A stretch of 64,000 nucleotides of DNA from Schmidtea nova (Eukaryota): assembly GCA_044892505.1 (NCBI GenBank), contig CM097882.1:471386001-471450000 (forward strand), written 5' to 3'. Shown here piece after piece: positions 1 to 64,000 of this stretch. Both the position numbers and the translations under genes were made by a program. A model generated the notes under the pieces. That model did no database searches and was not told where the DNA came from. It saw only the letters and a list, made by a program, of their open reading frames with translations. How positions within the stretch are numbered: position 1 is the first letter of the stretch; each line of letters begins with the position of its first letter.

Positions 1-2263
1 TTTATTTTATTTTTGGATTTTCTTTATTATCAATCTGACAATGGATTGCTTGGTAATTAGCCGAGTTCCCTTTTTAATTTCGGGTTTTCCTCATGATTCA
101 TTTTAGCGGGATAATTAAATCACTTTGTTGATCGCCCGGCTTTCTCAAACTGCTCGAGTTTTCCATTGGTTCGGGCTCAGGTTTCTCATTAGTCAATTAA
201 CTTTTAATTAATTTGTTAATTTTCCAATTATTTCTTTCTGGGGACCCTTTTTTGATTTTATATTACCATATCTGAATTCATCTCATCATTTGGCATTCTC
301 CAATACCAGTTTCCCCGTTAAGTCTTTAATTTTTAATTTTCCAATTATTTTTCAATTTTTTACTTAATTGTTGTACTTTAATTATTACTTTTAAATTTTC
401 ATTTCATTTTTTATTGATTTGCACATAGTTTTTGTACATATTATTTTATTTCGTGCCTGTTCAGGCGAACCTTAAAAATATTTGATGTCACAGCCCAAAC
501 GGAAACTGTCTTGGTACCATATATAGTTGACTTGGTAGTGAAAGTGTTAAAACAACTTCGATCTATTCTTTATATAAACAAATGAAATTTTCTTCCAGAT
601 TTATTAATTTGTTAAGAGCCTCAGTAGTTCATTGTGATTTTAGAAAATAATAAAATCCAATATTTATTTTTGATTACTATAATAACAAATTTAATAACAA
701 GAAACCCATTTTTATCAAATTAGTAAAATTTCACTTGTGTTACCCGTACATCTGCTATCTCTGAAAGGAACCTTAAAGATTAATTTTTATTAGGCTTCAA
801 AGGTTTAATATAAAGTGGTTTCTATACTATATGCTTGGGATGCTCAAAGCTTTATGTATGAGGAGCCATCTTTGATAGTCGTAAAACACTGTAGAGCCGT
901 AAGATTTTCAATAAAAACTTAAATTAATTTTTATTGCATTAATTACTTAATAATTAAACGTATTTTTAAAAAAATATATTTATGTTTACTTACATAAACG
1001 TAGGCGTTGTGAAAAAATTCTTAAAATTTCATTTATATATTAAAATTTCAGTTACAACTTAATAAACTATTGAGCCACAAAAAATGTCAAAGAGCCGTAT
1101 GCGGGTTACCAGCCGCAGTTTGAGCAAGTCTACTAAATATGTGAGATGTTAATATAAATATTTAAAAATTTGATAAAATAAGTTTAATAAATATTGATTT
1201 AAAAATAAGATTATAAAATTTACAAAAAATTCAAAAAATGAGAGTTTAAAATTTTAATTTGAAATACAATTGAAAATATAAAATTTAATCAGTATGTTGA
1301 ATTACATAATGTTTGAATCATAGCTCATAAATATTATCGATGCTTCAGAAAAAATATTCAAATAATAATTTTGATTAATATTTTTTGAATAATGTTTTAA
1401 AGAATATAATTTTTTGAATTAAATTTTGTTATTAATAAAAACAAATTTTGTCTAAAGAAGAAACCCAGTGTAATGTAATTGCAACTAACAATATGCTTTA
1501 AAATTTAATTTACAAAATTGATTTTTGTATAAAAATTGTTAGATAACATAATTTTTCCTAAGTATAAATTTCCATAATCCTCGGGTATTTCGTCTCAAAT
1601 TTAAATCAAGTGTAGCTTTTAATTAGTAATTTATAAAAAAATATCAAATATTATCTATAAAAAAATATCAAATATTATCTATAAAAATTTCCCCCACTAT
1701 AGTTTGTTGTATCCACAGTTGTCATCTTTCAGGTTTTGCTCGGAGTTTAGTATAAATCTCCGAGTTTCGTTTTTTAAAAGAAAAACATTCAATTTCAATA
1801 ATAATTCTTTGAAAATTATATTTTTCTAACTCTCAAAAATATATCATTAAAATTTTTATTCTCCGTCTGTATATTTATTTCATTAACATTTATTTTCAAA
1901 TTTTCCATAAAATTTATGTTGAATAGGAGAACAAAAATTTCTTCGATCTATCTAAAGGAAATAAGGAATTGCAATTTTTAAAGAGAATTTTCATATAAAA
2001 TGTTCTTTATTTTACTGGTATGCGATGGGAATAGTTTGAAAACTACTGCTCTAGAAGAAGTGATCTTTATGTAATTATAAGAATGCTTAAACAATTACCG
2101 TAAAATAAATCTATTCTGAGCATACCTGGAACCTAAACCATTATAATACTTTACAGACGTTACAATTTCTTAATCTCAAGTTCTAAAACAATTTCATTAA
2201 CATTTCTTATTTTCCCCTTCAATCTTTTCTTTTCTATTTCAAAAATTTTCATTTATTAAATAC

Positions 2264-2296
2264 ACACTTGAAATAAGCTGTGCCGAAAATTCGTGT
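2264..2296 (+). ncRNA. Degenerate hammerhead-variant motif in a Penelope terminal-repeat fragment
   Basis: ACAC-TTGAAATAA-GC TGT GCC-GAAA-ATTC-GTGT; homologous to the motif at 6501-6533. Confidence 0.4.
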
Positions 2297-4095
2297 ACTT
2301 TCTAAGAAAAGAAAGAAAACCTATAGTTTTAATAAAAAAATGAAAATTCAGAACTAAAAAAAAATTTTAGTTGACTAAGATTTGGCAATAACCATTAAAA
2401 GTACATATTAATTCTGCATAATGAATATCAATTTCATTTAGAATATAAAAGTGACGTCTATTAGAAAAATGAGAAAATATATTGAAATGTCCAAGTGTCA
2501 GTTTGCGGCGAGTGAATATGCTAATGTAGACTTGTCTATTGTTTTTCTATTGTCGTAAATAAATTGACTGCTATTCGTACGTGTTTTCTCTCCAAAAATG
2601 CCTGCAGTGAGATCAGAAGTTGAAAAGAAATGCGAATATTGAATATAAAGTAGACAAGATAAAAATAGCAGTCAATTTGTCTACAAAGTTAATCACTTAC
2701 CAGTTCAATTATTTAAATACAAATCGACAAAAGATAGCATATTTTTCACCAAATAAAAGTATGCAAAAATAATCGATATAAATATAAATAAATAAACCTG
2801 CGATTGTATTTCATGCAAGCAAGAATCGACTGGTTAAAATTAAAACTACCCAAGTGACACCCAGGATAGTCCGTACATTGACAAGCGTGCTACCCGAGTG
2901 ATGCTCGCAGTAAACCGTTAAGTGATTAACCAAAACAGTGGAAAAGTCGTAATCAAAATGCAATTAATATTAAAATAAAAGGCTTGCTATTAAATGACAT
3001 TAGATCAAATTAATTCTTAAGTAAAACAACAAAGTGGACCTACACTTGAAAAAAAGGTTTTTTTCCACAATTCTTTGGCTTTTAAGACATTTATCGACCT
3101 AATTGAAGTAACACCGTTTCTAAGATGAGGTTCAATGTTTCAAGTCAGGATAAAATTTACTTTTAAATTAATGTTTTGAGGTTTCACGTTTTTGCTTAAG
3201 ACAGTTTCGCAATCGCAATAAAATTTTAAAAAAGCATTCCATTCATTTCAATTACTGATAACGGTATATTTTTTGGTGCAATACTTCAATACTTCCAGAT
3301 TTGATAGTTAACATATGCAACGTATTTTAATAGAATAAAAAACAGATGAACAATCAGAAGGAAGGTAAGATTGAGAATTATATGTTTATAATTAATATGA
3401 TAGTCATTTGCATATTTAATATTTTACAAGTAGATATTTTTAATCGGTTTCCCGTCATTAGCGCGCAGTTATTCAAGAAAAAAATAAAATAAAGAATTAT
3501 ATATGTAAAAAGAATAATTTTTTAACAGTAACATTTTTACTAATTAATGTTTGTTATGCAATAGATTTTCATACTACAATATTATCTGCGATTCCTTGTA
3601 GATATCCAAACACTAGTATGCTGTCAAAGGTTGGAAATAATAATAGCAGGCATTGATGTCGATAACTCATATTCTCTACATCTTGCTCGGTAGAGATCGA
3701 TCTTGATGTCAAAGTGATCCTACCCCTTATGATGGTGGAAAACGAGCTTGTAGACAGACGACTGGCAATAGTCTACTATCTGTTGAAATGACTAATGTTG
3801 TGCCTCAATTAAATTAATCGAGCAGAGCAAACTGTCTTTTAAATGATTATGCATGATCAACTGTGTGATAAAAAATTTAGGAATTCCTCGACAGTTCTCT
3901 TATCAGTAATCATTGAATTTTGTAAGGTGCGGAGGTGTGCTGTTCATCAGATCATCAAAGTCATCTACCGTTGATAATTGAAATAAAGCTGAGAGCTAGC
4001 TAAATGCCTTTCAACATTCATACAAACCTTTTTATCGTGATAAATTTCCGATAAACGACATTCTTATATTTTTCGCCACAAACATTGACCAAGAT

Positions 4096-4444
4096 CAGGG
4101 CTTCTCATACTTCTTTCATTCACGACCCCATTTTTAATTGTGAATTTTTTGGCGACCCCATATAAATATAAAAGAAAGATATATAAATATTATGTGATGA
4201 TTTATTGATTAGGTAACACTATACATACATATGAAAAAATATAGTTTTAGAATTTGTTTAGAAACATACAAAAATATAAAATTAAAAATTGCACAGAAAG
4301 TTGTAAAATTGAATTTATGTCACAAATACAAAACTAGATTTTATAAATCCGTCTATTTAAATATTTTACATTAAAATCTCGCGACCCCAGGAATTTCTTA
4401 AGTGACCCCATTTAGGGTCGCGACCCAGAGTTTAAGAAGCCCTG
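4096..4444. mobile_element. hAT-family MITE
   Basis: TIRs CAGGGCTTCT / AGAAGCCCTG; 8-bp TSD ACCAAGAT / ACCTAGAT (7/8 match); internal CGACCC subterminal motifs. Confidence 0.8.
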
Positions 4445-5305
4445 ACCTAGATGAAAAGAGCATGAATATTCGTTAATTGAATCATATTCTACGTTATCTA
4501 TAGTACCCTATGAACAACAATAACAATTATACCATGTTAAACGAGGGTTACTTATATATTTTATGATACAATAAATGTAAATACTTTATTGTACTTCATG
4601 TGACATAAGTGTATGTGTGTATTTCTCAATTACTAAACACATTTTTCTTTTTATACCAGATTGAATTTTGAAATGATGCATTCGTTTATCTAGTTGATTC
4701 GTGGTTTTGACTTCATGTCACAAATGTGCATGGGCGTATGGAAACAGTGTAATAAGTCAAAGATTCATCCAACGGATAATGAATTACTAATTCTACACTG
4801 CCTTATTAATCAGCCTCCTTCTGCGTATTGAAACTCTATACACAATAGGACTAATGTTCGCCTACTTCAATATATTTCAAATCTTCATTAAAAATTATTT
4901 AGTATAATTCTCAGCGGAAATATATTTATTTACTTTTCTCATAAAAAACAGAGTTAACTAAACTTATTTGCTTCCTTGAATATAAAAATATATAAACGTT
5001 TGAAATATGATTAATTACGGTTACAAAGAAAATAAACATCGTGAAACAAAACTAATAAATATTTAACAATTATTTCTTAACATCCTTTTTGTATTTATAT
5101 TTACATGCGCACACACATATGTCATATATCTTCATTTTTTAACATATAGATCAAAGTAATTTCAATTTAACACAAATTTTCGGTACCGCCTTTTTAATTA
5201 TTTTTTGAATGATCAAAATTTAGAAATTTTATATTTATAATAAAATAATTTAAAATAATTATTTCAATTAAAATATCACATATTTTTAATAAATTTTAAA
5301 CTTAC

Positions 5306-5469
5306 TTTAATGCAGACACCGATTCCTTTGACACTCATTACAGAGAGAGAGCCGATACTTGAGCTGATTAAAATATAAATTACTGGATTTTTCTTTCCAT
5401 ACCTTGGACCGAGAATCAGTAGTAAAATGACAACCATCAACATCGTCAGGCCAACAAATACAATAAAAC
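5306..5469 (-). CDS. NIPA2: NIPA-family magnesium transporter, exon 3 (later exons not located in window)
   Basis: GFIVFVGLTML...GPRYGKKNPVIYILISSSIGSLSVMSVKGIGVCIK continues directly from exon 2. CAG acceptor at 5472-5470 has matching phase 1; GTAAG donor at 5305. Confidence 0.9.
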
Positions 5470-5609
5470 CTGAAAAAATTAAATTAATGTATATTAAAGT
5501 ATATTTATAAAATTTATTAAAGATCAAGTCATCTAATTCTCAGTGTTAACGTAAATGTTTTATTTTATTGAATTTATTGCGAATGTTATGATAAATTCAG
5601 ACAAATAAA

Positions 5610-5830
5610 AAAGCCTATTGTTATTAACCCAAGACAACAAACAATGTATTTAATGGAGAAAATAAAAGAGAATATTAAATAAATGGAGAAAAGTGGCATA
5701 ATTACAAGATGTGAATTTCCTTGGTATTTGTCTGTGTTAAAAAAGAGGAAATAAGGTCATGTTTAGATTTTAGGATATTGAACAACGTAACAGAAAGTTC
5801 AATATTCCCTATTCCCAGTACAGATGGCTC
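5610..5830 (+). pseudogene. Decayed Ty3/Gypsy reverse transcriptase fragment
   Basis: Reads ..NPR..; VCVKKEEIRSCLDFRILNNVTE..FPIP; recognisably homologous to the Gypsy RT at 36960-37200. Confidence 0.7.
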
Positions 5831-6316
5831 AAAAGACCGTCAGTCTTCTCCAAAGTATGTGAGAATTTTTTGTGCGTGTATTTACTTTGATTTTTGCGAT
5901 TTAAGTAAATTAACTGATGTGATTGTTGACAATTCTTATTTATTTCTTTTGATCTTTATTCTATACTCGTTTAAAATTTCAAATGTCATAGGCGAAATGC
6001 CAGATACTTTGGAGAAGACTGACAGTCTTTTCTGTACTCGAGTTTTAGACCATTTCAATTGCTGGTAATGTGTTTCATCTTCAATCATAATGTTTTTTAC
6101 AAATATGGGAATATTTATAAAATATTCTTAAAAAAATATATTTTTTAAAAAGGGAATATAAATTTTTAAGATTAATTTATTTAAATTAAAAAATAATTTT
6201 ATCGTTTTAAATGTTTTGGTTATTTTATAAAATTATAAATTATATTTTAAAAAAATTATGATTAATTTGTTTGAAAATCGATTTTGTTGCTTTATATAGG
6301 AATGTTTGACTGAATA

Positions 6317-6354
6317 GCACCTGATGATAAGGAGTTTCTCGAAATAAATTGTGC
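6317..6354 (+). ncRNA. Candidate minimal type I hammerhead ribozyme
   Basis: GCAC-CTGATGA-(TAAG)-GAG TTT CTC-GAAA-TAAAT-T-GTGC: 4-bp stem I, intact core, 3-bp stem II, but an atypical 4-nt insertion after A9. Confidence 0.45.
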
Positions 6355-6429
6355 AGAATATATTTGGATTTGCGTTTGTTTTTAATTATTTCAGTGCCAT
6401 GTTTGTTGTGTTATGAATTTAATTTAAAT

Positions 6430-7720
6430 AACTATTAATTATTATTATCAATAATTCTCATAATGACTATAGATCAAAAATTTTTTTTTTATAAACAATA
6501 ACACAATATTTCGGCACAGCCTTTATCAAGTGTGTATTTCTATCGTTATATTTAGTTAATCCTAAATAGTAGCCATAATTATTTTTTTAATATTTTATAA
6601 TGATTTTACTGGATGAAAAAAATTATTTTAATTTTTTTGTGCGAATTGAATGTTGATGGACGGTTTGTATTTTTTTATGAAAAAAGTCTCGGAAGCTAAT
6701 CTTTGTAATGAATTTTTGAATCCTTCTTGTAGAATCTGGCATTTTGTTTCTTCTATAGATGGAGTTGTTTTATGTACTTTCTCCCAGTGTTCGTAATAAT
6801 TACTGGTTTTAATTTTAGTGTGTTCATTAAGTCGGGTGCGAAAAGTTCTATGTGTTTCTCCCATGTAAGTAGCGTCACATTTTTGGCAAGAAAGTTTATA
6901 TACTATATTTTTGGAAAAGCAAAAGCATCGGGTTGTGGAACGGCAAAGACATTTATGTTTGGAGATGTTGGAAATTGGTGGCTTTCGGAGTTGTGATTTT
7001 AACGGTGCGGAGGTTATGAACGTTGGACGGATGTGGATAGGCAAATCTGTTTGATTAAAAATGTTGGTGATTTTGTTGGCTGTAGTGTCATTTAGGAAAG
7101 GTAATCTTAGATATGTTGTGTGTTTGTTATTGTTATTGTGTTTCTGACGTTTTCTATTGTTGCGTTTATTGTGGTATGGTTCGTTAAGGAAGTGTTTCTT
7201 TACAAATTCTTCAGGGTATCCATTTTGAAAGAATCGTATTTTGAAGTTTTCTAATGTTTCTTGTATTTTGTTTGCGTCTGAACAGTTTCTTATGGCTCTT
7301 TTTCTTTCTCCTATTAGTAATGCGATTTTGCGTTGAAGTGGAACGTGGCTTTTCCATTATAGGATATGACCGCTATGTAAACTTTTAGAATATAGCTCGG
7401 TGTTTGCATTTAGTGTATCTTGGCCTTTTGTGAAACTTACTATGGTATCTAAAAATGGTATTTTACCTTCTGTGTTCGGCGTTTCAAAAGTGAATTGTAT
7501 GTTGGTGTTAGTAGAATTTGCGTGTGATAGGATTTGATTGAGAGGGATTGTGGAGACTATGAAGATGTCGTCGATGTATCGTTTCCAGAAAAGTATTTTG
7601 TCACCAAAAAAAGATATGATCTTAGATTCTATAAAGTTCCTGTAGAAGATGGCTGGCTAAGATGGGAGAAAGGTTATTACCCATGGCTAATCCATGAATT
7701 TGTTTGAATGGTTTTTCTTT
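6430..7720 (-). mobile_element. Penelope-like element family 1, copy A (5'-truncated; RT C-terminus + GIY-YIG endonuclease + 3' terminal repeat)
   Basis: RT motifs ..LSPILA.. and FWKRYIDDIF; GIY-YIG region (VYKLSCQKCDATYMGETHRTFRTRLNEH...ETFFIKKYKPSINIQ); frameshifts present. Confidence 0.92.
6501..6533 (-). ncRNA. Variant minimal hammerhead ribozyme in the Penelope terminal repeat
   Basis: Minus strand ACAC-TTGATAA-A-GGC TGT GCC-GAAA-TATT-GTGT: U3-A8 covariation, 3-bp stem II, palindromic ATAT stem III; same sense as the element ORF. Confidence 0.7.
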
Positions 7721-7723
7721 AAT

Positions 7724-7800
7724 TATGACTTTAATTATGACTTAATGACTTTAATGACTTTAATGACTTTAATGACTTTAATGACTTTAATGACTTTAAT
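7724..7800. repeat. 9-bp tandem repeat (AATGACTTT)n
   Basis: About six perfect units plus degenerate ones, directly at the 5' truncation of Penelope copy A. Confidence 0.9.
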
Positions 7801-9606
7801 TATATTTAATTAATATATTTATTATTATTACTTTATGACTGCAAAATTTAATGAATCAATATATTTGATGAATTCCTCAAAACATGAAAACAATATTTCT
7901 CCAGTAATAATTATTTTGTTTGAATAATATATATTTCGTTAGAATACTATATATTTTGTTATTGCGTTGATTCAAAATGACTCTGTTTATTTCTGACAAT
8001 CATGGTATTTTGATAAACATCTTGGTCACCAATTCCTTTACGAAATTTGTAACAAAAAACTGTTTATCTATCGATGGATGCATTTCGACATAATTTATTA
8101 ACTCTTAGACAATACAACCAACTACAATGACATCCATTTTTATCAAAATTTAAGACCAAGATTTCAAAATTCACAAAAACAAAACCTATGTTTAATATTT
8201 TAACAAATCATTTTTATAAATTAAATCAAAATTTGAACATTATATAATTTTTCACACTTGTATTTTCTACTCATTTATCTTCGTCTCTGTGATTTATTTT
8301 AAACTGATTTATAAAAACGATCACTGCAAAGATTCAATAAAATAAAAACTGACATTAATTTAAAGAAAAAAAATCATAGATTTAAGTACTTCAAGCACAC
8401 AATTTAAGTTTTTTTATTTTTTCATCTATTTAAATCTCTAAATTACTGGGCTAATATTTTCACAGTGAAAGCAGAAAATTCAGCGAAGAAATTCACTATA
8501 AAATAAAAGTATTGATGCCTAGCAGACAAAAAAATATAATTAAAAGTTTACCTTTTGTTACAATGGTGTTGTCTTGACAATTTGTGATATTACTGAGATT
8601 ATACTCAACGGTGAATCTAATCTGCCATCTATTCATAGCCAGAGAGAGTCGGATATTAAAAATAAAACAATGTATAATTTCGAAAATTTTATGTATTGTC
8701 ATAATAATATAAGTTTTGTAACTGAAAATTAGCACACACACACACCGACATAAAATAACAAACTATGCACACAAACTTTGAGTAAATTTTACCTAGTTCT
8801 AATTAAACAAATTAACTTTTTAAAGCTTATATATATATATATATATATATATATAGCTTATATATATAAACTTTAAAATTTAATTTACATAATCGAATTT
8901 TTGTATATAAATTGTTATTTAACCCGCAGAAAACAAATTTTGTGAGTTAATCAATAAAAAAATTTTCTCCCAAAGTTATAACTAAGGCACATTTTTCAAA
9001 ATCAATATCTTTTATTATCGTAGATTCATTGATATATTTTTATCTAACTCATGATTTTTAGATTTTGCTTATTGTGAATTCTATCAGAATAATGTTATAT
9101 TGTAGTTTCTGAATGTTTCATGCACATTGATATTGATATACAACTTGACAACAATAATAAGGTTGATTAAATTGGCAAAAAAGATTTTACACTATAAATA
9201 GGTGCACTTACACAATTTGAAATTAAAATGGACAAAGATTTAAGTAATAAAACCTATATTTGTGAATATTGTACAGGTAACAGTCGAGTTACACGGTCAA
9301 TTGGTTCCGTGAATTCAGAATCAGTGAGAATTAAATCATGTAGCTCAATTACCAAATAACAAGAAGGATTGCTGCATTTTTTCAGTGTAATGTAATATTT
9401 GAATATTAACTGTATCTTAAGACTAATTCTATCTTTATGAAGATAAAGTTTATCAAAACAATATAAATCATTAGTTATATTTAATGAATAGGATTAATTT
9501 TATCATAATTGTCTTTAGGTTTCACCTTTTATCTTTTTTATTTATATAAATAATTTTGATAATTGAATGACTTTAGATTAAATTTTTTTGGTTTTGGGTT
9601 TTTTGG

Positions 9607-9990
9607 TTGTTAAATACACAATATTTCAGCACGGCTATTGATAAGTGTGTATTTCAATCGTTATATCAACTTAATCCTAAATAGTAACATTATTTATTTT
9701 ATATTTTAAAATGATTTTATTGGATTTTTTTAATCCGTTACTACGGATTAAAATATTCATTACAAAGATTAACTTCCCAGACTTCTTATATAAAAAATAC
9801 AAACCGTCCATCAACATTCAATTCTTACAAAAAATCATGTTTAAAAATTTTAAATCAAATTAGTTTTCATTAAATAAAATCATTTCAAAAAATAAAATAA
9901 ATAATTAATATTTACTATTTAGGATTAAGTTTATAAGACGATTGTAATACACACTTGATATAATATAGGCTGTGCTGAAATATCGTGTAC
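9607..9990. mobile_element. Penelope family 1 terminal-repeat remnant, two copies in inverted orientation
   Basis: 9607-9730 and ~9870-9990 are inverted copies of the 6500-6620 repeat. The interior holds the KKYKPSINIQF coding tail. Hammerhead-like motif at 9951-9988 (+). Confidence 0.8.
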
Positions 9991-11712
9991 TTAACAACCA
10001 AAAATATTTGATTTATAGTCATACAATTATGAAAATTATTAATATAACATTAAATATAAAACATAAACGAGACCAGAATACAAACCAACTGGTTTTTGAT
10101 TTGCTATTAAACAACTACTTATATTACACGAATTTCAGAAAATTTGAAGTTTTGAATTACCTATATTAAGACATTTAAATTCAATACGATTTCAACCAAA
10201 ATAAATTTATTAATTTTCAATCTAATGGGTGCAATGCAAAATATACTTTTAGTCAGAAGATAAATTTGATAACTTTAGTGAGTTTCAGATTATCTATAAA
10301 TGAATAACACAATAGACACAATCTTTTGCTGAACTATAAAGTCAATTAATAGGTTAGTGTTGAAAAGTGGTATTCAGCTTGAAAAATAAAAAAAAACTAT
10401 AAACTGTTGGGTTTATTTTAAATTGCCACAAGAAGGATTTAATTGGCTGACTCCGCGCGTCCCTTTGATCAAACAACTAGAATCCTGCATATTATTTCGT
10501 CAACAACACAAATCACAAAACCAATCGTCAATGATAGTTAGTGAAAATTGCTTAGTTTACCAAAGATGAACTACCCGACGATGATTTACGAAAAACAATT
10601 ACTTTTCTTTATAATATTACTTGAAAACACTTCCTGACTTTTTTTCTTTTTCAAATCTTTATTCTCTCTTTAACTTTGAACTCGGTCTGTTTTCTCGAAC
10701 TCTAAATTATTTTGCATCTCCAATTTGTCTTCTGGTACTAGCTGTGTTTAATCTCTCATTTGATAATGTTTTACGCCGTATCTAATTATTGACTGCATCC
10801 AGACTAAATTAAGTTGTATTGTTTGTCCGCAGTGGTTCCTGAGAACTGTAATTATTAGACAATAATCTTTAATTTGGTAGACCACTACTATGCCGTTTTA
10901 ATGGACAATCCCGTTTTCTTTAGGAGATTATCGTTGATCCTTTTTACATAATTAATTAGATATTTAACTAATTTTTATTTTTAAAATACCTTTACCTGTG
11001 GACTCCCATCAAAATTCAATTGTTATATTTTTCTTTAACTTTTCATTTGCTACCTACTCATACCTTATCCCCCGCAAAATAGATGTCTTCATTTTTAATT
11101 AATTTTTAATTATATTTTGTCTCAATTTAAATTTTTAAGTTATCTATGGTTTGCATTAAATTTTGTAATTTTTTTTGTTCATTTTTATGTAACCCTAACA
11201 AAACTAAGGATACAAAAGGAAAAAGTCTATTAATGATGAGCCTAATTTGTAAATTTATATTTTATTTGTGAAATATCAAGAGTAAGATCAGAGTTTAGGT
11301 TATCAGAAAAACTTATTGAGAGTTAGAAAAAGTATTTTTCAAAAGATTTTATTGATAAATTTATTTGGAATTTTTAGTAATTTTCAAGCGTAAAAAACGT
11401 AGGAAAAGTTAATGAAACAAAATTTTACAAACAGTTTTAACTAGAAGTATCTCCTAAAAATTTATATGTGCACTATCAATTCTTTACTTTTAAATGAAAA
11501 AAAAATTGTCACCTTTGCCCTTTGAAATACAACAGAAGATAATTAATAATTTAAAATAATCCGACATATGAACCAATCAAATTACGCAATTAACATATCT
11601 GATGATGAATCGGTTATTTTTATCTCTTTCGCAATTAACTTAACTAAATTAATATTGGATTTTATCATATAATTTTATTACGTTCACTCTTTGTGAGACA
11701 AATAACGTTAAT

Positions 11713-12038
11713 CAGAGGTTCCCAAACAGCGGGTCGCAAACCGACATAAGGTGGGTCACGAAAAAATTTAATATTTAGTTGCTTGTATTAATTGTGTGCA
11801 TATTAATTTGCTTTTAATTAATTTGCCGTAAAACAAAAGTAGATGCCGAAGATCTTATTGCCAAAGATAGAAAGCAAGCTCATTTATCTCATGCATCCTA
11901 TTAATTATGCTTAATTATGTGCTTTTAATAAATATATAAATTAAGGTTTATACTTTTTTCGTTTAATTTTCACAGGTGAATCGCGAAACCTATACGGTTT
12001 TAATAGCCGGTCTCGACTGATAAAAGTTGGAACCACTG
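11713..12038. mobile_element. Probable hAT (Charlie-like) MITE
   Basis: CAGAGGTTCCCAAAC / GTTGGAACCACTG ends and GGGTCGC-type subterminal motifs; no TSD match. Confidence 0.55.
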
Positions 12039-12307
12039 GCATAAACTGTTTCCGTACATATCATATTCTACAAATATATATTGCAGAGAAAGGCTATCAA
12101 ATTTTAAATTATATTGTATTTTAATAATAACTCTGTTATTGACAAAATGAAATTTTTTAAAATATTTTTATTAACGTCAAAAATTTATATTATTACTTCA
12201 CTATTTTATCATTATACTACTATTAATACATTTTTATAGTTAATTATTAAATCTAATTAACTTTAGCTTTTACCATAACCGTACAATAATAATAACTGCT
12301 ATCATTA

Positions 12308-13528
12308 CCCTGTTTTTTGCTTATAAGGTACGACCTTAGTAAACTTTAAAAGTTTTTTTTTGAGCCCAAAGGTACTTTAGTACAGAATGGTACCTTAGTA
12401 TCAAGTGGAACCTTAGAAAAAAAACGGTAAAATAATTTATACTCAGAAATATATAAAAAGTATTAAAAGTTTTTATTCAAAAATTCTACTTCCTCTTCAC
12501 TAGCAAAGTTTTCTCGATCAAGAAATATATCAATAAGCTGATCACGAATATCATTATCGTCTTTTTCTTCTTCATCTTTATCATCCAACAATTCCTCGAC
12601 CATTGGCTCATTAATATCATCCAAGTCTTCTGTATAAAAATCAATGGTTGTCGATCTGAAACCATTTTTTATTGCAGAAACTGGTACTGCCTTCCATGCC
12701 TCAGATATCCAATGACAAATCTCTTCGTAGGAAGCTCGCTTCATTTTTCTAGACTTTGTGTATTCTTCATATCCTTTTACCATCCAATTCTCCCAATGAC
12801 GTCGGAGATGAGTTTTAAATGATTTATTTTACACTTATATCTAGAACTTGTAATTTTTTTTGTTAAACCACCTGGAATCATACCAATCAGTGTCCCAGCT
12901 GCAGTAAATTTAGATTTGACTTCATCAGTGCGATGACCAGGGGCAGAATCGATCATGATAAGTGATTTTCTAATGAAAAACACCATTTTTCTTTTCATCC
13001 AAACTTTTTCATGCCACAGCAGAGTTTCCGTTGAAGTCATTTGAGATTTTTCATTAGCTGATACGAATAACCCATTTCTTCAAATGATCCTCCAATTCTG
13101 GCCATTGAATGGGTCGAATTTTCTTGACTACTTTTGCATTTTTATTTCCAATCGATTGCAGAAGATCTTTTTGTTTTTTCCATCGCTTGATGAGGTTAAT
13201 GTGACAGCCATAATGTTCAGCTGCTTTTGAAATGGATGAATTCAAAGCATAATTCACAGCAGCTTCTTTAAATTGTATTGTATATGTTTTTCGTTTTTTG
13301 TCTGCCATTTTTGAATTTGATTTGAATTTGTTAAATTAATTATATAATTAAAAAAAATTATTGATTTATTATTAGTATCTTAATTTTTAAAAAAATATTT
13401 TATTAAATATTATAACCTTAGTAAAAAGTGGTACCTTTGTAAAGATAGTACAAAAATCGTGGGCTTCCAAAAACTTTAATAATGTCGTACCTTAGTAGGG
13501 AGTAGTACCTTATAACCAAAAAACAGGG
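12308..13528 (-). mobile_element. pogo-like DNA transposon, internally deleted and frameshifted
   Basis: TIRs CCCTGTTTTTTG(C/G)TTATAAGGTAC with TA TSD. ORFs 13054-13308 (HTH: RKTYTIQFKEAAVNYA; WPELEDHLKKWV), 12777-13040 (DDE_1: LIMIDSAPGH, IPGGLT) and 12463-12783 (ICHWISEAW). Confidence 0.93.
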
Positions 13529-13849
13529 TAATAAATGTTTAAGAGATTTAATAATTTTTATATTTAATTAATGACGTAGTGACGCAATATATCCAGTTAA
13601 AATAAAATATATGATAATGCTCTACTCTGTATAAAAGTATGCGCTAATAATAAATAGTGATTATTATACCATACCAATATTGATAGTCATATTTCATCAA
13701 ATAAAATTTGTACTAACCTTAAGTTGATCCTTATAAACAATTTTGAGAAAAATCTATTAAATGACGCTGTGACATTTTAATGATAACTCATCAATGACAA
13801 ATAACGAACATAGTCGTTGCAATTAATAAGCATAGCATTTAGCAATTAA

Positions 13850-14089
13850 CCCTTTCTAAGGTGGTGGCAATATACTGTACACCATTTTAAACTAATAAAA
13901 ATATCTAAGTGTAACGCTGTCGGTAATCATTTTTACTTTTGGTACAACTAATGACATATATTGAGCCCTAAAAGCCTCTTTTGTTTTTTTCTATGTTTTT
14001 ATTTTTTTATGATCATTTGTAACTATATAATTATTATTAATAAACTTTGAGTTTTACATCACTTTTAGTTTCCTTTGCCTTAGAAAGGG
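13850..14089. mobile_element. piggyBac-family MITE
   Basis: TTAA on both sides; 12-bp TIR CCCTTTCTAAGG / CCTTAGAAAGGG. Confidence 0.9.
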
Positions 14090-14469
14090 TTAACGAACAA
14101 TAATTTTCTAGTTTGCAGACAGAATTAAAATTATGTCAAAAGTTCGTGATAATATGCAGCAATAATGCCAAAAATTACAATTATCAGTCAAATTTGCAAT
14201 TTAAAAGCTTTCAAATTGCTTCTTTAAAATTAATTATTTCTATTATTTCAATTCGATTTTATTGACTCCGATTTTATGTTACCGGTAATTCATGATAATT
14301 CTAATAGAGAATTACTTTATAGCGAGTTCAATAATTAAATAAAATTTAGCAAATTTTCTGCGTAGTAATTTAATTAATTGATTTATTGTCTAAACAATCT
14401 AACCAATCCAAAGAATATTGGTTTTGATTGGCTAACATTTGATCATTCCTGGCTTCAATTTTGTAAAAT

Positions 14470-14474
<5 letters not shown>

Positions 14475-14548
<74 letters not shown>
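14475..14548. repeat. (TA)n microsatellite
   Basis: Pure TA run; other TA runs at ~8828-8866 and 58518-58576. Confidence 0.98.
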
Positions 14549-14552
<4 letters not shown>

Positions 14553-15028
14553 AACCATAAATTAAAAACTTTTCACTTTTTATCAATGTTAAACAAAAAT
14601 AAAAATTATATATTTTACTTAATAATATTTCGATCCTAATAAAAATGTATAAAATCTGAATTTTTTTTAATTGATTGGAATTAATTTAATTATTCAAAAT
14701 ATAATAATAATAATTTATTAACTTCTTTAAATAATAGTTTTTAATTTATATTTTAAAAATATTTTAAATTTTGACTTCATCAAAAATAAGTGAACAAAGA
14801 AAATTTTCACTAGTCAATCAATTAATAAGATTACAATATTTTCATTGGTCAATTTTTTATTCACATGACAGGAAAATTTAGCAAAGGTAAACTTTAAATT
14901 GTGTAGATAATCATTTTATCATTTGTTGTTTTATATTAGGCACTAATTGAATTTGTTTTAATTTTGAAATATTAAATAATACTAAAATTTATAATGGAAG
15001 TGAAAATAATATCGAATAATTTAAATAC

Positions 15029-15337
15029 CTATGCTAATAAATCTTGCACTAAGTTCATCGATAGAATTGACAATTTGTTCTTTCGGTGCATGCAGTACAA
15101 TTATTGTAGATCCACACAAGCAAATCATGCAACCGATCTTTCCCAATAAATTCAAATGTTCATTTAGAATTTTTGAACTTAAAAAAGCCGTAATCAACAC
15201 ACTTAATGCTCCAAGAGGTGTAACTAGAGAAGCTGGTGCAAAACCATATGCGATGGAATTAATTATTTCTCCGGCAGCCATCAGAAATAAGCCTAACCAC
15301 CACATCCAATCTGTCAAATATCCATAACCGCCATCTC
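15029..15337 (-). CDS. NIPA2: NIPA-family magnesium transporter, exon 2
   Basis: DGGYGYLTDWMWWLGLFLMAAGEIINSIAYGFAPASLVTPLGALSV...LNLLGKIGC...IVLHAPKE is the NIPA signature. A 44-nt GT..AG intron (15338-15381) joins it in frame to exon 1. GT donor at 15028. Confidence 0.93.
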
Positions 15338-15381
15338 CTATGAACATCAATTTATTTCACAAAACTATTTCTCTATATAAC

Positions 15382-15547
15382 CTGCTCTTTTACCACGAGA
15401 AATCAATCGATTAAGAGACAATTTTTTCACTATATAACTCCAACCCATTACAAAACATGACAAAATTGCCAATCCTAAACCAATATAAAAATTGGTCATG
15501 TTTGGATGCTCATCTGTGTTTACACAACACGAGGTATTCACCACCAT
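15382..15547 (-). CDS. NIPA2: NIPA-family magnesium transporter, exon 1
   Basis: MVVNT...NFYIGLGLAILSCFVMGWSYIVKKLSLNRLISRGKRAG matches the NIPA2 N-terminus (FYIGLGLA...SFILKKKGL...RAG). GT donor at 15381, phase 1. Confidence 0.9.
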
Positions 15548-18500
15548 TTAAATTTCCTTTCGTAAAAATTATTTAATATTTAAAATAAAATTTTTTTTTA
15601 ATTTACAAGAGATTATAAATTAATATCGATTTTTAAATTAATAAATATTATTTCACTAATTTAAATAATTAATTTCATTATTTGAATATTATGATTTATA
15701 GGAGGTTAGTTATTAAAGTAATAAAACAATTTTGAACTTGCGAGGATCGCGTATTTTATTTAGTTTAATGATAGAATTTTATAAAAGTATTATTTGAAAT
15801 TTATTTCACTTTTTTCGTCATTGGATTAAAAGGATTTCATTTCAAAACATATTTTGGGCACTTATAACATCTAGTGCCAAATATTTGTATTAAATTAAAA
15901 ACATTTAGATCTCTTATTTGAAAGAAATGAAAAAACTAAAAGTGAAAAAAAGTAAAACGATTAAAGATAAGGAAAATAAAATTTTTAATAATTACATTTT
16001 TTAAATATTATTTGGAGTTTGTCTAAACAGGCGCAAAGTAAATTATAATGCACAGAAAACTGAGTAAGTCGATAAAAATAGCAAAATGCAAAAAGTAACA
16101 AATGTTGGTACCATAGCAGGCTCTTACTATATTATAACAAAATATCTATTGTTTAACCAGTAGTTACCCGTTGCAAACAACGTTGGTAATGTAAATTTTG
16201 GGTGAAATACTCCCAAAACAAAGTGCTGTTACAGCAACTATTATTGATCGAATAATTTTATGGGTTAAATAGCTATCGATAGAAGATATATTTTCATTTT
16301 ATGTTTGGTCCCTTTCTTTACCAATAGCGTTTTAACTTTCTATTGTTTATTTAAAATTCTCTTTTTAGTACTCGTGGTGGGTTGTTGATCGTCAATATGA
16401 CCTTGACGCTGCTATGGCTCTCATTAACAACTCAACACATAAAACATTGAAATTACCATTTTGTTGCCCGTCACTAAGTAACGTTGGTAATGAAACAAAT
16501 GGGTGGGTATTCGCAATCAGTGAGCGTCGTCAATACGAAACTATGATTGACCGAATATCTCCTGGGTCCAAGGGCTACCGATAGAAGGTTTCTTGCCTAT
16601 TTTGTCCCTTCTTCGACGATTTATCTATAAGCTTTCAATAAAAATTTTCATCGGAAATTCAACATAAATATTTTACATAACTCTAAATTTATTATTGTAT
16701 ACAAATACATCATTCTGAGCATCAAAACACTAACCAAACATTAAATTTTACCAATATTGTAATTTATGTTAATTAATAATTAAAGCATTCTAAAATAAAA
16801 ATTTTTAATTTACATTTATAATAAAAAATAAAAAAAAACATTAATTTTTAATTTTCAAATAACTTTATTAAAAAGAAAATATAAATATAAATTCATTGTT
16901 TAAGTTTGCTGGAATAAATCCACAAAAACAATCCCAATTTGAATAATAAGTAAGAGTTAAAAAATATATAAGAAAAATAAATTTAAAGGCTATATAAATT
17001 TAAAGGCTATATAAATATAAAGGCTATATAATGTCAACGACACTCCCCGATACGGATCCTCTCTCAACCAAATATCGGATGGGCCAAAACTTGAGCATTG
17101 CAAAATCTGATTGTCGACTCGGATAAATGGTAAATATTAACAATTCTTTAGTATTCATCATTAAATTAACAAATTACAATTTTAGAAAACTATGAAGATG
17201 GAATGCCTCTCAAATCGGTATCGAAAACAATTCTCAATCGATACATTGATGCCAATGACACTGATAATTCTAAAATTTTATGCTTAATACAAGGTTTTAC
17301 TTCATGACTTTTAAATTTCTTTCTTGTATAATGCAGCAGATTTTTATCTCTAAATGCATATAATGAGTTAATAGAGTTTAGTTTTTTAAATAATAATTAT
17401 GTATGTTAATAATTTAATAACTTCTAGATTACATAAATAAAATAGATTTAACTCCCCTTCCAAATTAATATTAAAAGGGTTTACAGTAATTTAGAAAACT
17501 AGGAACAATGTGTTGCTAAATTTCTTTAAAAATTTTACATGACGTTGAAGTATTTCGGGTATCTCAGATATCAATTTTTTGCAATTTGTACTGTTAAAGT
17601 TGTCCGGTGATGTAAATTGATGATTGCATGAGATTGTTGGGAGTTATTCAGGACGTTGAGGGTATTGTGTTGAATGAGATGAGTTGATGTGATGTTATGG
17701 GTATCGGAGCTTCATGAATGATGTAAGGAGTAAGAATAGTAAATCCGTTCATGGGTTATTATGAATTTTATTGTCTTAACGGTATGCATGCGGATGATTG
17801 TATGTGATTATATGCAATTGTTTGTGTCTGTATGTTGACTTGAATGTTGGATGAAAACGAGTGAGATTTCTTTGGATGTATGATGTCAACTAACATGTCT
17901 GTGTGGAATCTTCGGTATGGCTGGCTTGTGTGTATATAACTGTTGAATGCTAATAGATGATACTGTGTATGTGTGTATATTGTATTTTATATGTTGCTTG
18001 TGTATTAGTATGGAAGATGTTATTGAATGAAATGGATGTAATTTTTTGCAAATAGGGATGCGTTATGATTTTGAGATATCGTGGGGTAGTTAAATTATAC
18101 TATATATAAATTATATAAAATATTTTTAGAACTAAAATAATAATAATAACTTCCGTAATACTTTTTATAAAATTCCAAATTTATAATTTTATGAAAATTA
18201 TATAATGATAAAATTTATAATTTTTATAATATAGATTTTTGAATTTAAATTTTTATATTTTAAGAATATATATATATATTAATCGAAAAATTTTTTCTAT
18301 AAAATCTCGAATTTGGAATTTTATAAAATGATAAAAATTATTAATATAATAATAAAATTTCGATTTATAATTTTTATGGGGTTTAATATAACTTTTGATT
18401 TACAAATTCTCTGGAATTTTATAAAATGATAAAATCTTTTATAGAATAACGGTATTAGGAAAATTTTTGATTTCCAATTTCTCAGTATAAAATTTTTTGC

Positions 18501-21500
18501 AACATCATAAAAAGTAAATTTTTATTTTTGATCAAAATAAAATCCATCTAATAAATTTTTATCCACAAATTTCACAATCCAAATAAGAATTCGATCTAAA
18601 AAGTTTTATATACTGAATAAAAATAAAAATGAAGTAAGTTATAAATTCCTCAAGAATATTTTTCGACATCGAATATAGTGAATTTCGGTTTCGTTCGTGC
18701 ATGAATTTCCCAACTAAAGTGCGCGCGAATTTTTCGGGACGCTTCACTTAGGAACTTCAGGCTCCCGAAAACAAGGTTCACTGGAGAAACTCATTTAGAC
18801 CATAATGAGTTTAATTCAGATCAAATCAATACTTGTTTTCACAATTCGTTTCATTTCGTGATCATTATACTAGCTTTGAGCATTTTTTTGAACAATTTTC
18901 TTTTCGACATTAGCTTCCATTTTTCTTGCGTTTTCGGATAAGATGACTATTATTGTGAGAGTGAAGGTGAAGGTGAGTGCGAGTCGATTTTATTCAGTAA
19001 TATTTCCTATGTTAGATTTCAAGACATGAGCTGGACAAATCAATGTTATGTTACGAATTGCTTATGTAAATGTAATAAGAATATTCTACTATATTATAAT
19101 AAAGATCATTAATATAACAAATCCTTGCTCTTGGCCATACCACGATTTCCCAGTTGGGATGACGTGATTATGGATGTATGAGCCTCACCTTAAAGTGGAA
19201 ATATGGGCTGGCCGATTACCAATCAGACAACGATCCACCCAGGCTACTAACAGATCCGCACAACGCAAGGTTGGACGGATCGTCAGAAGATATAGGAGAA
19301 AAAAATTTTTTTATTTTTATTTTCCATAATTTTATTCAATTAACTGCTTGCAATAGAATCTTTAGGTTGGGAATTTATGCTTTATAATGATAATAGTAAC
19401 AAGAAAAAATTGACAAAAATTAATTTCATAACATTAAATATTTTAATAATACATAATTCAACAAAATAATAAATGACATATTAATTAACAAAGGGTAAGG
19501 AATGGGATGATCGTTAGGCATGATGAACGACCATTCCAATCCCCAATAAAAATAATAACAAAAATCAAATTAATTCTTACGTTTTTCCACTCCAATTCAC
19601 AAATTCTCTGGAAAATTTACAAATTCTGAATTCTCTGAAATCCTCAAAAATTCTCGGAAATTCTCTAAATCTAACAAATTCTTCTAAATTAAATTCTGAA
19701 TTCTCTGAAATTCTCAAAAATTCTCGGAAATTAACAAATTCTTAAAATCTTCTTAAATTCGAAAAAATTCTTACAACAAGTTCTCACAAATTCTGATTAT
19801 TGCCATTTTGATGGCGGTATATATACCATCGGTTTTGCGCTATCTTCCATAGTGCAATAAAACAAATTGTTCTGGAATTTTCTTTTTAATTTTTTCTAAA
19901 TTAATTCTAATGATTTTCCGAAAATTAAATCCATATATTTGTATAATAATTTTTTATAAACCATAAATAATTTATTTTAATTCAAAATTTTTATTTTTAA
20001 ATCGAAATTTGTTCGATTTGATTTAATTTATGATATTTCGATCAATATTAATTTTTTCTATTGTTAAATGCGAAGTTTTGTGATAAATTCACAATTTTCC
20101 TCTAAAACTTTGCTAATTTTTTCCGCACAGAAGGTTTATGACAAAATTCTGTTCTTTGTGGGCATTTTCAATGGGTTTTCCGCCAATTCTAACTTTTAAA
20201 CGTTCTTCTTTTAATTTTCTCGAGATTTCAGTGAAGGAACTTGCAAATTCACAGCTAGCGCGTACTCTACTGGTTACTGTGCTTGAGTCCACTTCATCTT
20301 TTTGACGTTTTTCTCTTAATCATTTTGGTTTTCAATGAATGCTTGGGTTAAAATTGAGTCTTGCGCGTTCTCTGCCTATGGGGTTATCGCTTTATTAAAA
20401 CAATTTGTAGTTTTTGCCCAACACCCGAAAGAAAAATAAAATATATTTGATTAGAATAAAATGGTTTCGCGCACATCGGCTAAAAAGAAGTTTATTGAAC
20501 ATAGATTTAATATACTAATGATCAAATAATTATTTACAGTACTTTTACTATCCGTTCATCAACCATTTTTATTAATTTTGTAGATTTTAATGATTACTAC
20601 CTTAAAATTTTTAAAGATTAAATTCTTTCGTTTCCTTAAATTATTTATAAATTTATGACAGTTTGAAAAAATAAAGATGGGATGGAGCATGAATTCATAA
20701 TATACAGTTTCGACTCCAAATCTATTGCTTCTATTCAAGATGCATTCAAGGCCTATCTTAATTTTATCTTGGTGGGAAAGTGAAGGAAATATTCCACGCG
20801 TTACCTAAAGTGAGTTTATAGTCAAGTTATAGTCAAGTTATAGAACGCACTACATAGCAGATCACCGGAGATTCTCCACTGATTACAACCCACCTGCCAA
20901 ATGCTATATTGTATATTGGCTCCAGTCATGATTGACTAAATTTGTAAGTTTATGAAATATATTTTTGTGAAATTATCGATTATTTTGTTTTTAGATGAAC
21001 ATTATTGTCACCCTGGATTTTTACCACAGAATGGAATATCTCCCTGACGATTTGAATTTAACACGTTAATCACCACGATAATATCAGAAAAATTTTCACA
21101 TGGGCCATGGTAACTTTATTAGATAATTTAGTTAAAAATGTATCTTATTTATTAACATTTTATGAGGTAAATTGTAGCTTGATCATTTCACTCTTTCGAT
21201 CTCTACATGATAAATTAAATTATACATTTATCTATGTTGCTATCTAACATGGGGTTGTAGATACGTACAGATAGCCCTTAACGATAAATATTTATTCTTC
21301 ATCTTTCTGTCAACTGTCATTACAGTTTTGATACTCATTCGTATGACTTTCAAATGGTGGGTATGTATAAATGCTATTGAAACTTGAGGAAGATTTTATT
21401 TATAAAAACGAGACAAAAATAACATAAACTTTAAGAAAAAATCTGCTTTAATATAAAATTCATTGCATTTGATACTCCGACCGTTCTAAGGCCGAAATTC

Positions 21501-21789
21501 TGACGCTGAAATTCGATGTCGAATAGCTTTTTTTGAATATCATAGCATAAAATGAGCATGAACAAAATGGATAACCGAGACATGAGCCAATGCTGAATAA
21601 AATAACTGGGCTTGCAAAACATAAAACTGACATATCTTGTATAGTCAGAATGATGTTATCTCTCCAAAGATATGAACAACGATGAGTCTCTGAATGTTTT
21701 TTCAACTGGTGATAAGTGTACATGTTTTGTTGAAAGTATTGTTACAATTTTCGGAAAGAATACTTAATTCTTCGCCAAAATTTCTCCAA

Positions 21790-23660
21790 TTTTATTTTGC
21801 TTCGGTTTAGGAAATATAGAATTTCCATCGTATGCGATATTGCCGAAATGTTTATGCAAATAGCAGTGGCTAAGGAAGAAAGGAAATTTTTGAAATTTTT
21901 ATGGCAAGATGCAGAAAAAATAAAGTTTTTGAATTTAATAGATTAGCTTCTCCGTACTTAGCACAGTATGTAACTCAAGAGAATGCAAGAAATTTAGAGA
22001 ATAAATTTCCAAGTGCTGCTGAGACAATTATTAAATCCACTTATATGGACGACAGTTTAGATTCCGTGGAATCGGAAGAAGAGGCATGAAAAAAGATTTA
22101 GAAATAATTTGGAGAACGGCCAGAATGAAAGCAAAAAAGTGAATAACTAATTCTGAAAAATTGTTGGAAAGCATTCCATTGGAAGATCGAGCTTCAAAAT
22201 TGAGTATTGAAGAAGCATGACAGTAAAAACGTTAGGATTAAAATGGTTATCAGGACCAAACTATTTTGAGTTTTCGGTGAAACCATTTCAATCGAATTAA
22301 TTAACAAAAAGAACTTTATTAATTTATATAGCCAGAATATTTGATCCGTTAGGGTTTTTAAGTGCCTTTGCTGTAAGAGGAAAGATGATAATGCAATCAA
22401 CTTGGATGTCCGGAATCGATTGGGATGATCCATAACCAATGGAAATAGAGATGAGCGCAAAAGGTTGGTTTGAAGAAGCAGTGAATTTAAATGAGTTTAA
22501 AAAATCTAGATGTTTAATTTGTTCTGTGAATAGCGTATGGAGTATTCATGTATTTTCCGATGCCTCTGAGAAAACTTACTGAGCGGTAGCGTATTTAAGA
22601 GAGCAAACTAAAGAGAACATAGAAACTGGATTTTTAGCGGCTAAGTCAAAAGTCGCTCCAGTTAAAATGGTTAGTATATCGAGGATGGAATTGCTAGGAG
22701 CTTGCATCGGATTAAAATTGGCAAAAAAGATATCGAGAGCGATAAATTACGATGCTAGGGAAGTTACATTCTGGACTGATAGCATGGATGTGCTATATTG
22801 GATACGACAGCATGTGCGAACATTCAGACAATTTGTGAGCAATAGAGTTGGAAGCATACAGTCTGAAACATCAGCTAACCAGTGGAAGCATGTGCCTACG
22901 AAGGAAAATCCGGTAGAACTTATTTCACTAGGAATGTCTGCTAGGGATCTGCAAGATAAAAGGAGTGGTTAAAAGGACCGGCATTTCTCCAATTAGAAAA
23001 AGAATGGCCTAAGACCGAATTCATCGACATTTCGACAATATGCAAAGAAATTAAGAAAGTAGTCATGTACACAAATAAAGGAGAATTAAAAAATTGGAAC
23101 TTTAAATCGTGTGTGAACTGTTTCGAACCAGAATCTTATTCGGACTGGGTGAGGTTCAAGTGTGTATATACATAGGTTGTCAGATATATTAACAATTGTA
23201 GGTGTCAAATTGAAGGTAGAAGAAAGGGTCAACTGAAATCCGAAGAACTCGAAGATATTGAAATTAGAATAATCAAGACGGATCAAGAGAAGCATTTTAA
23301 AGAAGAAGTCAAAGTAGGTGACGTTGTCTGGGTCTTAGAACCGAATATTTTAGAAGGTCGTTGGCCATTAGCAAGAATTAAGGAACTGATTCCAGGTAGT
23401 GATGTAAAGGTTAGAGTCGTTAAGGTTGAATGCCTAAGTAAAGAGAAAATCAGACCAATTGTGAAAATTTTTCCATTGGAATTGGCCAAGAACGTCCCAA
23501 AAAATATGAGTTGCGCCTGATAATACTTAAATGGGATATAAAATGAAATGAAATTTTATTAGTTGTGGTCAAATTGTAATTGTTGATGCAAGTTTGGTTT
23601 AGGTATAAAAACTTCGAATTGACAAGTTGTCAAGGAGAGGGAGATGTTGAGGAATATTTG
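21790..23660 (+). mobile_element. BEL/Pao LTR retrotransposon remnant (RT, RNase H, C-terminal tail; integrase core deleted)
   Basis: LLRFR..CDIAEMFMQ; [10 protein letters not shown]; DASEKT..AVAYLR; AKSKVAP..SRMELLGA; FWTDSMDVLYWI; VGDVVWV..GRWPLARI..RPIVKIFPL. Polypurine tract AAGGAGAGGGAGA is followed by TGTTG at 23645 (probable 3' LTR start). Many stops. Confidence 0.9.
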
Positions 23661-24080
23661 AAGTTAAATTTCCGTTCCACTTATATTTTGTTTCAAATTA
23701 TCAACTATTCGTTTCGCTTCAAAAATTTCGTTTTTATTTTTAATAATCTTCACATTCCTCAATACGCATTCCTGTTTCAAAATAATAAAATATCGTTCAC
23801 CAAATGGCATGTGGTGTGCGCTCTGTGATTTGATATGTATGTGTGTGAATTTAAATTTGTTTTCACAAGTGTAAACGTGCTTTTGTGAAGTTCTCGCGTC
23901 TGTGTGCGAGTTTTTTCGATTGTTATTGGATTTTAATTTTTGGTGGATTAATTGGAACTATTTGACGATTTGATTTTGTTGTTTTATCATATCACTTTTT
24001 GATTTAATTAGATTTTGTGAATTTTTGAAGGAATTTTAAGATTAATAAAGATTTTCATAATTTGATTTTAAATTTGAAAA

Positions 24081-24581
24081 ATGGAGTTTGGTAATCTTAA
24101 AATCGATATCGGTCAATTAAAATTGAACGATTATCTGTTCAATAAAAACTATATCAATGTATATTCTCCATCTACAGCTGATGTTGACGTGTTTCAAGCA
24201 TGCCCGTCAATTAAAGATTGCTATTTCCATGCTTTAAGATGGTTTAATCATGTCAAATAATTCTCCGAGGAAGAAAAGAAAGCATTTTGTCAAGTAGTCA
24301 AGACAGCAGCAACAACGAAAGCTGTTGAAGTCGATAAAGATGAAGTCAATGAGAAATTGATGGTAAAATGGGTTCAACCGAGAGTTTTGAATATGAGTCA
24401 AATCGAAATCATGCAAAAGAAAATCGAAAATTGGACTATTAAATCCTTAGCTTATGGATATTGTTTGACAAGCAACGATAACAGAATATCAAGCTTTTCT
24501 AAATCAACATTTTGGTGGAGTGCAAGATTTCTCTTAACGGCAACGCTTGCCACAATTGTAAAATTATCAGGAGCATATTAA
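24081..24581 (+). pseudogene. Orphan ORF (167 codons, one in-frame stop), probably part of the endogenous virus
   Basis: ATG at 24081 (MEFGNLKIDIG...), single TAA at 24258-24260, same frame continues to ...KLSGAY* at 24581. Confidence 0.55.
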
Positions 24582-24599
24582 ATAACATTTATAAAATAA

Positions 24600-25100
24600 C
24601 ATTTATGCATATCGCGCACTGTCTATTCTCCAAATTGCAGTTATAACATCTTTTGTATCTATTTTATATCCCTGAATGATTATGGTAATAAACCAATTTT
24701 CTTAGTCCTTGTATTCGATAGATTGCAAAGCATCGTGGAAACGGGTTTTCGGTTGTTAATCCATATTGTTTCCTTGCAACCTAAATTGTTATTGATTTTG
24801 AATAAAACTTTATTTAGTGCAACAACATCTTCTTTACTTAGATTTGCAGCTAAATTGTCGTACAATGACTTTGTTAATTTCACTAGATAAGACAAACGAA
24901 ACGGTATTTCTTGTACCAAGAAATAAATGTTGTAATCGTACTACATTTGTACTGGTTTGACTTCATTATTGATTTTTCTTTCTTCACTGATGTCATAAGT
25001 TTATATACGTTCTTGCATTTTATAAATTGTGAAAATATCTTCAAAATGTCTTTATATTTATAGTGATGAGTAATGCCGTTGTCCATCAAAATGACGCATT
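24600..25100 (-). pseudogene. Orphan frameshifted ORF, probably part of the endogenous virus
   Basis: ORFs 24883-25089 and 24680-24919 join by one frameshift; protein-like reading continues past stops (..KKIGLLP*SFRDIK*IQKML..). Confidence 0.5.
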
Positions 25101-25510
25101 CTAACTACACATGTTATGCAAGTCTTTGTTGCACATGTGTCTTTGTTACATGTCTTTGTCTTGTGTAAATTATACAGGTATGTTTATTTTGTTGAAACTG
25201 ATTATGTAATGCATGTTTTTGTTATAATTTAATTGATGCTTGTGTATTTATTATTTAAATTGTCTTTATTTATAAAAAATTACTATTAAACCTATTTCAT
25301 TTAAAAAATTAAAAAAAATTAATTTAAAAATTATTTAAAACTTAATAAGTAACTCAATAACAAAATAAAAAACTGAAACTGTAAAAACTAAAATAACAAT
25401 GATAAAACATTTATTAAATGAGAATTCATAAAATGAGACTACATTAAAATGAATATAATAAACATTTATTACAAATAATTGTTAAAAAACACCGATTAAA
25501 TCGCAAATGA

Positions 25511-25936
25511 TCATTCTGAAATCTTTATATCATCTAAAATACGATGACATTCATCGCAATTGGGAGATTGGGGCGACTGATCATATATAATTAGTTCTGG
25601 ACAATCCGAATGAGCCGAACATTCGGGCGATTGCTTGCATTGAGATGATTTATCGCAATCAGGCGATTTTTCATCATTCGACGCTTTGGGTGTTGAATTT
25701 AGCCATTGCTTTGGCTGATCGTCCTCCTTGTCAATTTTTTCCAATTTCTCGGAATCCATTTCAAATTGGTAGAGGGCGATCCGTAACACAGCCAAGTGAT
25801 CGAGCAAGACCTGGTGAACATCGATCCAAGTCAGGCATTGAATTTTGTAGGGAAACAGCTCCGTTTCTGTATAGGTCAGCTTCGACATCAGAATCGGATA
25901 GATTTCTTCAAGCTTGCCGTAAAGTACGGAGATCAA
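25511..25936 (-). CDS. Hypothetical protein with Ser/Pro/Cys/Asp-rich C-terminus
   Basis: 141-codon open frame in otherwise stop-rich DNA; SPxC repeats; two CCAAT-box motifs upstream. Confidence 0.55.
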   Translation of the reverse strand: MISVLYGKLEEIYPILMSKLTYTETELFPYKIQCLTWIDVHQVLLDHLAVLRIALYQFEMDSEKLEKIDKEDDQPKQWLNSTPKASNDEKSPDCDKSSQCKQSPECSAHSDCPELIIYDQSPQSPNCDECHRILDDIKISE

Positions 25937-26048
25937 TTTCTCAAAAATAAAAAAATTATAAAAATGAAAAAATAGTAAACTTTAAAATTTATCATATTTC
26001 ATTATATCGGACATTTTTTGATTGTGAATATAAATGATTGTAAAATGG

Positions 26049-26500
26049 TCATTGTATATATACGATAGAAACACAAGGCATGTACAAATTATTACACACT
26101 GTGAACCAATCAGATTCGAGTATGCATAACATGTCTTTATTATCGAAATACACATTGAACCAATCAGTGTGAATTATTGCAGATTTATTGCACATACGAG
26201 TCACATGTAATATGAAATTGACAAAGGCTTTATCTTCCTTATTTGATTTTATATCGATAATAATATTATCAACTATATTTAAATAGTCCCTAGTTTTTAA
26301 ACCTAATATAACTACTTTACCGCTTGCAAATATATTAATACACATGGGATAATATTTGATATATCTCAAAGCTGGAAATAATTCTGGCTTGTAAACACAT
26401 TCTATCAATTTAGATAATTCATTTAAATTACAAATAAATCCTAAATCTGCAGTTACAGTTATCGATTGTATTTTATTTATTTTACCTGTGATTATTTTCC
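26049..26500 (-). pseudogene. TATA-binding-protein (TBP)-like repeat domain, 5' end missing
   Basis: KIQSITVTADLGFICNLNELSKLIECVYKPELFPALRYIKYYPMCINIFASGKVVILGLK aligns with the TBP repeat ([20 protein letters not shown]...YEPELFPGLIYRM..PKIVLLIFVSGKIVLTGAK). The frame is open to 26522 but has no start ATG. Confidence 0.82.
26103..26167. promoter_or_regulatory. Pair of CCAAT boxes (GAACCAATCAG)
   Basis: The identical 11-mer GAACCAATCAG occurs at 26103 and 26157, upstream of the minus-strand ORF at 25936. Confidence 0.4.
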
Positions 26501-27192
26501 CTTCACTATAACATTTGATACTTTAGCAATGGCGAAAAGAATGGGATTACCGAAACAGAGTATTGTAAGTCCTACAGATACATACAAGATACCGTTACCT
26601 AAATATACCATAGATGGTAAAATTTTGGAAAAAATTAGAATAAGGATGGAATACAAGGATGATACTGCATTTATACATACATTTGTCGATAATTTATACA
26701 TATCGAAACTGGATGAAATGCAATCATATTTGATTCAAAATTGTGCAAATATTTTTAAATCATTAGAATTGGTAGATGAGGCTTACTTCAAATTCAGTTT
26801 GAATCCTGATATTAGTGAAATAACCTTTGATAGAAACATTATAAAAACATTGGGATTAGCGAAAGCAACATAGGTTCGAGATGGAAACTTTAATTTGGGA
26901 ATAAATAAACCGAAAATAATTAAACTTCATCAGCAAATGTTCATTTACAGTAATATAGTCAATCCTATAATTGTTGGCGATTCATTAGTTCCCATGTTAA
27001 AATCGGTATGGATTGAAAAACGTGAACAAGACGAAGTTGTTCAAATACAAGATGAAAATACAATGTATTTATCGGTTTCAACATTTGTATAAACAATATA
27101 GAAAATTATATCCGAGATGATAGAGGTAATTTAAATAACTTTCCAAAAGATTCAAAAACTCATTTGACTCTACATTTTTGAAAAAACGATGA
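26500..27192 (+). pseudogene. Polinton/adintovirus minor capsid protein (penton), N-terminus missing
   Basis: C-terminal motif MFIYSNIVNPIIVGDSLVPMLKSV...IRDDRG...THLTLHF is typical of Polinton pentons. One stop at 26871 and a frameshift near 27090. Confidence 0.8.
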
Positions 27193-27544
27193 GTAATCCC
27201 GATATAATTTCAGTAATAGTCAAACTGGTGGTGAATTACCTTATTTGATAGGTAAACAGTATGGATCAGGTTGGTTGAAAACTACTGGAAGATTTGCACT
27301 TCCACTACTTAAGCGACTAGGTAGTTTTGGAATGAAAACTGCAAGAGATGTTATAATGAAAGATCAGAAAATATTGCCTTCATTGAAAACGAATGCTATT
27401 GAAGCTGTATCAAAGGCGATTCCATCAATTACAAATATGTTTTCAAAAAATGAACCGGAACCTGAACCGGTAGGACCAAGACGTAAAAGAGGTAGAAAAC
27501 GTATAAACAAACAAATGAAAGGTCATGGAACTATATTTGAATAA
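27189..27544 (+). pseudogene. Polinton/adintovirus core or membrane-active protein (QxGG...QxGxG motif, basic C-terminus)
   Basis: SQTGGELPYLIGKQYGSGWLKTTGRFALPLLK...RRKRGRKR. Lies between penton and major capsid genes with ATGA (27189) and TAATG (27542) stop/start overlaps; frameshift near 27200. Confidence 0.75.
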
Positions 27545-28762
27545 TGATTTGCGGTAAATCTAAATTATGTCTTTTTGATCGACCATCACCCCAAGCAGTT
27601 ATTGAATATGGGGTGTTTGAAGATGTGTTTCCAATGAATTCTATTACAGATAGTAAAAATGATGTTGAATTATACATTAATGGATCGGCAACCGAATATT
27701 TGGATTTGAACGATACTTTATTATCCATTACTGTTAAGGTTCTAGATAAAGATAAAAATAAATTAGCTGATGCGAGCGATGTAGTGCCTAATAATTAACT
27801 GTTTCATACTCTTTTCAAAGATGCGATTCTTGGATTTAATAATATAAAAATTGAGAGTGGAAACAATACATATGCACACAAGGCAAAAATTGAAACTGTT
27901 TTAAATTATACTAGCGATACAAAAGAAACATGTCTTACTCCAACGAGATACGGTCCAACTAATGATAGAAAAAATCGGATCAAGGGATCGAAACTTTACA
28001 ACATGTGTTCATCGTTACAACTTGATTTTATGGATCCACCTAAATACTTACTTCCCGGAGTTAATGTACATATTAGATTGAAGAGATCTGATTCTGCATT
28101 ATCATTGAAATCCGCAACTGGGAAACCGATAATCCAATTAGTAGACGCTAAATTAATGGTTCGAAGATTTAGATGTGAATCTTCAGTATTAGCTGGTCAT
28201 CAAATTGTTTTAAATCACAAACATGCAATTTATCCGCTAAAATCCAAAGAAATCGTATCGTTTGCAATCGGTAAAGGAGCATCGTCATTTCAAGGAGCAA
28301 ATATTTGGAGATAGAAAAATGCCTAATTTTATTCTTGTGGCTTTTCAAACTGAAAATCAATATAACGGATCTTATGCTGAATCTGCATCTACATTCAAAC
28401 ATTTCAATGTGACTTCATTATCATTATCGAAAAATACCGATTATCAAGAAACCTATACTCAAGATTTTGAAAATGATAATTTTAGCTTATCATATATGCA
28501 ATGTCTTGTCAGAAATTTAGGTTATTTGGATAAAAACTTAAATTGCGGTATAAGTCTGGATGAATTTAAAACTAAATAACCATTCTTTACACTTGTATTG
28601 GCTCCCGATTTTGATTTGAATCAAAGTCAAATCTCTCAAAACGGGAATATACGTCTAGATATAAAGTTTGCAAAACCCATTGAAGAACCGGTTCATGTAA
28701 TTATATATGGAGTTTTTGAAAATGAAGTACAAATTACTGCCAATCGAACCGTATTAGTTTGA
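27544..28762 (+). pseudogene. Polinton/Maverick (adintovirus-type) double-jelly-roll major capsid protein
   Basis: KSKLCLF..PSPQAVIE; EYLDLNDTLL; VPNN*LFHTLF; KIETVLNY; LLPGVNVHIRLKRS; KHAIYPL; FKHFNV; LAPDFD; GNIRLDIKF; VIIYGVFENEVQITANRTV follow the conserved PY/hexon pattern over its full length. Two stops and one frameshift. Confidence 0.92.
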
Positions 28763-28848
28763 ACAGTATAAATGACTTAAGTCATTATTATAATTATTAT
28801 TATCATGGAGTAAGTTTTTTAATTGATTAATTATTTATTTTTACTTAG

Positions 28849-28967
28849 TTTTATTCAGGTATTACAAGGAATGACGCTCCAAGAGTTCGAATCGGCATCA
28901 ACAATAGAATCAGATTTTTAGGTAGTATTTATTACTATTATTATTTATTATTTTACGATAAATTTAG

Positions 28968-29020
<53 letters not shown>

Positions 29021-30133
29021 AACAACAACATTAACAACAAGAACAAGAACAATGCTGGACATGTCGCATCATCATCAAGGATGGATGCATTTTCGTCAAT
29101 GGGACGAGCGAATTGTAATTTTTTTATTATTATTATTTAATTATTATTTAATTATCATTTTAGTTTTTATGAATAATGTTAATATGGACGCTGATGTCCC
29201 GAATAATGTCCCGAGTAATGCTGATGATGTCCCGAATGATGTCCAGAATAATGTCGCTGCTGTTTAATAATAATAATAATAATCTTGATGCCCCAATTTA
29301 TGGGAAGAACAAATGTAATAATTTGTTAAAATTTATTTTTAAATATCATTTAAAATATAATTTAAAATTAAAATATAATATATAGTACTTTGAATATAAT
29401 ACTTTTAACACATTTCGTAATTGTTTTTTTAAAACCATTACGAAATTAGTTAAAAATAATATATTAAAAGTAATAGTTTACATTACAAATATAAATTTTT
29501 TTATGAAATTGTATTATTATATACAGGAATTCTTTTTTTATATAATTAAACATTGACGATATAGTATTATTTTTATATCAAATTTACTTTTAACGAAATA
29601 TTATTGTTATTTTAAGAAATTCGTTTTTATATAATGAAACACTGACAAAATATTATTATTTTTATAAAAAACATTGAAGATATAGTATTATTTTTTATAT
29701 CAAATTTACTTTATATGGTGAAATTTTAACGAAATATTATTATTATTTTAAGAAATTCTTTTTTATATAAAGAAACACTGACAAAATATTATTATTTTTG
29801 ATATAATTTTTTATTTAATATACAATTTATTGATATAACTTTTTATTTATTTATTTATAATATTTATTATTTAAAATTTTTTAAATTCAGGTCGATTGTA
29901 CAAATATTTTTGCAACAGCAGGTTCCATAATGATTGTTATGTCATTATGGAAAAATACTACTCGTTGAAGTATAATACTGTTACCCACCTCCTATGTCCC
30001 ACATGTAAACTTATAGAAATATCTCCATATAGAGACTTCTTTGATAAGCACTTTAACCAACTTTCTCAGTTAAAACCTTCGAAGAAAATTTTATTTAATG
30101 AGATTTTTCTTCATTTTATTAATAATAATAACG

Positions 30134-30175
<42 letters not shown>

Positions 30176-30369
30176 ACAAAAACAACAACAGCAACAACAA
30201 CAACAACAACCAAATTAATCCTATAAATAACAATAATCGAAATAATAAAATAAATAATTTAAATAATAATAATACAAATAATAAACGAAAACATATTAAA
30301 ATACCGGATTCAGTTCCTAATAAATTACAAATAATAGACATCACTGATGATGAATTAATAGTCATCAGT
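28849..30369 (+). pseudogene. Spliced Asn-rich gene with a Cys/His (PHD/RING-like) exon, probably decayed
   Basis: Introns 28922-28967 (46 nt) and 29115-29163 (49 nt) are GT..AG and keep one frame. An exon after the AG at 29890 encodes C..RFHNDC...LLCPTCK followed by poly-Asn from (AAT)/(AAC) runs. Confidence 0.45.
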
Positions 30370-30539
30370 NNNNNNNNNNNNNNNNNNNNNNNNNNNNNNN
30401 NNNNNNNNNNNNNNNNNNNNNNNNNNNNNNNNNNNNNNNNNNNNNNNNNNNNNNNNNNNNNNNNNNNNNNNNNNNNNNNNNNNNNNNNNNNNNNNNNNNN
30501 NNNNNNNNNNNNNNNNNNNNNNNNNNNNNNNNNNNNNNT

Positions 30540-31290
30540 CCTTGGTAGCAGCATTAAGTATTAAATTAAATAATAAATAAGTAACAAAATAAGCCTTTGC
30601 TGCAAAAATAATTTTATTAAGTGAGAAAATTTTCGATTATCAAATAATCCTCGTCAATCTCTAATTCGGCAAATAACTGGTATCTTCATTCATTCTGTTG
30701 TTTCTTTTTTCGTGATTTCTCTTCCTTTTCATTGGATGTTAATCTGATTAATAAATTTTTTAAATTCTTAATTGTTTTTTTTAAATGTTTATTTTGTTAA
30801 AAATTTAAAAATATAAAATAAAAACTCCAAAATTTTTAAAAATTTTTTCTAAATTTCTTTTCGAATAAATAGATTTATCCTTTTTTTTAAATTTAAAATT
30901 TTTAGAATTTTTTATTGCCTGCATTCTACATTTTTAATTTTTTAACCCTTAATATTTGATTTTATTTTTTTATAATTTTACAATTTAATTATATTATATC
31001 TCTTTGAAAAGCCCATAAATTCTCTGTACTATCACTTTTCTTTCTCCATTTTTTATATCTTTCTTTTACTTTTATACTTTCTTATTTGTAGAACCACATG
31101 TTTTTTTAACAAGATAGTAAGTGGGCGATTTCGCTAATTTCCTCTTTAGAGTTAATTTTTGGGTGTTTGTCTCTAATGAGAATAGCTTCTTTAAGTCTGA
31201 GATTTTTTTCGTCGTTTTCGTTTGTCAATATTCTCAAAGTATTGCTGTTGCATTGATAGTGGAAATTATCAGAACTATCCATTTTCATAT
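30540..31290 (-). mobile_element. Penelope-like element family 2: GIY-YIG C-terminus and 3' terminal repeat
   Basis: ILTNENDEKNLRLKEAILIRDKHPKINSKEE is a GIY-YIG tail; the downstream repeat recurs at 55253-56153. Confidence 0.8.
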
Positions 31291-31362
31291 AAGATTTATA
31301 TAGATTTCGATAAATCCGTCTTTACGGCTTCCAGGCTTACTCGACAATCTCTCACTGCAGTC

Positions 31363-31578
31363 AAAGCTCTAGAAATGGTGAGAGAAATTCCAGCGGTTTT
31401 AGTTCTGATAGATCATTTATCTGAGATAATGTAGATTTAAGGCTCGATAAATTACTGTACCACGGATCTGATATTTTTTCTTGATAAGAACAAATTGCGT
31501 TGCCTTTCATTCTTCCTTTCATGGCAGCCAACAATAATGTTACTTCTAATTGAACGACATATTTAGCATCTTTCTTGC
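31363..31578 (-). pseudogene. GBF1: GBF1-like ARF-GEF N-terminal fragment
   Basis: KYVVQLEVTLLLAAMK...DPWYSNLSSLKSTLSQINDLSELKPLEFLSPFLEL matches GBF1 (IYIIQGEINIVVGAIK...DPLLHSFGHLKEVLNSITELSEIEPNVFLRPFLEV). Homology stops abruptly; flanked by ~63-bp direct repeats. Confidence 0.75.
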
Positions 31579-32169
31579 TATAGATTTCGATAAGACCGTA
31601 AAACGGCTTCCAGGCTCGCTCCACAATCTCTCACAGCAATCCAGCCCCGCAATTNNNNNNNNNNNNNNNNNNNNNNNNNNNNNNNNNNNNNNNNNNNNNN
31701 NNNNNNNNNNNNNNNNNNNNNNNNNNNNNNNNNNNNNNNNNNNNNNNNNNNNNNNNNNNNNNNNNNNNNNNNNNNNNNNNNNNNNNNNNNNNNNNNNNNN
31801 NNNNNNNNNNNNNNNNNNNNNNNNNNNNNNNNNNNNNNNNNNNNNNNNNNNNNNNNNNNNNNNNNNNNNNNNNNNNNNNNNNNNNNNNNNNNNNNNNNNN
31901 NNNNNNNNNNNNNNNNNNNNNNNNNNNNNNNNNNNNNNNNNNNNNNNNNNNNNNNNNNNNNNNNNNNNNNNNNNNNNNNNNNNNNNNNNNNNNNNNNNNN
32001 NNNNNNNNNNNNNNNNNNNNNNNNNNNNNNNNNNNNTGGCTTACAGACAAGGGAGTAACAACGCTCGTTTCACGCGTATTGAATGCGTACTGTTATCTGG
32101 CTTACACACAAGTGGGTCACAATGCGCGTTTCAGGCGCGTTGATTGCTACTGTTATCTGGCTAAAACAC

Positions 32170-32790
32170 ACACAAGGATATTACCATCATATTAAACTCT
32201 CAATTACCTTTTGTTTGATACATATTTTATATAGTTTTGAACCTTGGTCCATTTGAGGATCGACCATTCACCTTCAAGGGTATGAACATCTTAGTCGACT
32301 CCGAATTACCTTTTGTTTGATACATATATTATATAGTTTTTAAAATTTTGAACCCTGGACCCTTCGAGGGTCGACCATCATAATTAACTCTCAATTACCT
32401 TTTGTTTGATATATAAAATGTAAGGTTTAAAATTTTCTGAAGGTTTTAGACAACTTGAAGGTTGAGCACCCACCATAGACTTTCGAAGGTATGACCATTG
32501 TGTACACCTTTCCATTACCTTTCGAATGATATATAACATACAAGGTTTGAAAAAATGTGAAGGCTTTGCATCTTTTGAGGGTTGAGCATCCACCATAGAC
32601 ATTCGAGGGTATGACCATCATACTCACTCTTCAAATACCTTTCGAACGATATATGACGTACAAGGTTTGAAAAAATATGAAGGTATTTGACCCTTTGAAG
32701 GTTTATCACTCACCTTAGACCTTAGAGGGTATGATCACTGTATGCACCTCTCGAAAACCTCTCGAATGGTACCCTTGTTTGAAGGTCTGA
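32170..32790. repeat. ~120-bp degenerate tandem repeat
   Basis: The GGTATGA(C/T)CA motif recurs at 32488, 32608 and 32728; shorter degenerate units lie to the left. Confidence 0.85.
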
Positions 32791-34439
32791 CCTTATTTGA
32801 CCTTTAGAAATTCAAATTCAAATTTTGAATTTGAAATGAGTTATCGATGAGTCATTAAAAAATTTCTACCCTCCCCGTTGAGGTGACATCATTTCCTTTG
32901 TTTGGCGATGACTCATGCTTCACATAACTGCCTACTCCTTTAATTTTATCAATTCTCGATCTACTTTATCCTCGCACTACACCTATTTATTCCAAAAATA
33001 TCTCTTCAACACTCCTAAATTGTAACTTTCTCCTCGTCGTCCTATTTAGTTTAATGATAAAATGGTCCAAAGAAATCGATTATTCGGCCCAAACAGCTCC
33101 TAACCATTGGAGTCTCGTGACTGATGGGCCAACCAAGTCTATATTAAAATTAGTTTAATCGGTACAAATCAATTTGAACAAGGCAAAACAAAACAAATTT
33201 ATGGTTAATAATAAAATATTTATTATCGATTACAAATTACATAAAGCGCAGTTACAATTTAAGCATAATAGTTACAACAAGCTTTAAAAGAATACACAAA
33301 ATAAGAACATACTTGTTACTGTTGTTCCACACAATTGAATAGAAAAATTACTGGCCAGTGCTGGCTGACAGAATTGAAAATCATGAATTAACGCGTTACT
33401 GAGTTCAAAATGTATTCAAGCGTGTCAAAAGGTATCAAAGAGCGTGTTAAAATTATGAATTTTCAGCGTCTATTTATACTATTTTTTGGGTGACTCTACG
33501 CATTGTTCATTAAAATAAGAATGTTTAAAATTTAATTCATATATTTATTTTTATATTTAACTTTTATATTTTTCTAAATGGTTTATTTATTTATTTTCCT
33601 TAAATTTTATTTTATAATTTTTTTTATTTATTCTTAAATATTTAATTTTAATTCTATTTAAATAATGTGTGTATCCATATTTTAAGAGCGTTAATTTATT
33701 AATTAAAACAATCAGATTTAATTTCAATTCTATTTTCATTCCCATCTCCGCTATTCTTACGATTTTTAATGGGGATTTTTTCATAATTTTTAATAAATTA
33801 TTATTTTTATTTTGATACTAGTTTTATTCTTTGATCAAGCTTTTTATTATCAATAATTTTCCCCATTCAATTCTTGTGTGGTCTTTCGTAAGTAAATTTG
33901 ACTTGCACTCAAATTGTGTGCTCTCCCCTGAGATGCATCTTCTTCATTGTTTCTCCCTAACTCGACCGACTTATGAAAGGGGGTTCATATGACTACTATT
34001 TATCCTATTTTTTCATGCTATTTTCCAGTTTAATTTTCTTATGAGTTACCGTGTTATTTTAATTTTATTTTGACTTATTAAATCAAAATTTAGACCTCAA
34101 TTCTACCAGCCCAACAATATTAACACCTCACAACTTTTAAATTTTGAGTCAATTTCCTAAGAAACAGCAATGAAATCTTTTTTTAAATAAAAAAAAAGAA
34201 TTTGATTAAAAATTTTATTACTTTCGGAAAGTTAGATTTAAAAGAAAAATTGAAATTAAAAGACTTAAAAATATTTAAAATAATTTGATTATAATTTTTG
34301 ACAAGTATAATTTTTGTTGTTTAAAAATTACAATTAATAAATCGTATTTTGGAGGAAAGGTTGATTTAGATAAAATTGTGAATAAAAGTTTTATTTTAAA
34401 TTTATATTTCCTTTCTTATGTCCAAAGATTTAAAATCTA

Positions 34440-34663
34440 TAAAGACAGATGATGAAGCATTACTTTACACAGAAGAATGTATGAAATTAGAGTCCAATTT
34501 GTCTAAAGGATTCTCAAGGAAAGTATTTGCTCTTGAATTTATGAATAATTATGATGAAACTTTTGAAGCATACGAAAGAGTTTTATCCTTTGAAACTGAC
34601 AATGAATCATTTGTAATGAATATTAACGAATTACGAAATAGAGAAATTCAGAGTAGATATTAA
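34440..34663 (+). pseudogene. TPR-repeat fragment (STIP1/Hop TPR1-like)
   Basis: EALLYTEECMKLESNLSKGFSRKVFALEFMNNYDETFEAYERVL resembles [20 protein letters not shown] of STIP1. Confidence 0.6.
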
Positions 34664-35098
34664 GGAGGAATGTCGTTAGTTGCAACTTGTGAGATGTTTA
34701 AAACACTCTAAAGATTTTTATAAAATTATTTTAATAAAAAAAGTATTTTGCAAAGAAAACATCTCGTTTAAAATAAAAAGGATTATCAGCAAAGATTTTA
34801 ATAATTAGAATATTTAAAATTAAATTTAAAATGTACTATAAAAAAGTCTTATTAAAGTTTTTATTAAATATATAGGTTTATTAAAATATAGCTGAAATTA
34901 ATTAAAAATCGTATGTTGAATGTATGTATGAATGTTCTGTATGAAAATTCTGTCAAGAAAAATTACATATTTATTGGAATCTCCTAGCGTTGTTTTATTA
35001 ATTGTTGTAAAAAATACACTTGAAATTTTGTTAAATTAATTAATTATTTAATGATAGACACAATTAATACCCGAAGTTCGGGAAAAGAAGATACTAAC

Positions 35099-36138
35099 AT
35101 GGCGACCACGCTTTTGGCAAATTTTGTCGAACAACCGAAACATTTTGAAATGGGCCAAGATATCCACAAGTTCATAGCAGACATCGAACGTTTCTTCGAG
35201 ATATTAAATATCGAAGGCAGATTAAGAAATAACTTTGTGAGAGCATTTTTATCCGGAAAAGCCATCGAACTATATGATGAGATAACATCAGAAATGGGAT
35301 ATAAAGAAAAATATTAGGGCGTTTTCGAAACCATCAACGTTAATCGAAGATCTACAAGAAGCTCTGAATTATACGAAAGGTAAAGATAGAGTTAACGATT
35401 ATTGGAGGAAGCTGGAAAAGTTAACAGAAGGTATCCTCAAACATAAGATGGATAAAGATACGTTAATGAAGTTTCTACTGTTCCACACATTGGATGATAA
35501 GGAGATGAAATACGATCTCAAAATCCAAGACATAAAGCCTATCGGAGAAATAAAAGCGAGAATGGAGAAATTAGAAAAGATTAAAGACGAGTTAAACGAA
35601 ACCTACAGACCAATTGCAGTGATTTCAAGGAGAACATTTGCTGATACCGGTAAAATTCAGAATATGGAAAACAAAATGCCTGGTGCAAGAAGTAATTTTT
35701 CAAATCAAAACGTCATTCGACATGAAGCTAAACGCTGGGAGGGTAATAAACAAAGTTTTTACCCAAGGACAAGTGGTTTACGCCAAGGAAATCGAGTACA
35801 AGATAATCAATATAAAGGATATAACTACAACAGATATAGCAACGACCAGAAAAGAAAACAATATAAAGATGAGGAAGCTGGCCAACCGAGAAAATACCAG
35901 TGCTGGGCATGCAGAGAATGGGGCCATAGAAGGCACGAATGTCCAAATGTACAATGTACACAGTGCCATAAATAAGGACATTTCAAACATCAATGTTTTG
36001 CAATGAATAACTACAGATCCAGAGGACAGGTTGCCGGTATGGAAGAAGACTATGTGAATGACAACTACGAGGACCAGATACCGACCCCAAATGCCAAAGC
36101 TTTTGTGATGGAGGAGAGCACAAAAGCACAGGACTAAA
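35099..36138 (+). pseudogene. Gypsy gag with two CCHC zinc knuckles
   Basis: CWACREWGHRRHEC and CTQCHK*GHFKHQC; stops and frameshifts. Confidence 0.85.
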
Positions 36139-36399
36139 AGTATGTAATATTCTTGACAGAAACTGTATGTATGCGAATGATTGTGATTGTATGTTTGATT
36201 CTTGTGATTTTAATAGTAAATATTTAAATAATAATTTTTTTAATATAAATAATATTTGTGAATTAAATAGAAATAGTATATATGAATATAACTTTCAAAA
36301 TAGCGAATGTATAAGTTTAATAAATGAAATTAACAGCCACTATGATGCAAGTGGAAGTAGTAGTGAAGAAAGATTACTAACAATTGATTCAAGTATGTG

Positions 36400-39300
36400 T
36401 TTGATGAATGACAGGGATTCAATTATCAGATATGATGCTATGGGAGGCAGACCGAGCGTTGATGTTACTTTGAATGGTAGATGTTTAAGATGTTTGCTTG
36501 ACACAGGAGCAAAAATCAGCGTCATAGACCGCAATATGATTGAGAAATGTTATATAAATAATGTCAAAAAGAGTAATATGAAAGTAAAATGTACAAATGA
36601 CAGTCCCCTTAATATTGTTGGAACTATTATGATAAACATTAAAATTCAAGGAATAAAAGAAAGTAAAGATATACAATTTTATATAGCAGATGAAATTAGA
36701 CCTCAACTAATTGGTGGAATGAACTTTCTGGATGAATTTGGTATCCGGTTGAATATCGATGATTGTATAAATGATAGTCTGATTCGTACGACAAAGTTAT
36801 CGAAATTGTCAGTGAATTTCATAGAAGAAGGATTTATTGAAAGGAAAGTTGAAGATATGGTAATTAATAACCTAATAAACAAATACGAAAATGTTTTTAT
36901 GAAACACAAATGGGATGTGGGGAAAACTGACTTAATGAAACACGAAATAATTACTGCTAGCAAACCTACAGCACTCAATCCAAGAAGACAACCGGCTCAT
37001 CTACTGGATAAAATCGATGAACAAATAAAAGAAATGGAAAGGTTTGGCATTATCAAGGAATGTGAATCACCATGGAATACACCATTAGTATGTGTAAAGA
37101 AAAAAGGGAAAGATGATATTAGAATATGCTTAGACTTTAGAGTGCTAAATAACGTAGCAGATAAATAACGTAGCGCTAAATAACGTATTCCCAATGCCAA
37201 ACATGAATGAATTACTAGATGTTTTGAATGGATCAAAGTATTTTTCAACAATCGATCTGGGAAATGCATATTATCAAGTTGAACTAGAAGAAGAGTCTAA
37301 AATTAAAACGGCATTTTCAACTAAAAATAAGCAGTATTGTTTTAATAGAATGCCTTTTGGAATTGCAGCAGCACCAGGAACATTTCAGAAACTCATGAAT
37401 AGAGTACTAGGAGAATTGAATTGGATAGAAGCGGTAGTATACTTAGATGATATTCTGATTTTCTCAAAAACATTAGATGAGCATTATAGATCGATAGAAA
37501 AAGTATTTCTGAAGATTAAAAAAGCGGGATTAAAAATCAGCCCAGAAAAGTGCTATTTTAAAAGAAAAGAAATTAAATTTGTAGGGCATATAATAAATGA
37601 AGAAGGCATTCAAACGGATCCTAATAAAATAAAGGCAATAAAAGAATTTGATAGACCGAAATGCTTAAAAAAATTAAGAAGTTTCTTGGGACTAGCCAAT
37701 TATTACAGGAAATTCATTCACGATTATACCAAACATGCAAGAGTCTTAGAAGGTCTTTGTGGAAGCAATCAAAAGAAACTTATATGGACAGAAGATTGTG
37801 AAGAAAGTTTTAAAAATTTAAAAGATAATCTGAGTACAACGGCCGTACTGGCATATCCAGATTTCCAAAAGACATTTATATCGGATACATATGCAAGTTT
37901 TGATAGAATTGGAGCTGTCCTCTCCCAAAAGCAAGAAAATGGTAAAGAAAAAGTAGTAGCGTATGGTTCACATGCAATGAGTAAACATGAAATAGGATAT
38001 TGTATAACGAGGAAAGAATTGCTTGCCATTTATTATTTTACGAATCATTTTAAGCATTATTTATATGGTAAACGATTTACATTAAGAACAGATCACAAAG
38101 CAATAACGTTCATGGTGAAAACCAAGAAACCATTAACCCCACAATTTCAAACGTGGATAAATTATTTAAGCAGTCTGGATATCGATTTACAGTACAGAAA
38201 GGGCGATATTCACACAAATGCGGATGCCATGTCAAGAAGTGAATGTACAACATGTATACAATGCCAAATGATACATGGTGATCCAAAAATAGTGAAACTT
38301 AAGACGAGAATACTTTCGATGATGGTCGAAAACAGTGAAAACGTATGGCAAAAGCAGTCAATCGAGATAACAGATATACTAAATGGTAAGATAAGTAAAA
38401 TCGGGAATTTCAAATTTTGCACAGAAAAAGGAATTGTGAAAACTGATAATCATAAAATATGTGTAGTGGTCTAGAAAGCCGATACCCAAAATTCTCTCAA
38501 AGTATTAAAGAAACATAGCCTGCCTCAAACTTTCACTTTATTCAGTGATATTAGATTTTCAACAAGTCATTTTAATGACGAAAAAACTCCAAAAACAATC
38601 TGAGTTTAAAAAAAACAATCTGAGTTTAAAATAATATAAAATTTTAAACTGTGATAAAATTAAAACTTTTATTAAGATTTTTTCGAACAAAACATTTTTT
38701 TGTTTAAATTCTTTGAGTAAATATTTTGGATTCAAAAATATATCTTGTGAAATTTATTCAAGTTGTTAGATTTTTTGAAATAGAATTTTTTACATTTTCA
38801 AGGATTATGATGTTGAAAGCATTGATTATGATTCTTTTATGCTTCTTTACACTTATCTTGTATTATCAAATTTATCAGTGTTCTGCTACAGACAAACAAC
38901 TAATGCATGCCTATGTTTTATATCGACATGGAGATAGAGCACCTGTTATAATATATCCAACTGATAAGAATAGGGAAGACAAGTGGCCTAATGGGATTGG
39001 AGGATTAACAAACCGAGGAATTAGGCAGCATTTTAATTTGGGTATGTTGCTACGACGTCGTTACAAGGACTTCCCTGGGCAATATTTAAACTATTCATTA
39101 ATCTATGTGCGTAGCACTGATAGAGATGGAGCATTAATGTCTGCCGAATCAAATCTAGCAGGTTTATTCTATAACCTATCTAAAGGAATGATCAACAGCC
39201 TAAAGTGGCATCCTTTCCCAATTCAAACGCAATCAATACATATGTGTTTGTCCCCGCTAAAATATGGATACCAGAAAACAAAAGAGAAGAATTTATTTTG

Positions 39301-40209
39301 AATTTTCACAAAAGATTATGTCATGCGGGATATAATAAAGTAATTAAATACATAGAAAACAACTTTGCAATGAAAGATATGTCGAATATAATAAAAGAGG
39401 TAATTCAAAGCTGTGAAAATTGTCAAAGGAGAAAAGTTGTTACTGAGAGAACTAAGGAAGATATAAAAACCCCAGAGAAAGTTGAATTATTTGAGTCAAT
39501 CTTTATAGACTATTGTGGACCTTTCGGGAACAATATATACAACAAGAAATATATATTAGCAATAATTGATCAATATAGCAAATATGTTTCATTAAATGCC
39601 ACTAATTCTCAAGATGAAAAAAGAACAGCATCAATATTAAATCAATGGATATTAAAGTATGGAGCACCTAGAATAATCAATACAGACAGAGGCAAATCTT
39701 TTGAAAGTTCAATGATAAAAGAATTGTGTCAAAGATATAAATCAAGGATGAATCTTTCAAGTCCATATCATCATGCTGCAAATGGACAGATTGAACGTCA
39801 GTTCAGGACGATACGTGATGCACTTCACATAACTTTAAAAGATAAATTACATAAAAGTTGGGTAGAAGTACTCCCAGACGTGGAATTCATGTTAAATTCG
39901 ACGTATCAGAAAACGACTAGTAAAACACCGGCTGAGATGGTTTTCGGTAAAAAGATAATGTTAGAATGGAGCGATGTAGATCCAACAAAAAGATTTAAAG
40001 AAAACCATACAAATATCAGAAGGTTTAATATAGGAGATATAGTACTAATAAAAAAGGATATTCGAAATAAAGATGACGATAGATACGAAGGTCCGGGTGA
40101 AATTATTAATCAAAGACACGATAGAAGTTTTGAAGTAAAAATGCAAAATGGGAAGAACGTAATACGAAACATCGCATGGCTGAAGATTTTTAAAAAGAGG
40201 GGAATGTGA
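36400..40209 (+). pseudogene. Gypsy pol (protease-RT-RNase H-integrase), interrupted
   Basis: LLDTGAKIS; IDLGNAYYQ; VYLDDIL; DTYASFDRIGAVLSQ; H..LCH/CENC; FIDYCGPF; TDRGKSF; GQIER; RYEGP. A small duplication with a stop near 37160 and a 796-bp insertion at 38462-39257. Confidence 0.95.
38807..39229 (+). pseudogene. Histidine acid phosphatase (lysosomal/prostatic type) N-terminal fragment inserted in Gypsy pol
   Basis: Signal-peptide-like start, VLYRHGDRAP (RHGxRxP), WPNGIGGLTNRG..QHFNLG..LRRRY, YVRSTD..ALMSAESNLAGLF, WHPFPIQT. C-terminal HD half absent. Confidence 0.9.
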
Positions 40210-41899
40210 GATATTTAAAAACACTCTAAAGATTTTTATAAAATTATTTTAATAAAAAAAGTATTTTACCAAGAAAACATCTCGTTTAAAATAAAAATGA
40301 TTATCAGCAAAGATTTTAATAATTAGAATATTTAAAATTAAATTTAAAATGTACTATAAAAAAGTCTTATTAAAGTTTTTATTAAATATATAGGTTTATT
40401 AAAATATAGCTGAAATTAATTAAAAATCGTATGTTGAATGTATGTATGAATGTTCTGTATGAAAATTCTGTCAAGAAAAATTACATATTTATTGGAATCT
40501 CCTAGCGTTGTTTTATTAATTGTTGTAAAAAATACACTTTTGAAATTTTGTTAAATTAATTAATTATTTAATGATAGACACAATTAATACCCGAAGTTCG
40601 GGAAAAGAAGATACTAACACAACTCATCGATTAAAGATCTATGAATTAGAATCAACTCTAATGTGAAAACATCAGAGACCTAATAAATACCATAAAAAAC
40701 TAGCGTGGAAAATGACCGATGTCATAATTAGAATCAACTCGAGAATCAGCAGAAAAAAATGTTTATGGTGTTTAAATCTCAGGCGAAACATCGAAAAGAA
40801 AAATAAACTGAACTAGTCATACAATTATTAAAATGAAAATTATTGATTTAAATAAAAATATATAAGAAACCAAAATATAATTATGATAACATGTTTTACG
40901 TTGGTCCAGCAGACTCGCATTTTCGAGGAATTTGATTGAGACTTGAAAAACCTTCCGACAGCAAAAATGTTGATCTCAACGGCAAATCATAATAATATTA
41001 CATATAAATGTAAATTAAATTAGAAATTATCTTTAATTTTAAATCCTATTAATATAAAAGCTAATGAATAGTTGAAAATGAAACGTTCTTGCATATATTT
41101 TTAAAAACTAAAAATAGAACGTATCGCAAAACTCCACATTTTACAAGATTTTGATTTATATATTTTTAAAGAAATTTTTTAAATTTACTAAGGTAAAATA
41201 ATTTGATATATACATACTACTTGTTTTAGTAAGTAATACCAAATGCAGTTTGATTTATCTTTCTAGACTATGATAAATCCACTTCATTCAAAAAGTTTCA
41301 TTTTTATAATTACTTGAAAAAAGATGAGATGAAAATTCGGTTGCTTTAAAAATAAATTTTGATCTATAGTCTTTATATAAACAATAAAAAGGTAAATCAT
41401 GTCTGGGTTTATTAAAATAATTAAAAATCTAATTTATAATTACTGTAGTGCCTCCGTCATATATATATTTATTTATATTATAACTTATTTAATATATTAT
41501 ATTTACAAAACTAAATTAAAAAAGGGAGATTTATAAAAAAGTTTGTTTAAAAGAAGAAAAAGAGATATCTGATTTGAAATTAAAACGCAAGCAATTACAA
41601 TAAATTTGAAATCCAAAACTCAAGAAATTTATAATTGATTTGAAATCCTAAACGCAAGAAATTTATAATAGATTTAAAATCAAAAACGCAAGAAATTTAT
41701 AAACGCAAAAAAATTGGAAAACTCAGAAAAGAAGATATTTTTTAAATAAATGTGTATTGAATATTTCTTCTTGTTTAATTTTGTTTTAGAGGTATCTGCA
41801 ATGAAAGTTGCAACCCCTACAATTACTATTAATAAAATGTATTAATGATTTTATTGTCAAATTTCAACATGAAAAAAATATTATTTTTATAATTATTTT

Positions 41900-43082
41900 T
41901 AATATATAATCAATGATTCCCATAATGAATCACTATAGATCAAAATTTCTTTAAATAAGTACACAATATTTAAGCACAGCCTTTATCAGGTGTGTATTTC
42001 AATCGTTATATTAACTTAATCCTAAATACTAACTTTAATTATTTATTTTATATCTTATAAAGATTTTATTGGATGAAAAAAATGTATTTTAATTTTCTTT
42101 TTAAACATCATTTTTTTGTGCGAATTTAATGTTGATGGACTGTTTGTATTTTTTGATGTAAAAAGTCTAGGAAGCTAATCTTTGTAATGAATTTTTGAAT
42201 CCCTCTTGTATAATCTGGCATTTTGTTTCTTCTATAGATGGAGTTGTTTTATGTACTCTTTCCCAGTGTTCGTAATAATTACTGGTTTTGGTTTTAGTGT
42301 GTTCATTAAGTTGGGTGCGAAAAGTTCTATGTGTTTATCCTATGTAAGTAGCGTCACATTTTTGACAAGAAAGTTTATAAACTATTTTTTTGGAAAAGCA
42401 AAAGCATTGGGTTGTGGAAAGGCAAAGACATTTATGTTTGGAGATGTTGGAAATTAGTGGCTTTCGGAGTTGTGATTTTAACGGTGTGGAGGTTATGAAA
42501 GTAGAACGAATGTGGATAGGCAAATCTGTTTGATTAAAAATGTTGGTGATTTTATTGGCTGCAGTGTCATTTAAGAAAGGTAATCTCAGATATGTTGTGT
42601 GTTTGCTATTGTTATTGTGTTTCAGGCGTTTCTTATTGTGTTTATTGTGGTATGGTTCGTTAAAGAAGTGTTTCTTTACAAATTCTTCAGGGTATCTATT
42701 TTGGAGGAATCGTGTTTTGAAGTTTTCTAATGTTTTTTGTATTTTGTTTGCGTCTGAACAGTTTCTTATGGCTCTTTTTCTTTCTACTATTAGTAATGTG
42801 ATTTTGCGTTGAAGTAGAACGTGGCTTTTCAATGGGAGGATATGACCACTATGTAAACTTTTAGATTATAAATCGGTGTTTGCATATAGTGTATCTGGGT
42901 CTTTTGTGAAACTTACCATGGTATCTAAAAATGGTATTTTACCTTCTGTGTTCGGTGTTTCAAAAGTGAATTGTATGTTGGTGTTAGTTGAATTTGCATG
43001 TGATAGGATTTGATTGAAAGGGATTGTGGAGACTATGAAGATGTCGTTGATGTATCGTTTCCAGAAAAGTATTTTGTCTTCA
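41900..43082 (-). mobile_element. Penelope-like element family 1, copy B (5'-truncated)
   Basis: Colinear with 6430-7610; YIND instead of YIDD; stops; degenerate hammerhead motif at 41961-41993 (-). Confidence 0.92.
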
Positions 43083-43149
43083 TAAAAACTACTACAAAAC
43101 TTCAAACGCCTTTTTCGAGTCGATTAACCAGCTCGATTGAGTTTTTAGT

Positions 43150-44590
43150 GAAACAATAGATCGACAGAATTTTATTGTTTATAAAATGGCTTGATCAAAA
43201 AATTAGTTTGTTTTTGTGTTTGTAATACACGCGTGTTTTGTAATTAATTTTGCATTTTTCATCAATATAAAATAACTTTATTGAGTTTTCGTTGTAATTA
43301 CATGTATATAAAATTTAATTGTCTACAAAATAGCTTGATTCAAAATTCTGTATGTCATTAAGCTTGTCATGCACACATGTTTTGTAATTAAATTTGTATA
43401 TTTCACATAAATAAAGTAACGCTATTGAGTTTTCATTGCAATAAAGTATAGAAAAAATTTAATTTTCTATAAAATGGCTTGATTAGAAATCTGAAAGTTG
43501 CCGTATTTTGTAATGTACACGTGTTTTATTTTTAATTTACAAATTTTCAACAATAAAAAGTAACTTTATGTATTTTTCATTGTAAAAAGTATAAATTTAA
43601 TTTAATTTCTTATAAAATGGCTTGATTAGAAAATTAATTTGTTGGTTTGTTTGTAATGCACACGTGTTTTGTAATTAATTTTGAATTTCTCATCTATATA
43701 TTAAGTTTTCGTTGTAATTACATGTAGATAAAATTTAATTGTCTACAAAATAGTTTGATTCATTGTAATATTGTGTGTATATAATTTATATGTCTACAAA
43801 ATAATTTAATTGGAAATTTAGTGTTATGGTGAGTTTTTAATACATGCATGTTTTGTACTTAAATACATCCGTGTTGCATTACGGTTTTGTAAAAAAACTT
43901 TTATTTTTCACCTATTTAAACAATTTTATTGAGTTTTCATTGTAATAAAGTATAAATAAAATATAAATTGTTATAAAATAACTTGATTAAAAATTTGTCG
44001 AATTTTGTGATATGCGTGTTTTGTATTAAAATTTGTAATTTTTCCCATATATACAGTAACTTTATTGAATTTTTATTGTAATATTGTAAGTGTAAAGTTT
44101 AAATTTCTATAAAATGACTTAATTAGAAATTTGAAAGTTGTCGTCTTTTGTGTTGCACATGTGTTTTGTGGATAAGGTTGTAAGTTTCAACTATTTCAAA
44201 TTATTTTATTGAGTTTTTATTTTAATAAATTGTGTGAAAAATTAATTTTTTACAAAATGGCTTGATTGAAAAATTTGTTAGTCGAATTTTGTGATGCACA
44301 TGTGTTTTTTTTATTAATTTTTACATTTTTCATCTAAATGAAGTAATTCTATTGAGTTTTCATTGTAATAAAGTATAGATAAATTTTAATTTTCTATAAA
44401 ATGGCTTGATTCATAATTTAAAAGTTATTATTCTTTGTGTTAAATATATAATTATTAATTAAATTTTACATTTCCCACACATATACAGTAACTTTATTTA
44501 ATTTTTATTGTAATATTGTAAGTTTAAACTTTAATTTTCTATAAAACGGTTTGAAGGTTGTCGTACTTTGTGTTGCACATTTGTTTGAAT
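43150..44590. repeat. ~144-bp degenerate satellite, about 10 units
   Basis: AAATGGCTTGAT-type motif at 43184, 43328, 43472, 43615, 44112, 44255, 44399 and 44544. Confidence 0.88.
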
Positions 44591-45253
44591 TCTTATAAAA
44601 TCTTTGAATAAATTAAGGTGATTTGGAATACTTTTTATATGAATACTGGATACATTTCTGAATGAATTCTTTGAAAAGGAATATTTTGAGTTCAGAATAT
44701 ATTATTTTTAACTACTTTGTTAAAAGGTTCTGGTCATTTTATACGTTTTTAATAAAATTATTAGATATTGACTTATTTTTAACAGTTTATTAAAGAATAT
44801 TAAGTGGAAATATATTTTTTAATTAAAATTTACTATTTGATTACGTTTTGTTAAAAGTTCTTGAGTGTAGAATATATTTGTAATTAAAATTTACCGCTAG
44901 ACTAAATTTTATTGTTGTGAAATATAATTTGAATAAATATTTTGAGTGTTGGTTTAATTTTATAAAACAAATAAGTCATCCGACAAATGTTTTTTTCAAA
45001 AGATATTTCAAGAAATTGAAATAATGAAGCTAAGGCAGTCGGGTGCGCTTGCAAACAGTTTCTGTTGAACACTTTTAGTGCGCAGAGGTGAAAATGAAAT
45101 TCATACGCTATGTTTGCAAGTTACAGATTATCTGTAGGACCTTGCATATTCAAGTGATGTTTTATCCAGTGTACCAGGTATAGTATATAACAAAAATCTT
45201 TCGACTTTGTTTTATACTTACCTGGCGCGGAGAGAAATTTTCGCGTCTCCTGC

Positions 45254-45295
45254 ATAGCACTGATGAGAGCCAAAAGCTCGAAACTAGTCTGCTAT
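45254..45295 (+). ncRNA. Minimal type I hammerhead ribozyme, copy 1
   Basis: ATAGCA-CTGATGA-GAGC CAAAA GCTC-GAAA-CTAG-TC-TGCTAT: 6-bp stem I, intact core, 4-bp stem II, palindromic ACUAGU stem III, GUC cleavage triplet (predicted cut 45289/45290). Confidence 0.95.
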
Positions 45296-45636
45296 TGGGG
45301 ATTTGCACTGGGTATCACAAAAAAAATCACAAGCTTTTTTTTGTTTAAAACAAATAAGTCATCCGACCAATTTTTTTTTCAAAAGATATTTCAAGAAATT
45401 GAAATAATGAAGCTAAGGCAGTCGGGTGCGCTTGCAAACAGTTTCTGTTGAACACTTTTAGTGCGCAGAGGTGAAAATGAAATTCATACGCCATGTTTGC
45501 AAGTTACAGATTATCTGTAGGACTTTGCATATTCAAGTGATGTTTTATCCAGTGTACCAGGTATAGTATATAACAAAAATCTTTCGACTTTGTTTTATAC
45601 TTACCTGGCGCGGAGAGAAATTTTCGCGTCTCCTGC

Positions 45637-45678
45637 ATAGCACTGATGAGAGCCAAAAGCTCGAAACTAGTCTACTAT
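45637..45678 (+). ncRNA. Minimal type I hammerhead ribozyme, copy 2
   Basis: Identical core; the 3' strand of stem I reads TACTAT (G>A mismatch); predicted cut 45672/45673. Confidence 0.9.
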
Positions 45679-47183
45679 TGGGGATTTGCACTGGGTATCA
45701 CAAAAAAAATNNNNNNNNNNNNNNNNNNNNNNNNNNNNNNNNNNNNNNNNNNNNNNNNNNNNNNNNNNNNNNNNNNNNNNNNNNNNNNNNNNNNNNNNNN
45801 NNNNNNNNNNNNNNNNNNNNNNNNNNNNNNNNNNNNNNNNNNNNNNNNNNNTTTAATATTTATCGTATTTGACCTTGTAATTTATTTTGTTTTTGTGCGT
45901 AGTCGTCTAATTATGTTATATTTTTATAATAATTTGAGTATTGTTTTCATTGAACGGTCATCATTGAAGTTGTTCAAAAATAATAATAACAATAATAAAT
46001 TATACTAACAAAAATAAATTAATAATAATTTATATATTTTATACAATAAAATGTAAATTGAAGATATTTCAAAAATAAAAGTTTTCAAAATTTTCATAAA
46101 TTTCAAAAATTTTTTATTTTAAATATTGCAAATTGATTTTAATTTATCACTTGGTCAAATTTTTTTTAATCAAGATTTTACAAAATTTCACTTATTAATT
46201 CCATAATTAATGGAAATTTTAATAATTCATTGAATATAACTACTAATTTGCAAAATAAAGAAATTCGTGGCATAGTAATGCTCAAAATTTTTTTAAATTG
46301 CAGAAAATTAATTATGAAAATTGTTCATCAAATTTCATTTCCGGATTTAAAGTTGTTTTTAATTTATTGTACGAAAGAAAGCAAAGAACTTCGCAAATGT
46401 CACTTCATGGACAAATCTGTATTGGCTGTCAATGTAAAATGTTATATATATGTGTGTGTGTAGATTATTCATTAAAGAATAATTCTGATTTTTGGGCATA
46501 CTTTTATTGATACAGCCCGGCCAAAAATAACCATAAACCACACACTATTTATAATTATTAATATTTATTTAAAAATCTATGCTTTAACAAAAAAAATACA
46601 TATTTCGAATACTTTTTCAACAAGTTCAAGAGTCACTATTCACAACAGAATGATAATCACCAATTTTCTATCACTTCTCTTTATTCTTAAAATATTCAAG
46701 TTTATTAGTGTGCGTAAGAGTGTTTGAGCACATACGACTTATCTTATTTTCCAGTGCCTTAATTGTTTTTACTTGGCTGTGCGGGTATATAAATAGAATT
46801 TACAAAATAGAGGTAATAAAAACAAAAATAAAAATAAAAAAATTACAGTTAGACACAAATTTAAGTTGATAATAATTAATTGTTTAAATGGGAAACAAAT
46901 TTTAGTGACTTCATAATTCAAATATTAAAATTGTTGTTTATAAAGGATTCTTAGATTACGTGAATGTAAAATTGTAATCTAATTTATCATTAATAAAATA
47001 ATATTAATTTATTTCGATTGATGAAACAAAAATTAAAGTTTGGAAATTAGAAATTGTCCGTCAAATTACTGTATCCTTTTTTTGAATTTATATAAAATTA
47101 GATATGGATGGCGGTTGACCAACAGACAATGGCATTATGAAAATAATTAAATAGAAACAGTATTTAATTTTCAGATAAAAATT

Positions 47184-48964
47184 GATTTAACGATCTATAT
47201 AAGCAACTTCTCTATAAGCAACATTCTTTATAAGCAACCTCTATATAAGCAACCTTTTTATGTTCAATCGCTCTGTATAAGCAACTTATTTTTTTGAATA
47301 TGGATTGTTGACTTAAGTTTAGACTTTTTAGGTATAAACTCCTCTGACCACGGCTAATAAATTTAAAATCGTAAAAAATTTGTTATTTTAATATGTTTCT
47401 CTTTTATGCTGCCGGTATTGAAGAATAGTTATATAAAATCTGTTAACTCATTAATTAATAAATTAATATTTTAATATATTTGTATTTTAAATTTAGCCAA
47501 AAAATGAATCAGAAGGAAAAAAGACGTTCTATTTCCCTAAAGGATAAACTGTCAATTTTAAAGGAAATTGAAAATGGTAAAAGAACAAGGGAAATTTGTA
47601 TTGAATATAAAGTTGCTAAGTCTACAATAAACAGACTAAAGGAAAATAAAGAAATTCTAGAAGAATATGCATCCAAAACCTATGTAAATCAAGATAAGAT
47701 AAAGCGAATGAAGACAATAAAGTATAGTGAAATCGACAATGCAGTGTTTTCTTGGTTCTTGGAGCGGCTACAGCTTAACGATTTGGTTCCAAATGAAATT
47801 ATAAAATTAAAGGCACTTGAAGTAAAAGATTGAGTAATGGTCCCAAAACATTTGTAGCAAGTGATGGATGGTTAACAAAATTTAAAAAACGTCATGGTTT
47901 ACGGATCTTATCCGTTTCTGGGGAGAGTACGTCTTGCAACTGGTTTAATGAGATATTTATACCTTCAGTAACTCGACACTTAAAATCTAAAAATCTTCCA
48001 GTTAAGGCTCTACTCTTAGTAAATAATGCAATCTGCCATGGGTCCGAGGATAACTTCACTGGCGACCCAAATTTTAAAGTTAGGTTTCCCCCCCTAATAA
48101 TACGCCATTATTGCAATCATATAATTTAAAAGATGTTGTTTATTTAGTTGTGCAAGCCTGGGATGAAATTCCTGTGTCAGTTATACAAAATTCATTTAAA
48201 CATCTTTTCCTGTCAGGTGATGAAATTCAAAACAACATCCATTCTGACCACTTTTCCGAAGAAGACGATATTCACCTACCAAGATTGTATAATTCGATAT
48301 TTAATGATTGTAACTTGGCTGATAATGAAATTATGGATTGGGCAAGTGGAACAAGCGAGGCATATCATTTATTTGACCTTGAAGAAAATATAGGGCTAGA
48401 AAATGAAATTTATTTGACCTTGAAGAAAATATAGGGCTAGAAAATGAAATTTATTTGACCTTGAAGAAAATATAGGGCTAGAAAATGAAATTTCTCCTGC
48501 CGAAGAAGGCGAAAAAAACTCGGAAGACACTAATAAATACACTGATGATGTTATAAATTCTTTTAATTTGGTGGTAGAATGGGCAAAAGAAAATGATTTA
48601 CCTTGTAACGAGATTCTATTGCTGCAAAGAATGAGAGAAAAGGCTATTATTAAAAAATATATGTAATTATTTGTGTTTGTTTAGGCAATTAGTACCGTAT
48701 TTAACTAAATATTTATTAAAATTTGATTCTTTAATTTTTCAAAACAGAATTAATAACTAGGTTTATAAAATAAAATATTGTTTTCATTTGTATAAGAAAC
48801 TAAAAATATTTTTTCTACACAGTTGAAGTATACAAATAAATAACTAAAAATATTTTCTAGGCGGTATATATTTTTATACTCCTTTTTTCCCTATAAGCAA
48901 CTTTTCTATATAAGAATATTTTTTTAATTGGTTCTTATGAGTTGCTTATATAGAGCGTTCACTG
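47184..48964 (+). mobile_element. Tigger/pogo DNA transposon, internally deleted
   Basis: TIR (CAGTG)AACG(C/A)TCTATATAAGCAAC. CENP-B-type HTHs (RRSISLKDKLSIL; IDNAVFSWF; ASDGWLTKFKKRHG); DDE_1 (WFNEIF; LLLVNNAICH). A 3 x 41-bp tandem duplication lies at 48367-48490. Confidence 0.9.
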
Positions 48965-51390
48965 TATTATAATAAAATTAAATAATAAAATTATAAATTA
49001 GCATAATAAATTAAATATAAGTAATGAAGTTATTAATTGGCTTGACTATAAATTAAATTTTTAAGAATGATTGAAAATTAAAAATATAAAATATTTATTG
49101 ATTGCTTGTATATGGATATTCTCTATTCCAGAGGTGTCAACTAATTTTCCTATAAGATCTACTTCGCGCAGTAAAAATCCCCTGCGATCTTCTGTTTCTA
49201 AAAGTAAGAGTAAGAGTAGAAGGCAATATTTAACGAACTAAATTTCACGAATTTTAAAATTTCTAACATATACTTATTTAAATTATATTAAATAAAAATA
49301 AAAATCATATCGATAATATTTTTAATAGTTATAATTAAAAACATTCACAAACTTTACATATTTAAAAAAAAATATAATTTTACTTTTATTGATTATGATA
49401 ATGTCATCTGTTAAGAAGGAAACTGAAAGATACAAAAATATAATTATATTATTTTTACATCTAAAGTAACTTACGTAAGAATAGGCAAAAACTCATTTTG
49501 AACTTCCTGATGCTACAATATTTGAATTACTTATTCTACATTGCATCGTGTCTATAATTTGTACATAATTTGGTGAATAATTACTCAGACCATTTCTCAA
49601 GCAGGATTCTAAATATTCGCCTGTTAAATTAGTTCAGTATTTCGACTTTATTATTTTCATATGTGAAAATGCTGATTCGCAAAAAAATGTCGAATCAAAA
49701 CAGGCGTATAAATTTTCAGCACATCTTTTAGATCCAGATATTTATCTTCTTCTAAATGTTAGAAGATGGGCGTACAATAAGGGTTTTAAAATTAAAATAT
49801 TATACATTAGGAAATGGAAGGGACAGAATAAATATACATGTGGATCAGATGGCAATGACAATTCAATAATCAATGGAAAATATCAACTTCAATGACATTA
49901 TGATTTTAGTGATTCTATATGATGATATTTTACTGTTGATCTTATTTGACTTTTGTTTTATGATGATAATTATCTATTGTATATTCATGAAAATTATGTG
50001 ATTAAGCTGTCACTATCTGACAATTTTTATTTTATGGGATAATTTTATTTTGTAAAATATTGTTGACAATTAATTTTTGTAATGAAAATTTATCAGCATG
50101 ACAATTTATAATTTGACAATTTATCATTTGTGATCTTGCAAACTTTTATTGACATTTTTTATGGTGATGGACAAAATTTGATATAATTTTGAAAGAATAT
50201 TTTGTTTTGAAAATATTTATGTAAATTAAGTTTTTGAAAATGGATTATATTTGCATTTATATTTTAATATTTTAATTCAATAAATTATAATAATAATAAT
50301 AAAAGAAATAAATAATACAGATTGTTTAAATAAATTTAAAATAAATAAATTTAAAATAAATAAATTACTGTTTGTTTAATTAAATTATATTTATGACCTA
50401 CAAAGGTCAGAAAAATGAAATAATATCCCAAGGTTAAAAAATAATTTTTGAAAACAATTCTGTTTTGAAAACAACTTTATTTTCAAAACAATTTTAATCA
50501 ACTCAAGAAGCAAAATAACAATCATTATTGACAAATTAAGTGCCTTAAAATTTAGTATATAAACTCACTGATTTTTCAGTCAAATCACCCATAAAATCTT
50601 TGCGTAAGAAGAATTTCATAGTTGTTATCGACTATTGAAATAATAATTTCGAGCATACAAGATATCGAGCTCAGAAGGCATTCACACACACACACAAACA
50701 CATATATATATATATAGTAAGCCAAATCACAAATAAATACGATTGATTTTTTATTAAAACGTATCTTAAACTATAATAATTATTTCAACAACTTACAAAT
50801 TGTTTTTTTTTGGATCAAGAAAAACAGATATCAAGAAACTCCTTGACAATTTCCTATATTATTATTATTTCAACAGTAACAGATTTAAAGAAAATCCCTG
50901 ACAATTTCTTTCATTATTTTTATTATTTCAACAATTTGGATAAAGAGTAACAGATTTTAAGAAAATACCTGGCAATTTCCTTCATTACTATTATTGTTTC
51001 AACAATAACTGATTTAAAGAAAATCCCTGACAATTTCCTTCATTACTATTATTGTTTCAACAATAACTGATTTAAAGAAAATCCCTAACAATTTCCTTCA
51101 TTATTATTATTATTTCAACAATTTACAAATTGTTACTTTTGAATAAAGATTAACAGATTTAAAGAAACCCCTGACAATTTCCTTACACCGAAGATTAACC
51201 AAATCTATTACGTTCTAACAATCTACTTCAAACTACTATTCCTATCAATATTAAAAGACTGTCTGCCTATCGTAAAAGTAACTTTTGTGATTTTAGTTAT
51301 ATAATTTTCAGTAAATAAAATTGTTCAAAATAGAAAAAAAAATAATATTAATTGAGAAAACCCGAACAACTAACAAACTATTTTGAACAA

Positions 51391-54300
51391 TTACAAATGT
51401 TCTGTGCGGATATTTCGTTTAATGGGACAATTTCGAACCAGTTTGTTTTCCTGTCGATGATTGTCAGTAGGTAGTTCTACCCGTTGTTCGGTGGCAACGG
51501 TCCTACTATGTCGATGTGAATCGTCTCGAAAGGTTGACTGCTTGGAAAGTTTACTTTTTGTGCTTTTGGTTTTTTTGATTTTTTGCTGATTTGACACCTT
51601 TTGCACGTTTTGACGAAATCTTTGATTTCTTTCCTCATGTTTGGCCATATGTATTTGTTGTGGATTATTTCATAGATGGCTTTGCTTCCTGGGTGACTGA
51701 TGTCGTGTATTTTTGACATACACATTTTTCTAAACTCTTTTGGTAAAAGTATTCTTGGTGTAGTTTCGTTGCTGACATCGTACCAGAAGTCACTTCTTTT
51801 CTCTAGTTGCAGACTGTGTTTTATTGGTAGTTCTTTTAAGGTTTCTGATTGTTTGTTTTTGATTTGTTCGTTTTCAATCAGTTCCTCGAATTCGAGTGCA
51901 TTTATATCTGTTCCGATTCTCGAGAGGGTATCTGCTGCGATATTTGAGGCTCCGGCTATATAATTAATTGTGCAATTAAATTGTGATATGTAATTTAATT
52001 GTCTTATTTGTCGTGGCGATGGGTTTTTCATTTGTATCGCGTTTGTTAACGGTTTGTGGTCCGTATAGATTTTGAGGTTTCTTGCTTCTTATAGGTGCTG
52101 GAAGTGTTAAATGGCTTCATGTATCGCGAGTAATTCTCGATCAAAAGTTGAATACCGTGTTTGATGTGTTTTTAGTTTTTTAGAGAAAAACCCGATTGGC
52201 TGTTTGCCGTATTCGTTATCTTGATATAAGGTTGCGCCCATTGCATATCCAGAGCAGTCTGTTGCTAGGTTGTAGTCTAGTTCTGGATTTGGATATCCGA
52301 GTAATGTTGCTTGGGATAAGCTTGTTTTTGCTTTTTCAAACTGTTTGGTAGTTTGTTCGGTCCAGTTTATTTTAATATTTCTTCTTGTTTTGAACAGGTC
52401 GTTTAGTGGAGCTAACAATTCACTGCAGTTAGGGATGTACGCGTGGTAAAAGTTTACCATTCCCAAAAATCGTCTTAACTCTCTGTTTGTGTTTCGTAAT
52501 TTGAACTCTTGTATCGTGCTTATTTTCTTGTTTATTGGCTTCGTGCCTTTTTCGTCCAGTGTGTGTCCCAGAAAATTAATCTCTTTTTTCAAAAATTCGC
52601 ATTTTTGAATGTTTATTTTGAGATTTGCGGAGTTCAGCGTTTCAAACACCTTTTCAATGTCTTTTAAGTGAGTAGTTTTGTTTGGACTTGCTATGAGGAT
52701 GTCGTCCAAATAAGCTATAGTGTTCTGGTTAGTTTTCAAGGTCTTGTCCATGAAACGTTGGAATGTTGCAGCTGTGTTTCGCAAACCAAATGGCATTCTG
52801 TTGTATTCGAACATGCCGATTGGTGTTACGATTGGTGTTTTTTTAATGTCTTCGTTCCTGATGGGTATTTGGTGGTAAGCCTTCTGTAAATCTATTTTCG
52901 AGAAAAGTCTTGCACCTTTTAGTCTGTTTATTATGTCTCTAATGATAGGCAGTGGGTAGTTGTCTGGTTCTGTGATTTTGTTGAGCATTCGGTAGTCACC
53001 GCAAGCTCTCTATTTCCGGTTTGTCTTTTGTTTGAGCATGAGTGCTGAGGACCAATCAGAGTTCGAGTGAGTTATTATTTTGTTTTCTAGTAACTCCTTG
53101 AAAATTTCGTTTGTAATTTTTGTTTTTTGTGGATCTAGTTGTCTCACCTTTGTATGCACTGGGTTTCCGTTTGTTATGATTGCATGTTCGGTGGCGTGAT
53201 ACGCGTTTTTGTCAAAGGTTACTGGTTCAGTGAGTTTTTCAAATTTTCCCAGTAGTTTATTTATTTCTGGGTCATGATTCAATTTTAGTTTTTGTTTATT
53301 GTTAGGTGTCCATTTTTGGTTTTCCTCCGTTGCTCGAGTTGTGCTGTGGTGTTGTAGTATTAGTATTATTTTCTATTATTTGTTTGTTTTTACAATCCAC
53401 TAGGAGGTTGTAATTTGTTAGGAAATCTGCTCCTATTATCGCTTGTTCGACCTCAGCTATAGTGAATGTCCAGTTGTAGTTCTTTTTATTTATGTTTAAA
53501 TATATTGTTTGTTGCCCGAAAGTTTTTATGTTCGTGCCGTTAGCTGCTGTTAATGGTTTTTAGATTTTGTTGGCATTTTTATACATAAAATGGGGCAGTA
53601 ATGAAATCACCGAGCCGGTGTCTATTAAATAATCTATGTTGTTTGTGTGCACCCAAAATGTGTTGTTTTTGTCACCTGATGTGGGTGCTATCATTGGTGA
53701 CCTTATTGGTTTCCCTGCTCTGTTTTATTGAATTCGCAGGGTTGTGTGCAATTAAAGGCTTTTTCACCGAATTTGTTGTGTAAATAGCAGAGGTTTTTGT
53801 TTATATAATTATTCCTTGGATCTCTTTCAGGAATTTTGTTTCTGTAATTGTTGCCTTGATTTATGGAGTTCGACCGGTTTCTGTAATTGTTGTTTGGTGA
53901 TTGATTCCGGCTGTAGTTTTGTCTATTATATTCTGAGGGTTGGTTGTAGAATCGTTTGTTTTGACCGTTGGATGTTTGGTATCTGTTGATTGTATCGTAT
54001 GATTGTGTTGAGTTAAAGTTTTGTTTATTACATCGTTCTTTTATTTCGGCTAGTTCTGTTTTAATTTGTTTGTTTTCTACAATTATTTCGTCGAATTTGC
54101 CGATTAGTGTGTTTAATAGTTTGTTCATGTTGTCGTTTGTTTCGTTGTATTTGTTGATTGGTAGATTATTGTAGTTAGTTTTGTTTTTGTTGTGGTTTTG
54201 GGTGCTGCATATAGTCGGATAAATTTCCTCGTTGATCTTATCCGCTATGTCGGCAAGCGTTTCAACATCGGCGTTGTTGCTGGCTGCCAGAATCCTCCTG

Positions 54301-55203
54301 ATTTCTGGTGGCGTTGCTCGCATGAAAAATTCTTTTACTAGTTCATTTGAACATGAGTTTGTGATATTCAGTTGGAGGTATTCCAACTTTTGCTTTAATT
54401 GTCTGAGGAAATCAGTGGGTTTATTGTCCCTAACTGGGTGTTGTTCAGGCATGATTCGAGCATCTGCCGTCTGTTTATTTTATTTTTGTTCGTAAGGATG
54501 TTGCACAGTTTGTTAAAGGGGTCGTCATCCTTAGAAATTTCTTCAATCTGATCCGCGATTTCATTACGTTTGTTACTGGGGAGTGTAGCTAAGATGTTGG
54601 AGCACAGAGTTTTTGTGGATTTTATACCGGAAAGGGTTAGTGTCAATTTGGCAAATTCCAGCCATTTTTGTGGAGTACCATTTTCATCAGTGAAGTAGTT
54701 TGGTAGGTTGGGGTTCGGGTTCGGGTTAATTACAGAGTTTATGGTGTGTGTGTTTTCGGGGTTGTAATAGTAGCTGTTGTTTTGGTGTTGGGATTGTGCA
54801 TTTTCGTTGTCAATGGGTGTTTGGGTAATATTTGTTTGGTTTAGTTGGTTGGTTGCCATCGCTTTTATTTATGTGTTGCTTGTTGATGCAAATAAATCGA
54901 GTTTGTTTCAAGGATATGGCTTACTGTGTTCAGCCAAAAGATCTCACTTTCCTTTATAGTTCTATAATAACTATTCTAAAAGAAAAAGGTGATTTGAAAA
55001 AAGAATTTCGTCGAGTGTGTGTATTCTTTATTTACTTCTGACACCAGTTGTAATGAATGCTTTTATATGTTTGTACGACGCAGTATCTTGTGTGTGTAAA
55101 GAAATGTTGTAGTGCCCGAGAGAGTTCTCCTAAATTATGTGGAGACGGTCGGGGTGTATGCTTATATACTATTGTATGCGTGCGTGCGTGTGTATATACT
55201 ACA
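51391..55203 (-). mobile_element. Ty3/Gypsy element (CsRn1-like), 3'-truncated inside integrase
   Basis: 155-bp 5' LTR 55049-55203 (TGT..ACA); PBS TGGTGTCAGAAGT (tRNA-Leu type); gag 54859-53703; RT/RNase H (IDLQKAYHQ, YLDD, YSTFDRELLAI); integrase HHCC and HIDIVGPLP. No 3' LTR. Confidence 0.93.
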
Positions 55204-55252
55204 ATCTCAAAAAAAACTAATAATTGAGAAAAACCGAACAACTAACAAACTA

Positions 55253-56153
55253 ATTAATAAATAAGTAACAAAATAAGCCTTTGCTGCAAAAATAATAATT
55301 TTATTAAGTGAGAAAATTTTCGATTATCAAATAATCCTCGTCAATCTCTAATTTGACAAATAACTATTATCTTCATTCATTCTGTTGTTTCTTTTTTTTC
55401 GTGATTTCTCTTCCTTTTCGTTGGATGTTAATCTGATTAATAAATTTTTTAAATTCTTAATTGTTTTTTTAAATGTTTATTTTGTTAAAAATTTAAAAAT
55501 ATAAAATAAAAACTCCAACATTTTTTAAAAATTTTTCCTAAATTTCTTTTCGAATAAATAGATTTATCCTTTTCTTTAAATTTAAAATTTTTATTGCCTG
55601 CATTCTACATTTTTAATTTTCTAACCCTTAATATTTGATTTTATTTTTTTATAATTTTACAATTTAATTATATTATATCTCTTTGAAAAGCCCATAAATT
55701 CTCTGTACTATCACTTTTCTTTCTCCATTTTTTTCTATCTTCCTTTTACTTTTCTACCTTCTTATTTGTAGAACCACATGTTTTTTAACAAGATAGTAAG
55801 TGGGCGATTTCGCTAATTTCCTCTTTAGAGTTAATTTTATATTTTTATATTTAGAGTATTTTATATTTTTAAATTTTTAACAAAATAAATATTTAAAAAA
55901 AACAATTAAGAATTTAAAAAATTTATTAATCAGATTAACATCCAATGAAAAGGAAGAGAAATCACGAAAAAAGAAACAACAGAATGAATGAAGATACCAG
56001 TTATTTGCCAAATTAGAGATTGACGAGGATTATTTGATAATCGAAAATTTTCTCACTTAATAAAATTATTATTTTTGCAGCAAAGGCTTATTTTGTTACT
56101 TATTTATTAATTAATTTAGTACTTAATGCTGCTACCAAGGAATCACCATTTTA
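55253..56153. mobile_element. Penelope family 2 terminal repeats in inverted (fold-back) arrangement
   Basis: 55253-55840 matches 30570-31150; ~55850-56145 is an inverted partial copy; 13-bp TSD AACTAACAAACTA. Confidence 0.88.
56016..56054 (+). ncRNA. Candidate variant hammerhead in Penelope family 2 terminal repeat
   Basis: GAGA-TTGACGA-G-GATTAT TTG ATAATC-GAAA-ATTT-TCTC; identical on the minus strand at 30623-30661 and 55310-55348. Confidence 0.6.
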
Positions 56154-56185
56154 AACTAACAAACTATTTTGAACAATTTTATTTA

Positions 56186-57257
56186 CACTAGAGCCTCGAG
56201 TTGCGTTTTTCCAACTTGCGTCCTTTCGAGTTGCGCCACAAAAATTTTTGATACCCTAATTTTGAGTTGCGTTGCTAATTTTCGAAATGCGTCGAAAAAA
56301 ATTTTTAAAATAAAATTTAATCAAAAAATAGCATAACGTCTATATTCAAAAATTAAAATTTAAACCGAAACTAGAACGCCATGATTTATTTTTAAATGCA
56401 GCTGCAAATAAAATAATTTTTTATTCAGTATTTATTAGTATAAAAGTTTAGTTCTTAGTTGTTTGTATAACTTATAACTTATAACGTTTAAGTGTTTCTT
56501 GCTTTTTTAATAATAATTTTTTTAAATTCTAAAAACTCAATTACAATATATATATATACATTTCTCAAAGGTATTACATTTCGATGAAATTTTAAATGTA
56601 GAAGAGGATTTTGATGTCAGCACCGCAGATTTAATTGAAATGGCTCAAAATATTTATGAGAATGACGATAATTCCGTAGAAGTACCAGAAGTGAAACAAT
56701 TAACAACAAAGGGTATGGGGAAAGCAATTAAATTAAAATCTGAAGCATTAGAAATATTTGTTGCAGAAGATCCAGATGCTGATCAAAGTGCAAAGGTTAC
56801 TCAAGCTGTAGAGGCCTCCATCAGCTGTTATAAAAAAATTTATTTGGATAAAAAACAAAAGGCTGTTTGAATAACTCTAAATAATTTTATAATAAAACAA
56901 CCAAAAGAGAAGCAAACGCCAAATCCTGAACCAACGTATGAATTAGAATCTGAATAAATTCTATAAATTTATGTTGTTTCATTATTTTACATTATTTTAA
57001 AATTCTATTAATGTTTGCATTAGTTTTTGGTTTAATAAAACTTATTAAATAATAGTTAATCTATTCATACCTATTTTTTATTTAAATATGTAGCAATATA
57101 ACTAATTTTTTTTTTAAATATGGATTTCAGATTTTATCGGAACTTATTATATAATAACAGGTACAAATGTATACAAAATTAAAATTCGAATTGCGTTGTT
57201 TCTAGATGCGTCGCGATTTATTGTAACGCATTAACGACGCAACTCGAGGCTCTAGTG
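56186..57257 (+). mobile_element. Tigger-like non-autonomous element
   Basis: TIR CACTAGAGCCTCGAGTTGCG, TA TSD; remnant Tigger C-terminus (..EALEIFVAEDPDADQSAKV..YKKIY). Confidence 0.88.
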
Positions 57258-57701
57258 TACTGAAAATTATATAACTAAAATCACAAAAGTTACTTTTACG
57301 ATAGGTAGACAGTCTCTTAATATTGATAGGAATAGTAGTTTGAAGTAGATTGTTAGAACGTAATAGATTTGATTAATCTTCGGTGTAAGGAAATTGTCAG
57401 GGATTTTCTTTAAATCTGTTACTCTTTATCCAAATTGTTGAAATAATAAGAATAATGAAAGAAATTGTCAGGGATTTTCTTTAAATCTGTTACTGTTGAA
57501 ATAATAATAATATAGGAAATAGTCAGGGAAATTCTTGATATCTGTTTTCTTGATCCAAAAGAAACAATTTGTAAGTTGTTGAAATAATTATTATAGTTTA
57601 AGATACGTTTTAATAAAAAATCAATCGTATTTATTTGTGATTTGGCTTACTATAGCATTTGCTATAGTAAGCCAAATTCAAATTTTAAATTGGCGAAAAT
57701 A

Positions 57702-58377
57702 GTACATGGGGAAAATAGCATGTTTTTGAGAAAATAGCATGTTTTTGAATTTATTAATTTACCATTAAAAAATAATTAAATTAAATTAAATTAAATTAAA
57801 ACTATATTAATCGACAAACAAATAAATTTATTCGAATCTCAATAACAGCAAAAACTTGTTAAACCTACTACATTTCGGAATTCCATATTCCCACATAAAT
57901 TGTATCAAATATTCGCTCTTTTTCTCTTTTTCTTAAAAAATACTTCGAACGCGACCACAAACCTTCAATATTTTGTGTGTGTATTTTGGGATCCAATGGA
58001 TCAACAAAGTTAACGGAATGATTGATGGTCTCATGTTGCATAGATTCAAACCCCCTTAATGCCGCACCATACGCTCTCCATTGATCCGTAATAACTTTTG
58101 TACCGGAATGTACATTATTACTAATAATCCGTGCCATTGTATTAGTATTTCTGTTTTCCACTGGTAAGATAAAGATTTTTCGGGATCCAATATTGCATTG
58201 TCAGTTAGTAAGTTTGACGTCTCAACAATCTCATATTTTGAAAGTCTAACCATTTTTTGATGTGTTTTAAAACAATTATTTTTTTTGGTTAATTTAATTA
58301 TTTTTTAAATTCAAAAACATGCTATTTTCTCAAAAACATGCTATTTTCTCAAAAACATGCTATTTTCGCCATGTACC
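57702..58377 (-). mobile_element. Merlin (IS1595/ISXO2-like) transposon, deleted derivative
   Basis: GTKVITDQWRAY...HETINHSVNFVDP...HTQNIEGLWSRSK is the DDE_Tnp_IS1595 motif; TIRs GTACATGG with 17-bp GAAAATAGCATGTTTTT subrepeats. Confidence 0.88.
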
Positions 58378-58514
58378 TTAAATTCAAATTATAATTAAAA
58401 ATAATAATAAAAATACATGCTGCCCTTAATATACAGGGATGGGGGGATTCCAACAATATATACCCAACACAAATAAAAAAAAACAAATCATTACATTTAA
58501 CTGTTGGGTTCACC

Positions 58515-58578
<64 letters not shown>

Positions 58579-60949
58579 CACATTAAAGGAACAACATTGT
58601 GAATCTGTAATAATTTCTTTAGGTAATTTGTATTTGTTGTATTTGAATAAATTCTTTGAACCAGTGTTATCTTATTTATTTATATAAGATACCAAGTTGA
58701 GATTCTGGGAACCTCAACATAAATATTTCCAGAATTTATCTCCGGAAGCTCTTGCTTTGATATAAATATCATTTTGTAAAGTAATAATTTCTGCTTCAAG
58801 TGTAATGTTATCCATATCGAAATAAGTTGAAAAGTTTTCTGCAATTGTTTCTGCTTTAATATTGCTATCAAATGGAAAACTCATAAATATAACTACATTA
58901 ACAAGTTTTTTTTATAAATCTTCTAAACGGTTACCAAATTGTTCAATAACGTTCTGAATTTCTTTGACATATTTATTTTCATCATAATTAGTAGAAGCAG
59001 AACTTTTAAATTACACCAAGATGTTTGGAAAATTACCTTTGATACAAGCAGATTTAATTTTTCTCTGAAATCACTTACAGCAATGATCAAATGAAAAATT
59101 ATTTTTTAGGACCTTGCAGTTCTAAATTTAAGTCATTTAATTTAGCAGTTATATCGGTTAAAAATGCCAAATCTAATAACCAAATATCGTCATTTAATTG
59201 CATGTAATCATCACCTCTTTCGCGAAGAAATTGCTTAATTTGATTGATTATATCTCTAAATCGCTGGAGAAATTTTCCTCGACATAAGTATGCATGAGCA
59301 GTTCAGATGGTCCACCATCATTAGTTTCTTCCACCTGTAGTTTGAAAAGGCGCGAATTGAATTAGAAATTTTGAAAGCTATATTCATAATTTTTTGAATA
59401 TTTATAACTTTAGCACACAGCACTGATGTATTATACAATGATTTTGTAAGAAATAGGGAAAATCTTCATCATTTCGACATAGTGCGATGAAACCATGTCG
59501 ACAACCTGTCATTGCTGGTGCTCTCTCCGTGGTAATTGAAACTATTTTATAGTGTGGAAATTTATCAATTTTATAAAAGGTTTTAAAACTAGTAAATAGA
59601 TCTTCACCTCGAGTTTTTCCTTTAAATGGAATGATTGAAAGTATTTCTTCTTTAGTCGAAAAGTCTTTAAAAACCATTCTAATGAAAATAATCATTTGAG
59701 ATTTGTCAACTGCATAAGTAGACTCATCCAACTGAATTGAAAAATCTGAACAATTCGTAATGTCCTTCATTAATTGTTCTTTTAAATTTGAACTTGTTTG
59801 GGCCACTCGCTTTGCAACTGTATTGCGTGATAACTGTAAATCGTTGATCGCAGAAACTATTTTGACTTATTTTTATAGTCACAAAATAAACAGTCAGCAG
59901 CTTCTAAAAATGTATGTTTTAAAATGGCACCATTACTACATGGTTTTTTATTTTTACCAAGAAAATAGCATACTTGTAAAGAATAAATTGTAGCCGACTT
60001 TGATTTTAATGTTTTTTAGTGATAATTAATTGTTACGATGAAAGACACGCCTTAAGTTCAGTTATTTTAGCTTTTTGTAAATCACTTTTCGGCGGATAAT
60101 TAATCTCATACTTATTATGCACCGTTTTGAAATGTCGTTCCAAATTTTCTTTCTTCGGTAATTAAACACTATTATTACAAATTAAAAAACATAATTTATT
60201 TTTTTATCATAATAAAGAAATAATCGTGCTCCCATTCTTCATGATAGTGATATGTTTTAATCTTTTTAGAATTATTCAGTGTAACAATTTAAAATAATTT
60301 CAATTAATGTTAATTTGATTACTATTACGTGTAACAAACAAATGAGTTTGTATTCAATGATAACTAGATTCAAACAATTAAAAAAAATTCAAAAAATACA
60401 AAAATATGAAATATTTTCAAATCCATTCAAATCCATTCCAAATCTACTTGGCAAATATCCAATCCTACAAAATGAATAAAATATAGTAGAGCCATCTCTT
60501 ATTTAATAGTTTCTTATTGTGATTTTTTGTACGTATTTAGTACAAATAGTTTTTGATTCTTGAAATTGAAAATGACAATTTGAAAGGAAATAAATATCTG
60601 CAATATGAATATTTATTTCTGATCGACCTAACATCATTACGCGATCGACCGGTAGATTGCTATTAGACGTTATTGACATCTCTGCTCTATTCAATTGTTA
60701 ACTCGTGCTTGTTAAAATATTCTTAAATATATAAAAAGAAATTGTTTGAATAATATTAAAATTTGTATTGTGTTTAAAAATATAGTTTATGAAACTATGG
60801 ATTTTCTTAATTTAAGAAACTAAACAAATAAAATGGTGACCGCAGTGCCCAATTTTATCGAAGCAACCGAAAATTTTAAGATGGGAACCTGATGTCGAAG
60901 AGACAGAGAGATATTTAGAGTTAATGTCGATAGCTGAAGACTTCAAAGA

Positions 60950-61370
60950 AGAATGTAATTAGAAACTATGATTTAACCAACGTAAAACAAAATTATATGA
61001 TTAGGCTAAGAGGAGTCTTCAGAAAACAACAGAATCTGATGGAAGACCAAAGTGAAGCACAAGAATATAGACAAAGTCATAATTTTTACGGCCAAATATT
61101 TGAGGACAATTGATTTAGGGAATGCGTTCTATCAAGTGGAGCTCGATGAAGAACCAATACTGAAGACATCATTTTCTACCAAAAACTAACTATATTGCTT
61201 TAATTGGATACCATATGAGATAGCAGCAGCTCTCGCAACTTTTCAAAAATTAATGAACATGGTATTAGATGAACTTAATAGACAAATAGTGATAGTGTAT
61301 TTCTACGATATTCTTATATTTTTAAAATATTTTAAAATACACTATAAAAATATCGAGAATGTTTTCAGAT
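60950..61370 (+). pseudogene. Decayed Gypsy RT fragment
   Basis: IDLGNAFYQVEL..KTSFSTK..IAAA..TFQKLMN..VYF.DIL; related to the element at 34688-40619. Confidence 0.8.
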
Positions 61371-62800
61371 ATGTAAAGATAATATTATTTTATATATGTG
61401 ATTATTCAAATTATACCTAGGAACAAGAAAATACTTGGTTTACTACGTCCAGGTAATAGGAGGATACATAAAGATCCAGCCTTTATCAGGTGTATATTTG
61501 ATAAAATATTTTTTATTGTTGTAATTATTTTTTTTCTTAATGCTTTATTATTAAATATTTTAAACGAATTAATAACAATAATTTTATAATATTAATACTT
61601 GTTAATAAATTAAGTGGTATATTTTATGATTTTTTATATTTAAGGTACTCTTTATGCATAGTTTTGAAATGAATCGAACCACAACATTAATTGTCATAAG
61701 ATTATGAAAATATATTATAAATTGAACCATTGTAGACAGAAATGATACTTTTATATAATATGTCAAACACGCGAATCGACACGTTTTACCGAAATTTATG
61801 TTCGTCATAGTGATCATTTGTATATTCTCAAAAATACCAAATAATCTGTTTTTAGTAAAATCATTAAAAGGAAAGCATCGGTTTGATACGATTCAAGGTC
61901 TATTAAAATAAGGAAAAAATATTATATCAGAAAACAATTCAAAATACCATGAAGTAATACAAAGTATTACATAATAGATTTTTGAATCACATGCAATATT
62001 ACTTATTTTTGGATAAATCAAATCCAACTGTCGACGGGGGGTAGATTATATAGATTTTTGTATGAAATAACGTTATGGTATACAATTTAGACTATTTTAG
62101 TTGTGATCCAGACACCTCATAATGTCCTCACAAGAGCCCACGCTTAAAACTAGTATATAAAGAAGCTGAAAATCATTCGAAAACTAACTCGGATTTTAAT
62201 TCTAACCGACTCCTGGTTTGCGTGAATATTTCCAGACAAATATTTTGTTTTGTTCATTTGATCTTTTTAAATCGAAATAAGCAAGCACTTTTTGAGTTAA
62301 AACAAATTTTTCTATGTCAAATAAAACATCTTTTCGATTTTTATTTTTCTTCATTTAAATCAAGGTTTGGCAAACCCACAGCTAATTGCAAGAAAATTGA
62401 CGGCTCACGAAACATTTTATAAATATTTTTAAAATATACTAAATATCAAAAAAAAAAATAATTAAAGAAAGATATATTTGTAACTTTAAATCATTTTCAG
62501 TGTAAATGAAAATGTTATTTTATTTCCCCTTCATTTAACTTATCCAAAATAAATATCAGTACTTCTTTTTTTAGTAACCTCGACATGTATTGATTTTTCA
62601 AATATTAACAAATGATATAGGTTCATATAAATTAAATATTTGTTGTAATGTAGGATAATAAATGTAGTGCCTCCATATATCTATTTAATTATTTATTTAT
62701 TTATAATTTTATTTAAAATTTTAATTTAATTATTTATTTCTTAAAATTTTATTTATAATGAAAATAAACATATATAATTTTATCATAATTATCTTTTTTT

Positions 62801-62930
62801 ATTATTATTATCAATAATTCTCATAATGATGACTATAGATCAAATTTTTTTTTAAACAATACCAATTGTGGTATTGTTTAAAAAAATTTGATCTATAGTC
62901 ATCATTATGAGAATTATTGATAATAATAAT
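62801..62930. repeat. Near-perfect palindrome made from a Penelope family 1 3' end
   Basis: Arms 62801-62864 and 62869-62930, loop ATTG; arm sequence matches 6445-6500. Confidence 0.9.
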
Positions 62931-64000
62931 ATATAATTTTATTTATAATTAAAAAGCAGTTGTTTTAAAAAGGACAGAAAAATTAGTGGATTAAAAAAAG
63001 CACGAATAAAGAAGCAGATTAAAATAAGCACAGAAAAGTTTTGTCGAAAAAGCACAAGAAGAAACCATAAAAATAAATGTTATATTTTATCGTATTGAGT
63101 ATAGGGGTATCGGCAACGAAAGTCGTAACTCCAACAATAAAGAAATGAAATAAATTTTATTTAAAAAACTGATTTGTGAATTTTTCGTGACTCATGAAAT
63201 TTTAGACGTTTTAGTTTTGGCTCTTCCTTTGATTTAGGTTGGCCAGACTTAATTTAAATGCTTGTATGGTATTCTCGCCCAAGACAAATTCAAGACTACT
63301 TCAAATTTATCAAACAACTACTTCAATGACTTTGACTAACTAAGCAGCGAACATATTATGAATTGTAACTATTAGAGGAATTTCAGTCTGCTTAGGTCAT
63401 TGAAATTCCCAAACTTTAAAAGTATTCAATTTGTTACTTTTTGAAATGATTGAGCATAAGATAAAAGGTGTACTTCTTTGGCGATTCTAATTCGTGGGAC
63501 GAAAAATTGGATAAAGTTTAAAGAACTACATTCAAAATTGAGAGTTGAAAATTATTTAAAATAACGAACGCAATTGTTCAAGCAGAAGATAAACTAAGTT
63601 CGATCGGTTCAAGCATAGCTGTCGCCTCCCCTGCATCACATGCAGTTACAGGGGCTTCACAAATATGATGGGAAAAGATTTATCCAACTTCTCTAAAATG
63701 TAGAAGTATGAAAGAAATCAGAATTACAGTTTAGAGATGGATCTAGGTCCCAAACAACGCACAAAACAGCTGTAGTTTAGGACAGGCAGTATATTGTTTG
63801 TTCATGTTCTACAAATGGAAATCACAAATTGCACGCGGATACCGTAAGTCCAGCGCAGACTAAACTGGTCTTATTCGAAAGTTCTACTATTGAAGTTGCG
63901 CATAACATTCACCTGAGGGGCCCCATTCCGAAATGTTGCAAAGGACCTCCAGAAAGCTTGCGACGACTCTGTGTTCTAGTTAGCTAAGTTCATGTAAGAC

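What the first reader, a model, noticed from the sequence alone, without database searches (positions are those of the whole stretch)
45172..45312. The ribozyme monomer carries an exact U1 snRNA 5'-end sequence masked in a hairpin by a splice-donor mimic
Seen: ATACTTACCTGGC (45224-45236, repeated 383 bp later) is the conserved first 13 nt of U1 snRNA, the part that reads 5' splice sites. It lies 18 nt upstream of hammerhead stem I. It forms the 3' arm of a hairpin with CCAGGTATAGTATATAACAAA (45174-45194), which itself resembles a donor site. ATTTGCAC (45301-45308) resembles the U1A-binding loop AUUGCAC. Inference, three options: the monomer descends from a U1 snRNA/ribozyme chimera; the RNA carries a switchable anti-splice-site arm; or the motif matters as a perfect CAG/GTAAGTAT donor on the antisense strand (U1 recruitment or splicing). 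I do not know of a described retrozyme with this arrangement.
Basis: partly seen in the sequence, partly recalled or inferred. Interest (0 to 1): 0.8.

Follow-up and report, generated by a model that had tools for sequence, protein, structure and literature searches.

The report
U1-like 13-mer inside a hammerhead retrozyme repeat
A 383-bp tandem repeat carrying a self-cleaving hammerhead ribozyme (an animal-type "retrozyme") really does contain the exact first 13 bases of U1 snRNA buried in a strong hairpin, but nothing else in it resembles U1, and with only two near-identical copies I cannot tell coincidence from a splice-site or U1-derived module.

Summary
ATACTTACCTGGC lies at 45214-45226 and 45597-45609, not 45224-45236. 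It sits in a 383-bp tandem repeat (44963-45710, 1.95 copies, 98.6% identical, running into an N gap). Each copy carries a complete type I hammerhead with a palindromic, loop-less helix III, the kind that cleaves as a dimer.

The 13-mer is the 3' arm of a 21-bp hairpin (-20.5 kcal/mol, z -6.7). The 5' arm is the consensus splice donor with one extra U. Chance expectation for the exact 13-mer is about 5e-4 per window and 1e-5 per monomer.

U1 similarity stops there. The Rfam U1 model gives 7.7 bits against a threshold of 69.5, there is no Sm site, and ATTTGCAC is commonplace. The locus is a typical non-LTR retrozyme, and Penelope-like element fragments lie in the same window.

No further copies could be retrieved, so conservation and covariation are untested. 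My weights:
- about 0.4: a structural arm of the circular RNA with no U1 ancestry
- about 0.25: a real donor/exon unit on the antisense strand
- about 0.2: a captured U1 gene 5' piece or transcription start

The result is intriguing but unresolved.

The parts
44963..45710 (+). Tandem array of a 383-bp monomer. It holds 1.95 copies at 98.6% identity (5 substitutions) and is cut off on the right by the N gap 45711-45851. Monomer GC is 36.6%, against 28% for the window.
45254..45295 (+). Type I hammerhead ribozyme, copy 1. Helix I is AUAGCA/UGCUAU, followed by the CUGAUGA core. Helix II is GAGC/GCUC with loop CAAAA, followed by GAAA. Helix III is the palindrome ACUAGU with no loop. The predicted cleavage site is after GUC, at 45289|45290.
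   Evidence: Rfam RF00163: 27.6 bits, E 3.3e-5 in the 141-nt search, below the gathering score of 34. The core was read directly from the sequence.
45637..45678 (+). Type I hammerhead, copy 2 (23.1 bits). One G>A change at 45674 puts a mismatch in helix I. The predicted cleavage site is 45672|45673.
45214..45226 (+). 13-mer identical to U1 snRNA nt 1-13, copy 1. Nt 45214-45225 form the 3' arm of the hairpin.
45597..45609 (+). The same 13-mer, copy 2.
45174..45225 (+). Hairpin of 21 bp. The 5' arm, CCAGGUA[U]AGUAUA..., is the consensus donor CAG|GUAAGUAU with one bulged U. The 3' arm contains the U1-like 13-mer. Free energy is -20.5 kcal/mol on the sense strand and -24.6 on the antisense strand, z about -6.7 on both. 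The copy 2 equivalent is 45557-45608.
45224..45247 (+). Second hairpin with a GAAA tetraloop, directly after the 13-mer (-13.7 kcal/mol when folded with the 13-mer alone). It lies where U1 stem-loop I would begin, but has no sequence similarity to it.
45301..45308 (+). It is commonplace and is paired in the predicted fold (arms 45158-45171 and 45306-45319).
45214..45226 (-). On the antisense strand this reads GCCAG|GUAAGUAU, a perfect consensus 5' splice site with junction 45222|45221. Together with its copy at 45609-45597, these are the only CAGGTAAGT in the whole window.
45308..45330 (-). Acceptor-like site on the antisense strand: a T8 tract, then GUGAUACCCAG|. It would bound an 86-nt 'exon' (45307 down to 45222). 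A CUUAU branch-like motif lies near 45358.
   Evidence: Sequence. The base rate of such a motif 40-250 nt upstream of a random position is 7-11%.
45317..45344 (+). A8/T8 hairpin (ACAAAAAAAA / TTTTTTTTGT). The T8 run, other T4-T7 runs, and a T4 at 45238 would each stop RNA polymerase III on the sense strand.
41877..43088 (-). 5'-truncated Penelope-like element: reverse-transcriptase C-terminal part plus a GIY-YIG region. It is 89.6% identical to a second copy at 6416-7612. This is a candidate autonomous partner family for the retrozyme. No hammerhead was found in its 3' region.

Best explanation
The locus is a short array of an animal-type (non-LTR, Penelope-associated) retrozyme.

Proposed life cycle:
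1. The array is transcribed as a multimer, by Pol II or read-through, because T-runs would stop Pol III.
2. Hammerheads of adjacent units pair through the palindromic ACUAGU helix III and cleave after GUC (45289|45290 and 45672|45673).
3. This releases 383-nt monomers, which a host RNA ligase circularises.
4. A Penelope-like reverse transcriptase copies the circle back into tandem DNA.

In that RNA, the U1-identical 13-mer is the 3' arm of a 21-bp hairpin. The hairpin is one of several arms of a compact fold that is about 70% paired, and it keeps the RNA stable and the ribozyme off after ligation.

On this reading the 13-mer has no U1 ancestry and no U1-like activity. Its identity to U1 is either coincidence or simply the mirror image of the donor-consensus-like opposite arm.

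What is shown and what is inferred:
- Shown: the repeat, the ribozyme motif, the 13-mer, the predicted hairpin and fold, the lack of further U1 similarity, and the Penelope-like fragments nearby.
- Inferred from the literature: transcription, cleavage, circularisation and mobilisation.

Confidence that this is a retrozyme is about 0.85. The confidence given below is for the claim that the 13-mer is only structural.
For: For the retrozyme:
- A 383-bp tandem repeat with one type I hammerhead per unit.
- Monomer GC of 36.6%.
- The monomer folds far better than shuffled sequence: z -7.06. The circular MFE is -112.8 kcal/mol with 70% of bases paired.
- These are the defining traits of metazoan non-LTR retrozymes in PMC7229834.
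- Penelope-like RT/GIY-YIG fragments lie in the same window. This fits the PLE link proposed in bioRxiv 10.64898/2026.07.22.740005.

For a purely structural 13-mer:
- The 13-mer is paired with probability 0.86-1.0, and the hairpin has z -6.7.
- The U1 model scores only 7.7 bits against 69.5. Beyond nt 13 only the mere presence of a hairpin is shared.
- There is no Sm motif, and ATTTGCAC is commonplace.
- The insect PSEA core ATTC-CAA is absent upstream.
Against: - The exact 13-mer is expected only about 1e-5 times per monomer, or 5e-4 per window. Pure coincidence is therefore itself an unlikely event.
- The identity runs one base (C45226) past the end of the stem, which a purely structural origin does not explain.
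- The opposite arm is the donor consensus with a single inserted U. An acceptor-like site lies 86 nt upstream on the antisense strand. TATATA sits at -30 to -25 from the 13-mer's first base.
- Conservation among copies is untested.
Confidence: 0.4

Rival explanations
1. Splice-site module. The selected or captured entity is the consensus 5' splice site on the strand opposite the ribozyme (GCCAG|GUAAGUAU, junction 45222|45221). Together with the upstream T8...CAG acceptor-like site it defines an 86-nt exon, with a 297-nt intron between units. Antisense transcripts of the array would recruit U1 snRNP. The outcome could be splicing, suppression of polyadenylation or nuclear retention. Alternatively the piece is a relic of a captured exon-intron junction. 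The U1 identity on the ribozyme strand is then just the complement.
For: - The donor is complementary to all 11 pairing positions of U1, and these are the only CAGGTAAGT in 64 kb.
- A branch-like CUUAU, a T8 tract and CAG lie 86 nt upstream on the same strand. The base rate for such a site is 7-11%.
- U1 binding to 5' splice sites inside circular or non-coding RNAs has precedent in EIciRNAs (PMC5814467).
Against: - The donor is buried in a -24.6 kcal/mol hairpin on that strand, which should hinder U1 access.
- Matches at exon positions -4 and -5 are not explained by donor selection.
- No reason is known for a retrozyme to need antisense splicing.
- No expression data are available.
- The acceptor motif was defined after seeing it.
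Confidence: 0.25
2. U1 gene-derived piece. The monomer captured the start of a U1 snRNA gene, possibly with its proximal promoter, so that each unit has its own snRNA-type transcription start at A45214. An RNA starting there would carry a free U1-like 5' arm (nt 1-10), then a GAAA-tetraloop hairpin, then the hammerhead. It would end by self-cleavage at 45289, giving 76 nt. This would be a natural U1-head/hammerhead chimera able to pair with 5' splice sites.
For: - The identity begins exactly at U1 nt 1 and runs 13 nt, one base past the stem.
- The next base, G, matches insect-type U1 as I recall it. That is from memory and was not verified (one search found no printed sequence).
- A stable hairpin starts where U1 stem-loop I starts.
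- TATATA lies at -30 to -25.
- A fold of 45214-45289 leaves nt 1-10 unpaired.
- Precedent for a ribozyme satellite with an snRNA-type internal promoter: newt satellite 2 (Coats et al. 1994, cited in PMC2220036). The schistosome satellite has an internal Pol III promoter (same source).
Against: - There is no U1 similarity beyond nt 13: 7.7 bits against 69.5. There is no Sm site.
- The insect PSEA core is not found at the expected distance. The host is unknown, so this point is inconclusive.
- A T4 at +25 would stop a Pol III (TATA-type) unit.
- TATATA occurs about 3 times per kb here.
- A promoter spacer complementary to +1..+13 is not expected in a real U1 gene.
- A capped U1 5' end is not a substrate for the ligation step of the retrozyme cycle.
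Confidence: 0.2
3. Sense-strand mini-intron inherited from a Penelope-like element. The donor would be CAG|GUAUAG (45177|45178, the bulged arm). The branch-like UACUUAC lies inside the 13-mer. A pyrimidine-rich stretch follows, then the acceptor AUAG| at 45257. This gives an 80-nt intron, and its removal would destroy helix I of the hammerhead.
For: - All four elements can be read in order on the ribozyme strand.
- Penelope-like elements are known to retain short introns (my knowledge of Arkhipova et al. 2003, not checked here).
- Retrozymes are proposed to derive from PLE terminal repeats.
Against: - The donor is weak, lacking G at +5, and it is paired.
- All motifs are short and were found after the fact in AT-rich sequence.
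- The PLE fragments in the window share no similarity with the monomer and show no hammerhead.
Confidence: 0.05
4. The antisense strand encodes a spliced-leader-type small RNA, that is, a tandemly repeated gene with a donor site followed by an Sm site.
For: - The unit is tandemly repeated and carries a perfect donor folded in a stem-loop.
- A U-rich GAUUUUUGU lies downstream.
Against: - The U-run is base-paired and does not fit the R-A-U(3-6)-G-R pattern.
- There is no Rfam SL RNA hit.
- The opposite strand carries a complete hammerhead, which SL genes do not.
- Only two copies are present.
Confidence: 0.02

Closest known systems
Metazoan non-LTR retrozymes (Cervera & de la Pena 2020, PMC7229834; PLE link in bioRxiv 10.64898/2026.07.22.740005)
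   Same: Tandem repeat within the 150-450 bp range. One type I hammerhead per unit. GC below 45%. A highly self-paired predicted monomer. Penelope-like elements in the same genome region.
   Different: No U1-identical or splice-site hairpin is described in those papers (term searches). Only about 2 copies are seen here. Expression and circularity are untested.
Newt satellite 2 and schistosome Sm-alpha hammerhead satellites
   Same: Tandem units of a few hundred bp. Type I hammerhead with a very short helix III. Both have internal promoters: snRNA-type Pol II in the newt and Pol III in the schistosome (PMC2220036).
   Different: In the newt it is promoter elements of snRNA genes that are present, not snRNA coding sequence. 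Here only the first 13 nt of the U1 coding sequence are seen, and no promoter element could be recognised.
U1 snRNA gene or pseudogene (Rfam RF00003)
   Same: Nt 1-13 are identical. A hairpin begins at about the position of stem-loop I.
   Different: No four-way junction, no U1-70K or U1A loops, no Sm site. The score is 7.7 bits against a gathering score of 69.5.
Viroid/U1 similarity and the 'escaped intron' idea (mentioned in PMC5680766)
   Same: A small self-paired circular RNA of the ribozyme/viroid world shows a short sequence relationship to spliceosomal snRNA.
   Different: The viroid case involved imperfect similarity, and PMC5680766 lists it as one of several successive origin hypotheses. 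Here the match is exact over 13 nt and starts at U1 nt 1.
EIciRNAs that bind U1 snRNP through a retained 5' splice site (PMC5814467)
   Same: A circular RNA carrying a donor-type sequence could tether U1 snRNP.
   Different: Those circles come from back-splicing and expose the donor. Here the donor-like arm is bulged and paired, and the circle would be made by ribozyme cleavage and ligation.
Engineered U1 snRNA-hammerhead chimeras and snRNA-headed SINEs (SINEU). Both are from my own knowledge and were not checked here.
   Same: A U1 part joined to a hammerhead, or to a retroelement.
   Different: The chimeras are artificial and keep the U1 body. SINEU heads are much longer than 13 nt.

Membership tests
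Hammerhead ribozyme, type I | Conserved catalytic core: CUGANGA, GAAA and an NUH cleavage triplet | tested here: met
   CUGAUGA, GAAA and GUC are present in both copies.
Hammerhead ribozyme, type I | Three helices around the core, with helix I open-ended | tested here: met
   Helix I has 6 bp, extended after an internal loop. Helix II has 4 bp. Helix III is the ACUAGU palindrome, which gives only 2 bp within one molecule but 6 bp in a dimer.
Hammerhead ribozyme, type I | Rfam RF00163 gathering score of 34 bits | tested here: not met
   27.6 and 23.1 bits (E 3.3e-5 in the 141-nt search). The shortfall comes from the loop-less helix III.
Hammerhead ribozyme, type I | Self-cleavage activity | not testable with these tools
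   Needs in vitro transcription of a dimer.
Non-LTR (metazoan) retrozyme | Tandem repeat of about 150-450 bp with one type I hammerhead per unit and GC below 45% | tested here: met
   383 bp, 1.95 copies, GC 36.6%. Criteria are from PMC7229834.
Non-LTR (metazoan) retrozyme | Monomer RNA predicted to be compact and highly self-paired | tested here: met
   z -7.06. The circular fold is 70% paired.
Non-LTR (metazoan) retrozyme | Penelope-like elements in the same genome | tested here: met
   RT C-terminal part plus GIY-YIG fragments at 6416-7612 and 41877-43088.
Non-LTR (metazoan) retrozyme | Many dispersed arrays in the genome, and expression as circular RNA | not testable with these tools
All collection scans came back empty.
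U1 snRNA gene/pseudogene | 5' end AUACUUACCUG | tested here: met
U1 snRNA gene/pseudogene | Four-stem architecture and overall similarity (RF00003, gathering score 69.5 bits) | tested here: not met
   7.7 bits, E 5.8. There was no hit at all in the 821-nt search.
U1 snRNA gene/pseudogene | Sm site R-A-U(3-6)-G-R | tested here: not met
   No match on either strand of 44963-45710.
U1 snRNA gene/pseudogene | U1A-binding loop AUUGCAC in stem-loop II | tested here: not met
   Only ATTTGCAC is present. It is paired in the predicted fold, is not aligned to the loop by the model, and is commonplace.
U1 snRNA gene/pseudogene | Proximal sequence element about 55 bp upstream | tested here: inconclusive
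   The insect core ATTC-CAA is absent at 45151-45171. However, PSEs are lineage-specific and the host is unknown.
Functional 5' splice site (antisense strand) | Consensus CAG|GUAAGU | tested here: met
Functional 5' splice site (antisense strand) | Accessible to U1 snRNP | tested here: not met
   Buried in a -24.6 kcal/mol hairpin (a prediction).
Functional 5' splice site (antisense strand) | Used in RNA | not testable with these tools
   No transcriptome is available.
Spliced-leader RNA gene | Donor followed by a single-stranded Sm site, and a match to an SL RNA model | tested here: not met

The most novel reading that the evidence does not exclude
Each retrozyme unit carries a natural U1-head/hammerhead module. 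This could be a U1-gene-derived transcription start giving a small RNA with a free anti-5'-splice-site arm. Or it could be a circular RNA whose anti-splice-site arm is unmasked when the hairpin opens. Either way, a selfish ribozyme RNA would be able to pair with host 5' splice sites or compete with U1 snRNP.
Probability: 0.08. Interest if true: 0.85.

Novelty: new member of a known kind. Interest (0 to 1): 0.45.

Why it matters
How animal retrozymes are transcribed, and whether their abundant circular RNAs do anything to the host, are open questions. A conserved module that mimics U1 or recruits U1 would be the first link between these ribozyme circles and the splicing machinery. It would also echo the snRNA-type promoter of the newt hammerhead satellite. 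If instead the 13-mer drifts freely among copies, this is just one more species-specific retrozyme, and a reminder of the old viroid/U1 similarity that came to nothing.

Tried and rejected
Searches for more copies all failed:
- blastn and nhmmer of the monomer against the window found only the two copies.
- A family-specific hammerhead pattern found nothing in viral, metagenome or prokaryotic genome collections.
- An arrangement-specific pattern, U1 12-mer plus hammerhead, found nothing in the same three collections. These negatives say little, because the family itself is not in those collections.
- Exact look-up of two monomer ORFs found nothing.
- A word-based protein search with the 62-aa monomer ORF found nothing.

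Literature:
- String searches for the ribozyme and for the 14-mer and 17-mer found no paper.
- The retrozyme paper's supplement holds no such motif.
- Coats et al. 1994 is not held.

Other attempts:
- Host identification through the Ty3/gypsy RT gave hits of at most 69% identity, mostly unnamed metagenome fragments. The host remains an unknown AT-rich animal. It is not human.
- The insect PSEA comparison was negative but inconclusive.
- The Penelope-like fragment's 3' region has no hammerhead and no similarity to the monomer.

Rejected:
- The U1A-loop reading of ATTTGCAC.
- A Pol III unit starting at 45214, because of the T4 at +25.
- An SL RNA gene.

The five differences between the two copies all lie outside the hairpin. 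Only 0.7 differences would be expected there, so this is uninformative.

Full report
**What is there**

Positions 44963-45710 hold 1.95 copies of a 383-bp unit, 98.6% identical with five substitutions. The array runs into an assembly gap at 45711-45851. I left the gap as it is. No other copy, even a degenerate one, exists in the 64-kb window.

Each unit carries a type I hammerhead on the + strand, at 45254-45295 and 45637-45678.
- Rfam RF00163 scores are 27.6 and 23.1 bits. The E-value is 3.3e-5 in the 141-nt search and 1.9e-4 in the 821-nt search. Both scores are below the curated threshold of 34.
- Reading the sequence shows why the scores fall short. All core nucleotides are present (CUGAUGA, GAAA, GUC). 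Helix I has 6 bp and continues after an internal loop. Helix II has 4 bp. Helix III is only the palindrome ACUAGU, with no loop.
- This is the design of hammerheads that cleave as dimers, known from newt, schistosome and Penelope-like elements. That comparison is from my own knowledge, and the general class is described in PMC7229834. A cofold of two motifs is more stable than two separate folds, -24.8 against 2 x -11.0 kcal/mol.
- The predicted cleavage sites are 45289|45290 and 45672|45673.

The 383-nt monomer between the cleavage sites is predicted to be very structured. As a linear RNA it has z -7.06 against shuffles. As a circle its MFE is -112.8 kcal/mol with 70% of bases paired. Monomer GC is 36.6%, against 28% for the window.

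**Context**

The window is AT-rich, gene-poor and full of repeats.
- There are Ty3/gypsy remnants.
- There is a Tc5/pogo-like helix-turn-helix ORF.
- There are two 5'-truncated copies of a Penelope-like element on the minus strand, at 6416-7612 and 41877-43088. They are 89.6% identical and contain the RT C-terminal part and a GIY-YIG nuclease.

Taken together, the locus meets every sequence-level criterion for metazoan non-LTR retrozymes (PMC7229834; the PLE link is in the 2026 preprint).

The host could not be identified. The best relatives of its gypsy RT are unnamed environmental fragments at 69% identity or less. It is clearly not human.

**The observation**

The 13-mer ATACTTACCTGGC is present exactly, twice, at 45214-45226 and 45597-45609.

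The U1 covariance model confirms that these 13 bases equal its positions 1-13.

The 13-mer is the 3' arm of a 21-bp hairpin, 45174-45225.
- Free energy is -20.5 kcal/mol with z -6.7.
- Pairing probability in the circular monomer is 0.86-1.0.
- The 5' arm reads CCAGGUA[U]AGUAUA. That is the consensus donor CAG|GUAAGUAU with a single bulged U.
- On the antisense RNA the same hairpin is -24.6 kcal/mol. There the perfect donor GCCAG|GUAAGUAU is the 5' arm, and a U1-like arm with one inserted A is the 3' arm.

The 'donor mimic' is therefore the automatic consequence of a hairpin involving a U1-like arm, and the reverse holds too.

**Chance**

Under order 0-3 background models the exact 13-mer is expected 4-7e-4 times in the window. 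It is expected about 1e-5 times in one monomer counting both strands. These two sites are also the only CAGGTAAGT in the window. The match is improbable, but it was noticed after the fact.

**Is it U1?**

No, not beyond the 13-mer.
- In the 821-nt search U1 does not appear at E<=10.
- In a 141-nt search it reaches 7.7 bits, E 5.8, against a gathering score of 69.5.
- The alignment shows identity over nt 1-13 and then only a hairpin where stem-loop I would start: GGCGCGGAGA-GAAA-UUUUCGCGUC, -13.7 kcal/mol.
- ATTTGCAC is not aligned to the U1A loop. It is paired in the predicted fold. AT{1,3}GCAC occurs 30 times in the window.
- No Sm-type motif occurs in the array on either strand.

**Promoter idea**

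Newt satellite 2, the classic hammerhead satellite, is driven by an snRNA-type promoter. The schistosome satellite is driven by a Pol III promoter (PMC2220036 citing Coats 1994 and Ferbeyre 1998). I therefore asked whether A45214 could be an snRNA-type start.

In favour:
- TATATA lies at -30 to -25.
- An RNA starting at 45214 would leave nt 1-10 single-stranded, followed by the tetraloop hairpin and the ribozyme.

Against:
- TATATA occurs about 3 times per kb here.
- A T4 at +25, and further T-runs, would stop Pol III.
- The invariant insect PSEA core, ATTC-CAA, is not at the expected place (PMC1761439; sequence).

Because PSEs are lineage-specific and the host is unknown, this remains open.

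**Antisense reading**

On the minus strand the perfect donor (junction 45222|45221) is preceded, 86 nt upstream, by an acceptor-like site. It consists of a CUUAU branch-like motif, a T8 tract and CAG|. This site would bound an 86-nt exon, and 297-nt introns would separate the units.

A motif of this kind lies 40-250 nt upstream of only 7-11% of random positions. That gives a modest, post hoc boost. The strong hairpin around the donor argues against efficient use.

A weaker sense-strand reading also exists. It is an 80-nt mini-intron running from the bulged donor to AUAG| at 45257, with UACUUAC as the branch site. I rate it low.

**What could not be done**

The decisive test is conservation and covariation across copies.
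- All pattern scans of the viral, metagenome and prokaryotic genome collections were empty.
- Monomer ORFs are not on record.
- The two copies differ at only five sites, none in the hairpin. With 0.7 differences expected there, this tells us nothing.
- Literature searches found no description of a U1-like or splice-site hairpin in retrozymes and no printed match to the ribozyme.
- One historical parallel exists. Early viroid work noted snRNA similarity and proposed 'escaped introns' (PMC5680766). My recollection, not checked here, is that the idea did not hold up.
- EIciRNAs show that circular RNAs can tether U1 snRNP through a donor site (PMC5814467).

**Verdict**

The element is a new member of the known class of animal retrozymes, with confidence about 0.85.

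For the 13-mer, rough likelihood reasoning puts three readings within an order of magnitude of each other. My priors for the two biological readings are guesses:
- about 0.4: a structural arm of the circular RNA, whose U1 identity is coincidence or the mirror of its donor-like partner;
- about 0.25: an antisense donor/exon unit;
- about 0.2: a captured U1 5' piece or transcription start;
- the remainder: minor options.

I commit to the first as the single most likely reading, but it is not a majority view. The finding deserves a cheap follow-up in the full genome rather than dismissal.

Noticed in passing
window 43133-44586: A satellite of about 144-145 bp, roughly 10 diverged units (66-75% identity). 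It lies between the Penelope-like fragment and the retrozyme array. It has no similarity to the retrozyme monomer.
   Followed up: partly
window 6416-7612 and 41877-43088 (minus strand): Two 5'-truncated Penelope-like element copies, 89.6% identical, each with the RT C-terminal part plus a GIY-YIG nuclease. No hammerhead was detected in the 3' region of the second copy.
   Followed up: partly
window 34688-40619: A Ty3/gypsy element bounded by 415-bp LTRs that are 98.3% identical (34688-35099 and 40205-40619). Its protease, RT-RNase H and integrase lie in separate ORFs.
   Followed up: partly
window 38726-39301 (+): Inside that gypsy element, between RNase H and integrase, an ORF matches the N-terminal ~115 residues of histidine acid phosphatases, including the RHGDR motif. 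The match is Pfam His_Phos_2 at E 4e-14, and prostatic acid phosphatase structures at E 1e-25. It may be a captured host gene fragment.
   Followed up: partly
window 51477-54859 (minus strand), flanks 50713-51313 and 57258-57654: A second Ty3/gypsy remnant (RT, RNase H, integrase zinc finger, a DUF7041-like ORF). It is flanked by segments in inverted orientation that carry 58-bp tandem repeats.
   Followed up: no
window 30539-31159 vs 55247-56141: A segment of about 0.6-0.9 kb is duplicated at 94-97.5% identity: one block (30563-31159 / 55247-55838) is in direct orientation and a second (30539-20820 / 56141-55857) is inverted. The first copy adjoins the N gaps 30370-30538 and 31655-32036.
   Followed up: no
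window 26049-26408 (minus strand): An isolated ORF with a partial TATA-binding-protein domain (Pfam TBP, E 7e-7). The neighbouring ORFs at 24.7-27.5 kb have no family match.
   Followed up: no
window 47480-47833 (+): An ORF with CENP-B N-terminal and Tc5 transposase HTH domains. It is probably a pogo/Tc5-type transposon remnant, about 1.6 kb downstream of the gap that ends the retrozyme array.
   Followed up: no
window 32037-32170, 32391-32768 and 48367-48493: Further tandem repeats with periods of 61 bp, 120 bp, and a perfect 41-bp repeat (3.1 copies, 100% identical).
   Followed up: no

What the first reader, a model, noticed from the sequence alone, without database searches (positions are those of the whole stretch)
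44963..45710. Tandem 383-bp hammerhead-ribozyme array (retrozyme-like; predicted source of a small circular RNA)
Seen: two near-identical 383-bp non-coding units, each with a complete type I hammerhead (CUGAUGA / GAAA / GUC) whose stem III is reduced to a palindrome (ACUAGU). Established: minimal type I hammerheads with palindromic stem III cleave as dimers, and tandem monomers of a few hundred nt are the signature of metazoan non-LTR retrozymes, which yield circular RNAs and are thought to use Penelope RT. Inference: a read-through transcript would be cut at 45289 and 45672 to release a 383-nt monomer. Penelope elements lie 2 kb away.
Basis: partly seen in the sequence, partly recalled or inferred. 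Interest (0 to 1): 0.9.

Follow-up and report, generated by a model that had tools for sequence, protein, structure and literature searches.

The report
Tandem hammerhead-ribozyme repeat (animal retrozyme)
Two head-to-tail copies of a 383-bp non-coding repeat each carry a complete self-cutting hammerhead RNA motif, which matches a known class of animal repeat (non-LTR retrozymes) that yields small circular RNAs, so it is a clean but ordinary example.

Summary
A 383-bp tandem repeat lies at 44963-45710 (2.0 copies, 98% identical) and runs straight into an N stretch (45711-45851), so its true copy number is unknown. Each unit carries a type I hammerhead on the + strand, at 45254-45295 and 45637-45678. 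Each has all core nucleotides, a 6-bp helix I, a 4-bp helix II, and a helix III reduced to the palindrome ACUAGU. Predicted cuts after C45289 and C45672 would release a 383-nt RNA. That RNA folds far better than shuffles (z -6 to -7) and brings its two ends together in helix I.

Rfam's type I model matches full-length but scores below its curated cut-off (27.6 and 23.1 bits against 34). A model I built from 46 independent hammerheads of the same subtype scores them 48.4 and 41.2 bits, with nothing else in the window above 12.2.

A Penelope-like element does lie 1.9 kb away. It is a dead, 5'-truncated fragment on the opposite strand and shares no sequence with the repeat.

Everything testable fits the published metazoan non-LTR retrozyme class. 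Transcription, cleavage, circularisation and mobility are inferred, not shown. Verdict: a new member of a known kind, of modest interest.

The parts
44963..45710 (+). Visible part of the tandem array of the 383-bp unit (1.95 units). The right end is cut by the N stretch.
   Evidence: TRF: period 383, 2.0 copies, 98%. Alignment A1. blastn of the monomer finds no other copy in the window.
44963..45289 (+). First unit, 5'-truncated. It corresponds to positions 57-383 of the cleavage-defined monomer. The left edge is ambiguous by about 10 nt (44953-44963) in A/T-rich sequence.
   Evidence: blastn: 98.8% over 327 nt to monomer positions 57-383. The repeat finder family D7 starts at 44953.
45254..45295 (+). 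Hammerhead 1, type I. Helix I has 6 bp (45254-45259 with 45290-45295). Core CUGAUGA is at 45260-45266. Helix II has 4 bp with a 5-nt loop (45267-45279). GAAA is at 45280-45283 and the helix III palindrome ACUAGU at 45283-45288. The predicted cut is after C45289.
   Evidence: Rfam RF00163 27.6 bits, full-length. My own structural scan. Model R1 48.4 bits, E 2e-14.
45290..45672 (+). The one complete ribozyme-to-ribozyme monomer (383 nt), the predicted linear and circular RNA. GC is 36.6%, and it holds no ORF with a family match.
   Evidence: Linear MFE -117.7 kcal/mol, z -6.1. Circular MFE -112.8, z -7.4, 70% of bases paired. GC. Pfam finds nothing for the 86-aa open stretch.
45637..45678 (+). 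Hammerhead 2. Its core and helices II and III are identical to hammerhead 1. Helix I has one C.A mismatch, caused by the A at 45674. The predicted cut is after C45672.
   Evidence: Rfam RF00163 23.1 bits. Model R1 41.2 bits, E 8e-12, mismatch marked.
45673..45710 (+). Start of a third unit (38 nt), ending at the N stretch.
   Evidence: blastn: 100% over 36 nt to monomer positions 3-38. Sequence read directly.
45711..45851 (.). N stretch (141 N) that hides the right end of the array. I left it as it stands. No unit sequence resumes after it.
45317..45344 (+). A8/U8 hairpin with an 8-nt A/C-rich loop, 28 nt downstream of the cut site. The left edge of the array maps into the equivalent of its 3' arm.
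   Evidence: Predicted folds. Base runs. Array edge.
45597..45609 (+). 13-mer whose first 11 nt equal the 5' end of U1 snRNA. It is also present at 45214-45226 in unit 1. In the predicted fold it pairs with a 5'-splice-site-like arm of a hairpin.
   Evidence: Exact matches at only these two sites, against 0.04 expected. The U1 11-mer is printed in PMC4856993. No Rfam U1 match.
41877..43088 (-). Penelope-like element fragment B: the C-terminal part of the RT-endonuclease ORF plus the 3' terminal region. It is 5'-truncated, and its coding remnant carries 3 in-frame stops. It is a neighbour, not part of the repeat.
   Evidence: 89.6% identical to fragment A over 1221 bp. tblastn with 800-880 aa RT + GIY-YIG relatives.
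6416..7729 (-). Penelope-like element fragment A: the same family as B, 5'-truncated, with 1 in-frame stop and 1 frameshift. It carries a GIY-YIG endonuclease domain.
   Evidence: Pfam GIY-YIG 26.4 bits against a cut-off of 22.6. phmmer finds 1549 relatives. Relatives have RVT_1 followed by GIY-YIG. Bounds and break counts.

Best explanation
This is a short genomic array of a metazoan non-LTR retrozyme, a non-coding 383-bp unit with one type I hammerhead per unit.

Shown by the sequence: the units are in tandem. Each hammerhead has the full catalytic core. Helix III is too short (2 bp closing a 2-nt loop, or 1 bp plus a CUAG tetraloop) to form within a single motif. It is a 6-nt palindrome, so two motifs can pair with each other. 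The 383-nt product is predicted to be highly self-paired, with its 5' and 3' ends held together by helix I.

Inferred from the family's published behaviour:
1. The + strand is transcribed through at least two units. The promoter is unknown. RNA polymerase III is unlikely, because each unit has U8 and U9 runs.
2. Two hammerheads on one multimeric transcript pair through ACUAGU into a double hammerhead. They cut after C45289 and C45672, leaving a 5'-OH and a 2',3'-cyclic phosphate.
3. A host RtcB-type tRNA ligase joins the ends into a 383-nt circle. The circle rebuilds an intact hammerhead, because the mismatch in copy 2 lies outside the excised monomer.
4. Circles serve as templates for reverse transcriptases supplied in trans by Penelope-like elements, which gives new tandem DNA copies.
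For: - Tandem structure and identity.
- Complete type I hammerhead, matched full-length by Rfam RF00163. It scores 48.4 and 41.2 bits with model R1, which was built from 46 independent hammerheads of the same subtype. The next best site in the 64-kb window scores 12.2 bits.
- In those independent examples helix II pairs in 95.6% of cells with compensatory changes. Observed covariation is 1.01 against 0.21 in shuffles.
- Monomer fold: z -6.1 linear and -7.4 circular. Helices I and II form in the MFE structure, and no distant segment sequesters the ribozyme.
- No hammerhead on the minus strand.
- Unit GC is 36.6% and there is no coding signal.
- Penelope-like elements are present in the same genome.
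- The class definition, the 150-450 bp unit size (mussel 350-390 bp), dimer-dependent cleavage and RtcB circularisation are published in PMC7229834 and PMC4209133. The link between Penelope-like elements and retrozymes is published in 10.64898/2026.07.22.740005.
- Environmental eukaryotic contigs hold the same hammerhead subtype as pairs 491-727 bp apart without any reverse-transcriptase hit.
Against: - Only one locus and about two copies are visible.
- No other copy of the unit exists in the window, and no relative beyond the ribozyme core was found in the metagenome or viral contig collections or in the literature text. Dispersal in the genome is therefore untested.
- The right junction lies in the N stretch, so target-site duplications cannot be checked.
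- Rfam's curated threshold is not reached.
- The second hammerhead has a helix I mismatch.
- The unit shares no sequence with the Penelope-like fragments in the window, and the nearby fragment is dead and on the opposite strand.
- There is no expression evidence of any kind.
Confidence: 0.7

Rival explanations
1. The two units are terminal repeats (pLTRs) of a Penelope-like element of another family, arranged in partial tandem. Its ORF is either lost or hidden in the N stretch. The hammerhead would then be the element's own pLTR ribozyme, not that of a separate non-autonomous element.
For: The same hammerhead subtype (core plus a CUAG helix III) sits next to Penelope-like RT coding sequence on 33 of 95 environmental loci. 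Pairs of motifs about 3.0-4.2 kb apart flank the ORF. Penelope-like elements form tandem and partial-tandem copies (PMC11167929). Retrozyme units and pLTRs are phylogenetically intermingled in Xenopus. The array runs into an N stretch.
Against: The spacing between ribozymes here is 383 bp, not about 3 kb. No RT or GIY-YIG coding signal lies on the + strand on either side. In all 36 motifs on environmental contigs with a Penelope-like RT hit, the ORF is on the same strand as the hammerhead, whereas fragment B is on the opposite strand and unrelated in sequence. A 6-bp helix I with a 4-bp helix II is the canonical retrozyme form rather than the minimal PLE form described in PMC4209133. In the environmental set, a 6-bp helix I is found in 20 of 70 motifs on contigs without a PLE hit but only 4 of 36 on PLE contigs.
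Confidence: 0.15
2. This is a local tandem duplication, or a small satellite, that happens to contain one relic hammerhead-bearing dispersed repeat (SINE-like, as in Schistosoma). It is no longer transcribed or processed. The tandem arrangement arose by DNA-level duplication rather than by reverse transcription of a circle.
For: Only two copies are visible at a single locus. A 144-bp satellite lies immediately upstream, at 43092-44564, which shows that the region is prone to tandem amplification. Copy 2 already carries a helix I mismatch. There is no evidence of expression.
Against: The core is intact in both copies, and the copies are 98% identical, so the duplication is recent. The monomer's predicted fold is far more stable than shuffles (z -6 to -7), which is not expected of decaying sequence. 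The excised monomer would rebuild a fully paired hammerhead. U8 and U9 runs within the unit argue against a polymerase III SINE-type transcript.
Confidence: 0.12
3. The match is a chance resemblance and there is no real hammerhead.
For: Rfam scores are below the gathering threshold. In the whole-window search the best hammerhead-clan hit has E 0.14.
Against: All invariant core positions are present, together with paired helices I and II. The pattern gives 0 matches in 100 shuffles. Model R1 gives 48.4 and 41.2 bits against a background maximum of 12.2. The motif lies in phase in both units.
Confidence: 0.02

Closest known systems
Metazoan non-LTR retrozymes (Cervera and de la Pena 2020, PMC7229834), for example the 350-390 bp units of Mytilus galloprovincialis and the 330/350 bp units of the axolotl
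   Same: Non-coding tandem units of a few hundred bp, with GC below 50% and one type I hammerhead per unit. Helix I has 6 bp and helix II has 4 bp. The monomer is predicted to be highly self-paired, with the ribozyme not sequestered. Penelope-like elements co-occur in the genome.
   Different: No sequence similarity could be shown to any described unit. No described sequences were available to the tools, and a text search for the ribozyme found nothing. Only about 2 copies are visible. Expression and circles are untested. The unit contains an exact copy of the U1 snRNA 5' end, which the papers I read do not mention for retrozymes.
Newt/salamander satellite 2 hammerhead and axolotl HHR_Amex1
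   Same: A very weak helix III (1 bp capped by a palindromic tetraloop) is expected to make a single motif a poor cleaver and a pair of motifs an efficient one.
   Different: Those are vertebrate repeats. This window is an AT-rich (about 27% GC) invertebrate-like genome. The best named match of its one host exon is a mite protein at 63% identity. The rest of the unit is unrelated as far as could be tested.
Minimal hammerheads in the terminal repeats of Penelope-like elements (Cervera and de la Pena 2014, PMC4209133)
   Same: Type I topology, a palindromic or absent helix III, a dimeric mode of action, and tandem arrangement of the carrier.
   Different: PLE motifs flank an RT-endonuclease ORF about 3 kb apart on the same strand. 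The paper describes them with a shorter helix I (4-5 bp) and a longer helix II. Here the spacing is 383 bp with no ORF, and the motif has the canonical 6/4-bp helices.
Plant LTR retrozymes (PMC4918200)
   Same: Non-autonomous elements that yield hammerhead-processed circular RNAs.
   Different: Plant elements carry type III hammerheads inside LTRs, have PBS and PPT sites, give 600-1000 nt circles, and are mobilised by Gypsy machinery. None of these features is present here.

Membership tests
Hammerhead ribozyme, type I | Invariant core: CUGANGA, GAAA, the A15.1-U16.1 pair, and a cleavage triplet ending in H (here GUC) | tested here: met
   Read directly from the sequence. Pattern search. Rfam alignment. 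Model R1 alignment.
Hammerhead ribozyme, type I | Helix I open-ended, helices II and III closed (type I topology), with paired helices I and II | tested here: met
   Helix I is 6/6 bp in copy 1 and 5/6 in copy 2. Helix II is 4 bp with a G10.1-C11.1 pair.
Hammerhead ribozyme, type I | A stable helix III within one motif | tested here: not met
   At most 2 bp enclose a 2-nt loop. The segment is the palindrome ACUAGU, whose self-duplex of 6 bp has an energy of -4.8 kcal/mol. This is the known dimer-dependent variant, so it does not exclude membership.
Hammerhead ribozyme, type I | Score at or above the curated gathering threshold of Rfam RF00163 (34 bits) | tested here: not met
   27.6 and 23.1 bits. 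The shortfall goes with the deleted helix III positions and the diverged stems.
Hammerhead ribozyme, type I | Self-cleavage activity | not testable with these tools
   No RNA or biochemical data were available.
Metazoan non-LTR retrozyme | Tandem repeats of about 150-450 bp, each with one type I hammerhead | tested here: met
   Period 383 bp with two hammerheads in phase. The copy number is cut short by the N stretch.
Metazoan non-LTR retrozyme | Non-coding, with no LTRs, and GC below 50% | tested here: met
   The longest open stretch is 86 aa with no Pfam match. GC is 36.6%. PBS and PPT motifs were not searched for specifically.
Metazoan non-LTR retrozyme | Monomer RNA predicted to be highly self-paired, with its ends brought together | tested here: met
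   z -6.1 linear and -7.4 circular, 70% of bases paired, and helix I joins the 5' and 3' ends.
Metazoan non-LTR retrozyme | Target-site duplications flanking the array | tested here: inconclusive
   The right junction lies inside the N stretch, and the left edge is ambiguous by about 10 nt.
Metazoan non-LTR retrozyme | Many dispersed copies in the genome (a mobile element) | not testable with these tools
There is no second copy in the window and no relative in the metagenome or viral contigs.
Metazoan non-LTR retrozyme | Expressed as unit-length linear and circular RNA | not testable with these tools
   No transcript data were available.
Metazoan non-LTR retrozyme | Co-occurrence with Penelope-like elements in the same genome | tested here: met
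   Two 5'-truncated PLE fragments lie in the window.
Penelope-like element terminal repeat (pLTR) hammerhead | Motif lies in repeats flanking a same-strand RT plus GIY-YIG ORF | tested here: not met
   There is no + strand RT or endonuclease signal near the array. The only nearby PLE remnant is on the minus strand and unrelated in sequence. Caveat: 141 N follow the array.

The most novel reading that the evidence does not exclude
Each unit carries, 36 nt upstream of helix I of the hammerhead and on the same strand, an exact copy of the first 11 nt of U1 snRNA (45214-45224 and 45597-45607). Two readings are not excluded. The retrozyme family may have arisen by capturing the 5' end, and perhaps the upstream promoter, of a U1 snRNA gene, which would give it its own polymerase II snRNA-type transcription start. 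Alternatively, its abundant circular RNA may present a U1-like, 5'-splice-site-binding sequence and so interfere with or report on splicing. The match could equally be a by-product of a hairpin in which one arm merely resembles a 5' splice site.
Probability: 0.05. Interest if true: 0.6.

Novelty: new member of a known kind. Interest (0 to 1): 0.3.

Why it matters
The finding adds one more well-preserved locus to a class already known from cnidarians, molluscs, flatworms, annelids, arthropods and lower vertebrates, and it changes no concept. Its practical value is as an annotation. The repeat should be labelled a retrozyme-type hammerhead array rather than anonymous satellite. It predicts a specific 383-nt circular RNA that can be looked for in this organism's transcriptome. 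It also flags that an assembly break coincides with a ribozyme-bearing tandem array. If the U1-like segment proved to be conserved across the family, that would be a new and testable link between retrozyme RNAs and snRNA genes or splicing.

Tried and rejected
- **Rfam at gathering thresholds over the whole window:** no match. At E-value thresholds only the two hammerheads are credible. The Lnt, SNORD37, CrcZ, mir-1277 and snoRNA hits are low-complexity chance matches.
- **Exact 30-nt ribozyme sequence:** none in viral contigs or metagenome contigs. The ribozyme string was not found in 8.4 million papers.
- **blastn of the monomer against 95 hammerhead-bearing loci and against the window:** only the ribozyme core matches.
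- **Hammerhead in the window's Penelope-like fragments:** I found one candidate minimal motif with the U3-A8 core variant at about 6497-6529 (-) in fragment A. Its core is not kept in the three other copies of that terminal segment, and model R1 does not score it. I treat it as inconclusive.
- **Identifying the organism:** Relatives of the Gypsy RT are unnamed metagenome proteins at 69% identity or less. Cluster look-up gave only UniParc numbers. The single host exon (NIPA) has its best named match in Sarcoptes scabiei at 63% identity, which is too distant to place the genome.
- **Bacterial-type promoter and terminator scan:** irrelevant for a eukaryote and not used.
Full report
**1. What is there**

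Positions 44963-45710 hold a head-to-tail repeat with a period of 383 bp. TRF reports 2.0 copies, 98% matches and no indels. A pairwise alignment shows five substitutions over the 365 shared positions. The array ends at a run of 141 N (45711-45851), which I left untouched. No unit sequence resumes after the N run. The visible array therefore has three pieces:
- a first unit that lacks its first 56 nt (44963-45289);
- one complete unit (45290-45672);
- the first 38 nt of a third unit.

The real copy number and the right junction are unknown.

**2. The ribozyme**

Each unit holds a motif on the + strand with the following parts:
- a 6-nt helix I strand;
- the core CUGAUGA;
- a 4-bp helix II with a 5-nt loop;
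- GAAA;
- the segment CUAG;
- UC, followed by the complementary helix I strand.

This pattern occurs exactly twice in the window and never in 100 dinucleotide shuffles. My own structural scans of both strands, including the U3-A8 core variant and motifs without a helix III, find no other convincing hammerhead.

Rfam's type I model (RF00163) aligns over its full length. It scores 27.6 bits for copy 1 and 23.1 bits for copy 2, with local E-values of 2e-4 and 6.5e-3. Both are below the curated threshold of 34 bits, and nothing passes gathering thresholds in the whole window.

To get a fairer yardstick I collected hammerheads of the same subtype (core plus a CUAG helix III) from public metagenome and viral contigs, which gave 95 loci. 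In these loci the unconstrained helix II positions pair in 95.6% of cells with many compensatory changes. The covariation score is 1.01, against 0.21 in shuffles and 0.20 or less when partners are slid. They are therefore real structured RNAs.

A covariance model built from 46 of them scores the two window motifs at 48.4 and 41.2 bits, and the next best site in 64 kb at 12.2 bits. This test is partly circular for the invariant letters, which were taken from the window's motif. It is not circular for the helices.

Copy 2 has a C.A mismatch at the second pair of helix I, caused by the A at 45674. That position lies outside the excised monomer, so a circle made from 45290-45672 would rebuild a fully paired hammerhead.

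**3. Helix III and the dimer argument**

Between GAAA and the cleavage-site C there are only the letters CUAGU. A single motif can form at most A-U and C-G pairs around a 2-nt loop, or equivalently one pair plus a palindromic tetraloop. The six letters ACUAGU are self-complementary, and their self-duplex of 6 bp has a computed energy of -4.8 kcal/mol.

This is the architecture described for canonical metazoan type I hammerheads: a 6-bp helix I, a 4-bp helix II, and a 1-2 bp helix III capped by a small palindromic loop. Those motifs cleave poorly alone and well as a double hammerhead formed by two copies (PMC4209133). Axolotl monomer and dimer constructs show the same contrast (PMC7229834). That this particular motif behaves the same way is an inference.

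**4. The RNA product**

Cuts after C45289 and C45672 would release a 383-nt RNA.
- Its linear minimum free energy is -117.7 kcal/mol, against -83.2 ± 5.7 for shuffles (z -6.1).
- As a circle it is -112.8 kcal/mol, against -77.3 ± 4.8 (z -7.4), with 70% of bases paired.
- The complementary strand folds less well, at -92.5 kcal/mol, and carries no ribozyme.

In the predicted fold helix I joins the two ends and helix II forms. No distant segment masks the ribozyme, which PMC7229834 reports as typical of most metazoan retrozyme circles. The unit has 36.6% GC and no coding signal. U8 and U9 runs inside each unit make read-through by RNA polymerase III unlikely. The promoter is unknown.

**5. Surroundings**

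The window is AT-rich (about 27% GC) and full of animal-type mobile elements:
- A Ty3/Gypsy element with 99% identical LTRs lies at 34697-40619.
- A second Gypsy-like pol region lies at about 51.4-54.9 kb on the minus strand.
- There are Pao/BEL, pogo/Tc5 and IS1595-like transposase fragments.
- A 144-bp satellite lies at 43092-44564, directly upstream of the array.

Two copies of one repeat lie on the minus strand, A at 6416-7612 and B at 41877-43088, and they are 89.6% identical. Fragment A has a GIY-YIG domain. Its 242-aa open stretch finds 1549 relatives, aligned to the C-terminal 230 residues or so of 800-880 aa proteins. Those proteins carry RVT_1 followed by a C-terminal GIY-YIG domain, which is the Penelope-like architecture.

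Both fragments are 5'-truncated and cover roughly the last 40% of the ORF. Fragment A has one in-frame stop and one frameshift, and B has three in-frame stops. No intact Penelope-like ORF is in the window. Fragment B ends 1.9 kb from the array, lies on the opposite strand, is separated from it by the satellite, and shares no sequence with the unit.

In the environmental set, all 36 motifs on contigs with a Penelope-like RT hit lie on the same strand as the ORF. B is therefore a neighbour and not part of the same element.

**6. What it is**

The published definition of metazoan non-LTR retrozymes has these features:
- tandem 150-450 bp non-coding units with one type I hammerhead each;
- low GC;
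- no LTR, PBS or PPT;
- self-paired unit-length linear and circular RNAs;
- co-existence with Penelope-like elements (PMC7229834).

Every one of these features that sequence can test is met. PBS and PPT motifs were not searched for specifically. Dispersal, target-site duplications and expression could not be tested.

The main rival is that the units are tandem terminal repeats of a Penelope-like element of another family. It cannot be fully excluded, for three reasons. The same hammerhead subtype occurs in both settings in the environmental loci: 33 loci have an RT hit, with motif pairs 3.0-4.2 kb apart, and 6 loci have pairs 491-727 bp apart with no RT hit. Recent work finds retrozyme units nested among pLTRs in Xenopus (10.64898/2026.07.22.740005). 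The array also runs into an N stretch. Against this rival are the 383-bp spacing, the absence of any same-strand ORF, and the canonical 6/4-bp helices.

I put the retrozyme reading at 0.7, the pLTR reading at 0.15, an inert local duplication or relic at about 0.12, and chance at 0.02 or less.

**7. Mechanism, with its status**

Shown:
- the tandem DNA;
- an intact core in both copies;
- the palindromic helix III;
- the stable fold, with the ends juxtaposed.

Inferred from the family:
- multimeric + strand transcription;
- cleavage by a double hammerhead;
- circularisation by an RtcB-type ligase rather than by the ribozyme;
- use of the circle as a template by a Penelope-like reverse transcriptase to give tandem cDNA.

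One loose observation bears on the last step. A Penelope-like protein studied in vitro nicks AT-rich DNA and starts reverse transcription inside an AC-rich stem-loop of its RNA (PMC11167929). The unit here has an A8/U8 hairpin with an A/C-rich loop at 45317-45344, and the left edge of the array falls in the equivalent of its 3' arm. A start site for reverse transcription would mark the 3' end of an insert, not its 5' end, and the 3' end is hidden. This is a note and not evidence.

**8. Seen in passing: a U1-like segment**

Each unit contains a 13-mer at 45214-45226 and 45597-45609. It is exact at only these two sites, against 0.04 expected. Its first 11 letters equal the 5' end of U1 snRNA as printed in PMC4856993. 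Rfam finds no wider U1 similarity, and the 11-mer is absent from the 95 other hammerhead loci. In the predicted fold it pairs with a segment that resembles a 5' splice site. It may be a coincidence of that hairpin. This is the basis of the 'novel case', to which I give 5%.

**9. Limits and declarations**

- No eukaryotic genome collection was available, so a genome-wide copy count was impossible and the organism remains unidentified. The single host exon found (NIPA magnesium transporter, 15024-15356, minus strand) has its best named match in a mite at 63% identity.
- I searched that exon alone and left out the step of joining exons.
- Slip: in my reasoning I wrote a U1 snRNA sequence and three short consensus motifs from memory. 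The one U1 statement kept rests on the window's own letters.

**10. Verdict**

The feature is a clean new member of a known kind, and I score its interest at 0.3.

Noticed in passing
window 45214-45226 and 45597-45609 (+): An exact 13-mer in each unit whose first 11 nt equal the 5' end of U1 snRNA (PMC4856993). Its complement is a perfect 5'-splice-site-like sequence. In the predicted fold it pairs with a splice-site-like arm of a hairpin. It is absent from 95 other hammerhead loci.
   Followed up: partly
window 45317-45344 (+), and the array's left edge at 44953-44963: An A8/U8 hairpin with an A/C-rich loop lies 28 nt after the cut site. The left boundary of the array maps into its 3' arm. 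This recalls the AC-rich stem-loop where a Penelope-like RT starts in vitro, but here it marks the wrong end of the insert.
   Followed up: partly
window about 6497-6529 (-), inside the 3' terminal region of Penelope-like fragment A: A candidate minimal hammerhead with the U3-A8 core variant. The core is not kept in the three other copies of this terminal segment (41900-42110, 9590-9760, and inverted at 9840-10060), and model R1 does not score it.
   Followed up: partly
window 9611-9725 (direct) and 9745-10059 (inverted): Extra copies of the roughly 300-bp 3' terminal segment of the Penelope-like element, one direct and one inverted, lie about 3.1 kb from fragment A's own terminus. This layout looks like direct plus inverted pLTRs around a decayed body.
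   Followed up: partly
window 34697-40619 (+): A young Ty3/Gypsy LTR retrotransposon with LTRs of about 400 bp that are 96-99% identical. Its protease, RT-RNase H and integrase domains are read in several separate open stretches, so pol is broken more than once.
   Followed up: partly
window 38726-39301 (+), inside that Gypsy element: An open stretch between the RNase H and integrase regions matches the histidine phosphatase superfamily, branch 2 (Pfam PF00328, E 4e-14). This is an unusual passenger for a Gypsy element and may be a captured host fragment.
   Followed up: no
window 43092-44564: A 144-bp satellite of about 10 diverged copies (around 70% identity) fills the space between Penelope-like fragment B and the hammerhead array.
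   Followed up: no
window 50713-51313 and 57258-57654 (inverted, 95-99%): Long inverted repeats, themselves built of units about 58 bp long, bracket a 6-kb segment. That segment holds the second Gypsy-like pol region (about 51.4-54.9 kb, minus strand). An IS1595-like DDE fragment lies just beyond the right repeat, at 57871-58200.
   Followed up: no
window 30539-31054 versus 55240-56141: A repeat of about 500 bp is present in direct (87-99%) and inverted (94-99%) orientation 25 kb apart. The first copy sits between two N stretches (30370-30538 and 31655-32036).
   Followed up: no
window 15024-15356 (-): The only clear host-gene exon found is a NIPA-type magnesium transporter (Pfam PF05653, E 4e-40). 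Its best named relative is a Sarcoptes scabiei protein at 63% identity, which is not enough to name the organism.
   Followed up: partly
window 22583-23517 (+), 12466-13335 (-), 47462-48431 (+): Further dead mobile-element pieces: Pao/BEL peptidase plus DUF5641, and two pogo/Tc5-type transposase remnants (CENP-B/HTH and DDE_1 domains).
   Followed up: no
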